Shown piece after piece: positions 1-64,000 of a DNA stretch of 64,000 nucleotides. Position 1 is the stretch's first letter; each line of letters starts with the position of its first letter. A program made the position numbers and the translations under genes. Origin of the DNA: an uncultured Actinomycetota bacterium (lineage in GTDB: Bacteria; Actinomycetota; Actinomycetes; Streptosporangiales; Streptosporangiaceae); NCBI GenBank assembly GCA_963727015.1, contig CAVSEV010000012.1, forward strand, positions 214,131 to 278,130, written 5' to 3'. The notes beneath the pieces were generated by a model. That model made no database searches and was not told where the DNA came from. It was given only the letters and a program-made list of their open reading frames with translations.

Positions 1-349
1 GGCACAGGACCAGGTCGGCGCCCGCCTCGCCAGCGATCCCCGGCAGGTCGGCGACATCACCCTGGACCGCCATCAGCGGCACGCCCTGCTCCGCGGCGCG
101 GCGCTGCGCCGCGGCGAGTGAATCCGGGCTCGGGTCCACGACGGTCACCCGGTGGCCCAGGCAGGCGAGCGGCACGGCGAAGCCCCCCGTGCCCCCGCCC
201 GCGTCCAGGATGTCGAGATGCTCGCGCCCGGTCTGCTGCGCGCGCGCAGACGCGGCGCCGCGCAAGGCCGCCCATACCACCGCCGTGCGGGCCGCGTTGT
301 GCCTGCCCAGCTGGTCCTCGGCCACAGCCGTCCTCCTCGCCACGTCGCC
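1..349 (-). CDS. Class I SAM-dependent methyltransferase, 5' part only (gene continues off the left edge of the window)
   Basis: Reverse-complement of 1-349 (third minus frame, not the listed 57..1457 ORF) reads ...TAVVWAALRGAASARAQQTGREHLDILDAGGGTGGFAVPLACLGHRVTVVDPSPDSLAAAQRRAAEQGVPLMAVQGDVADLPGIAGEAGADLVLC. This has the LDxGxGxG motif I followed by the acidic motif II of Rossmann methyltransferases. The start is probably a GTG near 347. No in-frame stop before position 1. Confidence 0.45.
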
Positions 350-596
350 ACCCGCAGTCAAATGTAGTGGCGGGGCCGCTCAAGGCCGAATGATCTTGAT
401 GGTTGGAAGTTTGGGGGCGCGATAGCGCCCCCAAACTTCCAACCACGGCGACCGGCTCGGCATCGCTGGGCGGATCGATGCCCCTTATGACGCGAGCAGG
501 CCACCGGGTGAGACTGACGGTACGGGTTATGCCTGGCGGGTACGCTCGGGCCGGGCGCAGCACGGACACAACCAGCGCGGACGGGCGGGTGGGCGC

Positions 597-1166
597 ATGC
601 CAGCGGACGGAGACCGGCGTGGAGTGCTGTACGTGGTCGCCTGCGCCGCGCCGCCCGCGAGGGAGATCACCGAGCTTGTCACCAGGGCGCAGGACGCCGG
701 GTGGACGGTCTGCGTGGTCGTCACCCCGCAAGCGGTCAACTTCACCGACATTGCCGGTCTTGAGCTGCAGACGGGTTATCCCGTGCGGCACCAGTACAAG
801 CACCCGGACGAGCCGGACGTGCTGCCCGCGGCGGACGCCATGATCGTCTGTCCCGCCACCTTCAATACGATCAACAAGTGGGCGGCGGGGATCAGCGACA
901 CCCTGGCGGTCGGGCTCCTGACCGAGGCCATCGGCCTGCGACTGCCCCTGGTCGCGGTTCCGTCGGTGAACAGCGCGCAGGCGTTGCACCGCGCCTTCGC
1001 ACGTAGCCTGGCCGAGCTTCGGGCCATGGGTGTCACTGTCCTGTACGGGCCGGACCGCGAATCCGGCCCCGCCGGCGGCGGCAAGCCCGGTGTACCGGGC
1101 AGCGGCAAGGAGCCGTGGGACTGGGACATTCCGCTTACGGCCCTGCACGCCAGGCTGGCGCGGTAG
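597..1166 (+). CDS. Flavoprotein (HFCD / phosphopantothenoylcysteine-decarboxylase-like flavin-binding family)
   Basis: 189-aa ORF. VLYVVACAAPPA...VCVVVTPQA...MIVCPATFNTINKWAAGISDTL matches the FMN-binding fold of the flavoprotein/EpiD/Dfp family. Confidence 0.55.
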   Translation: MPADGDRRGVLYVVACAAPPAREITELVTRAQDAGWTVCVVVTPQAVNFTDIAGLELQTGYPVRHQYKHPDEPDVLPAADAMIVCPATFNTINKWAAGISDTLAVGLLTEAIGLRLPLVAVPSVNSAQALHRAFARSLAELRAMGVTVLYGPDRESGPAGGGKPGVPGSGKEPWDWDIPLTALHARLAR

Positions 1167-1232
1167 CCAGGCTCGCGGAATGATCAAGGAACAGCCCACC
1201 CGCGGCCGCCGGGCGCAGGGCAGGAGGAGGGC

Positions 1233-2819
1233 ATGCCCTTGCCGAAACTCGACCGCAAGCCTTTGTACGCGCCGCGCGGCGCCGTCGCGACCAGCCAGCC
1301 GCTCGCGGCCGCGGCCGGCCTGGGCGCGCTGCGCAGCGGCGGCAACGCCGTGGACGCCGCCATCGCCACCGCGATCACCCTGACCGTTGTGCAGCCTGCC
1401 TCCAACCACGTAGGCAGCGATCTGTTCGCCCTCGTCTGGGACGGCGAGCGGCTGCACGGGCTGAACGGGTCAGGGCGCGCCCCCGCCGCGCTCACTGCGG
1501 CCAAGGTCAGGAGTGGCGGGACGCAGGTCATGCCGCTGCGAGGCTGGTTGCCTGTGACCGTGCCCGGCGCACCAAGGGCCTGGCTGGATCTGCATGAACG
1601 GTTCGGCAGGCTGCCGTTCGAGGACCTTTTCACTGACGCGATCGAGTACGCCGAACGCGGTTACCCGGTGTCGCCGACCGCCGCGTACTACTGGCAGGAA
1701 GGGATCGCCGAGTCCGGGCGCCTGATCGGCCCCGAGTTCGAGGGTTTCCTGCCGATGTTCGCGCCCGGCGGGCGGGCGCCCGCCGCCGGGCAGCGCTGGC
1801 ACTGCGCAGATCTCGCGAGTGCGCTGCGCCGCATTGCCGCCACCGGCGCGGATGACATCTACACGGGCAAGACGGCAACCCAGATCGCCGCCTTCGCGCG
1901 GCGCACCGGCGGGTACCTGACCGAAGCCGACCTCGCCGGGCACACCAGCACGTGGGTGCAGCCCATCGCGGTGGCCTACCGCGGCTACGACGTGTGGGAA
2001 CTTCCGCCAAACGGCCAGGGCCTCGCCGCGCTGCTCGCGCTGAACATCCTCGGCGGGTTTGACGTGCCCTCCTACCAGTCGGGCGAGAGGTACCACCTGC
2101 AGATCGAGGCCGTCAAGCTCGCGCTTTGCGACGCGCACAGGTACATCGCCGACCCGGAGCACGCCGCGGTGCCTGTCGCGGGCTTGCTCTCCCCCGACTA
2201 CGCGCGGCAACGGCGCACGCTGATCGGTACCCGGGCGCTTGTGCCGCAACCAGGCGAGCCGGACCGCGGCGGTACTGTCTACCTGTGCGCCGCCGACGCT
2301 GATGGCGGCATGGTGAGCCTGATCCAGTCGAACTACCTGGGATTCGGCGCGCATATCGTCGCGCCGGGGACGGGCGTGTCGCTGCAATGCCGTGGCGCGG
2401 GCTTCTCGCTGGACGCAGATCATCCCAACTGCCTCGAGCCAGGCAAGCGCCCTTACCACACGATCATTCCCGGCTTCCTGACGCGCGACGGCCTGCCCGT
2501 AGGGCCGTTCGGGATCATGGGCGGGCACATGCAGCCGCAGGGACATCTGCAACTGATCAGCAATACGGTCGACTATGGCATGGATCCGCAGGCCGCGCTC
2601 GACGCGCCGCGCTGGTACTGGGCGCAGGATCGCCGCGTGCACGTCGAGCCGCAGGTGCCCGCGGCCATCCGCGCCGACCTCGCCGAGCGCGGCCACGAGA
2701 TAACGACGGACAACGCAGCCGATCTTGTCGGCTGCGGGCAGGTGATCTGGCGGCTGGCGGGCGGCGGCTACATCGCGGGTACCGAGCCCCGCGCCGACGG
2801 GTGCGCGCTCGGTTACTGA
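1233..2819 (+). CDS. ggt: Gamma-glutamyltranspeptidase
   Basis: 528 aa. N-terminal QPLAAAAGLGALRSGGNAVDAA and the autoproteolytic GGTVYLCAAD Thr nucleophile. Typical GGT length and C-terminal GGxxxG region. Confidence 0.85.
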   Translation: MPLPKLDRKPLYAPRGAVATSQPLAAAAGLGALRSGGNAVDAAIATAITLTVVQPASNHVGSDLFALVWDGERLHGLNGSGRAPAALTAAKVRSGGTQVMPLRGWLPVTVPGAPRAWLDLHERFGRLPFEDLFTDAIEYAERGYPVSPTAAYYWQEGIAESGRLIGPEFEGFLPMFAPGGRAPAAGQRWHCADLASALRRIAATGADDIYTGKTATQIAAFARRTGGYLTEADLAGHTSTWVQPIAVAYRGYDVWELPPNGQGLAALLALNILGGFDVPSYQSGERYHLQIEAVKLALCDAHRYIADPEHAAVPVAGLLSPDYARQRRTLIGTRALVPQPGEPDRGGTVYLCAADADGGMVSLIQSNYLGFGAHIVAPGTGVSLQCRGAGFSLDADHPNCLEPGKRPYHTIIPGFLTRDGLPVGPFGIMGGHMQPQGHLQLISNTVDYGMDPQAALDAPRWYWAQDRRVHVEPQVPAAIRADLAERGHEITTDNAADLVGCGQVIWRLAGGGYIAGTEPRADGCALGY

Positions 2820-3235
2820 GGCTGCTCGGTGGCCGGCTGCCGCTTCAGCTCGAGCACACGGGCGAGCAGGCCGTTGACGAAGGCGGACGACTCCTCGGTG
2901 GAAAGGTCTCCCGCGAGCAGCACGGCCTCGCTGATCGCGACGCCGTCGGGTACGGAGTCGGCATACAGCAGCTCGAACACGCCAATCCGCAGGATGTTCC
3001 TGTCGACCGCGGGCATCCGGTCGAGCGGCCAGCCCGCCGAATAGCCGGACAGCAGCGCGTCGATTCGGTCTCTATGCGCTTGCACTCCGCGTACCAGTTC
3101 CGCGGCGTATTCCGGAACTGGCGGGCTGGCCTGCGCCGTCCGCTCGGCGAGCACGTCGGTTACCGGCGCCCCACGCAGTTCCGCCTCGAACAGCACGTCA
3201 AGCGCGCGCTTACGGGCCTTGCTTCGCGCAGCCAC
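2813..3235 (-). CDS. nusB: Transcription antitermination factor NusB
   Basis: 140 aa, ARSKARKRALDVLFEAELRG...AVDRNILRIGVFELLY. Lies immediately downstream of efp, which is the conserved efp-nusB pair. Confidence 0.9.
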   Translation of the reverse strand: MAARSKARKRALDVLFEAELRGAPVTDVLAERTAQASPPVPEYAAELVRGVQAHRDRIDALLSGYSAGWPLDRMPAVDRNILRIGVFELLYADSVPDGVAISEAVLLAGDLSTEESSAFVNGLLARVLELKRQPATEQPQ

Positions 3236-3283
3236 CGCTGACCGCCACCTTTCAATGCCCGATTCTTAACGGCTGCGCGGGTG

Positions 3284-3841
3284 TCATGCGCGCCCGAGGT
3301 AGTCACCGCTGCGCGTGTCGACCTTGATCTTTTCGCCGGTCGTGATGAAAAGCGGCACCTGCACCTGCGCGCCGGTCTCCAGCGTTGCGGGCTTGGTGCC
3401 GCCGGTGGACCTGTCACCCTGAATGCCCGGATCAGTCTGGCTGACGGTCAGTTCGACCGCGGCGGGAAGCTCGACGTACAGCGGGTTACCCTCGTTAAAC
3501 GCGATCGTGGCCGTCTGTTCCTCGAGCAGGTAGTCGGCGGCGTTGCCGACGACGCCGGCCGGGATGTGCGGCTGGTCGTAGTCCTGGGTGTCCATGAAGA
3601 CGAAATCGCCGCCCTCACGGTAGAGGTATTGCATCTCGCGCTTGTCGACGTTGGCGACGTCGACCTTGACCCCTGCGTTGAACGTCCTGTCGACCACCTT
3701 GCCCGACAGTACGTTCTTCAGCCTCGTCCGCACGAAGGCGCCGCCCTTACCCGGCTTGACGTGCTGGAAGTCGACAATGTTCCAGAGCTGCCCGTCGAGA
3801 TTCAGGGTCATGCCGTTCTTCAGGTCGTTCGTGGTGGCCAC
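3284..3841 (-). CDS. efp: Elongation factor P
   Basis: Internal GTG start gives [51 protein letters not shown], 185 aa, including the KPGKGG loop. The listed ORF (to 4033) is an upstream extension. Confidence 0.9.
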
Positions 3842-3869
3842 GTCTGTCTCCCGCAAGCGGTGCCACCCG

Positions 3870-5030
3870 TCACAAAACGAGCAGCTCCTTGGTGGTTGTG
3901 GTGAGGAGTTCTCCAGGTCCCCGTGAGCGCACCACCAGGGTGTCCTCGATCCGGACACCGCCCTTGCCTGGCAGGTAGATTCCTGGCTCAACAGTGATGG
4001 GAACTCGGTCCCCGAGTGTACCGGTCCCTTCATGGTGCAGCAGCGGCGCCTCGTGGATCTCCAAGCCGATTCCGTGGCCGAGCCCGTGGCCGAAATGCTC
4101 GCCGTAACCTGCCGCCGCGATCAGATCGCGGGCTGCCGCGTCCACCTGCGCGACGGGTGCCCCTGGCCGCGCCGCGTCCACACCGGCCCGCTGCGCCGCC
4201 GCCACGACCCGGTAGACGTCCCGCTGCCAGCCCGCGGGCTCGCCGACCGCGACGGTCCTGGTCAGGTCCGCGTGGTAGCCGCGGTAGCAGGCACCGAGGT
4301 CCATCGTGACCAGGTCGCCGAGCTGCAGGGCCCGGCTGGTGGGCACGTGATGCGGGATGGCGCCGTTTGGCCCGCTGGCGACGATCGTGGCGAAGCCGGG
4401 CTTGTCGGCACCCAGCTCCACCATCCGCTGTTCGAGCGCGATCGCGAGCTGCTTTTCTGTGCGACCGGGACGGATTGACGGCAGCGTCTCGTCGAGCGCC
4501 TGGCAGGTGAGCCTGCAGGCGACAGCGATCACGGTGATTTCTTCCTCGTCTTTGACCACGCGCAGCTGTTCCACCGCCCTGCCGAGGGGTGCGAGCTCGA
4601 TCTCCGGTGTGCCCGCGGCCAGCGCCGCGTGCTGCTCCACCGTCATCGCGTGCGCCTCGAAGAGCACCCGGCGCAGTCCGCGGGAAGCCGCGCGTGCGGC
4701 CAAACCGGCGGCGACGTTCCTGGTGGTGAGGAGTTCCATGTCGGGGCAGTCACGCTCGGCCGCGAGGGCGTACCTGCTGTCGGTGGCGAGCACCGCGGCC
4801 GCTGCGGGCGGTCCTGCGTTTGCCGCGGTCACGAGCAGGGCCGCGTTGGAACTGGCGAGGCCCGTCAGGTAGCGGACATTGGCCAGGTGGGTGATGAGCG
4901 CGGCACCGGCGCCCGCTTTCGCGACCTTGGCGGCAAGGAGTCCCCTGCGTGCGGCATGAGCGTCCGGCATGCCCCGACTGTACGCACCCGGCGCCTCGGC
5001 CACATCAGTGCCGCGGATCGCACGTGCCAT
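3870..5030 (-). CDS. Xaa-Pro aminopeptidase (M24B family, PepP/PepQ-like)
   Basis: 386 aa. The metal-binding motifs of M24 peptidases are present ([36 protein letters not shown]...GVRIED). Position upstream of efp matches the conserved aroB-aroQ-pepQ-efp-nusB arrangement. True start may be the internal [10 protein letters not shown]. Confidence 0.8.
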
Positions 5031-5107
5031 AGCCCACCCGATCCGCGGCGCTGACAGCTCTCCACAGGTAGCTGCCAGTTTGCACGATAGCTGTCAGGCA
5101 GCAACTG

Positions 5108-6157
5108 TCAGGTAGCGAGGTCGCGGATCCGCTCGATCAGGCGCACCCGCTCGGCGTGGCTTGGCGCGACCGGGGTGACGTTGAGGGTGGTGACGCCGGC
5201 CTGTTTCAGCGCGGCGAGCCGCTCACGCAGGTAGGGCTCCGGCCCCACCAGCGAGGTACCCGCGAGCAGTTCACGCGGCACGGCAGCCGCAGCCTCGTCC
5301 TTCTTGCCGTCCAGGTAAAGGTCCTGAATATCCTTGGCCTGCGCCTCGAAGCCATACCTGCAGGCGAGGTCGTTGTAGAAGTTGCGGCCCCGCGCGCCCA
5401 TGCCGCCGATGTAGAGGGCAAGCACCGGGCGGAAGAAGTCCAGCACGCCCTCGGTGTCGTCGCCGATCGCCAGTGGCGCCTGGGCGATGACATCGAGCGG
5501 CCCCAGCCGGGCGTCACGCAAGGCCTGACCAGCCGCGAGCGCCTCTGCCCATACGGCGGATGCCTTCTCCGGCAGGAAAAAGATCGGTTCCCAGCCTTCC
5601 GCGAGTTCAGCGGTCATCGTCACGTTCTTGGGCCCGATCGCGGCCACGACGATCGGGATGCGCTCACGCACCGGATGGTTGATCAGCTTGAGCGGCTTGC
5701 CGAGCCCGGTTCCCGCGTCAGGCGGCAACGGGATCGTGTAGTAACGCCCCTCATGAGTGAGCCGCTCGCGGCGCCACACCTTGCGGCAGATCTCGATGAT
5801 CTCCCTGGTGCGCCCGAGCGGCGCGTCGTAACGGACACCGTGCCAGCCCTCGATCACTTGCGGTCCTGAAGCGCCGATACCGAGCACGAACCTGCCGCCC
5901 GAGACGTAGTCCAGGCCGGCCGCCGTCATCGCGGTCAGGGTCGGCGTCCTCGAATAAAGCTGCAGGATCCCCGACGCGAGCTGCAGGCGCTCGGTCTTCG
6001 CCGCGAGGTAGCCGAGCTGGCTCACCGCATCGAAGCTGTACGCCTCGGGCACGAACACGATCTCCAGGCCCGCCTTCTCGAAATCGGCAAGCTCGCCGGC
6101 GGTCTCGGCGAAACCACCCGCATAGCCCAGGGGCATCCCGATTCGCATGCGCCGCAC
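5108..6157 (-). CDS. LLM-class (luciferase-like) F420/flavin-dependent oxidoreductase
   Basis: 349 aa. MRIGMPLGY...LEIVFVPEAYSFDAVSQLGYLAAKTERLQLASGI...GGRFVLGIGASGPQVIEGWHG is the typical LLM TIM-barrel signature. Confidence 0.7.
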   Translation of the reverse strand: MRRMRIGMPLGYAGGFAETAGELADFEKAGLEIVFVPEAYSFDAVSQLGYLAAKTERLQLASGILQLYSRTPTLTAMTAAGLDYVSGGRFVLGIGASGPQVIEGWHGVRYDAPLGRTREIIEICRKVWRRERLTHEGRYYTIPLPPDAGTGLGKPLKLINHPVRERIPIVVAAIGPKNVTMTAELAEGWEPIFFLPEKASAVWAEALAAGQALRDARLGPLDVIAQAPLAIGDDTEGVLDFFRPVLALYIGGMGARGRNFYNDLACRYGFEAQAKDIQDLYLDGKKDEAAAAVPRELLAGTSLVGPEPYLRERLAALKQAGVTTLNVTPVAPSHAERVRLIERIRDLAT

Positions 6158-6232
6158 CTTTCACGTGCTCCGCAGGGCCGAATGTCGTTCGGCTTACTAC
6201 TGCAGAGTAGCGGCTAGCACCGTTGCCGCCCG

Positions 6233-6688
6233 CTAACGCGTGCTGTCTCCCCGGTCGGCGATCATGTCGGCGATCGCCTGCAGGGCAAGCTGATAGGACC
6301 TAAGCCCGAATCCGGCGATCGTGCCGTCCGCCACCCCGGCCACTACCGACTTCTGCCGGAACGCCGCACGGGCGGCGGGGTTGGAGATATGCACCTCGAT
6401 GAGCGGCGCGGTCCGCTGCGCAAGCGCGTCCCGCAGCGCATAGGAGTAGTGCGTGAACGCCGCGGCGTTGAGCACTACCGGCAGCCGTGCGTCGGCGGCC
6501 TCATGCACCCAGTGCACAAGCTCGGCCTCGTCGTCGGTCTGGCGCAGGTCGACGTCAAGGCCGAGTGCGCGGCCGTTAGCCCGGCACAGGTCGGTTAGCT
6601 CGCTCAGCGACGCCGTGCCGTACACCTCGGGCTCACGGGAACCGAGCCTGCCGAGATTAGGCCCATTCAGCACGAGTACCCGTCTCAT
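6233..6688 (-). CDS. aroQ: Type II 3-dehydroquinate dehydratase
   Basis: Internal start [24 protein letters not shown]...HISNPAARAAFR (151 aa). The ATG at 6688-6686 overlaps the aroB stop (ATGA), i.e. translational coupling. The listed ORF has a spurious N-terminal extension. Confidence 0.9.
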   Translation of the reverse strand: MRRVLVLNGPNLGRLGSREPEVYGTASLSELTDLCRANGRALGLDVDLRQTDDEAELVHWVHEAADARLPVVLNAAAFTHYSYALRDALAQRTAPLIEVHISNPAARAAFRQKSVVAGVADGTIAGFGLRSYQLALQAIADMIADRGDSTR

Positions 6689-7770
6689 GGCGCGCTCACC
6701 TCCGCGTAGGCGGCGGCGAGGAGTTCTTCTGGCGGGTCGTCGAATATCCCTGGCTTGGCGAGGCCGTCGAGCACCACTAGCCGGAGCCTTGCGCCGCGCA
6801 CCTTCTTGTCCACGGCCATGGCGGCGCGCAACTGCGGCCATGCCCCGCGGCGGTAGACCGTCGGCAGCCCGACGGCGGCGAGCAGGGAGGCGTGCCGTGC
6901 GGCGGTGCCGTTGTCGAGCCGGCCGGTCATCCGGGCGAGCGCGGCCGCGTAGACCATGCCGATGGCGACCGCGTCACCGTGCCTGAACCGGTACTCCTCG
7001 GCATGCTCGATCGCATGGCCGAGCGTGTGCCCGTAGTTGAGAATCTCGCGCAGGCCGGTCTCACGAAGATCGGCCGAGACTACCTGCGCCTTCATCCGCA
7101 CCGCCTTTTCCACAAGCTGCCGTGTGTGCGGCCCGTCGGGTGAACGGGCGCCCTGCGGGTCATCCTCGATCAGATCCAGGATGACCGGATCCGCGATGAA
7201 CCCCGCCTTGATGACCTCGGCGAGGCCGCTCACATACTCCGCGCGCGGCAGCGACACCAGCGTGGTCAGGTCGCAAAGGACGCCTGCGGGCGGATGGAAC
7301 GCGCCGACCAGGTTCTTGCCTGCCGCGATGTTCACCGCCGTTTTGCCGCCTATGGCGGCGTCAACCATCGCGAGCAGGGTGGTGGGGAGCAAGACGAGCC
7401 TGACGCCGCGCAGCCAGGTGGCTGCGACGAAACCCGCGAGGTCGGTGACCGCTCCCCCGCCGACCGCGACGACGGCGTCGGTGCGGCTGATGCCGCCGCG
7501 TGCCAGCCCTGACCACACCGCTGACGCCACACCGATCTCCTTCGCGGCCTCGCCGCCGGCCACCTGCAGCGCGCACACGCGAAAGCCGGCCGCTTCAAGG
7601 GCCACGTGCACGGGCCTCGCGACCTCACCGAGGCCTGCCGCGTGAATCAGCGCGACCGACCGGGCGCCTGGTCCCACCAGGCCGGGCAATTCGCTCAGCA
7701 CGCCAGCGCCGATGACGACCGGGTACGCCGCGCTGCCGCTTACTCCGCCGACGTCGATTCGCGTGGTCAC
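6685..7770 (-). CDS. aroB: 3-dehydroquinate synthase
   Basis: 361 aa. [47 protein letters not shown] and the HTLGHAIE metal-binding motif. Confidence 0.9.
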
Positions 7771-8417
7771 CCGCGCGGCCCATTCGATCTATCCCCCACG
7801 GACGCAGCGGCGATCTTCGCTGCGATCTCGTCCGCGACTTCCTCCGGCGCGTAGTCGTCCGTCTCCACGATCCAGGTGGCGAGGCTCTGGTAGACGGGCA
7901 GTCGCTCCGCGAGCAGTGCCTTGAGCTGCGCACGCGGGTTGCCGATCAGCAGCGGCCTCGGCCGGTCAAGCCCGTTGCGATGGGCCAGCGCGGGCAGGCC
8001 GGTCTCGAGGTAGGCGACGGTCCGGCCGCCGAGCAGGCGCTGGGCGCGCGGGTCAAGCACCGCGCCGCCGCCGAGTGCGAGCACGCCACGATGCTCCCGC
8101 AGCGCCGCAGCCACTGCCTGCCGCTCAAGATCGCGGAAAGCGGGCTCGCCGTCCTGCACGAATATGTCGGCAACGGGCTTGCCGGCGGCCGTTTCCACAT
8201 CGTCGTCCGTGTCGCGAAACGGCACGCCGAGCAGGCTGGCAAGCAGCGAGCCCACGGTGGACTTACCCGCACCTGGCGGGCCGATCAGCACCACCACCGG
8301 CCCGTCGCTGCTCGCCGCGTCGCTGCTGGCCGGGTCACTGCTGGCCGGCCCGCTCTCGGCTGGCCCGCTCTCGGCGCGCCCGCTCTCGGCTGGCCCGCTC
8401 TCGGCTGCCCCACTCAC
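7767..8417 (-). CDS. aroK: Shikimate kinase with a repetitive (AESGP)n/ASSD N-terminal extension
   Basis: [35 protein letters not shown] is the P-loop/shikimate-kinase core. The N-terminal 40 aa are encoded by 15-nt tandem repeats (8330-8420). The true start may lie after the repeats. Confidence 0.85.
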
Positions 8418-8497
8418 AACTGCTCCGTCCCGCGATCACGATTGGCTGCCTTCGCGCATCAGCTGCGCAAACCTTCATTTTGCCGTGATTGTTGCCG

Positions 8498-9712
8498 TCA
8501 TGTTGGCCACCCGGTTGACAGCTGAGACAGCGAGGTCAGGTACCCGCGAAGGTTGCGCGCGGACTCGTCGACCGAGTCACCGCCGAACTTCTCCACGGTG
8601 GCGTCGGCCAGCACCAGCGCAACCATCGACTCCGCGACCACCCCGGCGGCCGGCACCGCCGTGATGTCGCTGCGCTGGTTGATGGCCTTGGCTGGCGCGC
8701 CAGTACGCATGTCGACCGTGTCCAGAGCCCGCGGCACCGTCGAGATCGGCTTCATCGCGGCCCGCACCCTGAGCACCTCGCCAGTGCTGATGCCACCCTC
8801 GATGCCACCGGCCCGGTTGGTCCGCCGCCGGAGCCCGCCAGCTTGCGCGCTGCCGGTTCCGCTCAACTCAATCTCGTCGTGGGCCCGCGATCCACGGCGC
8901 CGCGCGGTCTCGAATCCGTCGCCTATCTCGACGCCCTTGATCGCCTGGATTCCCATCAGCGCCGCGGCCAGCCGCCCATCTAGCCGCCTGTCCCAATGCA
9001 CGTGGCTGCCAAGCCCGGCTGGCAGGCCGTAGCTTACGACCTCAACCACGCCGCCGAGCGTGTCGCCGTCGTTGCGGGCCGCGTCGATCTCGGCGACCAT
9101 CGCAGCGCTCGCCTGCGGATCGGCGCAGCGGACGGGGTCGGCGTCCACCCGCGCCAGGTCCGCAGGCTGCGGGACCAGGCCATCGGGCACCTGCACCGGG
9201 CCGAGCGCCACCACGTGGCTCAATATCTCTATTCCCGACACCTGGCGCAGAAATGCGCGTGCCACCTCGCCGAGCGCGACCCGCGCCGCGGTTTCCCTCG
9301 CGCTTGCCCGCTCCAGAATCGCGCGCGCGTCAGCCTCCCCGTACTTTTGCATGCCGGCCAGGTCGGCGTGGCCTGGCCGCGGCCGCGAGAGCGGCGCGTT
9401 CCTTGCCTGGTCGGCGAGAGCCTCTGGATCGACAGGATCGGCGGACATCACCACTTGCCATTTTGGCCATTCGGTGTTGGCGATCTTGATCGCGACCGGG
9501 CTGCCGAGGGTTCGGCCGTGCCGCACCCCACCGATGATCTCGACCTCGTCCTGCTCGAACTTCATCCGAGCGCCGCGTCCGTAACCGGCCCGCCGGCGCA
9601 TCAATGCAGCGGAGATGTCGCTTGTGCTGGTCAGCACGCCCGCGGGCAGGCCCTCCAGGATCGCAACAAGGGCAGGGCCATGTGACTCCCCCGCGGTCAG
9701 CCAGCGCAACAT
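8498..9712 (-). CDS. aroC: Chorismate synthase
   Basis: 404 aa. [26 protein letters not shown] is the canonical AroC N-terminus. Completes the aroC-aroK-aroB-aroQ order. Confidence 0.9.
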
Positions 9713-10002
9713 GGTGCCGATCCTGCCATGCGCGCGGGCAGAACCGCGTGCCAGGGGCGGCCGCCCAGATCGGTGAACCCGTGATGTGGTTGCCGAGCCG
9801 CGGGTGCCGGGCGGGAGACAAATGGCGGTTGGCGCCCTTCCGCCGCGAATAGAAGCGAAAAAAAAGAAACTTCTCGGGCGGCATTTGACTGTCGCTTTGC
9901 TCCGAGCAGGGTATCGCTAAGAAACGGGGGGCGAAGTGGATCTCCATATGCGGTTCGCCCGCTTTGCAATTACACAACGGCACATAAAGTGTCATCGGGG
10001 GA

Positions 10003-10626
10003 ATGTACATGAAGACCATTCGGCACGTTCTGCCGGGCGCCGCGCTCGGCGCGGCCCTGCTTGGCCTGAGCACACCCAGCATCGCGCTTGCCACGTCCGG
10101 CGGCGCCTATCCAGCGTCGGTCACCAGGGGCAGCGTGGTCCCTGTCAGCGGCTCGGCCCTTGGCTCGGCCAACGCGACAGGCGACGCCGCCCAGTCGCGG
10201 ACCATAACGCTCGGGAGAACTGACGGGCCGCCTCCCAAGCATCGCGGGCATGGCGGGCATCCGGGAGGGCCACCCAAGCCCAAGCCACCCAAGCCGCCCA
10301 AGCCACCGAAGCCGCCCAAGCCCAAGCCGCCCAAGCCACCCACGCCACCCAAGCCCAAGCCGCCCAAGCCACCCACACCACCGAAGCCGCCCACACCACC
10401 GAAGCCAACCCACACGCCTCCGCCACCTCCTCCGCCTCCGCCACCGGGCCCTAAGCCACCGGTGCCGCCCCCGCCGCACCACCTGCCACCTGGCGGGCCC
10501 GCGACGGGTGACGGCACGACCTCAAGCGGCTCGGACAGCCCGCTCGTCGCTGGCGGCATCGCGATCGCCGGTCTCGGCGGCCTGGCCGGGATCGTCGCGG
10601 CGCGACGTCGGCGCGCGGGAGCCTGA
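10003..10626 (+). CDS. Secreted proline-rich (PKPP-repeat) surface protein with a C-terminal sorting-signal-like anchor (copy 1)
   Basis: 207 aa. Signal peptide MYMKTIRHVLPGAALGAALLGLSTPSIALA, then (PKPPKPP)n and polyP, then HHLPPGGPATGDG..., a hydrophobic segment GGIAIAGLGGLAGIVAA and an RRRR tail. This is the architecture of a cell-wall sorting signal. RBS GGGGGAATGTAtATG. Confidence 0.6.
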   Translation: MYMKTIRHVLPGAALGAALLGLSTPSIALATSGGAYPASVTRGSVVPVSGSALGSANATGDAAQSRTITLGRTDGPPPKHRGHGGHPGGPPKPKPPKPPKPPKPPKPKPPKPPTPPKPKPPKPPTPPKPPTPPKPTHTPPPPPPPPPPGPKPPVPPPPHHLPPGGPATGDGTTSSGSDSPLVAGGIAIAGLGGLAGIVAARRRRAGA

Positions 10627-10631
10627 AGCTG

Positions 10632-10823
10632 ATGCAGCGCGGCCAGGGCGGCGGCTTCCTGCTGGAGGCCGCCGCCCTTGCCTTCTCGCGGCCGTGGTGG
10701 CGGTCGCCATCATCGGCTGGCAACCGCGCTGCGCACCGCCCCTTGCACCTGCGCAACGCGTTTGCCAATCCTGCCATGTGCGCGGGGACTACCTGCGCCA
10801 GGGCAGCGCGCGCGCCCAAATGA
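10632..10823 (+). pseudogene. Truncated/frameshifted remnant of a class F sortase (5' about 150 nt only)
   Basis: MQRGQGGGFLLEAAALA... is about 85% nt-identical to the 5' end of the intact sortase at 11696. A 1-nt indel shifts the frame (the alternative frame reads LLAAVVAVAIIGWQP). No catalytic region follows. Instead the upstream region of copy 2 begins at about 10843. Confidence 0.45.
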
Positions 10824-11000
10824 CGGGCGGCGCCCTTCCATAGCGAACAAAGAAGCGAAAAAGAAGAAATCTCGAATGGATTTTCACCGTGGCTTTGCTC
10901 TTGGCGGGGTATCGCTAACGACTGGGGCGCGAAGTGGATCGCCATTTGCGATTCGTCCGCTTTGCAATTAAACAACGGCACATAAAGTGTCATCGGGGGA

Positions 11001-11696
11001 ATGTATATGAAGACCATTCGATACGTCCTGCCGGGCGCCGCGCTAGGTGCGGTCCTGCTCGGCCTTAGCACACCCAGCGTCGCGCTTGCCATGTCCGCAG
11101 GCGCCCATCCAGCGTCGGCCAGCCAGGGCGACCCAGCCCCTAGCGCCAGCGCAACCCCTAGCGGAAGCGCAACCCCTAGCGGAAGCACAACCCCTAGCGG
11201 AAGCACAACCCCTGACGGCAGCGGCACGGTCCCCGGCGGCAGCGGCACGGTCCCCGGCGGCAGCGCCGCGGCACCCGCTGTGGCCAATGCGACAGGCAAC
11301 AACGCCCAGCCGCCGACAGCGCCTAACCCGAACGGCGTACAACCTAGTGGACAGGGTGGGCCTGGCGGAGGCGGGCCACCCCCACCGCCGCCTCCGCCAC
11401 CAGGCCCGAAGCCATCTCCGCCACCTCCAACATCCCCGCCGTCGCCATCTCCGCCACCTCCGCCGACACCACCGGCCCCGCCGACTCCGATGCCACCACC
11501 ACCACCACCTGGCCCGAAGCCGCCTCCGCCAGCTCCGCCGCACCACCTGCCACCGGGCGGACCCGCGACGGGTGACGGGACGACCTCGAGCGGCACGGAC
11601 AGCCCGCTCGTCGCTGGCGGCATCGCCATCGCCGGTCTCGGCGGCCTGGCCGGGATCGTCGCGGCGCGACGACGGCGCGCGGGAGCCCGACGCTGA
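11001..11696 (+). CDS. Secreted proline-rich surface protein with a C-terminal sorting-signal-like anchor (copy 2, paralog of 10003..10626)
   Basis: 231 aa. Same signal peptide and same C-terminal [51 protein letters not shown]. The middle is a different low-complexity block (TPSGS repeats, polyP). The stop overlaps the sortase start (TGATG). Confidence 0.6.
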   Translation: MYMKTIRYVLPGAALGAVLLGLSTPSVALAMSAGAHPASASQGDPAPSASATPSGSATPSGSTTPSGSTTPDGSGTVPGGSGTVPGGSAAAPAVANATGNNAQPPTAPNPNGVQPSGQGGPGGGGPPPPPPPPPGPKPSPPPPTSPPSPSPPPPPTPPAPPTPMPPPPPPGPKPPPPAPPHHLPPGGPATGDGTTSSGTDSPLVAGGIAIAGLGGLAGIVAARRRRAGARR

Positions 11697-12379
11697 TGCG
11701 GCGCGGCCAGGGCGGCGGCTTCCTGCTGGAGGCCGCCGCCCTTGCCCTCCTCGCGGCCGGTGTGGCGATCGCCATCACCGGCTGGCAACCGCGCTACGCA
11801 CCGCCCCCGGCACCTCCCACGTCCGCGGCACTCGCGGCGCCGGGCAGCCCCGTCGGCGCGCCTGCTGGATCGGGCCGGCGAGCGTTGCCGCCAGCGGTAC
11901 CTCGCCCGCTGCCCTATTCACGGCCTGTGCACGTGGACATCCCTGCGATCGGCGTGCATGCCAGGATCATCAGGCTTGGCCAGAACGCGGACGGGTCCTT
12001 GCAGGTGCCCGCGCTGTCCACGCCCTTCCTTGCCGGCTGGTTCGACCAGGGACCCGCGCCCGGGCAACGCGGCGCGGCGGTACTGCTCGGTCACGTGGAC
12101 TCCGCCTGGACCGGGCCGGCTGTCTTCTACCGGCTTGGCGACTTGCGGCCGGGTGAGTCCGTCAGCGTGACGCGGGCCGACCGCAGCGTGGCCGTGTTCC
12201 GCATCTACTCGGTGGCCCTGTATCCCAAGGACGCCTTCCCCTCGCGCCGCGTCTACGGGCACACCCACCATCCTGAGCTGCGGCTGATTACCTGCGGTGG
12301 CCCGTTCGACGAAAGCGCGGGCAGCTATCTGGACAACACCGTGGTGTTCGCCAGCCTGATCTCGGCGGCCCCGGCCTGA
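11696..12379 (+). CDS. Class F sortase (membrane-anchored transpeptidase)
   Basis: 227 aa. N-terminal TM LLEAAALALLAAGVAIAI, catalytic His in VLLGHVDS and Cys in the TLxTC-type motif LRLITCGGPF, as in SrtF. Translationally coupled to the upstream substrate gene. Confidence 0.75.
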   Translation: MRRGQGGGFLLEAAALALLAAGVAIAITGWQPRYAPPPAPPTSAALAAPGSPVGAPAGSGRRALPPAVPRPLPYSRPVHVDIPAIGVHARIIRLGQNADGSLQVPALSTPFLAGWFDQGPAPGQRGAAVLLGHVDSAWTGPAVFYRLGDLRPGESVSVTRADRSVAVFRIYSVALYPKDAFPSRRVYGHTHHPELRLITCGGPFDESAGSYLDNTVVFASLISAAPA

Positions 12380-12397
12380 CCACGCCCGCACGGGCCG

Positions 12398-13192
12398 TCA
12401 GCCCGGCGGCCCGGGCTCGACAGCGATCTCGATCCCGCGCCTGAACCTGCCTGCCAGGCTTACCATGATCGCTGTGGCCGCGCGGCGCGCCGCCACTTCG
12501 GCCTGCGACGACGACGCCAAGCCCGCAGCCGCTCCGCCCGGGTGGGCAGTAAGCACAAGCCGCACGGTCAGGTCGGTCCCGCAGCTCCCACCGGCCCCAG
12601 GGGTTTCGGTAGTTCCTGGGGTCCCCACGCTACCGTTCACCAGCACAGCCGCCGCGATGTCGGGATCTTCGGCGACAACGGCATCCACCGCGGCGCGAAC
12701 GTCCGGGTCATCCGCTGGCATCGGTGCGGGCCTGGCGCCGGCGAGCGCGGCAAGCCTGGCGCCCTCCACCACAAGTGGCACGGGTCCCGCTACATCGACG
12801 ACCACGGCGTGCGCGGCCTCGGCCGCCGCAGCCTGGCACACCTGCTCAGTTCCCGCGGGCAGTGGCCGAGCGTCAGGCCGCCACCTGCTCAGCGCATCCA
12901 GGCTGGTGAACGCGACGATCGCGCGGCGGCCATCGTGCCCGGTGAGCATTGGTACCGTCATGTCGCTTGTCTTCTCGCGGCGCAGCGCCCGGCCACCCGT
13001 GGCCGTCGCGTCCTCGGTCGCTGTGACGGCGGCGACCACAGGGACGAGAAGCCGGGCCCGTGTCAGCGCCGTCAGCACGGCGTACTCACTTTCCTGCCCG
13101 GCCGCATAGGCGGCGAGTGCGGCCGCGAGCCTCGGTTCCGCGGCGCCATTGTCGTCGCGGAACCGCTGATCCGGCGTGATCAGGCCTGGCAC
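12398..13192 (-). CDS. SseB-family-like protein (hypothetical)
   Basis: 264 aa, Ala-rich. Matching on SEYAVLTALTRARLLVPVV...MLTGHDGRRAIVAFTSLDAL...AVLVNG resembles actinobacterial SseB-family proteins. Assignment tentative. Confidence 0.45.
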   Translation of the reverse strand: MPGLITPDQRFRDDNGAAEPRLAAALAAYAAGQESEYAVLTALTRARLLVPVVAAVTATEDATATGGRALRREKTSDMTVPMLTGHDGRRAIVAFTSLDALSRWRPDARPLPAGTEQVCQAAAAEAAHAVVVDVAGPVPLVVEGARLAALAGARPAPMPADDPDVRAAVDAVVAEDPDIAAAVLVNGSVGTPGTTETPGAGGSCGTDLTVRLVLTAHPGGAAAGLASSSQAEVAARRAATAIMVSLAGRFRRGIEIAVEPGPPG

Positions 13193-13438
13193 GCCTTCGA
13201 GGCTACGTCAGCCGGCGGCCTTCCGCCCGGCCAGGCCCATCAATGCAGGGGCCAGGAACGGGATGCCTCGACGTCGGATTTCACGGCAAGTCCGCGGCCG
13301 GCCGGCCGGCCGAACTGCGATCACGCCCTTGATGGCCGCGGCGCGGCGGGCCGCCAGCACCTCGGAAGCGGTTGAAGACGTTATTTCGCATATGGGATCC
13401 TTCTTGACTGCACAGCAGTCCTGACTCCAGGGAGTGGC

Positions 13439-13924
13439 GTGTCCCAGGGCGCGGTTCCGGCCTGGCCGGTCGAACGTGGAACACCGATGCAGAAGGTGAT
13501 CCCGCCTCGGCTGGTAGAGCCGTATCTCAACGGGCAGCGTACGGTCGTCGCCGGTTTCGTCTACCGGGCGAAGGACAGCGCGCTGCAGGACCCTGCCGAA
13601 CTCTACGACGCGCTGGACCTCGGTTACGAGGGGTCGGAGTTCAGGAGGGACATGCCTGAGGTGTACGTGCTGCGATGGCTCGCGAGGGACATCGACACGT
13701 ATCTGGTTCCCTACTCCACCCAGATGGGTGGCGACTGGCAAGACAAACCACCATTCAGCGGGACTGGTTTCACGTCCTCCCGCCGCCACGTCGTCGCCGA
13801 GTTCTACACGGGACCGACGTGTGTACCTGTTGGCGCGGAGATGTACCGGATCACCCCCTCGGGGGAAGAGTTCATTGCCCAGTACGACGGACGGACCTGG
13901 TTGCGGCCGCCGAGGGAGGTTTGA
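13439..13924 (+). CDS. Hypothetical protein (partner of the downstream repeat protein, 3-nt spacer)
   Basis: 161 aa with a non-low-complexity composition (YVLRWLARDIDTYLVPYSTQMGGDWQDKPPFSGTGFTSSRRHVVAEFYTGPTCVPVGAEMYRITPSGEEF). Shadow ORFs on the minus strand are judged spurious. Confidence 0.45.
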   Translation: MSQGAVPAWPVERGTPMQKVIPPRLVEPYLNGQRTVVAGFVYRAKDSALQDPAELYDALDLGYEGSEFRRDMPEVYVLRWLARDIDTYLVPYSTQMGGDWQDKPPFSGTGFTSSRRHVVAEFYTGPTCVPVGAEMYRITPSGEEFIAQYDGRTWLRPPREV

Positions 13925-13927
13925 GTC

Positions 13928-16624
13928 TTGCGTTACCGGCTGATGGCGACCTACCGCGGAGTCTCCTATGAGGCTGCCATGGGTCCCACCGATGCCGACG
14001 TGGTCTTGTTCGCGTCGAGCCCGCCACACGCGGACTTCGGCTTCCAGGCCGCAGCCGGCTACTGGCGCAAGCGGATCAGCCGTGAGGCACTCGACGCGCT
14101 GTGGGAATCGCGGCCCGTCGGCCGGTACAGATCCGAACCATGTCTCGTGCTCGAGGAGATCGGGGACCGGCTGCACATCGCCCACCTCGGGCACGACGCC
14201 TACCGTGCGGAACGGCTCGGCTACTGGCAGGTCGACCGCGGTGCATACGAGGTGGTCGTGCCGCACGATGAAGTAACCGAACTCACGGATCAGCGGTTGG
14301 ACTATCCGGCGCGCAGGAACCTGGGTGAGGGGATACCCGATGCGTCGAAGTGCGATGAGCCGGCGGCCAGCCTTGAGGCCCCGCCCGCAGCCCAGGCGCC
14401 GTCCGCGGCAGCGCACGACCGGTCCTGGCGTGAGTTCGAGGCGCCGGGCCACGGCCCCGACCGCGGCAGCACGGAGCCGGGCCGCAACGACGGCTGGAAC
14501 GGATTCTCCGCACCGGGCGGCACGAGGGGCGTACAGGGCAGAGGGCGGCGCGGCGTCAGCGGCGCGCACGGCGGCGGCGGGCGCGGCGTCACCGCGCGCG
14601 ACTGGGACGATGCTGGGACGCTGAACGGAGCCGGTTACACGGGCCATCCGCCTTTCGCAAATGGTACCCATGCGCTGCCGCAACCCTCGCGGGGCGGCCA
14701 AGGGACACCGGCCGACGTGGATGGCACGGGGAATTCGAGCACGGGGAATTCGAGCACACTGAATTCGAGAACAGTGAATTCGAGCACAGTGAATTCGAGC
14801 ACGGGGGATTCACGCGCAGGGGATCCAAGGGCAGCGGATCCGACGGCAGCGGATCCGGCGGCAGGGGGCCCGAAGGCAGCGGATCCAAGAGCACGGCGCC
14901 GGAGAGCAGCGGGTCCGGCGGCTGGGGGACCGAAGGCAGGCGGACGAAGGGCAGGGGGACCGAGCGCAGGGGGACCGAGCGCAGGGGGACCGAGCGCAGG
15001 GGGACCGAGCGCAGGGAGACCGAGCCCAGCCGGTTCGAGCGCTGGGACACGCCAGCGCGGCACAGACCAGCCCGGCACAGACCAGCTCGGCACAGACCAG
15101 CCCGGCACAGACCAGCCCGGCACAGACCACAGCACAGACCAGCCCGGCACAGACCACGGCACAGACCAGCCCGGCACAGACCAGCCCGGCACAGACCAGC
15201 CCGGCACAGACCAGCCCGGCACAGACCAGCCCGGCACAGACCAGCCCGGCACAGACCAGCCCGGTCAGAGCCGTCGCAACGCGGACGCAGGCGATGGTGC
15301 TGGCCGCGCCGCAGGGGAGAGCGTCGGCCCGGGCGGGATCGGGGAAGGCAGCAGCGCGCGCGGCCGGAGGGTCGCCGCAGGCCATCGCGCGGCGTGGGAA
15401 AGCGCGGACGAGCGGGCACTGGATGGCGCGGGCGAGCCGGGATCGGGCGAAGGTGCCCGGCAGGCGATGCCTGCGCACAGCGAAGCGGGACCCGGCGCGG
15501 GCGCACGCAGGCCTGGCGGTGGCGCGCACAGGTCCGGTTCCCCGCGGCCCGATGCCCTGGCCGGTCCCACGTCCCAGGAGGAGTTGTCAGGGACCGGCTG
15601 GACGGACGCGCAGGAAACCCGCGCCCAACCACGGCTCCCGAAGCGGCGGCGGGCCGAATCCACGCCGCTGCAGCCGCGGGTCCCTGACTCGGCAGGTTCG
15701 CCGCACGAGCCCGTGACCTTGCCACTGTCGCAACCGCCCGCGGTGGCCGAGGCGGCGGCACCGCCCGCCGCACTCCCATCGGAAGCATCCCCGCAAGGCC
15801 CGCCGCTGTCTGCGCCGTGGGAAGCGCCGCAGTTGGGGCCTCGGGTGGCGGCATCGTCCGCCGACCAGCCCCCGCCGACCGCCGCAGAGCCCTCGGCGCC
15901 TGAGCGGCCATCCACCGCCCGGCCATCGCGCGCCGAGCTAGCCACGGCCCGGCCATCCACCGCCCGGCCATCGCCCGCCGAGCTAGCCACGGCTCGGCCA
16001 TCCCCCGCCGAGCTATCCGCGGCCCGGCCATCCGCGGCCGAGCCATCCGCCGGATCGCTGGCTCCCCCGACGCCGTTCGTGCCGCGGCGACCCGCACAGC
16101 GCGAAGCCGGGCTGCCCACGTCAGGGCAGATCTCCGTCGACCCCTCGTCTGGGCCTGCCTCGTCTGGGCCTGCCTCATCTGGGCCTGCCTCATCTGGGCC
16201 TGCCTCATCTGGGCCTGCCTCATCTGGGCCTGCCTCATCTGGGCCTGCCTCATCTGGGCCTGCCTCATCTGGGCCGCTGCCTCGATACTCGCCAGGGCGC
16301 GACCTCGCCGGACCCACTGGCACGGACGTACCTGGCGCGCCTGGTGGCCGGCGCAGGCGGACCCGGGTGGAGACTCGCTGGGTCTTCAAGGACCTCATTG
16401 ACATGGCCGCGATACCGCACGGCTCCTACGCCGTGGACGAGGAGATAGACGGTGCGCTGTGCCTGATCAAGACCGACGACGGATACGAGGTGTTCATCGC
16501 GACTGATGGCGCCAAACACGAGGTTCGGTTCTTCGACGACGAGGAAGCCGCGTATTTCTATCTGTTCGGCGTGCTTGCCGCGGAGGCGATCCGCGGCGGC
16601 CGGCTGGTGCCGCAGACACAATAA
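13928..16624 (+). CDS. Large hypothetical protein: two globular terminal domains flanking about 600 aa of multiple distinct pentapeptide tandem-repeat arrays
   Basis: 898 aa. N-terminal domain [20 protein letters not shown]...[16 protein letters not shown] and C-terminal domain [75 protein letters not shown] look folded. The middle is arrays of (STGNS/TVNSS), (SAGGP), (GTDQP)x about 14, (ARPS-AEL), (SGPAS)x9, encoded by 15-nt DNA repeats. Confidence 0.5.
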
Positions 16625-16669
16625 TCGTCATCCGCCGGGCCGTGTGCGGTCCCGTGCGGGCAATCATCA

Positions 16670-17965
16670 TCAAGTGGCGCGGCCGCCTGCGGCGTCCATC
16701 TCATCGAGCCACGCCCGCACGGCCGCGTCATGCTGGCCGAGCAGTGGCGGCGGCGCGTGCCCAGGGTAGCCATCCCCCGCGTCCGCAGCGGCTCGCAGGC
16801 CCCCGTTACCCGCCACATCGTCCTCGAACCTGAGCGCCGGGCCTGGCAGCTCGATGCTGCCGAGCACCGGATGCCGCACCGTGATCACCAAGCCCTGGGA
16901 ACGCGTCTGCTCCCACTGATAGACCTCGTCGATGGTTCGTATTGAGCCCGCGGGCACGCCTGCCTCGCTGAGCAGCCCAAGCCAGTGCGCGCAGGCCGCG
17001 ACGACGAGCCGCTCCTCGATCTCCGCGGTCAGTTCGTCCCTGTTTGTGACCCGCAGGTGGTTCACCTGGAACCGCTCGTCATCGGGATCGAGCCCGCCGA
17101 TCGCCGCGAAGCGCCGCCACTGCTGGTCGTTGGCCACCGCGATCTGAATCAGACCGTCAGCGCATCTGAACGCGCCGTAAGGCGCGATCGACGGGTGATG
17201 GTTACCCGTCATGTGCGGCACCTCGCCGGCCACCGTCCAGCGCGTGCCCTGGAACGCGTGCGCGCCGACGATGGAAGCGAGCAGTGATGTACGGACCACC
17301 CTGCCGCGACCCGTCAGCTGCCGCTCAAGCAGCGCGGCAAGCACACCGACCGCGGCGTTCACACCGGCAAGCACGTCCGCGACGGAAAGGCCCGACTTGA
17401 CCGGGTGATCTCGGTCCGGCCCAGTCACGCTCATCAGGCCCGCCTCACCCTGGACGATCTGGTCGTAGCCCGGCCGCTCGCGCTCGGGACCGTCGTGCCC
17501 GAAGCCGCTGATCGAGCAGATCACCAGCCGGGGATTGAGCTCGTGCAGCCGGTCGGGACCGAACCCGATCCGATCGAGCACCCCGGGCCTGAAGTTCTCG
17601 ACGAGGACGTCGCAGTGCCGGGCCAGGCGGGCAAGCAGTTCCCTGCCATCGGCCGACTTCAGGTCGCAGGTGACCGACTCCTTGTTCCTGTTGCAGGACA
17701 GAAAATAGGTACTCACTTGATGGTCAGGAGGCCCGGCGAACGGCGGTCCCCAATGCCTGCATTCGTCACCCGTACCTGGCTGCTCGACCTTGATCACCCG
17801 GGCGCCTAGATCACCCAGCAGCATCGTCGCGTGCGGCCCGGCGAGCGCGCGCGTGAGATCGGCGACAACAATGCCTGTCAGCGGTCCTGTCACGAGAATT
17901 CTCCCTGATGAATGGTTCCGGAACCATACTGCCCCCCGGTTATCGCACGGTACTTGCCGCGGCAT
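16670..17965 (-). CDS. CoA-transferase family III protein (CaiB/BaiF / formyl-CoA transferase-like)
   Basis: 431 aa. GPLTGIVVADLTRALAGPHATMLLGDLGARVIKVEQPGTGD...RNKESVTCDLKSADGRELLARLARHCDVLVENFRPG is the family III CoA-transferase N-terminal signature. True start probably near VTGPLTG. Confidence 0.8.
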   Translation of the reverse strand: MPRQVPCDNRGAVWFRNHSSGRILVTGPLTGIVVADLTRALAGPHATMLLGDLGARVIKVEQPGTGDECRHWGPPFAGPPDHQVSTYFLSCNRNKESVTCDLKSADGRELLARLARHCDVLVENFRPGVLDRIGFGPDRLHELNPRLVICSISGFGHDGPERERPGYDQIVQGEAGLMSVTGPDRDHPVKSGLSVADVLAGVNAAVGVLAALLERQLTGRGRVVRTSLLASIVGAHAFQGTRWTVAGEVPHMTGNHHPSIAPYGAFRCADGLIQIAVANDQQWRRFAAIGGLDPDDERFQVNHLRVTNRDELTAEIEERLVVAACAHWLGLLSEAGVPAGSIRTIDEVYQWEQTRSQGLVITVRHPVLGSIELPGPALRFEDDVAGNGGLRAAADAGDGYPGHAPPPLLGQHDAAVRAWLDEMDAAGGRAT

Positions 17966-18517
17966 CGACGTGCGGCATCACTTGCCGGGGCATCGACGTG
18001 CGGCATCGCCTGCCAGGGGCTTCGCCACAGTGGCCGGACCTTACGGACCAGTAGTTCCTGAGTTGGCGCCGTTCGCGCACATGCGTTGCCCGCAAAGCGT
18101 TAAGGTGCAAAAGCCGACGGGGTTGACGGTCCCCCGCTCCCCAAGCAGCCCCGTCGGCATCTCGACGATGTCCACCGCAATGTCCGCCACCGGCTCGCCC
18201 AGGCAGGTCTCGATGTCCTCGTGGAAGAGGGCGCCGGAGACGCGTCCACCGCGGCCAAGACACGGTGCCCGCCCCTGCCGAGCACCGCACGCACCGTCCA
18301 GCGCCGCCCCGTCAACGTGATCGGCCGGCTCACCCGGCGCATGATCCCCGCCAGGACATGATGTATGAATGAGGACGGCGGGCAGGGCGGACGTCACGAG
18401 CGGGCCAGGCGGGCCCGAGACGGGCGGCGAGCGGTCGGCCGAGCCGGATCGAGCCAACGGCGAAGGGCCGCCGGCCATCACCATGCAGGCCATCACCGTG
18501 GGGGAAACGCCAAACTG

Positions 18518-19430
18518 ATGACGGGCGCAGCGAGCCTCGGGGTGCGGAGCCTGATCGACGGCCCGCGCCGCCCGGCCAGGGTAATCGCTGCTTTCCCGGT
18601 CGCCGTCTACCTGGAACTGAGCATTCCGGGCCCAGAGCCACGGGTGCTCGCGCTCGTCACGCCCGGCGCGGTCCGGTTGCCTAACGCCGTCATCGTGAGG
18701 CGGACGGCCCGCCGAACCAGGCCCGGCTGGAGTTGTGAGCCGCGCCGCAGCCGCGGAGCAAGGTTCGCTGGCCGTGGCCGCGGCGGATGGAGGCGCCTCG
18801 GTGGGTGAGGGAACTGTTCAAGCCGGCCGCATCCGGGTACCGGTCCGGCGCTGGTGGGACCCGTCCCCAGTGCTTGGCCCCCTTTCCCGTGGCCGGCTCG
18901 AGCAGGGCTGCGTTCGGCTCGAGGAGGCGTGCGCCGCCTCCGCTCGGCGACCGGGCCTGGACGGCCACCCAGCGCCAGCGGCCCTGGCCGCCCGCTGCGC
19001 CGCAGGGGACCTTGCGGGTGCGGTCGAAGCGGCAGAAGACCTGGTCGGCCTCGGGCCCGGCCTCACCCCGAGCGGCGACGACGTGCTCGCAGGCATGCTG
19101 CTCGCGTTGCGCCTGCTCGGCGGCGCGCTCCGGGGCGGCACGCGGGCGGTCTGGCTCGCTGACTGGCTCGGTGCCGCGGTCACCAGTGACGCGAGTGACC
19201 GGACGACCTCGGTGTCAGCCACCCTGCTGCATTGCGCCGCCAGGGGGCAGGCGGCCGCCGAGGTCGCGGCCGTGCTCCGCGCGTTCGCCGGCCAGGAGCC
19301 GGCCGCGCGTGCCGCTACCCGGCTGCTCGCCGCTGGCCATACCTCGGGCGCGGACCTGGCCTGGGGACTGGCCGCTGGATGCCGCGCCGCGCTGGCGCTT
19401 TCCGCGAACTTTCGCGGACCCGGGCATTAA
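18518..19430 (+). pseudogene. DUF2877-like protein, apparently interrupted by a frameshift near 18695-18700
   Basis: N-terminal part in frame 2 (MTGAASLGVRSLIDGPRRPARVIAAFPVAVYLELSIPGPEPRVLALVTPGAVRLPNAVIV, ending in junk and a stop at 18808). C-terminal part in frame 0 (18699 onward: ...LTPSGDDVLAGMLLAL...AAGHTSGADLAWGLAAG to 19430). A single-nt indel would join them. Could be a sequencing error instead of a true pseudogene. Confidence 0.4.
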
Positions 19431-19526
19431 GAAGTCCTCCCCGGAGCCGGGGGCGGGCGGCTCATCACGCTCGCCAACGGCGCCCGCGCGTGGTAGCGCA
19501 GCTGCGGCTGTCAGGTCACCGCTTAC

Positions 19527-21368
19527 GTGGCGGCGGTGAGGCGGTGCTCCAGGCGGCGATCCCCCTCCCCAACACGTGCACATCAAGGGCCTGAACGTTG
19601 CATGGACGGAATGCACTACTGGGTTCGCCGTGCAGTGGCCGAGCAGAATGTCCGGACTAGTCCGGACATTCTGCTCGGCGTGGGGACTGGCGCAGCCCTG
19701 GCACGCGCGGCACGCTGCCACTGCCGGGGCCTGGGCTATTGGCGAGTACTGGGGCGGGGTAATGGGAACACCGTGACCCTGGCGGAAAGCGAGCCGCAGC
19801 GGCCGATCTGGTCCAGGCTGGCGTCGTCGCGCGCAGCGCGGGTGGCTGGCCGCGTCGTGGCACTGACGATGGTGGCACTGCTCGGCTCCTGGCTTGGCCT
19901 GGTCCTCGGCGGGCACAGCAACGCCGGCATCGGCCCGGTCGAGACGCGGATGGCGCTCCAGCCGTCGCTTACCGGGCAGACCGTGGTCGAGATACCTCCG
20001 CTCGGCACGCTGCAAATCGACAGCGATCGCGGCTTGCTGCGGCTTGACGTGACGGTTCAGCGGATCAAGGAGACCGACGTCCGGGCGATCTCGCGTGATC
20101 CCGGCCAGCTCCGTGACATGCCTAACCAGGTCAGCCGCGATCTCAGGCACGCCGTGACCGTGGTCGCGGTGCGCGGTCTGCTCGCCGCGGTCGCGGGGAG
20201 CCTGCTGCTTGGCCTGCTGGTGTTCCGCCGTCTGGGCCGGGCCATCCTGGCCGGCGCCATATCGCTCGTGGTCCTGGCGGCAAGCGGCCTGTTCGCCGCG
20301 GCGACCTGGAATCCCGACGCGATCCTGGAGCCCCGCTACACCGGCCTGCTGGCGAGCGCCCCGTCGCTGATCGGCACGACGCAGGACATCGTGACAAGCT
20401 TCCAGGCCTACCGCAAGGAACTCGCGCGGCTGGTCGCGAATGTCTCGCAGCTCTACCAGGCAACCTCGCACCTGCCCACATACCAGCCAAGTCCGGAGAC
20501 CGTACGAGTCCTCGACGTCTCCGACATCCATGACAATCCCGCCGCGTGGAACGTCATGCACTCGGTCACGGACGAGTTCCACGTCAACTTCATCATCGAC
20601 TCCGGCGACCTCACCGACCACGGCAGCGGCCCGGAGAATGCGTTCGCCAAAGAGATACCGGCGTTCCGGATGCCTTACGTCTTCGTGAAGGGCAACCACG
20701 ACTCGGACGCCACCCAGGAGGCGGTTGCCAGGCAAAAGAACGCGGTCGTGCTGACCGGCAAGGTGGTCACCATCGACGGCCTGCGGCTCATCGGCGCCGG
20801 TGACCCCAGGTTCACGCCCAACCTCGCCGTCGAGGTGCCAGGCGAGCGGGACGTGGTCGCCATGGGACGCCGGCTTGCCGCCACGGCAGCCCAGGCGAAC
20901 CCGCCACCTGACATCGCCGTCGTGCACGACCCCGCCGCGGCCGTGCCCCTCGCCGGGGCCGTCAAGCTCGTGCTTGCCGGGCATCTCCACCGCCGGCTCA
21001 CCCAGATGCTGCCTGGCGGCACGTTCCTGTTCGTGCAGGGCTCGACCGGCGGCGCGGGGCTGCGCGCGCTGCAGTCAACGCCGCCGACCCCGCTCGAATT
21101 CGCGGTACTTTACTTCGATCGTGCCACGCATCGCCTGCAGGCGTGGGACGACATCACGCTTGCGGGCCTGGGCGGTGCGGATGTGCAGATCCAGCGTCAC
21201 CTGGTCAACATCCCCGGGCCTGGGCCCGGCCAGAGTCCCAGCCCCAGCCAGAATGCGAGTCCCGGCCAGGCCACTGGGCAGGTAAGCCGCCCGTCCGCGG
21301 AATCCGCGGCTACGGTCAAGGGCCTGCTCGCGCGCCTGCGCGTCAGGTCCGGAGCGTGCGGCGGTTAG
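19527..21368 (+). CDS. Membrane-anchored metallophosphoesterase (calcineurin-like phosphoesterase)
   Basis: TM segments (VVALTMVALLGSWLGLVLGG; LLAAVAGSLLLGLLVF; ILAGAISLVVLAASGLF) followed by VLDVSDIHDN...IIDSGDLTDHG...FVKGNHD...LAGHLHRR, the MPE motifs. The start is probably internal (around 19830-19900), because the 5' part of the ORF covers a 40-bp palindrome. Confidence 0.65.
   Translation: MAAVRRCSRRRSPSPTRAHQGPERCMDGMHYWVRRAVAEQNVRTSPDILLGVGTGAALARAARCHCRGLGYWRVLGRGNGNTVTLAESEPQRPIWSRLASSRAARVAGRVVALTMVALLGSWLGLVLGGHSNAGIGPVETRMALQPSLTGQTVVEIPPLGTLQIDSDRGLLRLDVTVQRIKETDVRAISRDPGQLRDMPNQVSRDLRHAVTVVAVRGLLAAVAGSLLLGLLVFRRLGRAILAGAISLVVLAASGLFAAATWNPDAILEPRYTGLLASAPSLIGTTQDIVTSFQAYRKELARLVANVSQLYQATSHLPTYQPSPETVRVLDVSDIHDNPAAWNVMHSVTDEFHVNFIIDSGDLTDHGSGPENAFAKEIPAFRMPYVFVKGNHDSDATQEAVARQKNAVVLTGKVVTIDGLRLIGAGDPRFTPNLAVEVPGERDVVAMGRRLAATAAQANPPPDIAVVHDPAAAVPLAGAVKLVLAGHLHRRLTQMLPGGTFLFVQGSTGGAGLRALQSTPPTPLEFAVLYFDRATHRLQAWDDITLAGLGGADVQIQRHLVNIPGPGPGQSPSPSQNASPGQATGQVSRPSAESAATVKGLLARLRVRSGACGG
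19639..19678. promoter_or_regulatory. 40-bp perfect palindrome (CCGAGCAGAATGTCCGGACTAGTCCGGACATTCTGCTCGG)
   Basis: Perfect dyad with 17-nt arms and a TAGT spacer, lying between the DUF2877 gene and the phosphoesterase gene. Locally AT-richer. Candidate operator or RNA hairpin. Confidence 0.45.
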
Positions 21369-21534
21369 GGCGTAGTGATAGTACGAAGCGCAGGAGGCGT
21401 GGGTTCCGCGGGACGTAGTCGTGTTCTGCGGGACGTAGTTGAGACGGGGACGTGCTCCTGGTGCGATTGTGCGGACTTGATGTCCCAGGCGCAACACAGG
21501 AGGACGTCCTATGGGCAAGGGTCGTGGCGCCTTG

Positions 21535-21590
21535 CCGGATCGGCGCCTGGAGCACCGCCCGCATCCACCAAGATCGACGGGACACATCCT
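21535..21590. repeat. Partial copy (one arm, about 55 bp) of the dispersed MITE-like element
   Basis: CTTGCCGGATCGGCGCCTGGAGCACCGCCCGCATCCACCAAGATCGA matches the right arm of the copies at 41.9, 53.7, 61.3 and 62.9 kb. Confidence 0.5.
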
Positions 21591-22157
21591 AGAGCGCCAG
21601 GTGGCTCCCGGTCCTTGGGCCCCGGTGGGCGTGTCAGCGTGGCTGAACCAGGGCCGCCCGCGCAGCCGTTTGGGAGCATGCACGGCCAAGCCGACCGCAG
21701 CCTGGGTGTCTTCTGCGGCAGTTCTTCGGCAGCTGCGTCCCCGCTGCTACCTTCCGGCCGCCGCACAACGTCAACAACGACGAGAACGGGGTCACGATCT
21801 CTACGTGCACAGGTCCGGACGCGCCGTGGGCGGGGTTCTGGACCCGCCTGCGCCATTACGGTTAGCAATGTATGTCCAGTTGCCCGGTTTTCATGATTCC
21901 GGAGCGTTTTAGTGAATATCCCTGAAAACGTGTAAGGATCATGGTCGTCGGGCGGCGCCTCATCGGGGGAAGTTCTTGAGTCCCCGTCAATTATGACGCG
22001 AGATTGACAGCGGGAACCGCCCTTAGCCAATACGCGCGCTCCGCGCGCTACGCGCGCCCCCTATAGGCAACTCGTATTTGATCGGATACTGTGCGCACGT
22101 GGTCATCAGCCGGTAGATCAATCGGCCTGCCGGCAGACCGGAGAACGGGGGGATTAA

Positions 22158-22811
22158 ATGATGATGGCACGCACACGACTGACCGCGGTTTCGGCTCTGG
22201 CGATCGCAGTGTCGAGCGGAGTCGCAGCCGCCGCAACGGCCGCGGCGGCACCGATGACGGCGTCGGCGAGGCCGGCCGTGCACGTGGCGCAACGCGCCAG
22301 CTTCGCACAGCGCCCGCATGCCGGGCTCGCCGGACCGGCCGGGACGGCGGGTCCGGCAACCCACGCGCGACCCGCGGGGCCTGCGCGACCGGCGGGGCAC
22401 GCGCGACCGGCGGGGCACGCAGGACAGGCGCGGCGCGCGAGGGCGCGAGTCGTGGTCCTCAACTGCCGCAACCGCGCCGAGGTCCGCCCGCGCAAGTTCA
22501 TCATCACCTGCGCGGACGCAAACGACTACCTGGCCGGGCTGAGGTGGTCAAGCTGGGGACCGACCGAGGCCTTCGGCCGCGGGGTGGAATGGGTGAACGC
22601 CTGCACCCCCGACTGTGCCCACGGGAAGTTCTCCCACAACCACGTAAGCGTTGTGTTCTGGCGGGTCCGGCGGCTGCACGGCCGTCATCACCTGCTGCAC
22701 TTCACCAGGCTCACCGTTGGGCACGTGACCCACATTCTGTCAGCCGGCATATCCCGCCGCGGGCGGCGGGAAGCCGTGGTGGCCCGGCGCACAGCGCCGG
22801 GCCACCACTAG
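22158..22811 (+). CDS. Hypothetical secreted protein (signal peptide; Cys-containing C-terminal domain)
   Basis: 217 aa. MMMARTRLTAVSALAIAVSSGVAAAATAAAAP looks like a Sec signal. FIITCADANDYLAGLRWSSWGPTEAFGRGVEWVNACTPDCAHGKF looks globular. RBS GGGGGATTAAATG. Confidence 0.45.
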   Translation: MMMARTRLTAVSALAIAVSSGVAAAATAAAAPMTASARPAVHVAQRASFAQRPHAGLAGPAGTAGPATHARPAGPARPAGHARPAGHAGQARRARARVVVLNCRNRAEVRPRKFIITCADANDYLAGLRWSSWGPTEAFGRGVEWVNACTPDCAHGKFSHNHVSVVFWRVRRLHGRHHLLHFTRLTVGHVTHILSAGISRRGRREAVVARRTAPGHH

Positions 22812-23107
22812 ATCGGGCAGTCCGCGCCGGTCGCCGGGCGAAAGATTGCGGCATCAAGGCCCGCGGCCTTCCCCGGTCTCGCGATCGAGAACGGAGTACC
22901 AGATGGCACACGCTAAGTAGCACGATTGGCCTATATGCCGTCGGCTGCGCTCATGATCCGTTCTCGTGTTAACTAGCCCGCGCTATTCGCCGGAAACCTA
23001 ACACGGAAACGGATCATGAATAGGCCGGGAGCGCCGGCAGCGCGCCGCAAGCCGCTTGACCCGGGTTGCCCGGGGCAGGACAGCCAGAACGGCTGCGCGA
23101 ACGGTTT

Positions 23108-23480
23108 CCAAACCTGATGTGCGCGGGCAAGTGCGAGCGCCCGGGCAAGTGCGAGCGCCCCGGCAAGTGCGAGCGCCCCGGCAAGTGCGAGCGCCCCGGC
23201 AAGTGCGAGCGCCCCGGCAAGTGCGAGCGCCCCGGCAAGTGCGAGCGCCCGGCAAGTGCGAGCGCCCCGGCAAGTGCGAGCGCCCCGGCAAGTGCGAGCG
23301 CCCCGGCAAGTGCGAGCGCCCCGGCAAGTGCGAGCGCCCCGGCAAGTGCGAGCGCCCCGGCAAGTGCGAGCGCCCCGGCAAGTGCGAGCGCCCCGGCAAG
23401 TGCGAGCGCCCCGGCAGGCGCGAGCGCCCCGGCAGGCGTGAGCGCCCCGGCAGGCGTGAGCGCGCGGGCAGGCGCCCGGC
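23108..23480. repeat. Tandem array of about 20 copies of an 18-bp unit (GGCAAGTGCGAGCGCCCC), minisatellite
   Basis: Units abut directly with no spacers. One unit is 17 nt (shifting GKCERP to ASASAP in the overlapping ORF). Decays into GGCAGGCG(C/T)GAGCGCCCC variants at the 3' end. Confidence 0.85.
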
Positions 23481-23817
23481 CCGTCCGCTCGGCGGTTGCG
23501 GGCACCTGGCCCCTGACCGTTCCGGGTCAGGGCCAGGTGCGGGGGTCTCGCGCGGTCAGATGCGCTTGGCGGAGCGCACGCAGCGCGGGTCAGACGCGCA
23601 TGGCTCGCGCACTTGCAGGTCGCGGAAGGAGGACGATCTCGGCCGTCGTGGTGGAGGGCCTCGCGGTTGACGTTCAGGACGAGCGCCGCGATCGGGTGAT
23701 CGCGGAACGGTCCCTCCACCGCGTCGCATGGCCGGGCGAGACCCTCCCGCAGAATGGCGTCATCGAGTGCCGGGATCGGGGGCAGGATAGGCGTGTCAGA
23801 TCAGGCTCAGCCGCAAT

Positions 23818-24514
23818 GAACGGAGCGGAAATGACCGCCCAGCCGTCCATCTCCGTACGCGGTGAGGCGACGCTCGAGGTCGACCCCGAGATCGCCGTCA
23901 TCTCGGTCACCATCATGGCCCGCGACGCCGAAAGGCGGCGGGTCATCGACTTGTTTGCCAAACGGAACGCCCAGGTGATGGCTCTGGTCCGGGCGCAGGG
24001 CGACGCGGTGGAGAAGATCGAAAGCGCCTCCGTCAGCGTCCATCCCGAACTCAGGCCCGACAAGGGCAAAGAGCGCAAGGCCAAGGAGCGCATCTTCAGT
24101 TACCTGGCCCGCGGCAGCGTCAGCGTCACAGTGGGGGACTTCACCGTCCTCGGCGATCTGGTCGCGGGACTGGCGAGCGAGGAAATGGTCGCCGTGACGG
24201 GACCCTGGTGGGGCCTGCGCCCGGGCAGCCCGGTGCACCGGCAGGCACGCCAGAACGCGGCGCGAGATGCCGTCGCGCGTGCACGCGAGTACGCGGAAGC
24301 CTTCGGCGGCCAGGTGAACGGCCTGACGGAGGTAGCCGACGCGGGCTTGCTCACCGAGGGGGAACGACCGGCCCGGATGCGGTCCATGGCGGCCAGCCGC
24401 GCGGCAGCGTTCGAGGAAGAGACCGAGGATCTCGAGTTTGAACCTGCGAAGCAGACCGTCACCGCCCAGGTCGAGGCCCGGTTCACGATGACCGCGCCCG
24501 AATTGGGGACCTGA
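23818..24514 (+). CDS. SIMPL-domain (DUF541) protein
   Basis: MNGAEMTAQPSISVRGEATLEVDPEIAVISVTIMARDAERRRVIDLFAK...ISVTVGDFTVLGDLVAGLASEEMVAVTGPWWGLRPG. The listed ORF extends 5' through the 18-bp repeat array and is trimmed here. Confidence 0.65.
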
Positions 24515-24694
24515 CAGGCCGGCGAGACCGGTCGCTGACTCGCCGGTCAGCCGCGAAGGGCGTAGCTCGACGAGCGGCCACCCTGGCCGTCCGACGGCTG
24601 CCTTCACGGACGCCGTGGCGCACCCTGCACGGACGTGGTGGCGCACCGCGGGCCGGCAGGTGCTCGCCCGCCGGCCCGCAGCAGCCATTGTCAC

Positions 24695-25060
24695 TCAGCG
24701 GTGGTGATGATCGTGATCGCCGAAGTCACCGCGGTCACCGTGGTCGTGATCGCCGAAGCCACCGTGGTGATGATCGAAATCACCGAAGCCACCGTGGTGA
24801 TGATCGAAATCACCGAAGTCACCGTGGTGATGATCGAAATCACCGAAGTCACCGTGGTGGTCACACCAGTACACGTACGGCCAGTGGCCACACCAGTCGC
24901 GCCAGTGCTCGTGTACCTGAGCCGCATGGACGCTCTGCACAGCGGCGGGCTGGGTCGTTGCCGCACTTGCCATGGTGGACACGCTCATCGCGCCACCGAA
25001 GCCGAGCGCGACAATCGCGGCACTGGTGGCCGCGGCCCGCTTGAACAGCATTCTGGACAT
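24695..25060 (-). CDS. Small secreted histidine/aspartate-rich repeat protein (putative metal-binding)
   Basis: 121 aa. Signal peptide MSRMLFKRAAATSAAIVALGFGGAMSVSTMASA, then HEHWRDWCGHWPYVYWCDHHGDFGDFDHHHGDFGDFDHHHGGFGDFDHHHGGFGDHDHGDRGDFGDHDHHHR. Confidence 0.55.
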   Translation of the reverse strand: MSRMLFKRAAATSAAIVALGFGGAMSVSTMASAATTQPAAVQSVHAAQVHEHWRDWCGHWPYVYWCDHHGDFGDFDHHHGDFGDFDHHHGGFGDFDHHHGGFGDHDHGDRGDFGDHDHHHR

Positions 25061-25069
25061 AGGGTTCCG

Positions 25070-25215
25070 TCCCTTCTGTTATTGGCTGGGGATCCTCTAT
25101 TGGCTGGGGGATCCTCTATTGGCTGGGGACCCTCTATTGGCTGGGGACCCTCTATTGGCTGGGGATCCTCTATTGGCTGGGGATCCTCTATTGGCTGGAG
25201 ATCCTCGGGGTCATG
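25070..25215. repeat. 7 tandem copies of a 21-bp unit (CTATTGGCTGGGGATCCTCT) just upstream of the His-rich protein gene
   Basis: Near-perfect units differing only by G/A, T/C. Located in the promoter region of the minus-strand gene starting at 25060. Confidence 0.85.
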
Positions 25216-25632
25216 CGGCCAGGCCAGCGGAGCGCCATGTCCCTGGTGACCATTGCCCGTGCCCATATCGTCCGTCCCTGACCGGCGATACCACGGCCGG
25301 TCACACTGTGGTGGCGGTGCGGTGGCGCATAAGCAACCACCGCGGCGCGGGCGGCGCCGATGGCAACTCGGGTTGATCGGATCACTGTCGAGTCGTCCCC
25401 CTGTCGGCCGCGAAGGGCTGCCTTGGATCTCAACCGTGGAAGCGCCGTGCGGCGCGTACACGAGACTTCCCGATGGCACTTCAATTCATGCGGTGCGACA
25501 CGCAAAATGTTTACGATTCGTAATCGAAAGAATACGCTTTGCGCTCAATGTCCACCATTTTTTGGGCTGACTTCACCTTGCCCTGACGGCTTTTGAACTT
25601 AGCGCACGACCTATAGAAGTGGCGCCACCACC

Positions 25633-25725
25633 AGGGAAAACGTTGTCGCGGGAGGAAAACGTTGTCAAGAAAAAGGCTGCCCGGAAAACGTTGTCGGGAA
25701 ACGTTGTCGGAAATCGTTATCGAGG
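25633..25725. promoter_or_regulatory. AT-rich island with 5 direct repeats of GGAAAACGTTGTC (iteron-like)
   Basis: GGGAAAACGTTGTCgcgggaGGAAAACGTTGTCaagaaaaaggctgcccGGAAAACGTTGTCGGGAAACGTTGTCGGAAATCGTTATC. Local GC is far below the window average. Confidence 0.5.
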
Positions 25726-26066
25726 GATTTCCAAGACCACCTTGCGCGGGGGCATTACCGGGCGGGAGCGCAAAATGCCGCCCCCGGCCCTGGCATATGC
25801 TGGCCACAGCGGCCCGGCTGGCCTGGCCAGCGTGGCCAGCGTGGCCCCCGATCATCACATGCCAGGAACCGTCCCGGCCGACGAGGTTCAGCCGAGCTGG
25901 CTTGATCCCTCAACGGCGCCAGGATCACTGCGGCCGGTGGCACACAATGGCCCATCGTGTGCCAGATTTGACGCCCAATGGGCCATCGTGTGCCACCCGT
26001 GCCTCACCCGAGCGGCACACAGGGGCCGTCGCGTGCCAGATTCGGCAGATGATGGGGCCATGGGCG

Positions 26067-26100
26067 TGGCGCTGACAGCCCGCTAGCTAGCTAGCGGGCT
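26067..26100. terminator. 34-bp perfect palindrome (CTGACAGCCCGCTAGCTAGCTAGCGGGCTGTCAG) at the 3' end of the minus-strand operon
   Basis: Perfect dyad immediately downstream (on the minus strand) of the last operon ORF. No U-tract, so hairpin or I-shaped terminator or protein site. Confidence 0.4.
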
Positions 26101-26250
26101 GTCAGGCGAACAGCAGGAATCGCAAGAGTGCGACCAGAGCCACAAGGGCCAGCGCGAGCATTGCCTTGACGAACAAGCCCTGCTCGTACCTCACCGCTTC
26201 GCGGATCTCCTCAGCAAAGGACCGCGGCGGCCCATTGCAGGAAGCGCCGC

Positions 26251-27750
26251 TCACACCGGCGTCGCCGCCTTGCCAGTCTTCTCCGTCTTGTCCCATTTCA
26301 TCTCCGCCTTCCGCAACTCCTTCACATACGCGCTGCACGCGCAGGCGCAAAGCAACGGCCCATATCCGGCGACGTAGACAAGGGCGGGACTGATCATCTT
26401 GCCGAACCTGTGTGGCTCGGCCATCTTGGCGAGGTAGGCCGCGACCATGGATGCCGCGAGCCACACGTACACCAGCAGCATCACGGAGTGCACGTAGAGG
26501 GGCGTGGGGACGACGTGCAGCAGCCTGAACAGCTCACGCGTGGCCCACCGGCACAGGAGCGGAAAGCACGTGTAGACGATGACAGCGAGGTTCACGAGGC
26601 CAGGGAACAAGACCGCCTCCCGCCAGACCCGCCGTCCGGTCACGGGGTCGATGAGCAGCGAGAATGCCGTGATGAAGATGTAGGTGGCCGCATTCGTGAT
26701 CCACAGCACGTGGAACGTCCGCCATGCCAGCGGGAAGTTGCTGAAATACAGCGCGACCAGCGAGGCCGATGCCGTGATCATGAAAAAAGGGAGCAGGAAG
26801 ATGCAGAACCAGAACACGCCGAAGTTGATGCCGCCGAGATGGTGGCCGTTGCTGCGCCGGAACCACAGCCGCCGGAACCGCAGGGTGACCTGAAAGTTGC
26901 CACGGGCCCAGCGCAGCCGCTGCTTCCACAGGCCACCGATGGTGGACGGCTCCTCCGCCCATACCGTCGCGTGCGGCTCGAACACCACCCGCTGCCCCGC
27001 GATCTGGGTGTTGAACGTCGTGAAGGTGTCCTCGGCGAGTGAGGAGGTATCGATCCGGCCACCTAGCAGCACGAGGTTGGCCCGCGAGTGGAGCTGGGCA
27101 CCTCCGGCCAGGCAGGCGATGGCGCCGATGACGTTCTGGCTGCGCCGGGCTGCCGCCTGGGCGGTGATGTACTCGTAGCCGATGAAGCGGGTCAGGTAGT
27201 TGCCCGGCCGGCTGCCTTCCCTGATGTACGCGGTGACCGCGCCGACATTGCGGTCGGCGAGATGGCGGGTCATCTTCCGCAGCGTGTCGCGCTCGTAGAC
27301 GACGTCGGCGTCCATTATAAGCAGCGCCTGCATCCAGTTGTCGCCGAGGATGACAGACAGGCCATGGTTCAGGGTGTGGGCCTTGCCTTCGCCGCCATGC
27401 TCGCGGCGCAGGTGGACCACACGGCCCGGGTACCTGGCGGCCTTGGCGGCGACCACGTCGGGGGTGGCGTCCGTGCTCGCGTCGTCGACGACGAAGATCC
27501 GCAGGGCTTCCTCGGGATAGTCGAGCGACATCAGGTGATCGATCGAGTTGCCGACGACGGCGGCCTCGTTCCACGCCGGGATCAAGATGGCGGTCCGCGG
27601 GAAATAGGGCTCGCACTCGGCATAGTGGTTCCGCCTGAAATGGATCGCGACGAGCAGGAACTGCCAGCTCCCCGCGAGCTGCGGCCCGGCGGCGAGGATG
27701 ACGAAGGCGACGAGTACCCATTCGCCGCCTGTGCTGGCATCGTGACCCAC
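26251..27750 (-). CDS. Processive family-2 glycosyltransferase (PgaC/IcaA/NodC/cellulose-synthase-like beta-glycan synthase)
   Basis: N-terminal TM, then D,D,D,QxxRW motifs: ILIPAWNEAAVV...FVVDDASTD...LIMDADVV...QRLRWARG, then 4-5 C-terminal TM helices. Start taken at the GTG at 27750 (VGHDASTGGEWVLVAFVILAAG), 5 nt after the PHP gene stop. The listed ORF extends to 27963. Confidence 0.75.
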   Translation of the reverse strand: MGHDASTGGEWVLVAFVILAAGPQLAGSWQFLLVAIHFRRNHYAECEPYFPRTAILIPAWNEAAVVGNSIDHLMSLDYPEEALRIFVVDDASTDATPDVVAAKAARYPGRVVHLRREHGGEGKAHTLNHGLSVILGDNWMQALLIMDADVVYERDTLRKMTRHLADRNVGAVTAYIREGSRPGNYLTRFIGYEYITAQAAARRSQNVIGAIACLAGGAQLHSRANLVLLGGRIDTSSLAEDTFTTFNTQIAGQRVVFEPHATVWAEEPSTIGGLWKQRLRWARGNFQVTLRFRRLWFRRSNGHHLGGINFGVFWFCIFLLPFFMITASASLVALYFSNFPLAWRTFHVLWITNAATYIFITAFSLLIDPVTGRRVWREAVLFPGLVNLAVIVYTCFPLLCRWATRELFRLLHVVPTPLYVHSVMLLVYVWLAASMVAAYLAKMAEPHRFGKMISPALVYVAGYGPLLCACACSAYVKELRKAEMKWDKTEKTGKAATPV

Positions 27751-27755
27751 TCCGG

Positions 27756-28553
27756 TCAGGCTCCCTGCGGCGTGCCCGCGCTTCGCGGCGCGGCTTGGGC
27801 CGTGGATGGCGCGGCGCACAAGGTACCCGACGCGGCGCGCACCGTCTGGATGACCGAGTCGTACCCGGCGATGTCTGCGCAGTGGTGGCTGTCGCTGCCA
27901 GCAACCAGGCGCACGTCGGCCCGGGCGAGAGCGTCGACCGTGCGAGCCGATGGACATCTCCACTTCTCGTTTACCTCGACGAGCGCGCCCGCGCGTGCCG
28001 TCCGCTTAGCCAGGTGGCTGAGCAGCAACGGCGGAACCTGATCTTCGTTTAGGCCGATCTTGGGAAGCAGGCTGAACAGGTGCGCGACGAGGGCATGCTG
28101 CGCCGACGCGAGGGCATGCACGGTTGCCTCGACGAGGCATTCGATCGCCTCTTGCGCCGTCACGTCGCCGCTGCCGATCGCCGCGCGCATTTCGGCCGGG
28201 TGAACGGGGCCGCGGTCGGCGGGGAACCTGTGATCAGCGATCAGGAGAAGGTCGATACCGTCGGCAGCATCGAGGCAGCCGACGCCGGGGGGGACATCGA
28301 GCCGGCCTGAGGAGTCCAGAATCTTGGCCTCGAGGCCAGCCAGGACCCGGGGCAGGGAAAGGGACCGGTACACGGACACGGCCGCGACGAAATCGGGAAC
28401 CCACGCCGTGTCGCTGCGTACGTGGTCGGCCAGGCAGAGGGTGCGCAGCTGACGGTCGCGCGCGACCCGCACGTTCTGCGCCAGGGTGCTCGCACCGTCC
28501 GAGAACGTCGAATGGACGTGGTAATCCTCGTCGAGCTCGACACGGATAGTCAT
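27756..28553 (-). CDS. PHP-domain metal-dependent phosphoesterase (CpsB/histidinol-phosphatase-like)
   Basis: 265 aa. DYHVHSTFSDGAST, CLADHV, LLIADHRFP, LVAGSDSHH are PHP His/Asp metal ligands. Confidence 0.6.
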   Translation of the reverse strand: MTIRVELDEDYHVHSTFSDGASTLAQNVRVARDRQLRTLCLADHVRSDTAWVPDFVAAVSVYRSLSLPRVLAGLEAKILDSSGRLDVPPGVGCLDAADGIDLLLIADHRFPADRGPVHPAEMRAAIGSGDVTAQEAIECLVEATVHALASAQHALVAHLFSLLPKIGLNEDQVPPLLLSHLAKRTARAGALVEVNEKWRCPSARTVDALARADVRLVAGSDSHHCADIAGYDSVIQTVRAASGTLCAAPSTAQAAPRSAGTPQGA

Positions 28554-29560
28554 GTCGGCACCGGCTCGGCGGATTCGAGGACGTCGGCGAGCTCGACGAA
28601 GCGCTCATCGAGGAAGCGCACCACGGCAACTTCGCGGAAGCCGACGTGCGCGGGTACCGGCCTGCCGAGCAGCGCATCGAGGGCGAGCCTCGGCATGTCG
28701 ACCCCGCTCGCAATGGTCAGCGGAAGCGTCCCCGGCATCCGAGGGTTCACCTCGAGCAGCGCCGGGCAGCCCGCGCGGTCGCGCCTGCACTGGACGTTGG
28801 CGACATAGGTCAGGCCAGTGGCGCGGGCGACGTCGTGGCCGAACTTTTCGAGTTCGGCGTCGTGGACCGTCCGGCCGGCGATCGAGACACCGGAGTCGAC
28901 GCGCACCCTGATGCGCGGCACGGCCGCGATCACATGCCCGCGGCAGTCGGCGAGCACGTCGATGGAGTACTCCGCGCCAGGAAGGAATTCCTGAACGATC
29001 AGGTCCGCCGATCGTTCAATCGCGGCGAGCGCCGACGCGGACTCGACCGTCACGATGCCGCGAGATCCGCTGCCCGTGCGGGGCTTGACCACTACCGGAT
29101 AGGTCCAGGTGGCTGGTTCGACGGCGGAGCCGAACGGTTCGGTGCGCGGTACGTGGACGACGCCCGCGAGGTGCCTGGCGAGCGACAGCTTGTCGAGAGT
29201 GATGTCAAGCGCGCCAGCGGGTGCGAGCAGTAGCCCAATGCCTGCCGCCGCGAACGCCGCGCGGGCGGCGGCCAGCGGCCGCAGCTCAGCGTCGACGGTC
29301 GGCAGCACTATGCCCACTCCGAGTGCAACGCACCTAGCCAGCAGCGATTCGGCGAAATCCGGCGCGCAGCCCGCCGGGATCAGCGTCCGGGCGCCCTGCG
29401 GGACGAGGTAGAGGCCGGCGGCCCACCGATCCATGTCGGCCGCGACCAGCTCGATCGTTTCGTCGGCGCGCAGCGACTTCATGGCGCTGATCGCTGCGGG
29501 GCCGCCGGCGCCTGTGACCAGGACGCGCAGCCTGCGGCGACCACCGTAAGGCCTGCTCAC
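28550..29560 (-). CDS. ATP-grasp domain ligase
   Basis: 336 aa. PVVVKPRTGSGSRGI (P-loop-like Lys), LIVQEFLPGAEYSIDVL, LEVNPRMPGT (the E-x-N catalytic pair). Confidence 0.7.
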   Translation of the reverse strand: MSRPYGGRRRLRVLVTGAGGPAAISAMKSLRADETIELVAADMDRWAAGLYLVPQGARTLIPAGCAPDFAESLLARCVALGVGIVLPTVDAELRPLAAARAAFAAAGIGLLLAPAGALDITLDKLSLARHLAGVVHVPRTEPFGSAVEPATWTYPVVVKPRTGSGSRGIVTVESASALAAIERSADLIVQEFLPGAEYSIDVLADCRGHVIAAVPRIRVRVDSGVSIAGRTVHDAELEKFGHDVARATGLTYVANVQCRRDRAGCPALLEVNPRMPGTLPLTIASGVDMPRLALDALLGRPVPAHVGFREVAVVRFLDERFVELADVLESAEPVPT

Positions 29561-30705
29561 GTCCGGCCCGCCGCCTCCGGACCGGTGCGGGCCCGGCGCC
29601 CGGCTTGCGACCGGGCGCGCCTGGGCGAGCCAGGGTGATCGTCATTCGCTGGCCGGATGGCCGCGCGATCACGGATGGCCTCGAACGCCTCTGCGTGGTT
29701 TCCTTCGCAGAACCGTGACCAGTAGCGGGCAGTCGAGGCGATGAGGTCGGGTTCCAGGTAGTCGCGCACGGCGAACTGGGAGGCGAACATTTCGATGGCC
29801 TCGAGCTTGCGGCCAACGTGATTATCGATGGTCACGAAGTGCGTCGGGCGGAAGTCGACCGTGGCAGAAGGGGACTGGAAGCAGTAGACCCGCCCGATCC
29901 GCCGCGTCGCCACCATCGCCGCGCGGTGAGTGTTCCTGTGGTCCTGATGGACATCATGGATGGAATGGGTGTAGACGGTGGTCGGCTGAACCGCCGCGAT
30001 CACGTCATCGATCACCGCTATGGTGGGATTCCCCTCCCGGATGTGGGTGTCTTCGAGGTTCTCGAGAAAAAGGCGCGCGCCGATGAGGCCGGCCGCTTTC
30101 TCCGACTCGCCAGCGCGCTGCGCCTCTATGCCTCCGCCCGCGCCGTGGGACAGCGTCAAGATCGACACCGAGTCGCCCGCGGCCTGGTGAGCAAGCAGCG
30201 CGCCTGCCGCGCCGATCTCCACGTCGTCGGGGTGCGCGCCGATCGCAAGGACACTCTCGCTGCCGGTGGATCCCGCTATCCTGCCTCGCTCGACCAGCGT
30301 GGCCGCCGTGGCGATGAGATCGTCCGGACGGATGGGTTTCTGCAGGAACTCCGTGACGGGCATCCGCAGGGCCGTGACGGCTCGATCCACGGTCGCGTGG
30401 GCGGTGACCACGGCCACCGGCAAGGTGGGCCGGAGGCGGCGCACGCGCTCGACGAGCTCAAGCCCGGACAGGCCCGGCAGCTCGATGTCGGCGACCACCA
30501 GGTCCCACGGCTCGGTTTCGATGTACCGCAGCCCGGCAACCGGATCCAGCACGTGCCTGACCTCGAAACCACCCCGCACCCGCAGGACGAACGTGGCAAA
30601 CCGGCCGAACGCGGGATCGTCGTCGATCAGCAGAACCCGCGCACGAGCCGACATCCGCTCACTGGCTTGCATGTGCCCCCGCATCACCCGTTGCACACCA
30701 TGCAC
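29557..30705 (-). CDS. Response-regulator receiver (REC) domain fused to a PIG-L/LmbE-family N-deacetylase
   Basis: REC: VLLIDDDPAF...DLVVADIELPGLSGLEL...VAVVTAHA...FLQKP, with the phospho-acceptor Asp, Thr and Lys present. PIG-L: VLAIGAHPDDVEIGAAGALL...HSIHDVHQDH, Zn ligands. Confidence 0.75.
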   Translation of the reverse strand: MHGVQRVMRGHMQASERMSARARVLLIDDDPAFGRFATFVLRVRGGFEVRHVLDPVAGLRYIETEPWDLVVADIELPGLSGLELVERVRRLRPTLPVAVVTAHATVDRAVTALRMPVTEFLQKPIRPDDLIATAATLVERGRIAGSTGSESVLAIGAHPDDVEIGAAGALLAHQAAGDSVSILTLSHGAGGGIEAQRAGESEKAAGLIGARLFLENLEDTHIREGNPTIAVIDDVIAAVQPTTVYTHSIHDVHQDHRNTHRAAMVATRRIGRVYCFQSPSATVDFRPTHFVTIDNHVGRKLEAIEMFASQFAVRDYLEPDLIASTARYWSRFCEGNHAEAFEAIRDRAAIRPANDDHPGSPRRARSQAGRRARTGPEAAGRT

Positions 30706-30742
30706 AAAGATACCAGTCAGCCATCACAGAGTGTCTGATCGA

Positions 30743-33259
30743 TTACTTTAAGTGTGATTCAGTCTGCCCGGCGGCACTTTCGGCCGTGCCCGCCGAGTCG
30801 CCGGCCGAGTCGTCCGCCGGGCCGGCTGGCGGGCCGCCCGCTGGGGCGCCAGCGGTCCTGCCCTTCCATACGCCGCCGCGCCCGGCCCGGTACTGGCGGG
30901 CTGAGTCGAGGGTCATCGCGGCGTACATGAGCGCGACAACCGGCAGCGCCGCCGCACGCAGCGGCGAGAGCCGGTAAAGCCGCAGCACGGGCAGGTAGGT
31001 GACCGCCATGATCAACCAGCCCGCTAGGCCGGAGACGGCGCACCACAACGCGGGCGGGCCACCACCCGCCGCCACGCCGGTCAAGCCAGCGAGCGCCGCG
31101 ACCGGTGGGATCAGGTAGAACCACAGCAGGCCCACGATCGTGCAGCCGAGCAGGGCCGGCGAGTAGCGCAGCTGGTAGTAGGCACTGCGGGTGACCATTT
31201 GCCACAGTTCTGCGAGCCGGGGGTAGGGGCGACGGCTGACGACGGCCGTGCTGAATCCCAGCCAGCACCTGCCGCGCCCGGGCGAACGCTTGATCAGGTG
31301 CCCGAGCGCGACGTCGTCGATCAACGCGCCGCTGATCTGCCGCATCCCGCCCGCGGCCGCGAGCGCCTGACGGCGCACCAGCATGCAGCCCCCGGCCGCC
31401 GCGGCGGTCCGCCCGCCCGGCCGGTTCACCCGCCTGAACGGGTAAAGCTGAGCGAAGAAGTAGACGAACGCGGGCACCAGGGCACGCTCCCAGGCGGTCT
31501 CGGCGCGTAGCAGCGCCATTTGCGAGACCAGGTCGCGCTCATCGCCCACCGCGGCGGTCATCAATGCCGTGAGCGTCCCCTGCCTGTAGGCGATGTCGGC
31601 GTCGGTGAACAGCACGTACTCACTGTCGGGCGCCGCACGGATACCTTGCTCCATGGCCCACACCTTGCCTGCCCAGCCGGCTGGGCGGCGCTCTCCAGCT
31701 ACCACGCGCAGCGGCCGCCGGTGCGGGCCGGCGAGCGCGGCTGCCACCCGGGCCGTGCCGTCAGTGCTGCGATCATCCACCACCAGTACCTCGAGCTTGC
31801 CCGGATAGTCCTGTGCGAGCAGGGTCGGCAGGGTGGCAGGCAGGATCTCGGCCTCGTCGCGCGCGGGGACGACCGCGACGACCGCGGGCCAGCGCGCCGC
31901 GTCCTCGCCGTGCGCGCGCGCCACGTCCACGCCGTCGCGCCCGCCGCGGCGGCGGGGCAGGCGCTGGCCGGTCCGCCAGTAGCCGCCGTGCGCCACCAGC
32001 AGGTATATCCAGGCGACGGCCGCGACGACAGCGGCAGCGGCGAGAACGGGCACCACGCTGCTAGTTAGCGCCTGTCCCGCCGGTCGGGGGGCGCGGCCGG
32101 CCGGTCCCGCAGGTGCGGCCGGCCGGTCGGGGGGCGCGGCCGGCAGGCGGCCGGGGCCCGGGGCGGCTGGCCGCTCGGGTGAGGCGGCGAGGTTCTTCTT
32201 GACCAGATCGAGAATGGTCACGCCCTGGGCGACAAGACCGGCGGCTATCTCACCGAGGCCATCGGAGCCGTTCAGCACGCTCAGGTTGGCGCCGGCCAGA
32301 CCGCCCGCAGCCTCCTTGACGATCTGCGGCAACTGGTCGATGAGCATCCGGTCGAGCGCGACGCGATCGTAGGACGCTGCCGCCTCGGCCTGAACCTTCA
32401 TCCGCTCCGCCTCGGCCTGAGCGAGGATGCGCACCCGCTCAGCGTCCGCTTGCGCGGGCTTCACGACCTCAGCGACCAGTTGCTGCTGGCGCAACTCGGC
32501 CTGACGCTGCGCAAGTTCGGTCTGCGCCGCGATGACCGCGCGCTGGGTGTCCGCCTGGGCGAGCGGACCGGCCTGCGCCGCCTCGGCCTGCGCCTTGTCC
32601 ACCTCCGCCTTGTACTGGGCCTGCACGACAGCCGTCTGGCGCGCATACTCCGCCTGCTTGCGCTGTGACTCCTGCTCGGCCTCGGCCGCCGCCTGGTTGG
32701 CCTGGGCCTGCGCGATCTTCGCCTGCCGCTGGATGGCCGAGACATGCGGGGCGGCCATCGCATCGATGTAGCCGGTCCCCATGTCGTCGATGGACTGGAT
32801 CTGCAGCGAGTCGACGATCAGGCCGATCTTGGCCATCTCGGCCTTCGAGCCATCCAGCACCTCGGTCGCGAGCTTCTGCCGCTCGGTGACGATCTCCTCG
32901 ACGGTCATCGAGCCGATGATCGAGCGCAGGTGCCCGGCGAAGATCCGCCCGGTCAGCACCGACATCTGATCCTGATCGGACAGGAACCGTTGTCCCGCGT
33001 TGACGATGCTCTCCTCGTCGTTGCCGACCTTGAAGGCGATAACAGAACGGACATTCACCGAAATGCCCTGGCCGGTGACGCAGGTTTCCGCGACCTCGGC
33101 CTCACACATGGCCAGGGTCAGGAAGCTTGCCTTGCGGAAGCCGGGGACAACGAAGGCACCATGGCCGGTGACGACCCGGAATGGTGTGCCGTCGCGGCCA
33201 CGCCTGCCGCCGGCGATCAGCATGGCTTCGTCGGGTGCGGGCACGCGGTAACCAAACAT
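30743..33259 (-). CDS. SPFH/band-7 (flotillin-like) domain fused through a Pro/Ala linker and TM helix to a GT2 glycosyltransferase domain
   Basis: 838-aa single ORF. Residues about 1-380 are SPFH plus a flotillin-type coiled coil (KIAQAQANQAAAEAEQESQRKQAEYARQTAVVQAQYKAEVDKAQAEAAQ). Then PERPAAPGPGRLPAAPPDRPAAPAGPAGRAPRPAG, a TM, then GT2 (VVAVVPARDE...VLVVDDRSTDGT...GWAGKVWA...FTDADIAY) and C-terminal TMs. Confidence 0.65.
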   Translation of the reverse strand: MFGYRVPAPDEAMLIAGGRRGRDGTPFRVVTGHGAFVVPGFRKASFLTLAMCEAEVAETCVTGQGISVNVRSVIAFKVGNDEESIVNAGQRFLSDQDQMSVLTGRIFAGHLRSIIGSMTVEEIVTERQKLATEVLDGSKAEMAKIGLIVDSLQIQSIDDMGTGYIDAMAAPHVSAIQRQAKIAQAQANQAAAEAEQESQRKQAEYARQTAVVQAQYKAEVDKAQAEAAQAGPLAQADTQRAVIAAQTELAQRQAELRQQQLVAEVVKPAQADAERVRILAQAEAERMKVQAEAAASYDRVALDRMLIDQLPQIVKEAAGGLAGANLSVLNGSDGLGEIAAGLVAQGVTILDLVKKNLAASPERPAAPGPGRLPAAPPDRPAAPAGPAGRAPRPAGQALTSSVVPVLAAAAVVAAVAWIYLLVAHGGYWRTGQRLPRRRGGRDGVDVARAHGEDAARWPAVVAVVPARDEAEILPATLPTLLAQDYPGKLEVLVVDDRSTDGTARVAAALAGPHRRPLRVVAGERRPAGWAGKVWAMEQGIRAAPDSEYVLFTDADIAYRQGTLTALMTAAVGDERDLVSQMALLRAETAWERALVPAFVYFFAQLYPFRRVNRPGGRTAAAAGGCMLVRRQALAAAGGMRQISGALIDDVALGHLIKRSPGRGRCWLGFSTAVVSRRPYPRLAELWQMVTRSAYYQLRYSPALLGCTIVGLLWFYLIPPVAALAGLTGVAAGGGPPALWCAVSGLAGWLIMAVTYLPVLRLYRLSPLRAAALPVVALMYAAMTLDSARQYRAGRGGVWKGRTAGAPAGGPPAGPADDSAGDSAGTAESAAGQTESHLK

Positions 33260-33269
33260 CTCTCATCTC

Positions 33270-33563
33270 CTAGGTAGCGGCATCGGGGGTAGCATCCATA
33301 GGGCCTGCCCACTCGATCACGTCGACGGTCCGCGCGCCACGGGAGTCGATGACCAGCACGGTCGCGCCCTTCTGGAGCGGTTTGTCCGACCACGCCAGGA
33401 ACGCCTCCGAGCCGCCGCGAATCTTGATGAGTACTTCCCCCGGGCCTGCGGAGCCGCGGGTACCGATGATGAGAACGCCCACGGCGCCTATTGCCGCCTC
33501 ATCCCGAGCCACCGGCCGTCTACCCCTTCGCGCGTCGCGGATCTGGGGCCCAAGACTATCCAC
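33270..33563 (-). CDS. NfeD-like OB-fold protein (partner of SPFH/flotillin proteins)
   Basis: 97 aa. IGAVGVLIIGTRGSAGPGEVLIKIRGGSEAFLAWSDKPLQKGATVLVIDSRGARTVDV matches the NfeD C-terminal beta-barrel. Sits directly upstream of the SPFH gene (10-nt gap), as in the yuaF-floT / nfeD-floA operons. Confidence 0.55.
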   Translation of the reverse strand: MDSLGPQIRDARRGRRPVARDEAAIGAVGVLIIGTRGSAGPGEVLIKIRGGSEAFLAWSDKPLQKGATVLVIDSRGARTVDVIEWAGPMDATPDAAT

Positions 33564-33723
33564 GCGCCGGGACCGGCTGGTGTTTGTCAGGGCTCCTGCC
33601 CCTTTGCGTCTATCCCTTTGCGCCGGAACGCAGGGTGACTCCCGCCGCAGGCTGTCGGGGCCCGCTCACTGCTGGGGAAAATCCGCCGATTCACGTATCA
33701 GGACGTTTATGGCTCGCAGCTAG

Positions 33724-34515
33724 CTAGCCGTCCGCCTGCCCGTCGATGCGGGCTATCTCATCGGCGTCGAGACAAAAGCCGAACAGGTCAAAGTTCGACG
33801 CGATACGCGCCGGTTCCGCCGACTTCGGGATGACCGCTATCCCGTGCTCGATGTGCCAGCGCAGCACGACCTGAGCGGGCGTCACCCCGTGCTTGGACGC
33901 GATCTCGACGAGGACAGGGGCGCTCAGATCGGTGGCCTTGAGCGGGCTGTACCCCTCGACCGCCACGCCGCGCTCGCGGTGCTCGGCCAGCAGGCCGGGG
34001 TTATGCCTGCGCGGACTCCACGGGATCTGATTGACCGCGGGCGCCTGCCCTGTCGCGGCGGCAAGCTCGTCGATATGGGCGATGCTGTAATTGCTGACTC
34101 CCACGGCGCGGGCGAGCCCCTGCTCCCGCGCCGCCAGGAATTCGCGCCAGGTCTGCGGGCGGGGCCTGCCTCTCGGCGGCCAGTGCACCAGCCACAGGTC
34201 AACGTAATCGGTGCCGAGCGCGCGAAGGCTAGCGGCGAGTGTTTCGCGTTCGCTGCCAACATTTGCCGCCGGCAGCTTCGTAGTCAGGAACACTTCGCGC
34301 CGGTCCACGCCGCTTTCATGCAGCGCTCGCCCGATCTCCGCCTCGTTGCCGTACATCGTGGCCGTGTCGATGTGCCGGTACCCGGTATCAAGCGCGAACC
34401 TGACCGCCTCGCAGGCCTGGCGGACGCGCAGCCGCCAGGTGCCCAAGCCCACAATGGGCATGGCCACGTCGCCGGTAAGCGGCACAGTTGGTACAGCGTT
34501 GGCATCATTCACCAT
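33724..34515 (-). CDS. Aldo/keto reductase (2,5-diketo-D-gluconate reductase-like)
   Basis: Start at MVNDANAVPTVPLTGDVAMPIVGLGTW. AKR catalytic tetrad region: DTATMYGNE...LWLVHWP...IPKS. The listed ORF has an upstream extension through a tandem repeat. Confidence 0.8.
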   Translation of the reverse strand: MVNDANAVPTVPLTGDVAMPIVGLGTWRLRVRQACEAVRFALDTGYRHIDTATMYGNEAEIGRALHESGVDRREVFLTTKLPAANVGSERETLAASLRALGTDYVDLWLVHWPPRGRPRPQTWREFLAAREQGLARAVGVSNYSIAHIDELAAATGQAPAVNQIPWSPRRHNPGLLAEHRERGVAVEGYSPLKATDLSAPVLVEIASKHGVTPAQVVLRWHIEHGIAVIPKSAEPARIASNFDLFGFCLDADEIARIDGQADG

Positions 34516-34519
34516 CCGG

Positions 34520-34630
34520 CCATTCTTACCCAATCCCTCCTGTGTTACCCAATCCCTCCTGCCCCGGCCCAATCCCTCCTGCCCCGGCCCAATACCCTCC
34601 TGCCCCAGCCCAATCCCTCCTGCCCCGGCT
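34520..34630. repeat. About 5 tandem copies of a 21-bp unit (CCCAATCCCTCCTGCCCCGGC) in the AKR promoter region
   Basis: Four near-perfect units plus one degenerate unit immediately upstream of the AKR start. Confidence 0.8.
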
Positions 34631-34703
34631 GGCCGACGGTGTTCTCTGACCCTGGCTGGCACCGCTGCGGGCTGGCAGAATGATGACTTGAAAGCGGTTC
34701 ACG

Positions 34704-35039
34704 GTGGAGGTCGACTTGCTGTTCGCGGCGGTTGGTGGCGCGCTCGGGCAGATGACCGGCTACGGCCATCTCGCCGGGCACCTCATCGCGGCGCCGTCTG
34801 TGCTGCTTTCGCCCGCCGCGTTGATCATGCTGGCCGCGGCCGCGCTGACATGCGTGCTCGCCGGGTTCCTGGCCCGCGGCGCGCGGACTGGCCGTACCTT
34901 GACGACAGTCCCGCTGCGCAGCCGCGCTGCGGCTTTGCGGGCACAGTCCCGCCGGACCGCATTCCTGCGGCAGCGAGATCCCGGCGCGGCCGGCCGCAGC
35001 CGGCCGAGAGCACCTGACGCGAGCCCGGCGGTCGTCTGA
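34704..35039 (+). CDS. Small hypothetical membrane protein upstream of the YidC-like gene
   Basis: 111 aa with two hydrophobic segments (LLFAAVGGALGQ; LLSPAALIMLAAAALTCVLAGFLA). Weak call. Confidence 0.3.
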   Translation: MEVDLLFAAVGGALGQMTGYGHLAGHLIAAPSVLLSPAALIMLAAAALTCVLAGFLARGARTGRTLTTVPLRSRAAALRAQSRRTAFLRQRDPGAAGRSRPRAPDASPAVV

Positions 35040-35177
35040 ACCTGGGTGCGCCGCGCGGGCCGACCGCAGCCTTCGGCCTGCCGCCTTTCGGCTACCCGGG
35101 ATGGCACGCGGCCGCCTCCAGCTGTCATGCCGTTTATATCCGGCCCGCTGGAGGGTCCCGCTGGAGGGTTTCGCACC

Positions 35178-36002
35178 ATGTCCCGTCTGCTCGATATTTC
35201 CCGTCTGCTCGATGCCCCTGTCGGCGTCGCCTACCACGTCGTATCCACGCTCGCCACGTGGCTCGCCCCGGTGCCCGGCGGCCTCGCCACAGCGGCGGCG
35301 ATCGTCGCATTCACCGCAGCCGTACGGCTCCTGCTGCTGCCGCTGAGCTACTACGCGATGCGCGGTGAACGCTCACGCGCACGGCTGGCGCCCCAGTTTC
35401 AGGAGCTGCAGCGGCGCTATGCCCGCCAACCGGACAAGCTGCGGCGCGAGCTGAGCGCATTGCAGCAAGCCGAGGGCGCCGGCATCTTCGCCGGCTGCCT
35501 GCCGCTGCTCGCGCAACTGCCATTCTTCAGCATCATGTACCGGCTGTTCCTCTCCGGCGAGGTGTCCGGCAAACCCAACACGCTGCTCACCCACCACCTG
35601 CTCAGCGCCCCGCTGTCGAGTCACTGGCTGACCGGCGCCGGGCCGTTCAGCCTTCAGGGCGCAGTCTTCGCCGGTGTGCTTGCGCTGCTCGGTGTCGCGG
35701 CCTGGTTCTCCGTCAGGCTGGCGCGCCAGCCGGCGCCCGGCCAGGCCGGCTCCAATCGGGAGGTTGACGGGAGGGGGGCTCGACTGGCCACGGCCCGGGC
35801 GGGCGCGAGACGCGGCGGCAAGCCTGCCGACCAGCCTGCCGGGGTGCCCGGCGCGCTGCCGAGGCTGCTGCCGTACAGCACCCTGATCGTGGCTGCCGTC
35901 GTGCCGCTGGCCGCGGGACTCTACCTGCTGACCACCACGACGTGGACCGTGCTCGAACGTACGGCGCTGCGCCGCAGGCTGATCGCGGGCGCCCCCGGGT
36001 GA
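35178..36002 (+). CDS. YidC/Oxa1-family membrane insertase (short form)
   Basis: From MSRLLDISRLLDAPVGVAYHVV. LLLPLSYYAMRGERSRARLAPQFQELQRRYARQPDKLRRELSALQQAEGAGIFAGCLPLLAQLPFFSIMYRLF matches the conserved YidC core (GCLP...Q.P). Confidence 0.65.
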   Translation: MSRLLDISRLLDAPVGVAYHVVSTLATWLAPVPGGLATAAAIVAFTAAVRLLLLPLSYYAMRGERSRARLAPQFQELQRRYARQPDKLRRELSALQQAEGAGIFAGCLPLLAQLPFFSIMYRLFLSGEVSGKPNTLLTHHLLSAPLSSHWLTGAGPFSLQGAVFAGVLALLGVAAWFSVRLARQPAPGQAGSNREVDGRGARLATARAGARRGGKPADQPAGVPGALPRLLPYSTLIVAAVVPLAAGLYLLTTTTWTVLERTALRRRLIAGAPG

Positions 36003-36155
36003 CAGGGCCCGGGCTCGCACGGCAGGGGCCGAGCGGCGCCCGGTCAAAGCCTGTCCCGGCACCGTCCCGTTGGACCCAGGCCAGCCGAGCCGGCCTGGTC
36101 CCTTCGGGGCTTCCAGATCACCTACGGCCGGTGCCACCTCAGGCCCATGCGGCTG

Positions 36156-37009
36156 TCAGCCGCGGCGGGCGCTTGGGTCGCGGCGCCCAAGCGGCCCGTG
36201 CGCGGGGCCGGACCGGGCGCGTGAAAGGGCCAGTATCCGCGCCGCGGCAATTGCCTCGGCCGCGAGCGGGAGCGTGACGGCGACCCGCTGCACGGTCCCG
36301 TTCCACGGCTCAAGCACCCCCGACGCGAACAGCACCAGTGCCGCACCGCTGACCAGAGCGAGCCCGAGGAGGATCGGACACACGGCCGCCCAGCCGGGTT
36401 CGGTGCGCAAGCGCCGCGACAGCGCGATCGGCGCCGCGATCATCGCGGTGTAGGCGACACCGCTGACCAGGTCATGCCCCTGGTTGTGCCACGACTCACC
36501 CGCGAAGCCCGGGCCGGCGAGCAGCATGTGGTCGCGGCGCAGCAGGCCAGCGGCGACGGCCGCCGCGCCCGCGGCCATGACGAGCCATGGCCCCGCGGCC
36601 GCGGCCAGCAGGCCGCCGACGGCGCGCCGCCTGCCGCCAGCCCTGGGCTGCCGGCAGGCGGCACCGGCCAGCCACTGGCCCAGGGCGCCGCCGAACACTA
36701 TTCGCCGGCCCCGAGCGCCACGAATCCGGCAATCATGATCTGCGGATCACGCGCGTCGATCGCTGCGAGCCCGCTGAGCTGCACCTCCGCCGCGGGATGG
36801 CCGCTCTGCCGCAGGGAACTAACCACCCATGCCGCGGTGAACAAGGCGGGGCCTGCCAGCCCGCACAAGGCGCAGAACCGCACGCCGCGCGGCGACGCGA
36901 TAAGCACCGCGACGTCACGCAGCGGCGCCAAATGCAGCGACGCCCAACGCCTTCTGGTGAGATGGGACCCGGTCATGATCGCGGATGCGCACCTTCCGCC
37001 GGCGGGCAC
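36156..37009 (-). pseudogene. Hypothetical membrane protein split into two adjacent frames (36698..37009 and 36156..36698, shared CACTA junction); possible frameshift
   Basis: Both parts are hydrophobic (AVLIASPRGVRFCALCGLAGPALFTAAWVV; LVMAAGAAAVAAGLL; AVCPILLGLALVSGAALVLFASGVL). A stop and a GTG start overlap by 1 nt. Confidence 0.3.
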
Positions 37010-37337
37010 GGTTCCGGCTTGGTGGCCGGTTCCTGCTGTGATGGCCGGTTCCTGCTGTGGTGGATTGCCATCACGTTATCCAGCCTCGGCGATGGGACTC
37101 ATTTTGCCGCCCTTCCGCTGTGCGGCGCGGGCGCCAGACGACCACGGCGCCCGCCGCGGTGATCACCTGTACGCGAGAATCGTCCGCGAACAAACTCAGC
37201 GGGTCGGGCGAACCCCGTGCGGCGCGTGACGCCGCGGGCTTGTGAGCACGGCGCTGGACGCCCACGGCCTACACTGAAAGCTGGCGCGCCGGAAGTCTGG
37301 TCGGCAGTCACGACATCGATTTGGCGAGGTCAGCGGC

Positions 37338-38924
37338 GTGCGGAGTGTCGAAACCGTCCTTGCGCTCGTGGTTCTCGCCACGGTGGTCGCGGCTTTTGCC
37401 AAACGGCTGCGCATCCCGGCTCCTGCCTTGCTTGTCGTCGCCGGCCTCGTCGTCGGCCTGCTGCCGGGTGTTCCCCCCGTCCGCGTCACCCCGGATTTGG
37501 TCAGCCTGGTGGTGCTGCCGCCGCTGCTTTACGCGGCGAGCGAGGATCTGCCCTGGCGGGATCTGCGCGCGGTGTGGCGGCCTGTCACGATTCTCGCGGT
37601 GGGTCTGGTACTCGCATCCGCCGGAGCTGTCGCGCTCGTCGGAGCGGCGGTCGCGGGGCTGCCGGTGATCACCGCATTCGTTCTCGGCGCGGTCCTCGCA
37701 AGCACGGACCCTGTCGCGGTGACCGCGCTGGGGCGGCGGCTTTCGCTGCCAGTCAGGGTGCAGACGCTCGTGCAGGCGGAGAGCCTGTTCAACGATGCGA
37801 CCAGCCTGGTGCTCTTCAGGATCGCGGTCTCGATCGCGGTAGCCGGGACCGCAGCGGGAGCGTCGGCCGGGCTTCAATTGCTGCATGCCATCGGCGAGTT
37901 CGCCGTCCTAGCGGGTGGCGGGGCGCTCGCGGGCGGCGCGATCGCGGCCGGTGCCGTCCTCGTCCGTGCGCGGACGACCGACCCAGTGCTTGAAACCGTC
38001 ATCGCGCTCGTCACCCCGTACGCCGCGTATGTGCTGGCGGAGACGCTCAGAGTCGCCGGGGTGACCGCGGTCATAGTGGCGGGCCTGATCCTCGGCACGC
38101 AGCTTCAACGGGTGACGAATGCGCAGACGAGACTGCAGCTTCACTCGGTCTACCAGACGGTCATCTTCCTGCTGGAGAGCGTGGTATTCAGTCTCATCGG
38201 CCTCGAGCTGCCCACGCTCATCCGTGCCCTGGCGCATACCGGGCAGCAATGGCCGCTCGAGGCGCTCGCCATCACGGCGACGCTGATCGCGACCAGGGTC
38301 CTGTGGGTGTTCCCGCTGTCCGCGCTCGCACAGTGGCGGCGCGGTACGCGCCGCCCGTCGTGGCAGGTCCCCGCGGTCATGTCGTGGGCGGGCACGCGCG
38401 GTGTGGTGCCGCTGGCCGCGGCCCTGTCCATCCCGCTGACCACGGACACGGGCGCCCCGCTGCCAGAGCGTGATCTAGTCCTTGTGCTCGCGGCCGCGGT
38501 GATCGCGATCTCGCTCATCGTGCAAGGGCTCACGCTGGAACCGCTGGTGCGCTTCGCAGGGATCAGCCGGCCTGCGGCCGACACCCGGCACGAGGAGACC
38601 ATCGCCAGGCTCCGCCTGGCCGAAGCAGGGCTCGCCCGGCTCGACGAGATCGCCGACGTGGAGGCCGCGCCCGATGTGGTGATCGATAGGCTCCGCCGCG
38701 GCCTGCAGACCCATATCGGCCGTACCCGCGCGCGCATGAAGGAAAGCGCGGATCCCGCGTCGACGGGCGCCGCCGAGCGAGACATCCGCCGCGACCTGAT
38801 CGCGGTGGAGAACGCGGAGCTGAACCGGCTCTACGAGAACGGCACCATCAGTGAACCGACCCGGCGGCGGCTGCAGCGTTCCCTCGACCTGGAGGCCGCT
38901 GGGCTCGGCGACGACCAGGACTGA
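37338..38924 (+). CDS. Na+/H+ antiporter (CPA1 / NhaP-type)
   Basis: 528 aa, about 12 TM. AESLFNDATSLVLFRIA is the CPA1 signature. C-terminal cytoplasmic regulatory domain. Confidence 0.85.
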   Translation: MRSVETVLALVVLATVVAAFAKRLRIPAPALLVVAGLVVGLLPGVPPVRVTPDLVSLVVLPPLLYAASEDLPWRDLRAVWRPVTILAVGLVLASAGAVALVGAAVAGLPVITAFVLGAVLASTDPVAVTALGRRLSLPVRVQTLVQAESLFNDATSLVLFRIAVSIAVAGTAAGASAGLQLLHAIGEFAVLAGGGALAGGAIAAGAVLVRARTTDPVLETVIALVTPYAAYVLAETLRVAGVTAVIVAGLILGTQLQRVTNAQTRLQLHSVYQTVIFLLESVVFSLIGLELPTLIRALAHTGQQWPLEALAITATLIATRVLWVFPLSALAQWRRGTRRPSWQVPAVMSWAGTRGVVPLAAALSIPLTTDTGAPLPERDLVLVLAAAVIAISLIVQGLTLEPLVRFAGISRPAADTRHEETIARLRLAEAGLARLDEIADVEAAPDVVIDRLRRGLQTHIGRTRARMKESADPASTGAAERDIRRDLIAVENAELNRLYENGTISEPTRRRLQRSLDLEAAGLGDDQD

Positions 38925-38954
38925 GCGACCCGCATAGTCTCGCCACCCGACGAT

Positions 38955-39035
38955 TCTCTTGCGCCGCGGACAGCGAATCTCTTACGCGCCGCGGACAGCG
39001 AATCTCTAGCGCGCTGCGGACAGCGAAGGGCAGGC
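38955..39035. repeat. 3 tandem copies of a 22-bp unit (GCGCCGCGGACAGCGAATCTCT) upstream of the aldose epimerase gene
   Basis: ttGCGCCGCGGACAGCGAATCTCTtaCGCGCCGCGGACAGCGAATCTCTaGCGCGCTGCGGACAGCGAAggg. Confidence 0.75.
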
Positions 39036-39052
39036 ACTGATATATCGGAGGG

Positions 39053-39961
39053 ATGATCCCGATCACTGGAGCCCAGTACGAGATCTCCGCGGGCGACTAC
39101 CGTGCGACGGTCACCGAAGTCGGCGCAGGCCTGCGAGAGTTCACTCATGCGGGCCGCCCGCTCATCGCCTCGTACCAGCAGGACGAGCTTCCACCTGACG
39201 CCGCGGGCCAGCTACTCGCCCCCTGGCCGAACCGTATCGACCATGGCCGGTACGCCTTCGCCGGCTCCACTTACCAGCTCGACCTGTCCGAGCCCGGGCT
39301 CGGCAACGCTATCCACGGGCTGACCCGCTGGGCGAGCTGGGCTCCGGTGCAGCACGAGCCGGACCGGGTGCTGCTGACTCACCTGTTGCATGGACGGCCC
39401 GGCTACCCGTTCTGCCTCGAGCTCGACGCGCAGTACCAGGTCGGCACGGACGGCCTGCGGGTAACTATCACGGTCCGTAACGTCGGGAGCCCGGCGCCCT
39501 ACGGCACGGGATCGCACCCGTATCTGACCGGCGGGACCCCAATCGCCGAGTACCTGCTTGAGATCCCCGCGGCGCAGTGGCTGCAAGCCGGCGAACGCGG
39601 TATCCCGGCCGGGCCGGCAACCGACGTCGCCGGCACGCCGCTCGATTTCCGTCAGGCCAGGCCGCTGGGCGGCACGCAAATCGATCATGCCTTCACCGGC
39701 CTCGAACGCGACGCGGAAGGCAAGGCGTGGACGCGCGTCGGCACGGCCGATGGCGAGCTCGCGCTCTGGGTGGGCGAGGGCTACGGTTGGCTGCAGCTCT
39801 TTACGGGCGACACGCTCGCCGAGCCGCGGCGGCGCCAGGCGATCGCGGTCGAGCCCATGACCTGCCCGCCGAACAGCTTCGTCACCGGGCAGGACCTGAT
39901 CATCCTGGATCCTGGTCAGAGCCTGGCCCATTCCTGGGGGCTTGACTTCCTGCGGCGCTGA
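39053..39961 (+). CDS. Aldose 1-epimerase family protein (galactose mutarotase-like)
   Basis: 302 aa. APWPNRIDHGRYAF...GSHPYL...GTQIDHAF is the mutarotase fold with its conserved His/Asp. Confidence 0.75.
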   Translation: MIPITGAQYEISAGDYRATVTEVGAGLREFTHAGRPLIASYQQDELPPDAAGQLLAPWPNRIDHGRYAFAGSTYQLDLSEPGLGNAIHGLTRWASWAPVQHEPDRVLLTHLLHGRPGYPFCLELDAQYQVGTDGLRVTITVRNVGSPAPYGTGSHPYLTGGTPIAEYLLEIPAAQWLQAGERGIPAGPATDVAGTPLDFRQARPLGGTQIDHAFTGLERDAEGKAWTRVGTADGELALWVGEGYGWLQLFTGDTLAEPRRRQAIAVEPMTCPPNSFVTGQDLIILDPGQSLAHSWGLDFLRR

Positions 39962-40790
39962 CGCGCCGGCTGGGCAGAGCGAGCGCGGCCAGGTCCGCCG
40001 GGGTGTCCGCATCCGCGGGGTCGCCGATGTCACCGCACTCCACCAGGGTGACAAGCTCGGGGTGAGCGCGCAGGAACGGGCGCGCACCGACATCGCCGAC
40101 CGCACGCTCGATGACCTCGGCCCAGTGCTCGCGGGCGAGTAGCACGGGGTTGCGCGGCACGCCGCGGTACGCGGCGACGACCACGCCCGCGCCGTCCCGG
40201 TGCGCGGCGATCAGCCGCCGCACGGCCTGCGGCCCAACCAGCGGCTGGTCCACGAGGGCGACCACCGCGGCACCTGCCTCGGGTCCTGCGGCGGGTCCTC
40301 GCCGCAGGTCCTGGCGCCGCACCTGCCGCGGGTCCTGGCCCGCCGCACCTGCCGCGGGTCCTGCTGCCGTACCTGCGGCCGCGGGTCCTGCCAAAGGTCC
40401 TGGCGCCGCACCTGCCGCGGCACCTGCCGCAGCGGGAATGGCGCGAAGCCCGGCGGCCAGCGACGAGCCCATGCCGCTGCGCCAGCGGGGATTGTGCGCG
40501 AGGATCACGCCGGCCAGATCCGGTGCCAGACTCACCGCGACGGCGCCGGTCACGACGACCACCGGCGCGGCGCCCCCGTCGCGCAGCATCCGCGCACCAC
40601 GGTCGGCAAGGGGTGCGCCACGGAATTCAGCGAGCGCCTTGGGTTTGCCGAACCTGGCGCCCTGCCCCGCGGCGAGCAGCACCCCGGCAACCGGGGCGGG
40701 CGCGCTCACGGAACCGGCTGCCGATCCCCCGCCTGCTCGTGGTGAATGCGGCCTTCGGTCGACGTCAGCGCCCGGCCAGATCCTCCCCAC
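39900..40790 (-). CDS. MobA-like NTP-transferase (molybdenum cofactor cytidylyltransferase MocA-like) with an internal Ala/Gly/Pro low-complexity insertion
   Basis: VAGVLLAAGQGARFGKPKAL (the LAAGxSxRxG motif) ... VDQPLV. The start is likely near 40690. Residues about 115-160 are (AAGAAPGP)-like repeats encoded by about 20-nt tandem repeats at 40255-40440. Confidence 0.6.
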   Translation of the reverse strand: MGRIWPGADVDRRPHSPRAGGGSAAGSVSAPAPVAGVLLAAGQGARFGKPKALAEFRGAPLADRGARMLRDGGAAPVVVVTGAVAVSLAPDLAGVILAHNPRWRSGMGSSLAAGLRAIPAAAGAAAGAAPGPLAGPAAAGTAAGPAAGAAGQDPRQVRRQDLRRGPAAGPEAGAAVVALVDQPLVGPQAVRRLIAAHRDGAGVVVAAYRGVPRNPVLLAREHWAEVIERAVGDVGARPFLRAHPELVTLVECGDIGDPADADTPADLAALALPSRRVSAAGSQAPRNGPGSDQDPG

Positions 40791-41830
40791 CGCAGCTGGA
40801 TGAGTTCGGCAGCCACGGAGACGGCGGTTTCCTCCGGCGTTCGCGCACCGAGATCGAGCCCGATCGGCGATCGCAGCCTCGCGAGTTCAGCATCGGTCAG
40901 CCCCACTGCACGCAGCCGCTCGAGCCGCTCCGCGTGGGTGCGGCGGCTGCCCATCGCGCCGATGTAGGCGGCGGGTGTCCGCAGCGCCACTTCGAGGACC
41001 GGCACGTCGAACTTGGGGTCGTGGGTGAGCACGCAAATCACCGTGCGCTCGTCCACGGCCGCCCGCTGCAAGAAGCGGTGCGGCCAGTCCACGACGACCT
41101 TGTCGGCGTCTGGGAATCTGGCAGGCGTGGCGAAAACGGGGCGGGCGTCACATACCGTCACGTGGTAGCCGAGGTATTTGCCGATGCTGGCGACCGCGGC
41201 CGCGAAGTCGATCGCCCCGAAAACCACCATCCGCGGCGGCGGAGCGAACGAGTGCACGAAGACGCTCAGCTCATCGGCCCTTCGCTCCCCCTGCGCGCCA
41301 TAATGCCGGATGCCGGTGCGGCCCTGGGCGAGCATGCCACGGGTGTCGTCGTCCACGGCGTCGTCAAGCCGGGCGGGGCCGAGACTGCCGGACGCGCCGT
41401 CCGGCCAAATCACTCTGCGGGCGCCGAGGCTGCCAGGGCCCGCCACGACGGTCGCGACGGCGATGGGCTCGCCCCGCTCCACCGTGGCGGCGATGTCGCC
41501 ATACTCAGGGAAGCGGGACCTGCTCACCGCTTCGACGAAGATCTCCATTATGCCGCCGCAGGTGAGCCCGACGGCGAACGCGTCGTCATCGCTCACGCCA
41601 TAGGTCTGCAGCACGGGTTTGCCACTCGCGCGGACCTCACCGGCCAGTTCGTACACGGCGCCCTCGACGCAGCCGCCCGATACGCTCCCCACCACCTCGC
41701 CCGCCGCCGACACGGCGAGGGCGGCGCCTGGCTCGCGCGGTGCACTACGGAAGGTCCGCACCACGGTGGCGAGGGCAAACGTCTCCCCGGCCTGCCACCA
41801 GTGACCGATTTCGGACATGATGTCGCGCAC
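40706..41830 (-). CDS. XdhC/CoxI-family molybdoenzyme maturation factor
   Basis: 374 aa. FALATVVRTFRSAPREPGAALAV...VVGSVSGGCVE; MVVFGAIDFAAAVASIGKYLGYHVTVCDAR is the Rossmann-like half. Confidence 0.8.
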   Translation of the reverse strand: MRDIMSEIGHWWQAGETFALATVVRTFRSAPREPGAALAVSAAGEVVGSVSGGCVEGAVYELAGEVRASGKPVLQTYGVSDDDAFAVGLTCGGIMEIFVEAVSRSRFPEYGDIAATVERGEPIAVATVVAGPGSLGARRVIWPDGASGSLGPARLDDAVDDDTRGMLAQGRTGIRHYGAQGERRADELSVFVHSFAPPPRMVVFGAIDFAAAVASIGKYLGYHVTVCDARPVFATPARFPDADKVVVDWPHRFLQRAAVDERTVICVLTHDPKFDVPVLEVALRTPAAYIGAMGSRRTHAERLERLRAVGLTDAELARLRSPIGLDLGARTPEETAVSVAAELIQLRWGGSGRALTSTEGRIHHEQAGDRQPVP

Positions 41831-41934
41831 AAACTCAGGTTACGTCCACCGGCACGTCGTTACGATCCCGTTTCGTTGACCGAGCAACTGGCTGGGCGCC
41901 GGTCCGCGCCGCCGAAGATCCACGAACACAAGCC

Positions 41935-42100
41935 TAGAGGGCGTGTCCCGTAGATCTTTGGCGGCGCAGATCGGCGCCAGACGCCGACCGGCGGCGTTGT
42001 CGTCGTCGCCGATAGGTCCAGTATCGGCTCCTCCTCCGCCTTGCCGGATCGCCGCCTGGCTCACCGCCCGCATCCACCAAGATCTACGGGACACGCCCTA
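41935..42100. mobile_element. MITE/REP-like dispersed element, full-length copy B (about 165 bp) with about 24-bp terminal inverted repeats
   Basis: AGGGCGTGTCCCGTAGATCTTTGGCGGCGC...conserved core...GCCCGCATCCACCAAGATCTACGGGACACGCCCT. Intergenic. Confidence 0.6.
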
Positions 42101-42550
42101 ACGGCCAACCTTGGGTTCGCGCGCCTCGCCCCGCTGAGCGATCAGGGCCCGCAACTCCGTCACCGCCTGCCGTGCGTGTTTCCCGTCAGTGGACTGGATG
42201 CCCATCGCGGCCATCGTGGTCCCGTCGGCCAGATCAAGGGTCGGCCACGGCTCGCCAGGTTCCATCCGCGCATCGAGCACCTCCGCCCAGTCAAGCTCGG
42301 TCGTGCGGAGGATATTGACGACGGTGAGCCCGCTGGCCGCGGCGCGAAGCTCGCACCGGCCGAAGAAGTGCAGGGCTACCGCGACGGCGCCGCCGAGGAT
42401 GATCAGCGCCACCCGGTCGGCGACCTGGAAGGTGGGCACGACCAGCGCGACCACCACAATGGCGCCGAGGCTGAGCGCCGCTAGGGCGTGTGGCACCACC
42501 CTCCCCCGCCGGGGCCGCCAGCGCACCGGCAGCCGCTGCGATCCGCTCAT
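42098..42550 (-). CDS. PH-domain-containing membrane-associated protein
   Basis: Start MSGSQRLPVRWRPRRG, then one TM, then a bPH-like region. The listed ORF (to 42829) runs into MITE copy C and is trimmed. Confidence 0.5.
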   Translation of the reverse strand: MSGSQRLPVRWRPRRGRVVPHALAALSLGAIVVVALVVPTFQVADRVALIILGGAVAVALHFFGRCELRAAASGLTVVNILRTTELDWAEVLDARMEPGEPWPTLDLADGTTMAAMGIQSTDGKHARQAVTELRALIAQRGEAREPKVGR

Positions 42551-42771
42551 GAGAGCATCTTCCACCAGGCGCACGCATGGGACGGCACGGCGCCCGGCCA
42601 TGTCGAGGGCGGCGGCTTCCCCGGCCCGCCATCCGGCCCGATCTGGTCCTGCTGGGCCACGAGCTGGCACCTGACACGCCGGCCACCGTCGCGAGCCGTG
42701 GCGCCGTGACCGCCTACCCGCTGCGCCCGCTCCTTGACGAGGCCCTGACCGGTTGAGCGGCAGGGGCGTAG

Positions 42772-42845
42772 TCCCGTAGATCTTTGGCGGCGCGGCAGTG
42801 CTGCCCACGACCCCGCCCGCGTCCACCAAGACGCCCTAGCCCTAC
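42772..42845. mobile_element. MITE/REP-like element, short internally deleted copy C (about 74 bp)
   Basis: GGGCGTAGTCCCGTAGATCTTTGGCGGCGCGG...CGCCCGCGTCCACCAAGACGCCCTAG: both TIRs retained, core missing. Confidence 0.5.
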
Positions 42846-43717
42846 TCGACGATCTTGGAGATCGGGATCTCGAGGATGTCCCGCGCGCCTGCCGCCTTCA
42901 GCGCGGGGATCAGCGTGTTCACCCCGCGCTTGGGCACCACCGTCTCCACCGCGTTCATGTCGCCGCTGGCAAGCGCGGTAATCGTGGGCGAGGACATGGC
43001 GGGGAGCATTTCTGTCACCGCGGCCAGCCTGGAACCAGGCACGTTGAGCTTGAGCAGAACGTTGCCACGGGCCCTGATAGCGCCAGAGAGCAGCAGCGAG
43101 ATGTCCTCCATCGCGGCGCGCTTGCCCGGATCCTCGTACGCGGCAAGGTTGGCGACAAGTTCGGTGTAGCTGGTGAGCAGGATCTCCAGGATGCGCAGGC
43201 CGCTGGCGCGCAGCGAAGATCCGGTCTCGGTCACGTCCACGATCGCGTCCACAATGTCGGGCACCTTGGCCTCAGTTGCACCGTAGGAGGGCACGACCTT
43301 GGCCTTCACCCCGCGCGAGTCAAGGAATCGCCTGGTCAGCGACGGATACTCGGTAGAGATCCGGATTCCCTCTGGCATGTCGGCCGCGGCGTCCCATGAC
43401 GCGTCCTTCTGTACCGCGAGCACGACCCGCACGGGATTGGCGGTGTTCTTGCTATACCGGAGCTCACCCAGGCTGACGACATCGGCGTTGGTCTCAGCGA
43501 TCCAGTCACGGCCGGTGATGCCGAGGTCGAACAGGCCCTGCTCCAGGTAGGAAGGGATCTCTTGCGGGCGCAGGAACCGGACACGATCGATGCGCGGGTC
43601 ATCGATCGACGCGTGGTAGTCACGGTCGGAGCCGCGACGCACCGTGAGATCGGCGGCGTCGAACAGATCGAGTGTCGCTCGCTCGAGCGAGCCCTTGGGG
43701 AGGACGAGGGACAACAT
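42842..43717 (-). CDS. hisG: ATP phosphoribosyltransferase (long form)
   Basis: 291 aa. MLSLVLPKGSLERATLDLF...RFLRPQEIPSYLEQGLFDLGITGRDW. Confidence 0.9.
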   Translation of the reverse strand: MLSLVLPKGSLERATLDLFDAADLTVRRGSDRDYHASIDDPRIDRVRFLRPQEIPSYLEQGLFDLGITGRDWIAETNADVVSLGELRYSKNTANPVRVVLAVQKDASWDAAADMPEGIRISTEYPSLTRRFLDSRGVKAKVVPSYGATEAKVPDIVDAIVDVTETGSSLRASGLRILEILLTSYTELVANLAAYEDPGKRAAMEDISLLLSGAIRARGNVLLKLNVPGSRLAAVTEMLPAMSSPTITALASGDMNAVETVVPKRGVNTLIPALKAAGARDILEIPISKIVE

Positions 43718-43784
43718 GCGAGCAGCCTTTCAGCCAGGGACCGACGGGACAGCAGACCTTACAGAACACCACTAGCGCGTGCCG

Positions 43785-45903
<2,119 letters not shown>

Positions 45904-45907
<4 letters not shown>

Positions 45908-46560
45908 CGCTGGCTCCCGTCGAGCAGCTTCTCCACGTACTTGGCGACGATGTCGGCCTCCAGGTTGACCGTGTCGCCTGGCTGTTTACGGCCGAGAGTG
46001 GTCTGCTCGAGGGTGACAGGGATCAAGCTGACCTCGAACCACGGATCGCCGCGCTCATGTTCCGCTGAGTGCTGGCCTGCCAGCTCGCCGACGCCGGATA
46101 CGGTGAGGCTCACCCCGTCGACCGCGACGGATCCCTTCTCCGCGACGTAACGCGCCAAGCCGTAAGGGAGCATGATCCGTACCACCTCCCAGTGCCGCGC
46201 CGGGGTCCTGGCGGCGATGCGGCCGATCCCGTCCACGTGGCCCTGCACGAGATGGCCGCCGAAGCGGTCGGCAGCGCGGAGGGGGCGCTCGAGATTGACG
46301 CGCGCACCAGCAGTGAGGGCCCCGATACCCGAGCGCAGGAGCGTCTCGCCCATCACATCCGCGGTGAACGCGCCATCGCCGCTGGCGGTCACGGTGAGGC
46401 ATACGCCGTTTACGGCGATCGAGTCGCCGCGGGTGGCACCCGCCACCACCTTCGGGCCCTTCACGGTGAGCCGCGCGGCGCCCTCACGTCGCTCGAGGGC
46501 GACGACCTCGCCAAGCTCTTCCACGATTCCGGTGAACATCTGCGGCACCCTCCGGAGCAT
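45904..46560 (-). CDS. ribE: Riboflavin synthase alpha subunit
   Basis: [12 protein letters not shown]...[13 protein letters not shown] repeated twice (lumazine-binding repeats). Confidence 0.9.
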
Positions 46561-46619
46561 TCCGATCAGTCCGGGCTCCGGGGAATGTACGCATGAACAC
46601 GGCGCCGGCCTTCACGGGC

Positions 46620-46765
46620 CACGCCCGCGTGCTGCCTCCCATCCGGACTTTCACCGTCGGTACCGGAATTTCGCCGGTTCAGCCGGCCGATGGCATCGGC
46701 CGGGTCGCGGACTGTAACCGCCGGTTCGGAGTTACACCGACCCCGGAGCACGCTTCTGCTTTAAC
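46620..46765 (-). ncRNA. FMN riboswitch (RFN element) upstream of ribE-ribBA-ribH
   Basis: Minus-strand sequence ...CCGGGGTCGGTGTAACTCCGAACCGGCGGTTACAGTCCGCGACCCGGCCGATGCCATCGGCCGGCTGAACCGGCGAAATTCCGGTACCGACGGTGAAAGTCCGGATGGGAGGCAGC. This matches the conserved RFN core blocks (GGTGnAAnTCC...CCGGCGGT...AGTCCGCGAC...CCGACnGTGAAAGTCnGGATGGGAG). Confidence 0.75.
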
Positions 46766-47098
46766 CAGTGTAGCCATATGAGCTATTCCGGCCGGAGCGC
46801 CCGGTCCTGGTGAAACTCCTGGCTAACCAGGCGCTTGCTACGGTGAATCCAGGTATCGCCGGCTGGCGATTTCTCGCCGCCAGGGCCGCTCTCAGCGGCG
46901 CTGCCACCGCCGGGCCACACCGATCTCCACACCCCGGAGTTTGCGCACCACCGTGGAGATCACCGTGGAACGGACGCGCAGCAAACTGCCAAAGCCGGGC
47001 CGCAACCGATCCCCACACCCCAAGTCGCGCACCTCGGCCGGGTGGGGCGGGCACGGGACGGGCCCGCGCCGGTGTCGCCCGCTGGTTCGGGCGCCGCG

Positions 47099-47797
47099 TC
47101 AGGTGGCGCTGCGACCGGCCGCCCAGGCGGCGTGCGCGGTGGCTTGTTCGGCCTGGGCGCGGAGTGCCTGGACCGCGCTCGCCGGGTCGTCCGCCGAATA
47201 CACCGCGTTGCCCGCTACGAACACGTCCGCTCCGGCCTCGGCGCAGCGCTCGATCGTCTCCCCGCTAACGCCGCCGTCGACTTGTAGCCAGACCGATGCC
47301 TCGCGGCCCGCCATGAGCTCACGGGCACGGCGCAGCTTGGGCAGCACGATGTCAAGGAACGGCTGGCCGCCAAAACCAGGCTCGACCGTCATCACGAGCA
47401 GCATGTCCATCACCGGCAGCAGATCCGCGTACGGCTCCACCGGGGTCGAGGGGTTGATGGCGAGCCCGGCGCGCGCGCCGGCGGCGCGGATCATCCGCAG
47501 CGTTCTGATCGGCGACTGTGATGCTTCCGCGTGAACTGTCACGTTGCGGGCCCCGGCCTCTGCGTAGGCGGGCGCCCACCGATCCGGGTCCTCGATCATG
47601 AGGTGGCAGTCCATGGGCAGGCTCGTGTGCTTGAGCAGCGACTCCACCACCGGCAGCCCGAGGGTCAGATTGGGCACGAAGTGGTTGTCCATGACGTCGA
47701 CATGCAGCCAGTCCGCAACGCCGGCCACGGCCTGCGCTTCCTCGGCGAGCCTGGCGAAGTCAGCGGCCAGGATGCTCGGTGACATTTGAACGCCCAT
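47099..47797 (-). CDS. rpe: Ribulose-phosphate 3-epimerase
   Basis: Start [17 protein letters not shown]...[16 protein letters not shown]...[10 protein letters not shown]. The listed ORF (to 48037) is an N-terminal over-extension. Confidence 0.9.
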
Positions 47798-48021
47798 CGT
47801 GGCCAGTCTAAAGGCGATCGGCGGGCCGTGTCCCTCGCCCGCCCGGGTGAGTTTCGCCCGGGCGGCCCCGCCCCTGGCCGGCCAGACGCGAGCCCAGGCC
47901 CGCCCCTGGCCGGCCAGACGCGAGCCTGGGCGTCCGGCTGCCGCCAGGCTGAGCCGCGTCTCACCGCAGCGGGCAACCGGCCTGAAGCCCCGGCCGGCGG
48001 CTCTGAGAGGATCTCTGGACG

Positions 48022-48714
48022 ATGACCACGACCGCACCTGACAAGGGCTTCTCCCGCGAACGCGCTGCGCTGGCCGTGGTGCTCACGGCGGTCGCGGGTG
48101 CGGTCGACGCCCTGAGCTTCACCTCGCTCGGGCGCGTGTTCACCGCGAACATGACCGGCAACATTATCCTGCTCGGCATCGCCGCCGGGCAGGGACTGGG
48201 CGCGGAGACCTGGCGTTCTGGAATCGCGTTCACCAGCTTCGCGGCCGGGCTGCTGGCCGGCTACCAGCTAGGCCACCCGGCAGCGCCTATCGCACGATGG
48301 ATTCGGATCAGCGTCCGCGTGGCGTTCGCGCTCGAACTCCTGCTCGTAACGGCCTTCGTCGCGGTATGGGTCGCCGCCGCCGGGCACCCGGCAGGCAGCA
48401 CCCTGCTTGTCCTCATCTGCTTGTCGGCTGTCGCGATGGGCATCCAGAGCGCCACCGCGACCCGGCTCTCCGTAACCGGGGTGTCGACCACCTACGTCAC
48501 TGGCACGCTTACCTCGCTGATGGGCAGCCTCGCGGCGGCAGGCCGGCCGCCGAGGCACGCCATCTCGCAGGCCGCTGCCCTGGTGGCACTGGGCACCGGC
48601 GCGGTGCTTGCCATCCTCGTGCGCCAGCTCAACCCTGCTATTGCCGCGCTGGTCCCGCTGGCGATCTTGACCACGGCGGTGGTCATGGCGGCTGTTTCGA
48701 AGGATGTGCCCTGA
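48022..48714 (+). CDS. YoaK/DUF1275-family membrane protein
   Basis: 230 aa. [30 protein letters not shown] is the family hallmark. 6 TM. Confidence 0.65.
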
Positions 48715-48868
48715 CCCGGACGGGCACCGTTGAGCAAGCTGCCATTTTCATGATCGTGGTACCTTACCCGCGCATACAGCGGGCCAGGTACCACGATCAT
48801 GGGCGCCAGGGTAACCGCGGGCGGCAATCGTGACGAACTGGTACACGGTGCCGCGGAATATGCGGCGC

Positions 48869-50521
48869 TCACGTGTCACGGCGTAGCAGGGCGAGGAAGA
48901 TCGCGTCGGTTCCGTGCCTGTGCGGCCAGAACTGCGCGTAGCCACCAGGACCGGCAGGTCGAGGACCGGCAGGTCCAGGACCGGCAGGTCCAGGACCGGC
49001 AGGTCGAGGACCGGCAGGCCGAGAACCGGCAGGCCGAGAACCGGCGGGTCCAGGACCGGCAGGTCGAAGAGCGCCAGGACCAAGATCGGTGCCACCTGTC
49101 AGGGCAGCATGGCCGGGGGGGCAGCGCAGGCCCTCGGCGGCCAGCCCCGCCGCACCCGCGGCAGGCACCCCGGCCAGAACCGCGGGCGCGTCAAGCACGC
49201 TGACGCCTGCCGTGGCGGCCATATCGCTGATGACATCCTCGACCACGCGGCGGGTCTCGTCGAGATGGGGCGAGCAGGTGACGTAGGCGACCACCCCGCC
49301 CGGCCGCACCGAGGCGAGCGCGGTCGCGAGCAGCCGGCGCTGCAGCGGGCCGAACCCCGCGACGTCCCGTGGCCTGCGCCGCCAGCGCGCCTCGGGGCGG
49401 CGGCGCAGCGCACCAAGCCCCGAGCAGGGAACGTCGGCGAGCACCCGGTCGAACCTGCCATCCCGCCACGGCGGCGAAGTTCCGTCGGCCACCACGATCC
49501 GCCCCGCGCCGCCAGCACTCGCGACCGCACGCGCGGGCCCGCCCGCGGCCGCGCCCCCCATCGCGGCCCTGGCCAGTGCCGCGCGGTGTGGCTGCAGGTC
49601 GGCCGCGATAAGGCGGGCGTTCCGCCCCGCTGCGAGCCCGGCGAGCAGGCTGGCCTTGCCGCCCGGCCCCGAGCACATGTCTAGCCAGAGCCGGTCCGGG
49701 CCGGTGACAGGGACACCCGCGAGCGCGGCCGCCGCCAGTTGGCTGGCCTCGTCCTGAACTGCCGCCCTGCCGTCGGCCACGGCCGGAACGTCCGCCGGGT
49801 TTCCTTCCCTCAGGTAAGCGCCGTATGGTGACCACCGCGCCGGTGTCGCGCCCGCCGCGAGGAGTTCGCCAGGCACGACCCGGCCTGGCTTGGCGAGCAG
49901 GGTGACCCCCGGGCGGCTGTTGTCGGCCGCGAGCAGCGCCGCCGTTTCTGTGAGCGGACCATCCCGCTGCTCGCCGAGCGCGTCGGACAGCGCCGCCACA
50001 ACCCAGCGCGGGTGGCTGTGCATGACGGCAAGATGACCGACAGGGTCGTCGGCGGGCTCGGGCGCCACGATCGCGAGCCAGCCAGCAAGGTCACGCGTCG
50101 CGACCCGGCGCAAGACCGCGTTCACGAAACCGGCTGGCCGCACACCTGCCACATCCTTGGCCAGGTCAACGCTGGCCGCGACGGCGGCGTGCGGCGGGAT
50201 CCTGGTGGCGAGCAACTGGTGCGCGCCGAGGCGCAGTACGTCGCGCACGCCCGGGTCGATTCTGCCGACCGGCCGGTCCGAGCAGACATCGATCACCGCG
50301 TCATAGCTTCCCTGGCCGCGCAGCGTCCCGTAGGTCAGTTCGGTGGCGAGCGCGGCGTCCCGGCCAGCCAGGCCGCGCTCGGCAATCAGGGCAGGAAGCA
50401 GCAGGTTGGCGTAGGCATCTCGCTGCGCCACCGCACGCAGCACGTCGTACGCTGTACGCCGCGCCGGGTCGGCCCGCCGCCTCGTCCCAGGTCCGGCCAC
50501 GTCAGCCCAGCCGCTCGGCAC
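48869..50521 (-). CDS. rsmB: 16S rRNA m5C967 methyltransferase RsmB/Sun with an in-frame ([10 protein letters not shown])-type pentapeptide repeat insertion near the C-terminus
   Basis: NusB-like N-domain, then [15 protein letters not shown] (SAM motif), [13 protein letters not shown] (catalytic Cys). About 55-aa PAGPG repeat block encoded by 15-nt tandem repeats at 48935-49075, just before the conserved tail [21 protein letters not shown]. Confidence 0.85.
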
Positions 50522-51446
50522 CGGAAAGCCGCAGCCCGCGCACCCATTCGATGGCGGGCATAGCCCGCTTCCCCTCCGGCCGTACCTCGCCGAGCGTGAC
50601 GGGCCCGGTGCCGGTACCCGCGAGCACGTCGTCGCGTCCGACGCTCAGCTCGCCGGGCGCCAGCGCGGTGAGCTGAGCGGACGCGAGGCTGACCGGGCCG
50701 ATCTTGACGCGCGTGCCGCCAAATATGGTCCACGCGCCCGGATTCGGGGTAGCCGCCCGGATGAGCCTGTCCACCGCCAGTGCGCTGCGGGCCCAGTCCA
50801 CCTGGGCATCCGCTGGTGTGATCTTGGGCGCGTGGCTGACCCCATCCGCCGGCTGCGGGCGGGCCACCACCTCACCGGACTCGATCCCGTCCAGCGTGGC
50901 CACGAGCAGATCCGCGCCTGCCACGGCGAGCCGGGCCAGCAGATCGCCCGCTGTATCCGCCGGCTGGACCTGCTCAGTCACCACCCCGAACACCGGGCCG
51001 GCGTCGAGTTCCTCGACGAGCAAGAACGTGGTCGCACCTGTGATGTCGTCCCCGTGCAGGATCGCGTGCTGCACCGGCGCCGCACCACGCCAGGCGGGCA
51101 GCAGGGAGAAGTGCAGATTCACCCAGCCGCGGGCCGGAATGTCGAGCGCCGCCCTGGGCAGCAGCGCTCCGTATGCGACGACGGGACAGCAGTCGGGGCC
51201 GATCTGCCTGAGCCTGTCGAGGAACGGCGGGTCACGCGGCTTCACCGGGGTGAGCACCTCAAGACCGGCCGCCCGCGCCCGGGCGGCAACAGGGCTGGGC
51301 GTGACCCGCCTGCCGCCGGCGGAGCGGCCGCGCCCGGCAGGGGCGTCGGGCCTGGTGACCACCGCGGCCACCTCGTGCCGCGAGCCGAGCAGCGCGTCCA
51401 GCGCCGGCACCGCCGCCGGTGGGGTGCCCGCGAACACCAGCCGCAT
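50502..51446 (-). CDS. fmt: Methionyl-tRNA formyltransferase
   Basis: [20 protein letters not shown]...[22 protein letters not shown]. Confidence 0.9.
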
Positions 51447-51450
51447 CGCG

Positions 51451-51996
51451 CTACAGCGCCTTACCCAAAGTCGGGTGCGGTGACGCCTTGACCGCGGGCA
51501 CCGATTCGCCGAACCATTCGGCCTCCCTGATCGCCTTCATCGCGAGCTTGCGCTGCTCCGGGTCGAGCTTGTCGATGAACAGCACGCCGTCAAGGTGGTC
51601 GGTCTCGTGCTGTGCGCAGCGGGCGAGCAGCGCCGTACCCTCCAGGGTGATCGGCTCACCGTGCATGTTGAAGCCCTTGGCCACGGCGCGCAGCGCCCTT
51701 GTCGTCGGGAAGGCGAGGCCGGGGATGGATAGGCAGCCCTCATCCCCGGTTTCCTGCTCGTCGGACAGGTCGAGGGAGGGGTTGATCAGATGGCCGAGAT
51801 CATCCTCGACGTGGTAGGTGAAGACCCGCAGGCCGACGCCGATCTGTGGTGCTGCTAGCCCGGTACCGGGCGCGTCAAGCATCGTCTCGGTGAGATCTTT
51901 GACCAGCCTGCGGAGCTCGGCGTCGAAATCACGGACCGGCTCGGCTGGGGTGCGCAGCACCGGGTCGCCAAAAAGTCGGATCGGCTTGACGGCCAC
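51451..51996 (-). CDS. def: Peptide deformylase
   Basis: [24 protein letters not shown]: the three PDF motifs. Confidence 0.9.
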
Positions 51997-52141
51997 TATT
52001 TTCCTCCAGAACGGCTCGCGCGGTGCGCCGCGTCAAGTTTACGGGCACCCGGACATGGCGGCGGCCAGGATCGACGGTGCTGCCTGCTTGCCGCCTCTAG
52101 CCACCTTTTTGCCACCTGTTTGGCACCCGCGTGCGGCGGGC

Positions 52142-53497
52142 TCAGCGGACGCGGCCGGCGCCGAGATACCGTGATCGCGCCTTGAACGCGGCCTTCCGCG
52201 CTGCCTTGGCGACACCCGGATCGGGGTGGTGCTCCGTCAGCGTGCTGAGCAGAGTGATCAGATCGGGGTGGCAGACCTGCCAAAGGCCACCGACCAGTTC
52301 GGCCTGCTCGGCAGCGGGCAGATCTGGCAGCAGTTCAGGCGCGACGGCGCTGGGATCGGCCTCCTCAAGCAGCCCGGCTCCGAGGTCGACAAGCAGCCAG
52401 GCCTTCTCCGCCGGTGTCAGGTCGGCGTGCACGCCTAGCTCGCGCAGCCAGATGGCGGCGTGCGGGCGAAGCACCGGGTCGGCGAGTGCCGACCGCACGA
52501 ACGGGATCACTTGCTCACCGAGGCGATCGATGATGGCGAACGCGGCGCCGCGCGCGCCAGGCGAGGACGTGCTCGCCGCATCGAGAAGCTCGGCCGCGGC
52601 CCGCTGCGGCGTGCGCCCGGCAAGCCAAGCGGCGATCTCAAGTTCACCATCCTCGGCGTCGTAGCCTGCCAGGCCCTCGAGCAGGCCGGCCGCACCCGCG
52701 GCCGCGGCGCAGCCCAGGATCGGCGCGGAGAATCCTACCGCGATCAGCCGGTCGCGCATCCCTGCCACGCCGAGCGCGGTCAGGGCCACGGTGAGCTGAT
52801 CGTCCTGCTCGTCAACGCCGAGTTCGGCCACGCCAAGATCGGCCAGCACCTCGAGTGCCTGTGACATCCGCGCACCCGGATCGGCTTCAGCACCGCGCGG
52901 CCGGGCTGTGCGGCCGGGCGCCGTGGCGGTCGCGGCGGTCGCGGCGGTGAACGCCTCCGCGAGCGCATCCATCCGTACCGGCGAGCCGGCCGCGTACAGC
53001 ACGGTCGCCAGGCCCTCGAGTTCCTCCCGCACATCAATGGGGCCACAGCAAAGCACCGCGTCAAGCGCGCCGCGCCAACCAGCGAGCAGCCCGGCGGGGT
53101 CGCCGTTGCGCAGCGCGTCCGTACGCGCCGATGCCCGGTTGCCGGTGATCGTGACGAGCCCGGCGCCGACCGCCGCGTGCCAGAGCAGATCGAGTTCCCG
53201 CACATCGCTGGCGCTGCGCAGGCCGCCGCGGGCGGCGGGCGCCTCGCCGCCGCCGGTTATCTCAAGATCAGCGATGACGGCGGCCGCGTCGGCAAGCCGG
53301 AGCAGCCCGCGCGCGGTCAGCCGCCTGCTGGCACCCACCCAGCGGGCAAGCTGCCAGGCCTCGCGCAGCAGCGGCGCCGCGAGCACGGCGGCGGCGAGCT
53401 CGTGCGCCGGCGCCATCCGTACCGCGGGCAGCACCAGACCAGCGCCGCCCGCCGCCTGTGCGCGTGGCGGGCGGGTGAGTGACGCCCTTCGGCCCAC
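52142..53497 (-). CDS. Hypothetical protein (Ala/Leu-rich, 451 aa)
   Basis: Single long minus-strand ORF between def and priA. No recognisable motifs. Confidence 0.45.
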   Translation of the reverse strand: MGRRASLTRPPRAQAAGGAGLVLPAVRMAPAHELAAAVLAAPLLREAWQLARWVGASRRLTARGLLRLADAAAVIADLEITGGGEAPAARGGLRSASDVRELDLLWHAAVGAGLVTITGNRASARTDALRNGDPAGLLAGWRGALDAVLCCGPIDVREELEGLATVLYAAGSPVRMDALAEAFTAATAATATAPGRTARPRGAEADPGARMSQALEVLADLGVAELGVDEQDDQLTVALTALGVAGMRDRLIAVGFSAPILGCAAAAGAAGLLEGLAGYDAEDGELEIAAWLAGRTPQRAAAELLDAASTSSPGARGAAFAIIDRLGEQVIPFVRSALADPVLRPHAAIWLRELGVHADLTPAEKAWLLVDLGAGLLEEADPSAVAPELLPDLPAAEQAELVGGLWQVCHPDLITLLSTLTEHHPDPGVAKAARKAAFKARSRYLGAGRVR

Positions 53498-53680
53498 GCA
53501 AGAACCCTACGGCCTCAGCGCGCTATGCGTATCGCGCCGCGCGAGGGCCGTTGCGGGCGAAATGCCTTATTCAATGCTAAACGGTGGGCCAGAACCGATA
53601 ACCCGGCAGGTACTGGGTACCGGAGGGACCGGCCGGCCGCGTTACCGTCACGAGTCCAGGCCGGGCCGCCATCAGCGACA

Positions 53681-54100
53681 GGTGGCCTTAGAGGGCATCT
53701 GATCTAGTGGATCAGATGCCCTCTTTGGGCGTAGTAGATCGATCTTGGTGGATGCGGGCGGTGCTCCAGGCGGCGATCCGGCAAGGCCCTGCTTGTTCTC
53801 GAGGAGCCGATAGTGGAACCATCGGCGACGACGACAGTGCCGCCGGTGACCCCGGTCGTCGTCTGGGATCGTGGGCGGCATTGCCGCGCGGCCAAAGATC
53901 CACGGGACATGCCCTCTAGTGGTCTGTCAGAGTGGTCTTCTTTGGCTCTGTGGCCCACGACAACGCCCATTGCGGGCACCTCGCGGCGTTGTCGTCGTTG
54001 CGCGTAGCACCAGCTACGCGCTCCTCCTCCGCCTTGCGATGCACCCACTTGGACGCCGTTCGCTCAAAGGACCCCTCTGACAGACCACTAGACCGCCCTG
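53681..54100. mobile_element. Cluster of three MITE/REP-like elements: a 35-bp solo-hairpin copy, full copy D (reverse orientation) and a diverged third copy flanked by a 17-bp perfect inverted repeat
   Basis: 53683-53717 AGAGGGCATCTGATCtagtgGATCAGATGCCCTCT (TIR-TIR only). 53725-53912 GGGCGTAGTAGATCGATCTTGGTGGATGCGGG...core...CCGCGCGGCCAAAGATCCACGGGACATGCCC. 53915-54098 CTAGTGGTCTGTCAGAG...diverged core...CTCTGACAGACCACTAG. Confidence 0.55.
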
Positions 54101-54103
54101 GCG

Positions 54104-56164
54104 TCAAATCAGCTCGAGCGGATCGATCTGCACGCGCAGCCGTTCGGGATCCCTGCGGGCGCACCGTGCGGCCTGCGCCTCGGCAAGGGCGCGAGCGAGC
54201 TGCGTGCCCGCCGGCCGCGGCACCCGCACGAGCAGACGGTTCTGCTCGCCTTCCACCGGCCGGTCATGGCTGACAGGAACGGGGACGGGCCCGAGAACCT
54301 CCGCGCCACCCGGCAGCCTGACGTCGGCAAGCAGCTTGCGCAGGGCCTCGGCGCTACCAGTGACGGACGCCATCCGGACAGCGGGCGGGAAACCCAGCTC
54401 CGCCCGGTCGGCAAGCTCGCGCTGCGCGTGGGTGACTGGATCCCAGCGGATGAGCGCCTGGACCTGGCGCAGCCCCGCGTCTGCGAGCACCACCACGATG
54501 CCACCGCCGGTGCGCGGCCGGACAAGGGCGGTGGCGTTCATCCACCTGCGCAGCGCCTCCTCTCCCGCCCGCAGGTCGGCGCGGCCGGCCAAGGCATGCG
54601 CGTCAAGCAGGAGCGCCGCGGCGTAACCGGCCTCCGCGGCCGGTTCTGCGCCCGGGGTCGCGACCACGAGCGCCGGCGTCGCAGGCACGCTGACCAGCCG
54701 TGCGTCGCCGCCCGACAGCCGGACGGCCGCGCCAGGGAACGCGCGACCGAGTTCCTCCGCGGTCCGCCTGGCACCGGTGACGAGGGCACGGATTTCGGTG
54801 GCCTCGCACCGCGGGCAGCGCCAGCCTGCCGCCACGCGGCCGCACCACCTGCAATGCGCGGCAGCGCCGGAGGATTCGAGCGCAAGCGGGCCGCCGCAGC
54901 CCGCGCAGCGGGCCTGCTCGCGGCACCGTGCGCAGCCGATCGCCGCCAGGTACCCGCGCCTTGGCACCTGGACGAGCACCGGGCCACGTGCCAGCGCGTC
55001 TCTGGCCACCCGCAGGGCCACGCTCGGCAGCCTGGCCGCCCTGGCTGCCTCGTCCCTGGCAAGCTCGCTGTCGTCACCTGCCGCGCGGATCGCGGGCAGC
55101 AGCCGGCGCACCTCCACCCGGTCGGCGCGGAGTGTGCGGGCCCAACCGGCCTCAACGAGTTGCGTCATCTCCGCCGTGCGGGAAAAGCCGCCGATCAAAG
55201 CGGCAGCGCCGCAGCGATGCGCGCGCAGCGCGAGCACCTCGCGCGCGTGCGGGTAGGGTGCGCGCCGTTCTGCGTGCAGATCGTCGCCGTCGTCCCAGAG
55301 GACGACCAGGCCGAGGTCACGCACAGGGGCGAACATCGCGGCCCGGGTGCCAGCGACGACACGCACGTCGCCGCGAGCCGCCGCGAGCCAGCGCTTGTAC
55401 CGCTGCGCCGGGCCCAGGTCGGCGCTCAGGGCGACGTGCCGGCCGGATCCGAGCTCCGAGGTGAGCGCGGCGTCGACGCGCGCCAGGTCCGCGGCCGCTG
55501 GCACCACCACAACGGCGCCGCGGCCGGCGCCCGCCGCGGCTGCGGCCGCGACCGCGATGGCCCGCGGCCAGCCCTGACCTGGCAGCGCCGACCACGCGGC
55601 GCGGGGACCGTGGCCGGCCGCGACTGCCGCGAGGAACGCGGCACCGGTGGGATAGCGCGCCCATGGGCCAGGGTGAGGGACCGCGCGCGCTCCGTATCCG
55701 CCGTTGGCTCCGTGCCCCGCGCTCGGCGGCGCCAGCTCATGGGAGACGGAGGATGGCCGCGCCTCCGCTGCCGCGTGCCGCGGCGGGATCGCGAGCCTCA
55801 GGACGTCGGCAAGGGTACCCGCGTAGTGATCGGCGACCGCCCGGGCGAGCCCGGCGACCTCGGCTGTGAGCACCGGCTCGGGGGACACGACCCGCTCGAG
55901 GAAGGCGAGCCTGCCGGAGTGGGTGCTGCTTGCCGCGCGCTCGAGCAGGTAGCCGTCGGTGAGCTTGCCCGCGAATCTGACCCGGACCCGGGATCCGGGC
56001 ACGGCCGCGCCCGCGAACCGCTCGGGCACCAGATAGTCGAACGGGCGGTCGAGGTGGGTGAGCGGCACGTCAACGGCTACCCGTGCGACCGGCAACTCCG
56101 CGGCCTGTGTGCGCGCGGCCGGCTTGCGCGGCTGACGTCGCCTGGCTGGCATTACCTGAGGCAC
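54104..56164 (-). CDS. priA: Primosomal protein N' (replication-restart helicase PriA)
   Basis: 686 aa. N-terminal 3'-DNA-binding domain, helicase core, Cys4 zinc-binding insert (CARCREQARCAGCGGPL...CRWCGRV...CPRC), C-terminal domain. Confidence 0.85.
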   Translation of the reverse strand: MPQVMPARRRQPRKPAARTQAAELPVARVAVDVPLTHLDRPFDYLVPERFAGAAVPGSRVRVRFAGKLTDGYLLERAASSTHSGRLAFLERVVSPEPVLTAEVAGLARAVADHYAGTLADVLRLAIPPRHAAAEARPSSVSHELAPPSAGHGANGGYGARAVPHPGPWARYPTGAAFLAAVAAGHGPRAAWSALPGQGWPRAIAVAAAAAAGAGRGAVVVVPAAADLARVDAALTSELGSGRHVALSADLGPAQRYKRWLAAARGDVRVVAGTRAAMFAPVRDLGLVVLWDDGDDLHAERRAPYPHAREVLALRAHRCGAAALIGGFSRTAEMTQLVEAGWARTLRADRVEVRRLLPAIRAAGDDSELARDEAARAARLPSVALRVARDALARGPVLVQVPRRGYLAAIGCARCREQARCAGCGGPLALESSGAAAHCRWCGRVAAGWRCPRCEATEIRALVTGARRTAEELGRAFPGAAVRLSGGDARLVSVPATPALVVATPGAEPAAEAGYAAALLLDAHALAGRADLRAGEEALRRWMNATALVRPRTGGGIVVVLADAGLRQVQALIRWDPVTHAQRELADRAELGFPPAVRMASVTGSAEALRKLLADVRLPGGAEVLGPVPVPVSHDRPVEGEQNRLLVRVPRPAGTQLARALAEAQAARCARRDPERLRVQIDPLELI

Positions 56165-56289
56165 GGTCCCGTCCTACCAGACGCCGGCGACGATCCTTGC
56201 CCCGTCGGCTGCCATCGAGACCGCGGCGTCGGCTGCCGTCGAAACGGCGGCACCGGCCCCAATTTCGAGCCGGGGCATTGGCAGCCGCT

Positions 56290-56470
56290 GAATGCGCGGC
56301 ATCTGTGCAATCGAAACTTCGGGCACTCGAAACCTCGGGCACTCGAAACTTCGGGCACTCGGAAACTTCGGGCACTGGAAAACTTCGGGCAATCGAAACT
56401 GCGGGCAATCGAAACTGCGGGCAATCGAAACTCGGGCAATCGAAACTCGGGCAATCGAAACTGCGGCGGC
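56290..56470. repeat. About 10 tandem copies of a 17-18-bp unit (ACTCGAAACTTCGGGC, then AATCGAAACTGCGGGC variants) between priA and the PAS gene
   Basis: Two sub-families of units in tandem. AT-richer than surroundings. Confidence 0.8.
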
Positions 56471-56523
56471 TGTCCGCCCTGACGGTCAGCGACGGCTGCG
56501 GGGGTTTCCTTGCCGCCGTGGCG

Positions 56524-57714
56524 TCAGTCTTGCTTCGCCGACGCGGCCTTCTGCAGCTGATCTTGGTTCTCATCAACAGGGTCAGCAGTGCCCTCGCTGC
56601 CAGGAGTGTCAATGCGGTCCATGATCAGGATCACCCCGTGGATCATCCCGTCCTCGCCGCGGAGCAGGCTGCACGCCACCCGCAGCTGCACAGGCCGGCC
56701 CCGCCGGTTGACGGCGTCGACTGTCGCATCACTGCCCTCTGCCCGCTCGGTAAGCATCCGCTGTAGCAGCGGCACGATCTGCTGCACAGGCAGGCCGATA
56801 TCGAGCGTGAGCAGGTGCCTGCCGTCCGCCTCGTCCGCGCGAAGCCCCCACAGCTCCTCGGCGCCTGGGCTCCACACCCGCACCCGCAGATCCTCATTCA
56901 CCACGATGACCGCGCTGCCAAGGCTGCGAAGCACGGAGCCGAGAAATCCGTTCGCCGCGTCGAGCTGCTCGGTCCGCACGCGCAACACGTCGTTGATCGC
57001 CTGCAGCTCGTCGTTAGTCGACTGCAGTTCCTCGTTCATCGTCTCGAGTTCCTCGTTAGTGGACTGCAGTTCCTCGTTTGTGGTCTCGAGTTCCTCGTTA
57101 GTGGACTGCAGTTCCTCGTTGGTCGTCTCCAGCTCCTCGTTCAGCGACTGCAGCTCTTCGTAGGCCCGCTCGAGATCCTGGTTGGAGCGCTCAAGTTCGT
57201 CCCGCAGCCTGCGGTTACGTGTCACGTCGACGAAGCTGATCCCGACGCCGACCAGTTCGTCCGCGTCGCTCACGAGCGGGACGACCGCGACGTCGAGCAC
57301 CGCGGGCTCTGCGCCCAGGCCTCGGTGCCAGGTCACGTCGGTCAGCTCGACGGCGCGCTTGTCCTTCTTCACCTGTTCGATCACCGACCGGAGCTCTATC
57401 GGGCGGTACGAGACCTCGAGATCTTGAAACAGCCTGCCCACATCGCGCGCGTGCAGGTTAAACAGGTTCCCGGCGCGAACGTTGACCACCGCGAGCTTGC
57501 CCGCCTGGTCTATTGCGAACTGCGCGACGGGCCCGGCGGCAAGCGCCGCGGCCTCGAGCCCGGCTGGGGCCGAACTGCTCGTCGGTGCCGTACTGCGCCG
57601 CTGCCCGCGGGACGTCGCCCGGGCCCACGCCCGGAATCTTACGGAACAGGCGCTTGCGCAGGTCGACCGGTTCGAACCGGTCGCCGTGATTGAGCAGCAT
57701 CTCGGCCTTGCCAA
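56524..57714 (-). CDS. PAS, coiled-coil (EELQSTNEELETTNEEL heptads), PAS protein; 5' end overlaps the CheR gene by about 250 nt (possible frameshifted CheR-PAS fusion)
   Basis: PAS1 from about 57570 (LAAGPVAQFAIDQAGKLAVVNVRAGNLFNLHARDVGRLFQDL). Then NEELQS/NEELET repeats, then PAS2 (LRSLGSAVIVVNEDLRVRVWSPGAEELWGL). No start codon between the CheR stop (57458) and PAS1 except the ORF start at 57714. Confidence 0.6.
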   Translation of the reverse strand: MARPRCCSITATGSNRSTCASACSVRFRAWARATSRGQRRSTAPTSSSAPAGLEAAALAAGPVAQFAIDQAGKLAVVNVRAGNLFNLHARDVGRLFQDLEVSYRPIELRSVIEQVKKDKRAVELTDVTWHRGLGAEPAVLDVAVVPLVSDADELVGVGISFVDVTRNRRLRDELERSNQDLERAYEELQSLNEELETTNEELQSTNEELETTNEELQSTNEELETMNEELQSTNDELQAINDVLRVRTEQLDAANGFLGSVLRSLGSAVIVVNEDLRVRVWSPGAEELWGLRADEADGRHLLTLDIGLPVQQIVPLLQRMLTERAEGSDATVDAVNRRGRPVQLRVACSLLRGEDGMIHGVILIMDRIDTPGSEGTADPVDENQDQLQKAASAKQD

Positions 57715-58474
57715 GGAAGAGGTAACCCTGGCTGGTCAGCGCGAAGTGGAACTTGCGGATGACGTTCGCCTGCGCTTCTGCGGTGAAATACATAAGCGTG
57801 TTGCGCGCGACAAGCAGGTCGACGCGCGAGATCGGGGCATCCCTGGTCAGGTCGTTGCGGCCGAATATTACCTGCCTACGCAGGTCGCGGCGGAATGAGT
57901 ACCGCGTCCCCGCGGGTTCGAAGTACTTTTCCCTAAGCTCGTCAGGAACCTCGGCGACCTGCCGCTCCGTATACGTTCCCGCGCGTGCCTGCTGAAGGGC
58001 ATCCTCGTCGAGATCAGTGGCGTAGATTTTCGCTCGGTGGCTGAAACCCTCGGGTCCAAGCGCCTCGGCGAACAGGATCGCCAGCGTGTATGCCTCCTCA
58101 CCAGTGGCGCAGCCCGCGCTCCAGATCCGGATGGGCCTTGCGGTTCCTTTCGTGGCCAGCAACTGGGGCAGTATCTCGTCGCGCAGCGCTTCCCAAGCGG
58201 GCGGGTCGCGGAAAAAGCCGGTCACATTGATGAGGACGCTGTCGAAGAGTCTCCCGAACTCATCCGGTTCCAATTCGAGGTAATCGCGGTACTCGCCGAC
58301 CGACTGCAGTCCGCGCGCGTCCATCCGGCGGCTGATCCGCCGCTGCAGCGTTGATCTCTTGTAACCGGTGAAGTCGAATCCGCGGGTCTCCTTGAGCATC
58401 AAAAGGAGTTCGTCGAAATCGTGGTCCACGTCGCCCGGCACGTCGGTAAGCGTACGCCGGCCAGTTCGCGTCAC
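57458..58474 (-). CDS. CheR-type protein-glutamate O-methyltransferase
   Basis: ELLLMLKETRGFDFTGYKRSTLQRRISRRM (CheR N-domain), IRIWSAGCATGEEAYTLAILF (SAM-binding). The last about 45 aa (GVGPGDVPRAAAQ...) look out of frame or non-native. Confidence 0.8.
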   Translation of the reverse strand: MTRTGRRTLTDVPGDVDHDFDELLLMLKETRGFDFTGYKRSTLQRRISRRMDARGLQSVGEYRDYLELEPDEFGRLFDSVLINVTGFFRDPPAWEALRDEILPQLLATKGTARPIRIWSAGCATGEEAYTLAILFAEALGPEGFSHRAKIYATDLDEDALQQARAGTYTERQVAEVPDELREKYFEPAGTRYSFRRDLRRQVIFGRNDLTRDAPISRVDLLVARNTLMYFTAEAQANVIRKFHFALTSQGYLFLGKAEMLLNHGDRFEPVDLRKRLFRKIPGVGPGDVPRAAAQYGTDEQFGPSRARGRGACRRARRAVRNRPGGQARGGQRSRREPV

Positions 58475-58542
58475 ACACCCCGGACCTACGCACCGGCGCT
58501 ACCACCCGCTTGGGTCCTGCGAAGACCTGCCGTTTGCCGTTG

Positions 58543-59688
58543 TCAAGCGTTCTCTGCGTCGTCTGTGTGCTCAGCGTTACCTGTCGCGCCTTTGGCAGCT
58601 ACGTTATCTGTGTTATCTGTGTTATTGGTGCTTCTCGCGTTATCTGCGTTCTTCGCGTTATCTGTGTTCTTCGCGTTGTCCGTGTTTTTCGCGTTGTCTG
58701 CGCTTTCCGTGCTTGGCGGCGGGGCTTGCGACGCTCGGCTGGCCTGCGCCGCGTCCCGAGCCTGGTCGGCAGCCTTCCTGAAGGTCGCCGCGGAGACCCA
58801 GTACCCTCTGCGCTCGGCCGATTCTGCCAGTTCCCTAGTGAGCCGCGAGCGTTCTTCCAGGCGCAATGTGGCCGACGACCTGGCGCGCTCGACCGCGGCC
58901 GAGCGCTCGCCGGAAAGGCGCGCGGGCGACCACGAATGGCCGGACCCGCACTCGTAACTCAGCGGTGCGGCGCCGTGCTTGTCGCTGCGTAACGGCCCAC
59001 CGCAGTCGGGACAAGTGAGGCCGGTCGCCGCACCGGCGGCAGGCGGCGGATTGAGGAGTACGGCGACGTAGCGCTCGAGCTCAGGGTCTGCCGGCTGCGT
59101 GACAGGCTCAACCGGGATGCGGCATTGCTCGTCGAGGAATTGGGCGATCTGGCGGATCTTGAGGACAGCCGCCCGCGTGGTCACGGCGAGCGCGGCCCGT
59201 GGCATTCCGGTGTACGGGCTCTCCGCTGGGTCTTGGATGGCGACCATCCCGTCGTGCCGCTCAATAGCGGCACAGCCCACGGCGCCGTCGTCAAGCGTGC
59301 CGCTCAGCACCACACCAATGACGCGCGGCCCCTGTGCGAGCGCGGAGCTGCGGAACAGCGGATCAGCCGCGGGACGGTGCCCGTGCTGCGGCGGGCCAGC
59401 GGACAACCGGACCTGGTCGCCGACCACAAGCATGTGCCTGTCCGGCGGGGCAATGTAAAGCCGGCCCGGGCGCAGTTCCTCGCCATCGACCGCCGCGCCG
59501 GCCCGCAGACGACCGGCCCTGTTCATGATCCTTGGCAGCGCACGGCCGCCTGTTGCCGGGACGTGCAAGATGATGAGGATGGGCGAGGGAAAGTCGGCGG
59601 GAAGGCGGGAAAGCAGCGCCTGCAACGCCTCTATGCCACCTGCTGACGCGGCGACCACCACGGTCCTGCGTCCGAGGTTCGATCCCAT
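58543..59688 (-). CDS. CheB-type methylesterase domain protein (no receiver domain) with a C-terminal Cys/His zinc-ribbon-like region and an (ADNAKNTDN)n tail
   Basis: From MGSNLGRRTVVVAASAGGIEALQ...ILIILHVPA...DGMVAIQD (the CheB Ser-His-Asp catalytic region), then CPDCGGPL...YECGSGHSWS. Tail encoded by 18-nt repeats (58590-58700). Confidence 0.75.
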   Translation of the reverse strand: MGSNLGRRTVVVAASAGGIEALQALLSRLPADFPSPILIILHVPATGGRALPRIMNRAGRLRAGAAVDGEELRPGRLYIAPPDRHMLVVGDQVRLSAGPPQHGHRPAADPLFRSSALAQGPRVIGVVLSGTLDDGAVGCAAIERHDGMVAIQDPAESPYTGMPRAALAVTTRAAVLKIRQIAQFLDEQCRIPVEPVTQPADPELERYVAVLLNPPPAAGAATGLTCPDCGGPLRSDKHGAAPLSYECGSGHSWSPARLSGERSAAVERARSSATLRLEERSRLTRELAESAERRGYWVSAATFRKAADQARDAAQASRASQAPPPSTESADNAKNTDNAKNTDNAKNADNARSTNNTDNTDNVAAKGATGNAEHTDDAENA

Positions 59689-59762
59689 CTTCGGCTCACA
59701 CTCTCTATGGCCATCCTTCAGCTGGGGCCATGCACGCCCGACGGCGCTGTCGGGCGCACATC

Positions 59763-60299
59763 TCAATCATCGCCGATCGGCGGAATGCCTGGCGCGGGGT
59801 CCTGCTCACCAAGCGCACCCGCGGCTTCGCGCTCCGCCACAGCCCAGCCGCGATGCATGCGGGCCCTTTCGCCGTATACGGCGCTTCCGCTGACGCCGCT
59901 GATCGCAAGTTCCTCGAGCTTGGCGGCGGTGCGATCGTGGGCAACCGCGGCGCGAAGGTGTGCGGACGCACTTCGGTCAGCCGCCTCGCTCGCGCGCTCC
60001 TGCGCGAGGCGCACGTAGTGCGCCGCACGGCCAACCTGCTCGGGCGTCGAACCCTTGCCCATCCGGGCGTCTTCCATCCGCTGGTTACGCTCATGCAGAT
60101 CACGAATGCGGTCGTCAATCTGCAGCGCCCGCAACCGGACGTGCTTGGCGGCATCAACCGCGCGGCCCGCGCCGTCGCCTCGTTCAGCGCCGTCGCGTTC
60201 TTGAGCGCAGCCGCGTTTTTGAGCGCCGCCGCGTTTCTGTGCGCGGTCGCCTCGTTCAGCGCCGTCGCCTGGTTCAGCGCGCTCGGCACCATGCATTAG
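59763..60299 (-). CDS. Hypothetical coiled-coil protein with an N-terminal repeat region
   Basis: ...RAVDAAKHVRLRALQIDDRIRDLHERNQRMEDARMGKGSTPEQVGRAAHYVRLAQERASEAADRSASAHLRAAV. Plus-strand alternative (59730..60299) judged less protein-like. Weak call. Confidence 0.3.
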   Translation of the reverse strand, partial: LMHGAERAEPGDGAERGDRAQKRGGAQKRGCAQERDGAERGDGAGRAVDAAKHVRLRALQIDDRIRDLHERNQRMEDARMGKGSTPEQVGRAAHYVRLAQERASEAADRSASAHLRAAVAHDRTAAKLEELAISGVSGSAVYGERARMHRGWAVAEREAAGALGEQDPAPGIPPIGDD

Positions 60300-60529
60300 T
60301 CTGTTACCTCTGTTATCGCTGCTATCTCTGTTATCGCTGCTATCTCTGCGACCGCAATCCCTGGCGGCCCCTGGCCTCCAAGCTAGACCACTCATCACGG
60401 TCACAAGTGATACCGGCGCGGATCTGCGCGGCTAGTGCCATGGGACCCATACCTGGTCACACGCACGCCGAGCCGTGTGACAGGCGGATCACCTCCACCC
60501 GGGTCACGCGGTGAGGCCCGCTTCCTGGA

Positions 60530-60691
60530 TCAATGCGGCAATGCGATCACGAATAACCATGGTTTGCGTCGGGCCGGATCATGGGTGGTGAGGGTTAATC
60601 CGCGGTCTACGGATCCCTGAAGCAGTTGGCCGGCCGCGAGCGTCACCCCCGCGGCGCACTCATCCGGGACCTTGATCTCGATCACCATCAT
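60530..60691 (-). CDS. Small hypothetical protein (53 aa) with a good RBS
   Basis: cAGGAGAgtggcccgATGATGGTGATCGAGATCAAGGTCCCGGATGAGTGC... (MMVIEIKVPDECAAGVTLAAGQLLQGSVDRGL...). Weak. Confidence 0.25.
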   Translation of the reverse strand: MMVIEIKVPDECAAGVTLAAGQLLQGSVDRGLTLTTHDPARRKPWLFVIALPH

Positions 60692-61280
60692 CGGGCCACT
60701 CTCCTGAGTGCTACCCGGATCGACCACGCCCACATCACGGCAACGGGGCGGGGCCAAACCCTTCGTGCATAGTACGTCAGGGAAGGCCGCGGCCAAAGGA
60801 ATGCGCGCGGGCAGCCCCGGCCGCACGGGCAGCCCGGCCACGCGGGCAGCCCCGGCCACGCGGACAGCCCCGGCAAGGCGGCGGGCGGCCCTGCCAGGTG
60901 ACTCGACGGCGCTGGCTGCCGTCGTCTACCCTGCCGTACCTGCGCAAGCCCCCGGTCCGGCTTGATCCCTCAGCGGCATCAAGATCACCAGCGGCAGATC
61001 GGGCGAGATGAGCCGCATGGGGTCATGATCGCCGACGGAACCGGCGGGACATGATGTCTACCCAAAGAGATCATCCGCCGCCTCAGAGCGGTACGCGGCC
61101 CGTCAGGGAATCGAGCCTTACAGTCCGCTGGATGCGGGCTGTCACCGGGATCCGTGCTGTCACCGGGATCCGTGCTGTCACCGGGATCCGCGCTGCCACC
61201 GGGCACGCGCTGCCACCGCGCACGCTGCCACCGGGCACGCGCTGCCACCGGATGCCGACTGCTGGCGGGGCTGCTGCTAC

Positions 61281-61466
61281 GGCGTAGCAGATCTCGGTGG
61301 ATGCGGGCCGTGCTCCAGGCAGCCATCCGGCAAGGCCCTGCTTGTTCTCGAGGAGTCGACAGTGGAACTATCGACGACGACAGTGCCATCCACAACCCCG
61401 GTCGTCCGGCTGGGGTCGTGGGCGGCACCTTCGCGCCGCCAAAGATCTGCCGGGATGCGCCCTAGA
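61281..61466. mobile_element. MITE/REP-like element, full copy E
   Basis: GGCGTAGCAGATCTCGGTGGATGCGGGCCGTGCTCCAGGCAGCCATCCGGCAAGGCCCTGCTTGTTCTCGAGGAGTCGACAGTGGAAC...GCGCCGCCAAAGATCTGCCGGGATGCGCCCTAG. Sits between the small ORF and the metK 3' end. Confidence 0.6.
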
Positions 61467-62655
61467 TGTGGGCTGCTGCGCGAAGTGCCTCGACCCGGTC
61501 GGTGCGCTCCCAGGAGAAGTCGGGCTCCTCGCGGCCGAAATGACCGTAGGCGGCGGTCTGGGAGTATATCGGCCGCAGGAGATCAAGATCACGGATGATG
61601 GCCGCGGGGCGAAGATCGAAGACCTCGAGCACGGCACGCTGGATCACGTCCACCGCGACGTGTTCTGTGCCAAAGCACTCGACGAACAGCCCCACCGGCT
61701 TGGCCTTGCCGATGGCGTATGCGACCTGCGTCTCGCACCGATCGGCCAAACCTGCGCCAACGACGTTCTTGGCCACCCAGCGCATCGCGTACGCGGCGCT
61801 GCGGTCCACCTTGGACGGGTCCTTGCCGGAGAAGGCTCCTCCCCCGTGCCTGGCCATGCCGCCATAGGTATCGATGATGATCTTCCGGCCTGTCAGGCCC
61901 GCGTCACCCATCGGCCCACCGATCTCGAATCGCCCGGTGGGATTGACGAGCAGCCGGTAGTTGTCCGTGTCAAGCTCGATTCCGTCGAGTATGGGGGTGA
62001 CCACAAGCTCGCGGACGTCGGGCGCGAGCAGCTCGCGCAGGTCAATATCGGGCGCATGCTGGGAGGAAACCACCACGGTGTCAAGCCGGATCGGTTGCGC
62101 ACCGTCATATTCGATGGTGACCTGGGTCTTGCCGTCCGGGCGCAGGTAGGGGACGACCCCGTTGCGCCGCACCTCGGTGAGCTGCTTCGCGAGCCGGTGC
62201 GCGAGCATGATCGGCAGGGGCATCAGTTCCGGCGTCTCACGGGAGGCATAGCCGAACATCAGGCCCTGGTCACCAGCGCCTTGCTGGTCGAACTCGTCGG
62301 TGCCCTCGCCCTCTCGCCGTTCGTAGGCGTCGTCTACCCCCTGGGCGATGTCCGGTGACTGTGCCCCGATCGAGACCGAGACACCGCAAGAGGCCCCGTC
62401 ATAGCCCTTGGCGGAGGAGTCATAGCCGATCTCCAGGATCTTGTCCCTGATGATCCCTGGAATGTCGACGTAGGTCTTGGTGGTGACCTCGCCCGCGACG
62501 TGTACCTGGCCAGTTGTGATCAAGGTCTCAACGGCAACCCGGCTCCGCTGGTCATCCTTGATCATCGCATCGAGAATGGCGTCACTGATCTGGTCAGCCA
62601 TCTTGTCCGGGTGGCCTTCCGTGACCGACTCGGAAGTAAAAAGGCGACGTGACAC
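61462..62655 (-). CDS. metK: S-adenosylmethionine synthetase
   Basis: 397 aa. [30 protein letters not shown]...[12 protein letters not shown]...[19 protein letters not shown]. Confidence 0.95.
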
Positions 62656-62844
62656 TTGATTCCCTCTTCTGCGACGGCCGCACCGTGCACACGGTCAGGT
62701 TCTATGTGCGCGGACGCGGAATCCAGCCCGGCATATGGCGATTTGCCGAAGTTTAGCCGAGGAGCCAGCCTGCGGGTCCAGCCGGAAGCATACCGGGCGC
62801 CGGGTGCCAGGTGGCACAGGCAGGGCTGATGTGCGCGCCGCGGC

Positions 62845-63028
62845 GAGGGCATGTCTCGCAGATCTTTGGCGGCGCGGCAGCGCCGTCCACGGTGACCCCA
62901 GACGGGCGGCCGGGGTCACCGACGGCACTGTCGTCGTCGCCGGTAGCTCCACTATCGGCTCCTCGAGAACAAGCAGGGCCTTGCCGGTCGCCGCCGCATC
63001 CACCGAGATCTGCGAGACATGCCCTAGC
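62845..63028. mobile_element. MITE/REP-like element, full copy F, between metK and coaBC
   Basis: GAGGGCATGTCTCGCAGATCTTTGGCGGCGCGG...core...CCGCCGCATCCACCGAGATCTGCGAGACATGCCCTAG. The TIRs pair perfectly with each other but differ from those of copies B and E. Confidence 0.6.
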
Positions 63029-64000
63029 TAGGAACCACCCGGTTGCAGCCGTTGCGTGACCAGATCCCACACCTGGTCGGCAAGAATCTCCTTGGGCACA
63101 CGCGGGATCTCGGTGACCGTGCCGTCTGCGCCGAGTACGAGCGCGGCGTTGTCGCCGGTCCCGAAGGCCAGCCCCTTGCCCACCTGGTTGACGACAAGCA
63201 GGTCGCAGCCCTTCCTGGCAAGTTTCTCGCGCCCGGCGGCGAGCACATCGTCGGTCTCGGCGCCGAAGCCGACTATCACCTGTCCCGGCCGCCGCCCCTG
63301 CGTCCTATGGTCCCGATTGTTCCTATGGTCTCCGCTGTCCCCATGGTCTCTAGTGTCTCTATGGTCTCCGCTTTCCCCTTGGTCCCAGATGCCCCTGTGG
63401 TCCCTGTTGTTGACGAGCTCCTTCAGGACATCGGGATTCTCGGTCAGGGTGATCGGATCTGCGACGTGGCCGCTCTTCTTGATCTTTGTTTCGCTGCGCG
63501 CGGCAGGGCGGAAATCCGCTACCGCGGCGGCCATCACCACGGCATCGGCGGTATCCGCCGCTGCCAGCATGGCCGCACGCAACTGACGGGCGGACGTTAC
63601 GCGGACGACGGTGGCGCCGGCCGGATCAGGCAGTGCCACGTTCGCGGCTACCAGGGTTACCTCGGCGCCGCGGGCTACCGCCGTGCGGGCAAGGGCGTAG
63701 CCCTGCCGGCCCGAGGACCAGTTGCCGAGGAAGCGCACCGGGTCGAGCTCCTCGCGCGTCCCTCCGGCAGAGACAAGCACGCGTCGCCCGGCCAGATCCG
63801 GGTTCAGGCCTGCCGCGCCGCGGGCGAGCAGCCGGATGGCCGTGTCGAAAAGCTCGGCCGCCTCGGGGAGCCGGCCGGGCCCGCTGTCGGCACCGGTGAG
63901 GCGTCCGGCGGCGGGCTCGATCACGATCGCACCGCGCTCGCGAAGCAGCGTCACGTTGGCACGGGTGGCGGCATGCTCCCACATCTCGGTGTGCATCGCG
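63028..64000 (-). CDS. coaBC: Bifunctional phosphopantothenoylcysteine decarboxylase / phosphopantothenate-cysteine ligase, 3' part (N-terminus beyond window), with an in-frame (DHRxxGDSG)-type repeat insertion
   Basis: CoaB ligase half: VLVSAGGTREELDPVRFLGNWSSGRQGYALA...KIKKS...GFGAETDD. Inserted block NNRDHRGIWDQGESGDHRDTRDHGDSGDHRNNRDHR encoded by 21-nt tandem repeats at 63295-63420. Confidence 0.85.
   Translation of the reverse strand, partial: AMHTEMWEHAATRANVTLLRERGAIVIEPAAGRLTGADSGPGRLPEAAELFDTAIRLLARGAAGLNPDLAGRRVLVSAGGTREELDPVRFLGNWSSGRQGYALARTAVARGAEVTLVAANVALPDPAGATVVRVTSARQLRAAMLAAADTADAVVMAAAVADFRPAARSETKIKKSGHVADPITLTENPDVLKELVNNRDHRGIWDQGESGDHRDTRDHGDSGDHRNNRDHRTQGRRPGQVIVGFGAETDDVLAAGREKLARKGCDLLVVNQVGKGLAFGTGDNAALVLGADGTVTEIPRVPKEILADQVWDLVTQRLQPGGS

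Follow-up and report, generated by a model that had tools for sequence, protein, structure and literature searches.

The operon described here has the gene order small helical ORF, cheB (zinc ribbon), cheR-PAS_10-coiled coil-PAS. Its flanking genes are metK and priA, and its host is a high-GC, uncultured actinobacterium from the neighbourhood of the Streptosporangiales. The operon holds one copy of a widespread two-gene protein-methylation system that is experimentally unstudied; a literature search found no experimental papers on the CheR-PAS family. In the 64,000-nucleotide stretch of DNA analysed, called the window below, the second gene appears as two ORFs. Comparison with relatives makes it highly probable that these CheR and PAS ORFs are one gene of the CheR-PAS family, broken by a private 1-nt insertion.

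Re-analysis with the ORF list and Pfam gives a trio of minus-strand ORFs, as follows. The CheB ORF (58543–59766) has CheB_methylest as its sole domain (E 7e-51) and a Cys/His-containing tail of ~195 aa, without a receiver domain. The CheR ORF (57458–58474) has CheR_N (E 9e-17) and CheR (E 3e-54), and the PAS ORF (56524–57714) has PAS_10, a helix of ~100 residues, and then PAS. The first-pass annotation had named the same three ORFs and domains, and its CheR/PAS overlap of about 250 nt is measured here as 257 nt (57458–57714), read in different frames.

The start of cheB is likely ATG 59688 rather than the mechanical TTG 59766, a choice made because it agrees with the genes called in the relatives L001 and L082; the gene then spans 58543–59688 (minus strand) and would encode a receiver-less methylesterase of 381 aa with a C-terminal extension. 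Upstream lies a small minus-strand ORF (59763–60404; 213 aa as listed), whose stop overlaps the mechanical cheB ORF start. Its conserved helical portion is at about residues 86–213, and it has no Pfam or NCBIfam match. Minus-strand homologues adjoin cheB in other loci, including L025 (39%), L006 (33%), L004 and others, and the ORF antisense to it has no homologues beyond the near-identical L001 and L002. The co-directional ORF is thus a probable third gene of the unit, besides cheB and cheR-PAS.

The break in the second gene is at 57561–57563 (minus strand), where the window has GGG and both L001 (95% DNA identity) and L082 (97.6%) have GG. In the DNA alignments, the window reads CAGCCGGGCTCGAG, against CAGCC-GGCTCGAG in the relatives. 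The site falls within 57560–57640, the interval to which the first-pass annotation had directed the search for an indel. The CheR half (57564–58474, minus strand) starts at GTG 58474 or GTG 58441 and comprises CheR_N (58274–58420), the CheR SAM domain (57653–58228), and a linker; it matches B. subtilis CheR 5FTW (E 4e-43). Past about codon 305, the CheR ORF reads ARGRGACRRARRAV..., an out-of-frame stretch (57458–57560, minus strand) of 34 arginine-rich codons that ends at TAA 57458–57460 and is junk, in line with the junk-like CheR C-terminus of the first-pass annotation. In the other frame, this same DNA encodes the start of PAS_10. The PAS half (56524–57558, minus strand) contains PAS_10 (57220–57540), the ~100-residue continuous helix (56929–57219), and the C-terminal PAS domain (56611–56937). 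By tblastn, residues 1–294 of the homologue P0001 map to 58441–57560 in frame −1 (99% identity), and residues 295–638 map to 57558–56527 in frame −2 (96% identity).

With one G removed at 57561–57563, the two ORFs join into a single protein of 649 aa, collinear with every homologue, among them an intact 649-aa orthologue in L082. The restored protein is 97% identical to P0001 and to the L082 protein and 50–80% identical to those of 80 genomes. All 80 of these other genome loci match cheR-PAS in a single stretch and, like L001 and L082, encode one chain of ~610–650 aa. The proposal of an originally fused CheR-PAS gene with a 1-nt frameshift is thereby upheld. In a GC3 frame plot, the segment 57540–57585 is the sole same-strand frame switch in the 64 kb that lacks a gene boundary. 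Since the extra G is private to the window sequence, the split does not represent a new gene arrangement; it goes back either to a faulty assembly or to a mutation of very recent date.

The family is large, with 8000+ matches in our searches. The best 120 of these are 587–641 aa long and have CheR_N, CheR, and PAS domains without a kinase. The nearest 150 cluster representatives end after the second PAS or add only PAS or CheB domains. In about 70 of the 80 loci, the gene immediately upstream, in the same orientation, encodes a CheB catalytic domain with its tail. The family spans Actinomycetota, including several species of Mycobacterium, Cyanobacteria, and other phyla. Judged by these sequences, the family norm is two genes: a separate receiver-less cheB with a zinc ribbon and, after it, cheR-PAS-coiled-coil-PAS (~610 aa), which lacks a kinase. 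It follows that the lack of a kinase is no anomaly, and the earlier view, in which the locus arose by splitting and kinase loss from putative large CheB-CheR-PAS-kinase fusions, is not supported. In databases, the family appears as ‘CheR family methyltransferase’ or ‘PAS domain-containing protein’, or, in JGI/KEGG-style naming, as ‘two-component system, chemotaxis family, CheB/CheR fusion protein’; the neighbour gene is called ‘chemotaxis protein CheB’ (~340 aa). The locus belongs to this family, with which it has in common the order of domains, the invariant heptads, and a zinc-ribbon cheB upstream. It differs in the extra G that breaks the gene, in a cheB tail lengthened by an 18-nt repeat, and in lacking adjacent STAS, RsbW-like, and sigma genes, which are present in 62 of the 80 loci.

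The CheB catalytic domain (59134–59661, minus strand) covers model positions 1–174 of 174 (Pfam E 6.7e-51). Alignment to 1CHD places S41, H68, and D160 (407-aa ORF numbering) onto Ser164, His190, and Asp286, giving the Ser-His-Asp triad. With this triad present and the SAM-binding domain of CheR conserved, both enzyme domains look competent. The tail (58732–59133, minus strand) consists, by alignment and AlphaFold2, of a linker, a CCCH zinc ribbon, and a two-helix hairpin. Its zinc-ribbon motifs are CPDCGG (58996–59013) and CGSGH (58936–58950), both on the minus strand, and all 55 homologues in the alignment have the pattern C-P-x-C ... C-x2-G-H without variation (C41, P42, C44, C62, G65, and H66 in tail numbering). 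Together with the Pfam result, this invariance bears out the reading of the gene as a receiver-less CheB with a zinc-ribbon tail. The AlphaFold2 model of the tail (mean pLDDT 89) has short strands, followed by helices at 70–108 and 112–133. The tail has no Pfam match and no significant structural neighbour in the PDB (best E 0.37).

The helix between the PAS domains carries eight acidic heptads (56992–57162, minus strand), YEELQSL NEELETT NEELQST NEELETT NEELQST NEELETM NEELQST NDELQAI, which we propose as the methyl-accepting segment. Its 57 residues include 19 Asp/Glu and no Lys or Arg. The first-pass annotation had taken this block for a hallmark of the family, and no other part of the protein is as conserved: across phyla, in 80 genomes, the NEEL[QE][ST]T heptads have a mean pairwise identity of 94%, compared with 65% for CheR and 47–51% for the PAS domains, and 47 of the 57 columns are at least 95% conserved. 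A consensus was also derived across 150 distant representatives. The heptad DNA matches a 21-nt periodicity at just 76%; therefore, the conservation is at the protein level. In the AlphaFold2 model of P0001, the heptads lie in a single confident helix (residues 407–507, pLDDT 96–98) flanked by two PAS folds.

The heptads resemble the methylation consensus of chemoreceptors. Like Tsr sites 297, 304, and 311, their Glu-Glu pairs recur every seven residues on a long helix. Position 5 is Ser or Thr, whereas chemoreceptor heptads have Ala there, and Pfam detected no homology between the helix and the MCP signalling domain. Chemoreceptor sites typically vary between Glu and Gln; in the heptads this change is infrequent, at 3–4% at either Glu position among the 150 distant representatives.

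The neighbours of the module in other genomes point to a possible output. Next to it, STAS, RsbW-like, and sigma-factor genes show a ninefold enrichment: STAS domains number 1.77 per 10 kb there and 0.20 in the outer flanks, and 62 of the 80 loci have at least one STAS domain. STAS+HATPase_c_2 and sigma70-STAS fusions near the module were confirmed by Pfam, standalone STAS proteins belong to the same gene clusters, and P0239 is a STAS-HTH_18-CheB fusion. This clustering suggests that in most other lineages the module feeds partner-switching sigma control, of the kind represented by RsbV/RsbW/SigB of Bacillus and, in actinomycetes, by STAS anti-sigma antagonists and RsbW-type kinases. PP2C phosphatases, stressosomes, or kinases are the known inputs to partner switching; we know of no case with a CheR/CheB methylation pair as the input. 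There is no STAS or sigma gene in the window and no adjacent STAS gene in the nearest relatives, L002–L006, so a STAS/sigma output is not supported for this clade.

From the hyper-conservation of the heptads, their likeness to the methylation consensus, and the STAS/RsbW/sigma enrichment, we tentatively infer that the module may be an MCP-independent, reversible glutamate-methylation switch acting on its own heptads. The fused CheR would methylate exposed Glu-Glu pairs of the protein’s own acidic heptads, and the zinc-ribbon CheB would remove the methyl groups. By neutralising the charge, methylation would make the long helix between the two PAS sensors more or less stable or shift its register, and would thereby affect how the CheR-PAS protein interacts with a partner; in most other lineages, this partner would be a STAS, RsbW-like, or sigma-factor partner-switching component. 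The extreme conservation could instead mark a binding surface for a partner. The AlphaFold2 monomer of P0001 (pTM 0.33) is uninformative on docking.

The pair might alternatively be a conventional chemotaxis adaptation system, with genes for MCP, CheA, and CheW in a part of the genome outside the window. Its two catalytic domains are intact, with clear fold homology to CheR and CheB of E. coli, Salmonella, and B. subtilis, and the sequence analysed covers no more than 64 kb of the genome. We nevertheless consider this improbable. This CheB has a CCCH zinc ribbon with a helical hairpin instead of a receiver domain, so CheA cannot pass phosphate to it, and, unlike chemotaxis CheR, the CheR here is fused to PAS–helix–PAS, covalently linked to its own hyper-conserved acidic helix. 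Scores against the NCBIfam equivalog models are far under the cut-offs (95 vs 435 for CheR; 138 vs 293 for CheB). As the first-pass annotation had stated for kinase, MCP, and CheA genes, Pfam searches of ~45 window ORFs, together with the annotation of the syntenic contig, showed no MCPsignal, CheW, CheA, HisKA, or HATPase_c beside the module, in contrast to chemotaxis systems, and the window as a whole has no MCP, CheA, or CheW gene. Clustering of the neighbouring ORFs in the 80 loci, a general clustering and not a che-specific scan, recovered STAS, RsbW-like, and sigma genes as conserved neighbours and no conserved chemotaxis-type family. The module also occurs in mycobacteria, which are non-motile. 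CheR/CheB pathways outside flagellar taxis likewise join CheR to an additional sensor or protein-interaction domain, but they still have a chemoreceptor, CheA, and CheW; by comparison, the present module, with none of these nearby, appears self-contained.

What caused the split is about equally a base-calling or assembly error and a very recent loss-of-function mutation. On the former account, which we hold to be an even call, the organism's cheR-PAS gene is unbroken and its module functional. The insertion is private, and the extra G lengthens a short G run within overlapping GCCGGC and CTCGAG palindromes; nanopore reads are prone to errors at methylated motifs of this type. Selection downstream of the frameshift is not relaxed, with dN/dS at 0.27 for the PAS half, 0.26 for priA, and 0.09 for metK, and the branch-polarised changes are few, with no skew toward the window sequence. 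The closest public genomes, long-read MAGs, have private frameshifts of their own, which keeps an artefact plausible. Against an error, the 64 kb contain no other unexplained frame switch, and all 14 neighbouring genes common to the window and L001 are intact, so the local error rate of the assembly looks low; the lack of a second frameshift is a mild argument for a real mutation over an error-prone assembly. A real lesion, making cheR-PAS a young pseudogene in an accessory signalling module, is a serious possibility, if a little short of even. The module sits between metK and priA in this clade only, is set among variable tandem repeats, and adjoins a transposase in L001. All three frameshifts in the window and L001 fall within the 3.7 kb of the module, and the ~10 kb of housekeeping genes on its flanks are free of them, a clustering with an estimated chance of about 0.02, although strain heterogeneity or poorer polishing of a repeat-rich region would fit it equally. 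With no secondary lesions and a dN/dS that is not raised, any real mutation must be very recent. The strain would then produce CheR on its own, ending in 34 junk residues, and probably no PAS protein, and the methylation switch would be dead.

Programmed +1 ribosomal frameshifting, which the first-pass annotation had offered as recoding, or a separate PAS gene starting at GTG 57489 or 57441, is very unlikely. In its favour, the PAS frame stays open over the 257 nt that precede the CheR stop, both GTGs are in frame, and a rare CGA codon follows the frameshift site. The annotation had stated that the PAS protein has no usable start downstream of the CheR stop. The two in-frame GTG codons do exist, but both are inside PAS_10 with no convincing ribosome-binding site or Shine-Dalgarno sequence ahead of them, and single-chain homology extends right to the indel. 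Recoding would require a +1 shift and was rejected since the comparative data contradict it: the frameshift is found in none of the 80 loci and is missing from the two close relatives too, and no slippery, prfB-like, or other known shift motif is present.

Two tandem repeats lie in or near the module (no strand assigned). An 18-nt repeat of 5.5 copies (58602–58700, by TRF) at the cheB 3′ end encodes the ADNAKNTDN-type low-complexity tail of CheB; its copy number differs among strains, with an 18-nt in-frame indel relative to L082. A 16-nt array of 10 copies (56307–56466) sits between the module and priA and is shorter by 101 nt in L082. As for the MAGs, the private frameshifts of L001 are in cheB and the upstream ORF, and in L003 priA is split over four frames.

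The window, with a G+C content of about 70%, carries an actinobacterial run of housekeeping genes that includes aroC-aroK-aroB, efp, nusB, hisG, riboflavin genes, rpe, rsmB, fmt, def, priA, and metK. Three minus-strand ORFs are located between priA (54104–56164) and metK (61462–62655). The first-pass annotation had placed these ORFs at 56524–59766, and Pfam assigns them the domains that it described, as follows. The CheB ORF (58543–59766) has CheB_methylest (E 6.7e-51) as its sole Pfam domain, followed by about 195 residues without a Pfam match. The CheR ORF (57458–58474) matches CheR_N (E 8.8e-17) and CheR (E 3e-54). The PAS ORF (56524–57714) contains PAS_10, then a coiled-coil region and a C-terminal PAS domain, the latter with a weak likeness to the haem PAS of EcDOS (E 2.6e-4). 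A small helical ORF on the same strand (59763–60404), immediately upstream of cheB, probably belongs to the unit as well; it matches no Pfam or NCBIfam family, and weak homologues adjoin the module in loci L004, L006, L025, L060, L026, and L024. The antisense ORF, 59730–60299(+), was rejected as a true gene because only the minus-strand ORF has distant homologues, and it is the antisense strand that the gene caller of the related MAG L001 annotated. The metK/priA location is common only to the window's own clade (L001–L004). In the closest public genome, MAG MFD02416.bin.1.262 (contigs L001/L002), a DDE_5 transposase that is absent from the window lies between metK and the module (6254–7747). 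Rfam, promoter, and terminator scans of the module region gave nothing useful.

Over 257 nt, the CheR and PAS ORFs occupy the same DNA in different frames. Past about codon 305, the CheR ORF is an arginine-rich string that runs to a TAA stop at 57458–57460, much as the first-pass annotation had it (a frame overlap of about 250 nt and a junk-like CheR C-terminus), and residues 1–48 of the PAS ORF are equally junk-like. The only PAS-frame start codons between 57714 and the domain, GTG 57489 and GTG 57441, lie inside PAS_10, neither with a convincing ribosome-binding site. By tblastn, residues 1–294 of P0001, the top-ranking homologue of the joined CheR-PAS protein, fall in frame -1 and residues 295–638 in frame -2, with the meeting point at 57558–57560. 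The MAG contig that encodes P0001 has the window's gene order, metK … cheB – cheR-PAS – priA, and the DNA alignment of the junction sets CAGCCGGGCTCGAG of the window against CAGCC-GGCTCGAG of that contig. The gene as sequenced is split by +1 nt at 57561–57563, and removal of one G yields a collinear 649-aa protein that is 97% identical to P0001.

An independent relative, a JGI metagenome contig with 97.6% DNA identity (L082, reached via the P0121 contig), has GG at the site, and its unbroken cheR-PAS gene encodes 649 aa, collinear with the window sequence once repaired. At GTDB species-representative loci, the match is a single stretch in 80 of 80 cases. Altogether, the frameshift was found in 0 of 82 relatives, and a 40-base pattern across the indel, with either GG or GGG permitted, matched nothing in a metagenome scan. 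Since no relative has the extra G, the insertion at 57561–57563 is specific to the window sequence. The sequence comparisons indicate that the CheR and PAS ORFs are one cheR-PAS gene broken by a private 1-nt insertion, which was one of the two explanations in the first-pass annotation. The other, recoding by a programmed ribosomal frameshift, is not supported, because no relative has the shift, a +1 shift would be required, and no slippery or prfB-like motif is seen at the site. From the sequence as it stands, CheR would be made free of its PAS part, with a junk tail instead, and a PAS protein would probably not be made at all. The two ORFs should be recorded as one frameshifted cheR-PAS gene, and the locus reported neither as a new split architecture nor as recoding.

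The extra G may be a sequencing or assembly artefact, with the gene intact in the organism, or it may be a real mutation that leaves the window's copy of the module broken. That the insertion is private to the window sequence favors an artefact, as does its position, where it extends a short G run within overlapping GCCGGC and CTCGAG palindromes. Also on this side, the public relatives, which are long-read MAGs, carry private frameshifts as well: in L001, a C run of cheB and a T run of the upstream small ORF are each hit once (positions 8548 and 9363 of L001/L002), and priA of the related MAG L003 is split over four frames (11968–13938). These frameshifts point either to a visible indel error rate in the MAGs concerned or to a module that is decaying in this clade. 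For a real mutation speak the codon-position GC frame plot, in which this is the sole same-strand frame switch of the whole 64 kb that is not at a gene boundary, and the intactness of the 14 other genes common to the window and L001. Moreover, the three frameshifts of the two genomes all fall in the 3.7 kb of the module and none in about 10 kb of flanking housekeeping genes, a clustering whose chance we estimate at about 0.02. Whether error or mutation, the event is young, because dN/dS between the window and L001 (0.07 for the CheR half and 0.27 for the PAS half) is comparable to that of housekeeping genes (0.26 for priA; 0.09–0.15 for metK, fmt, def, and rpe), and the broken gene has no secondary stops. 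Pairwise dN/dS is the more useful measure here, the branch-polarised substitution counts being too small to tell a pseudogene from an intact gene.

A query protein made by manually joining the two ORFs at the junction has more than 8000 homologues. The best 120 of these are single chains of 587–641 aa with CheR_N, CheR, and PAS, the one exception being a 1011-aa chain, P0073, that also has CheB and so unites all parts of the module. The PAS–helix–PAS extension is on the CheR chain in all homologues examined (the best 120 and the 80 loci), and in about 70 of the 80 loci a co-oriented cheB with the same catalytic domain and tail directly precedes the gene. Among the 150 nearest cluster representatives of the PAS half (50% identity), the chains end directly after the second PAS, the longer ones adding only further PAS domains or a fused CheB. 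HisKA and HATPase_c are absent from the ORFs, from the best 120 homologues, and from these longer representatives. The first-pass annotation had taken the locus for an anomalous, kinase-less split of CheB-CheR-PAS-histidine-kinase fusions, relatives that presumably exist; instead, a separate, receiver-less zinc-ribbon cheB beside a kinase-less cheR-PAS is the family's normal state. Against a family definition of a single CheR_N-CheR-PAS_10-long helix-PAS chain of about 600–650 aa without a kinase, the window's cheR-PAS has the domain content and lacks the chain integrity. No dedicated NCBIfam model exists for the module proteins, which score far below the cut-offs of the canonical CheR and CheB equivalogs, and a literature search (fusion names, CheR/CheB domains, actinobacteria, Mycobacterium) found no paper on the family. 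The window locus is an ordinary member, possibly broken, of a family that is recognised in databases and, to judge from this literature search, experimentally uncharacterised.

Both enzyme domains are competent-looking. The CheR domain aligns with B. subtilis CheR (5FTW; E 4e-43), including the SAM-binding motifs, and its score with the NCBIfam CheR model NF007902 is 95 bits, where the cut-off is 435. In CheB, the triad S41, H68, and D160, numbered in the 407-aa ORF from TTG 59766, aligns with Ser164, His190, and Asp286 of 1CHD. Counted from the likely start, ATG 59688, the esterase domain begins at residue 10, and the NCBIfam CheB score is 138 bits (cut-off 293). The description of this protein as receiver-less with a zinc-ribbon-like tail holds: there is no Response_reg match by Pfam in the ORF, and all 55 aligned sequences keep the tail motif C-P-x-C … C-x2-G-H unchanged. 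A typical CheB homologue has about 340 aa, with a tail that is not covered by any Pfam family. An AlphaFold2 model of the tail has short strands followed by a two-helix hairpin (mean pLDDT 89). Foldseek against the PDB found no significant neighbour for it; its matches there were limited to helical hairpins of a generic kind and one small zinc-finger protein (best E 0.37). In the first hairpin helix (58780–58830), the window's clade has ARSSAT where the family consensus is ALWAAV, whose Trp is at least 90% conserved outside the clade; this departure, together with the frameshifts, may reflect relaxed constraint on the module in the window's lineage.

In the AlphaFold2 model, an unbroken helix of about 100 residues spans the region between the two PAS domains (pLDDT 96–98). 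It carries eight heptads (56992–57162, minus strand), YEELQSL NEELETT NEELQST NEELETT NEELQST NEELETM NEELQST NDELQAI, with 19 acidic and 0 basic residues. Across 80 genomes with an overall identity to P0001 of 50–80%, the mean pairwise identity of this segment is 94%, against 65% for the CheR domain and 47–51% for the PAS domains, and 47 of its 57 columns are at least 95% conserved. The consensus N-E-E-L-[Q/E]-[S/T]-[T/M/A], usually in 7–10 copies, extends to 150 distant representatives, so that the block is indeed the family hallmark that it was first said to be. The DNA repeat encoding the heptads is only 76% matched; therefore, the constraint acts on the protein. From the heptad register we infer that Leu occupies d and Asn a, with the Glu-Glu pairs on the exposed positions b and c. 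The heptads fit the consensus of chemoreceptor methylation sites but have Ser/Thr where receptors have Ala. The likeness is limited to this short site motif, MCPsignal being absent from the Pfam matches of the PAS/coiled-coil ORF at E<=0.01. The AlphaFold2 model of full-length P0001 (pTM 0.33, with part of CheR at low confidence) is uninformative on docking of the helix in the CheR active site.

No MCP, CheA, or CheW was found by Pfam in the approximately 45 ORFs across the 64 kb, nor in the annotation of the syntenic contig, in keeping with the first-pass annotation's remark that MCP and CheA genes are missing nearby. A STAS profile, built from ORFs neighbouring the module and scored from -4 to +2.5 kb of the gene, found STAS domains beside the module in 62 of 80 loci, at a density of 1.77 per 10 kb, whereas the outer flanks of these loci have 0.20 per 10 kb. 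By Pfam, these neighbours include RsbW-type STAS+HATPase_c_2 proteins, encoded between cheB and cheR-PAS or just downstream, and standalone STAS proteins. In 22 loci (within L022–L077), a sigma70(r2-r3-r4) protein with a C-terminal STAS, likewise recognised by Pfam, is encoded on the opposite strand, about +2600 to +3900 from the cheR-PAS start; the hosts are Actinoplanes, Dactylosporangium, Pseudonocardia, and Solirubrobacteraceae genomes. P0239 is a CheB fused to STAS and an AraC-type HTH. Several mycobacterial loci have a second cheB and an AraC-type regulator downstream of the module. The STAS profile detected nothing in a six-frame translation of the window (E<=10), and the nearest relatives, L002–L006, have no STAS genes beside the module. 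Adjacent STAS, RsbW-like, and sigma genes are thus frequent, not defining, for the family.

Like canonical chemotaxis CheB, the window CheB has a methylesterase domain with a Ser-His-Asp triad, C-terminal in the canonical protein; unlike it, it lacks the N-terminal receiver that CheA phosphorylates. Similarly, the CheR_N helical domain and the SAM-dependent methyltransferase domain are shared with canonical CheR, which is a stand-alone protein of about 280 aa, whereas the module CheR has the PAS–helix–PAS extension. Chemosensory pathways encode MCP, CheA, and CheW with CheR/CheB, and the window module has none of these within 64 kb. As judged from sequence, then, the module enzymes are homologous to chemotaxis CheR/CheB yet depart from a canonical pair in the missing receiver, the sub-equivalog scores, and the lack of che neighbours.

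Drawing on the competent-looking enzymes, the lack of receiver, kinase, MCP, CheA, and CheW nearby, the hyper-conserved acidic helix, and the partner-switching linkage in most lineages, we tentatively suggest a self-methylating switch, a mechanism that we hold to be possible but somewhat short of probable. CheR would methylate, and the zinc-ribbon CheB would demethylate, Glu-Glu pairs of the chain's own helix. The charge neutralisation would alter the stability or register of the helix coupling the two PAS sensors, and, where they exist, STAS, RsbW-like, and sigma proteins would sense the resulting state. Against self-methylation, heptad position 5 differs from the receptor consensus, Glu-to-Gln variation in the heptads is rare, and the helix is not homologous to the MCP signalling domain. 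The heptad conservation could instead mark a partner-binding surface. More doubtful still is the generalisation of the self-methylating switch to the whole family, as a self-contained device without chemoreceptor, CheA, or CheW that partner-switching proteins read in most lineages, including mycobacteria, which are regarded as non-motile. On this reading, the window would hold a minimal, possibly broken copy of the switch that lacks STAS genes. To our knowledge, glutamate methylation of the CheR/CheB type has hardly been described outside the adaptation of chemoreceptors. If the proposal is true, a chemotaxis-style adaptation or memory device would take part in the control of transcription, offering a new input route into sigma-factor control and a function for thousands of genes, among them those of mycobacteria and other actinomycetes, that are labelled "CheR family methyltransferase" or "chemotaxis protein CheB". 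The interest of the family lies in enzymes without receptors or CheA that are tied to a helix more conserved than themselves and reminiscent of methylation sites in series. The heptad conservation and the STAS/sigma linkage most deserve follow-up, the window locus itself being of modest interest.

Tandem-repeat arrays with units of 16, 18, 17, and 9 nt flank and invade the module (56307–56466, 58602–58700, 60169–60348, 60806–60874, and 61130–61251). The 18-nt array codes for the ADNAKNTDN-type C-terminal tail of CheB. Two arrays differ from those of L082 by indels of 101 nt and 18 nt; therefore, the arrays behave as variable-number repeats. Frameshifts suspected elsewhere, at 3870–4120 and 27756–28005, were rejected, the stop-to-stop ORF overlaps there being ordinary upstream open frames at gene boundaries. 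An ORF at 13928–16624 (+) encodes 898 aa without a Pfam match, with ordered N- and C-terminal parts around a stretch of pentapeptide repeats longer than 500 residues (PGTDQ, about 14 copies; SGPAS, about 9 copies; and AGGPS), and accounts for an AT-skew outlier of 0.33 at 14–16 kb. At 30743–33262 (-), an 839-aa SPFH/Band7-glycosyltransferase-2 fusion adjoins an ORF (29557–30723, -) that joins a receiver domain with a PIG-L-type de-N-acetylase, and both are clustered with another GT2, an ATP-grasp gene, and a PHP-domain gene. No other two-component-type domain occurs in the window, and the distance from this receiver to the module is about 27 kb.
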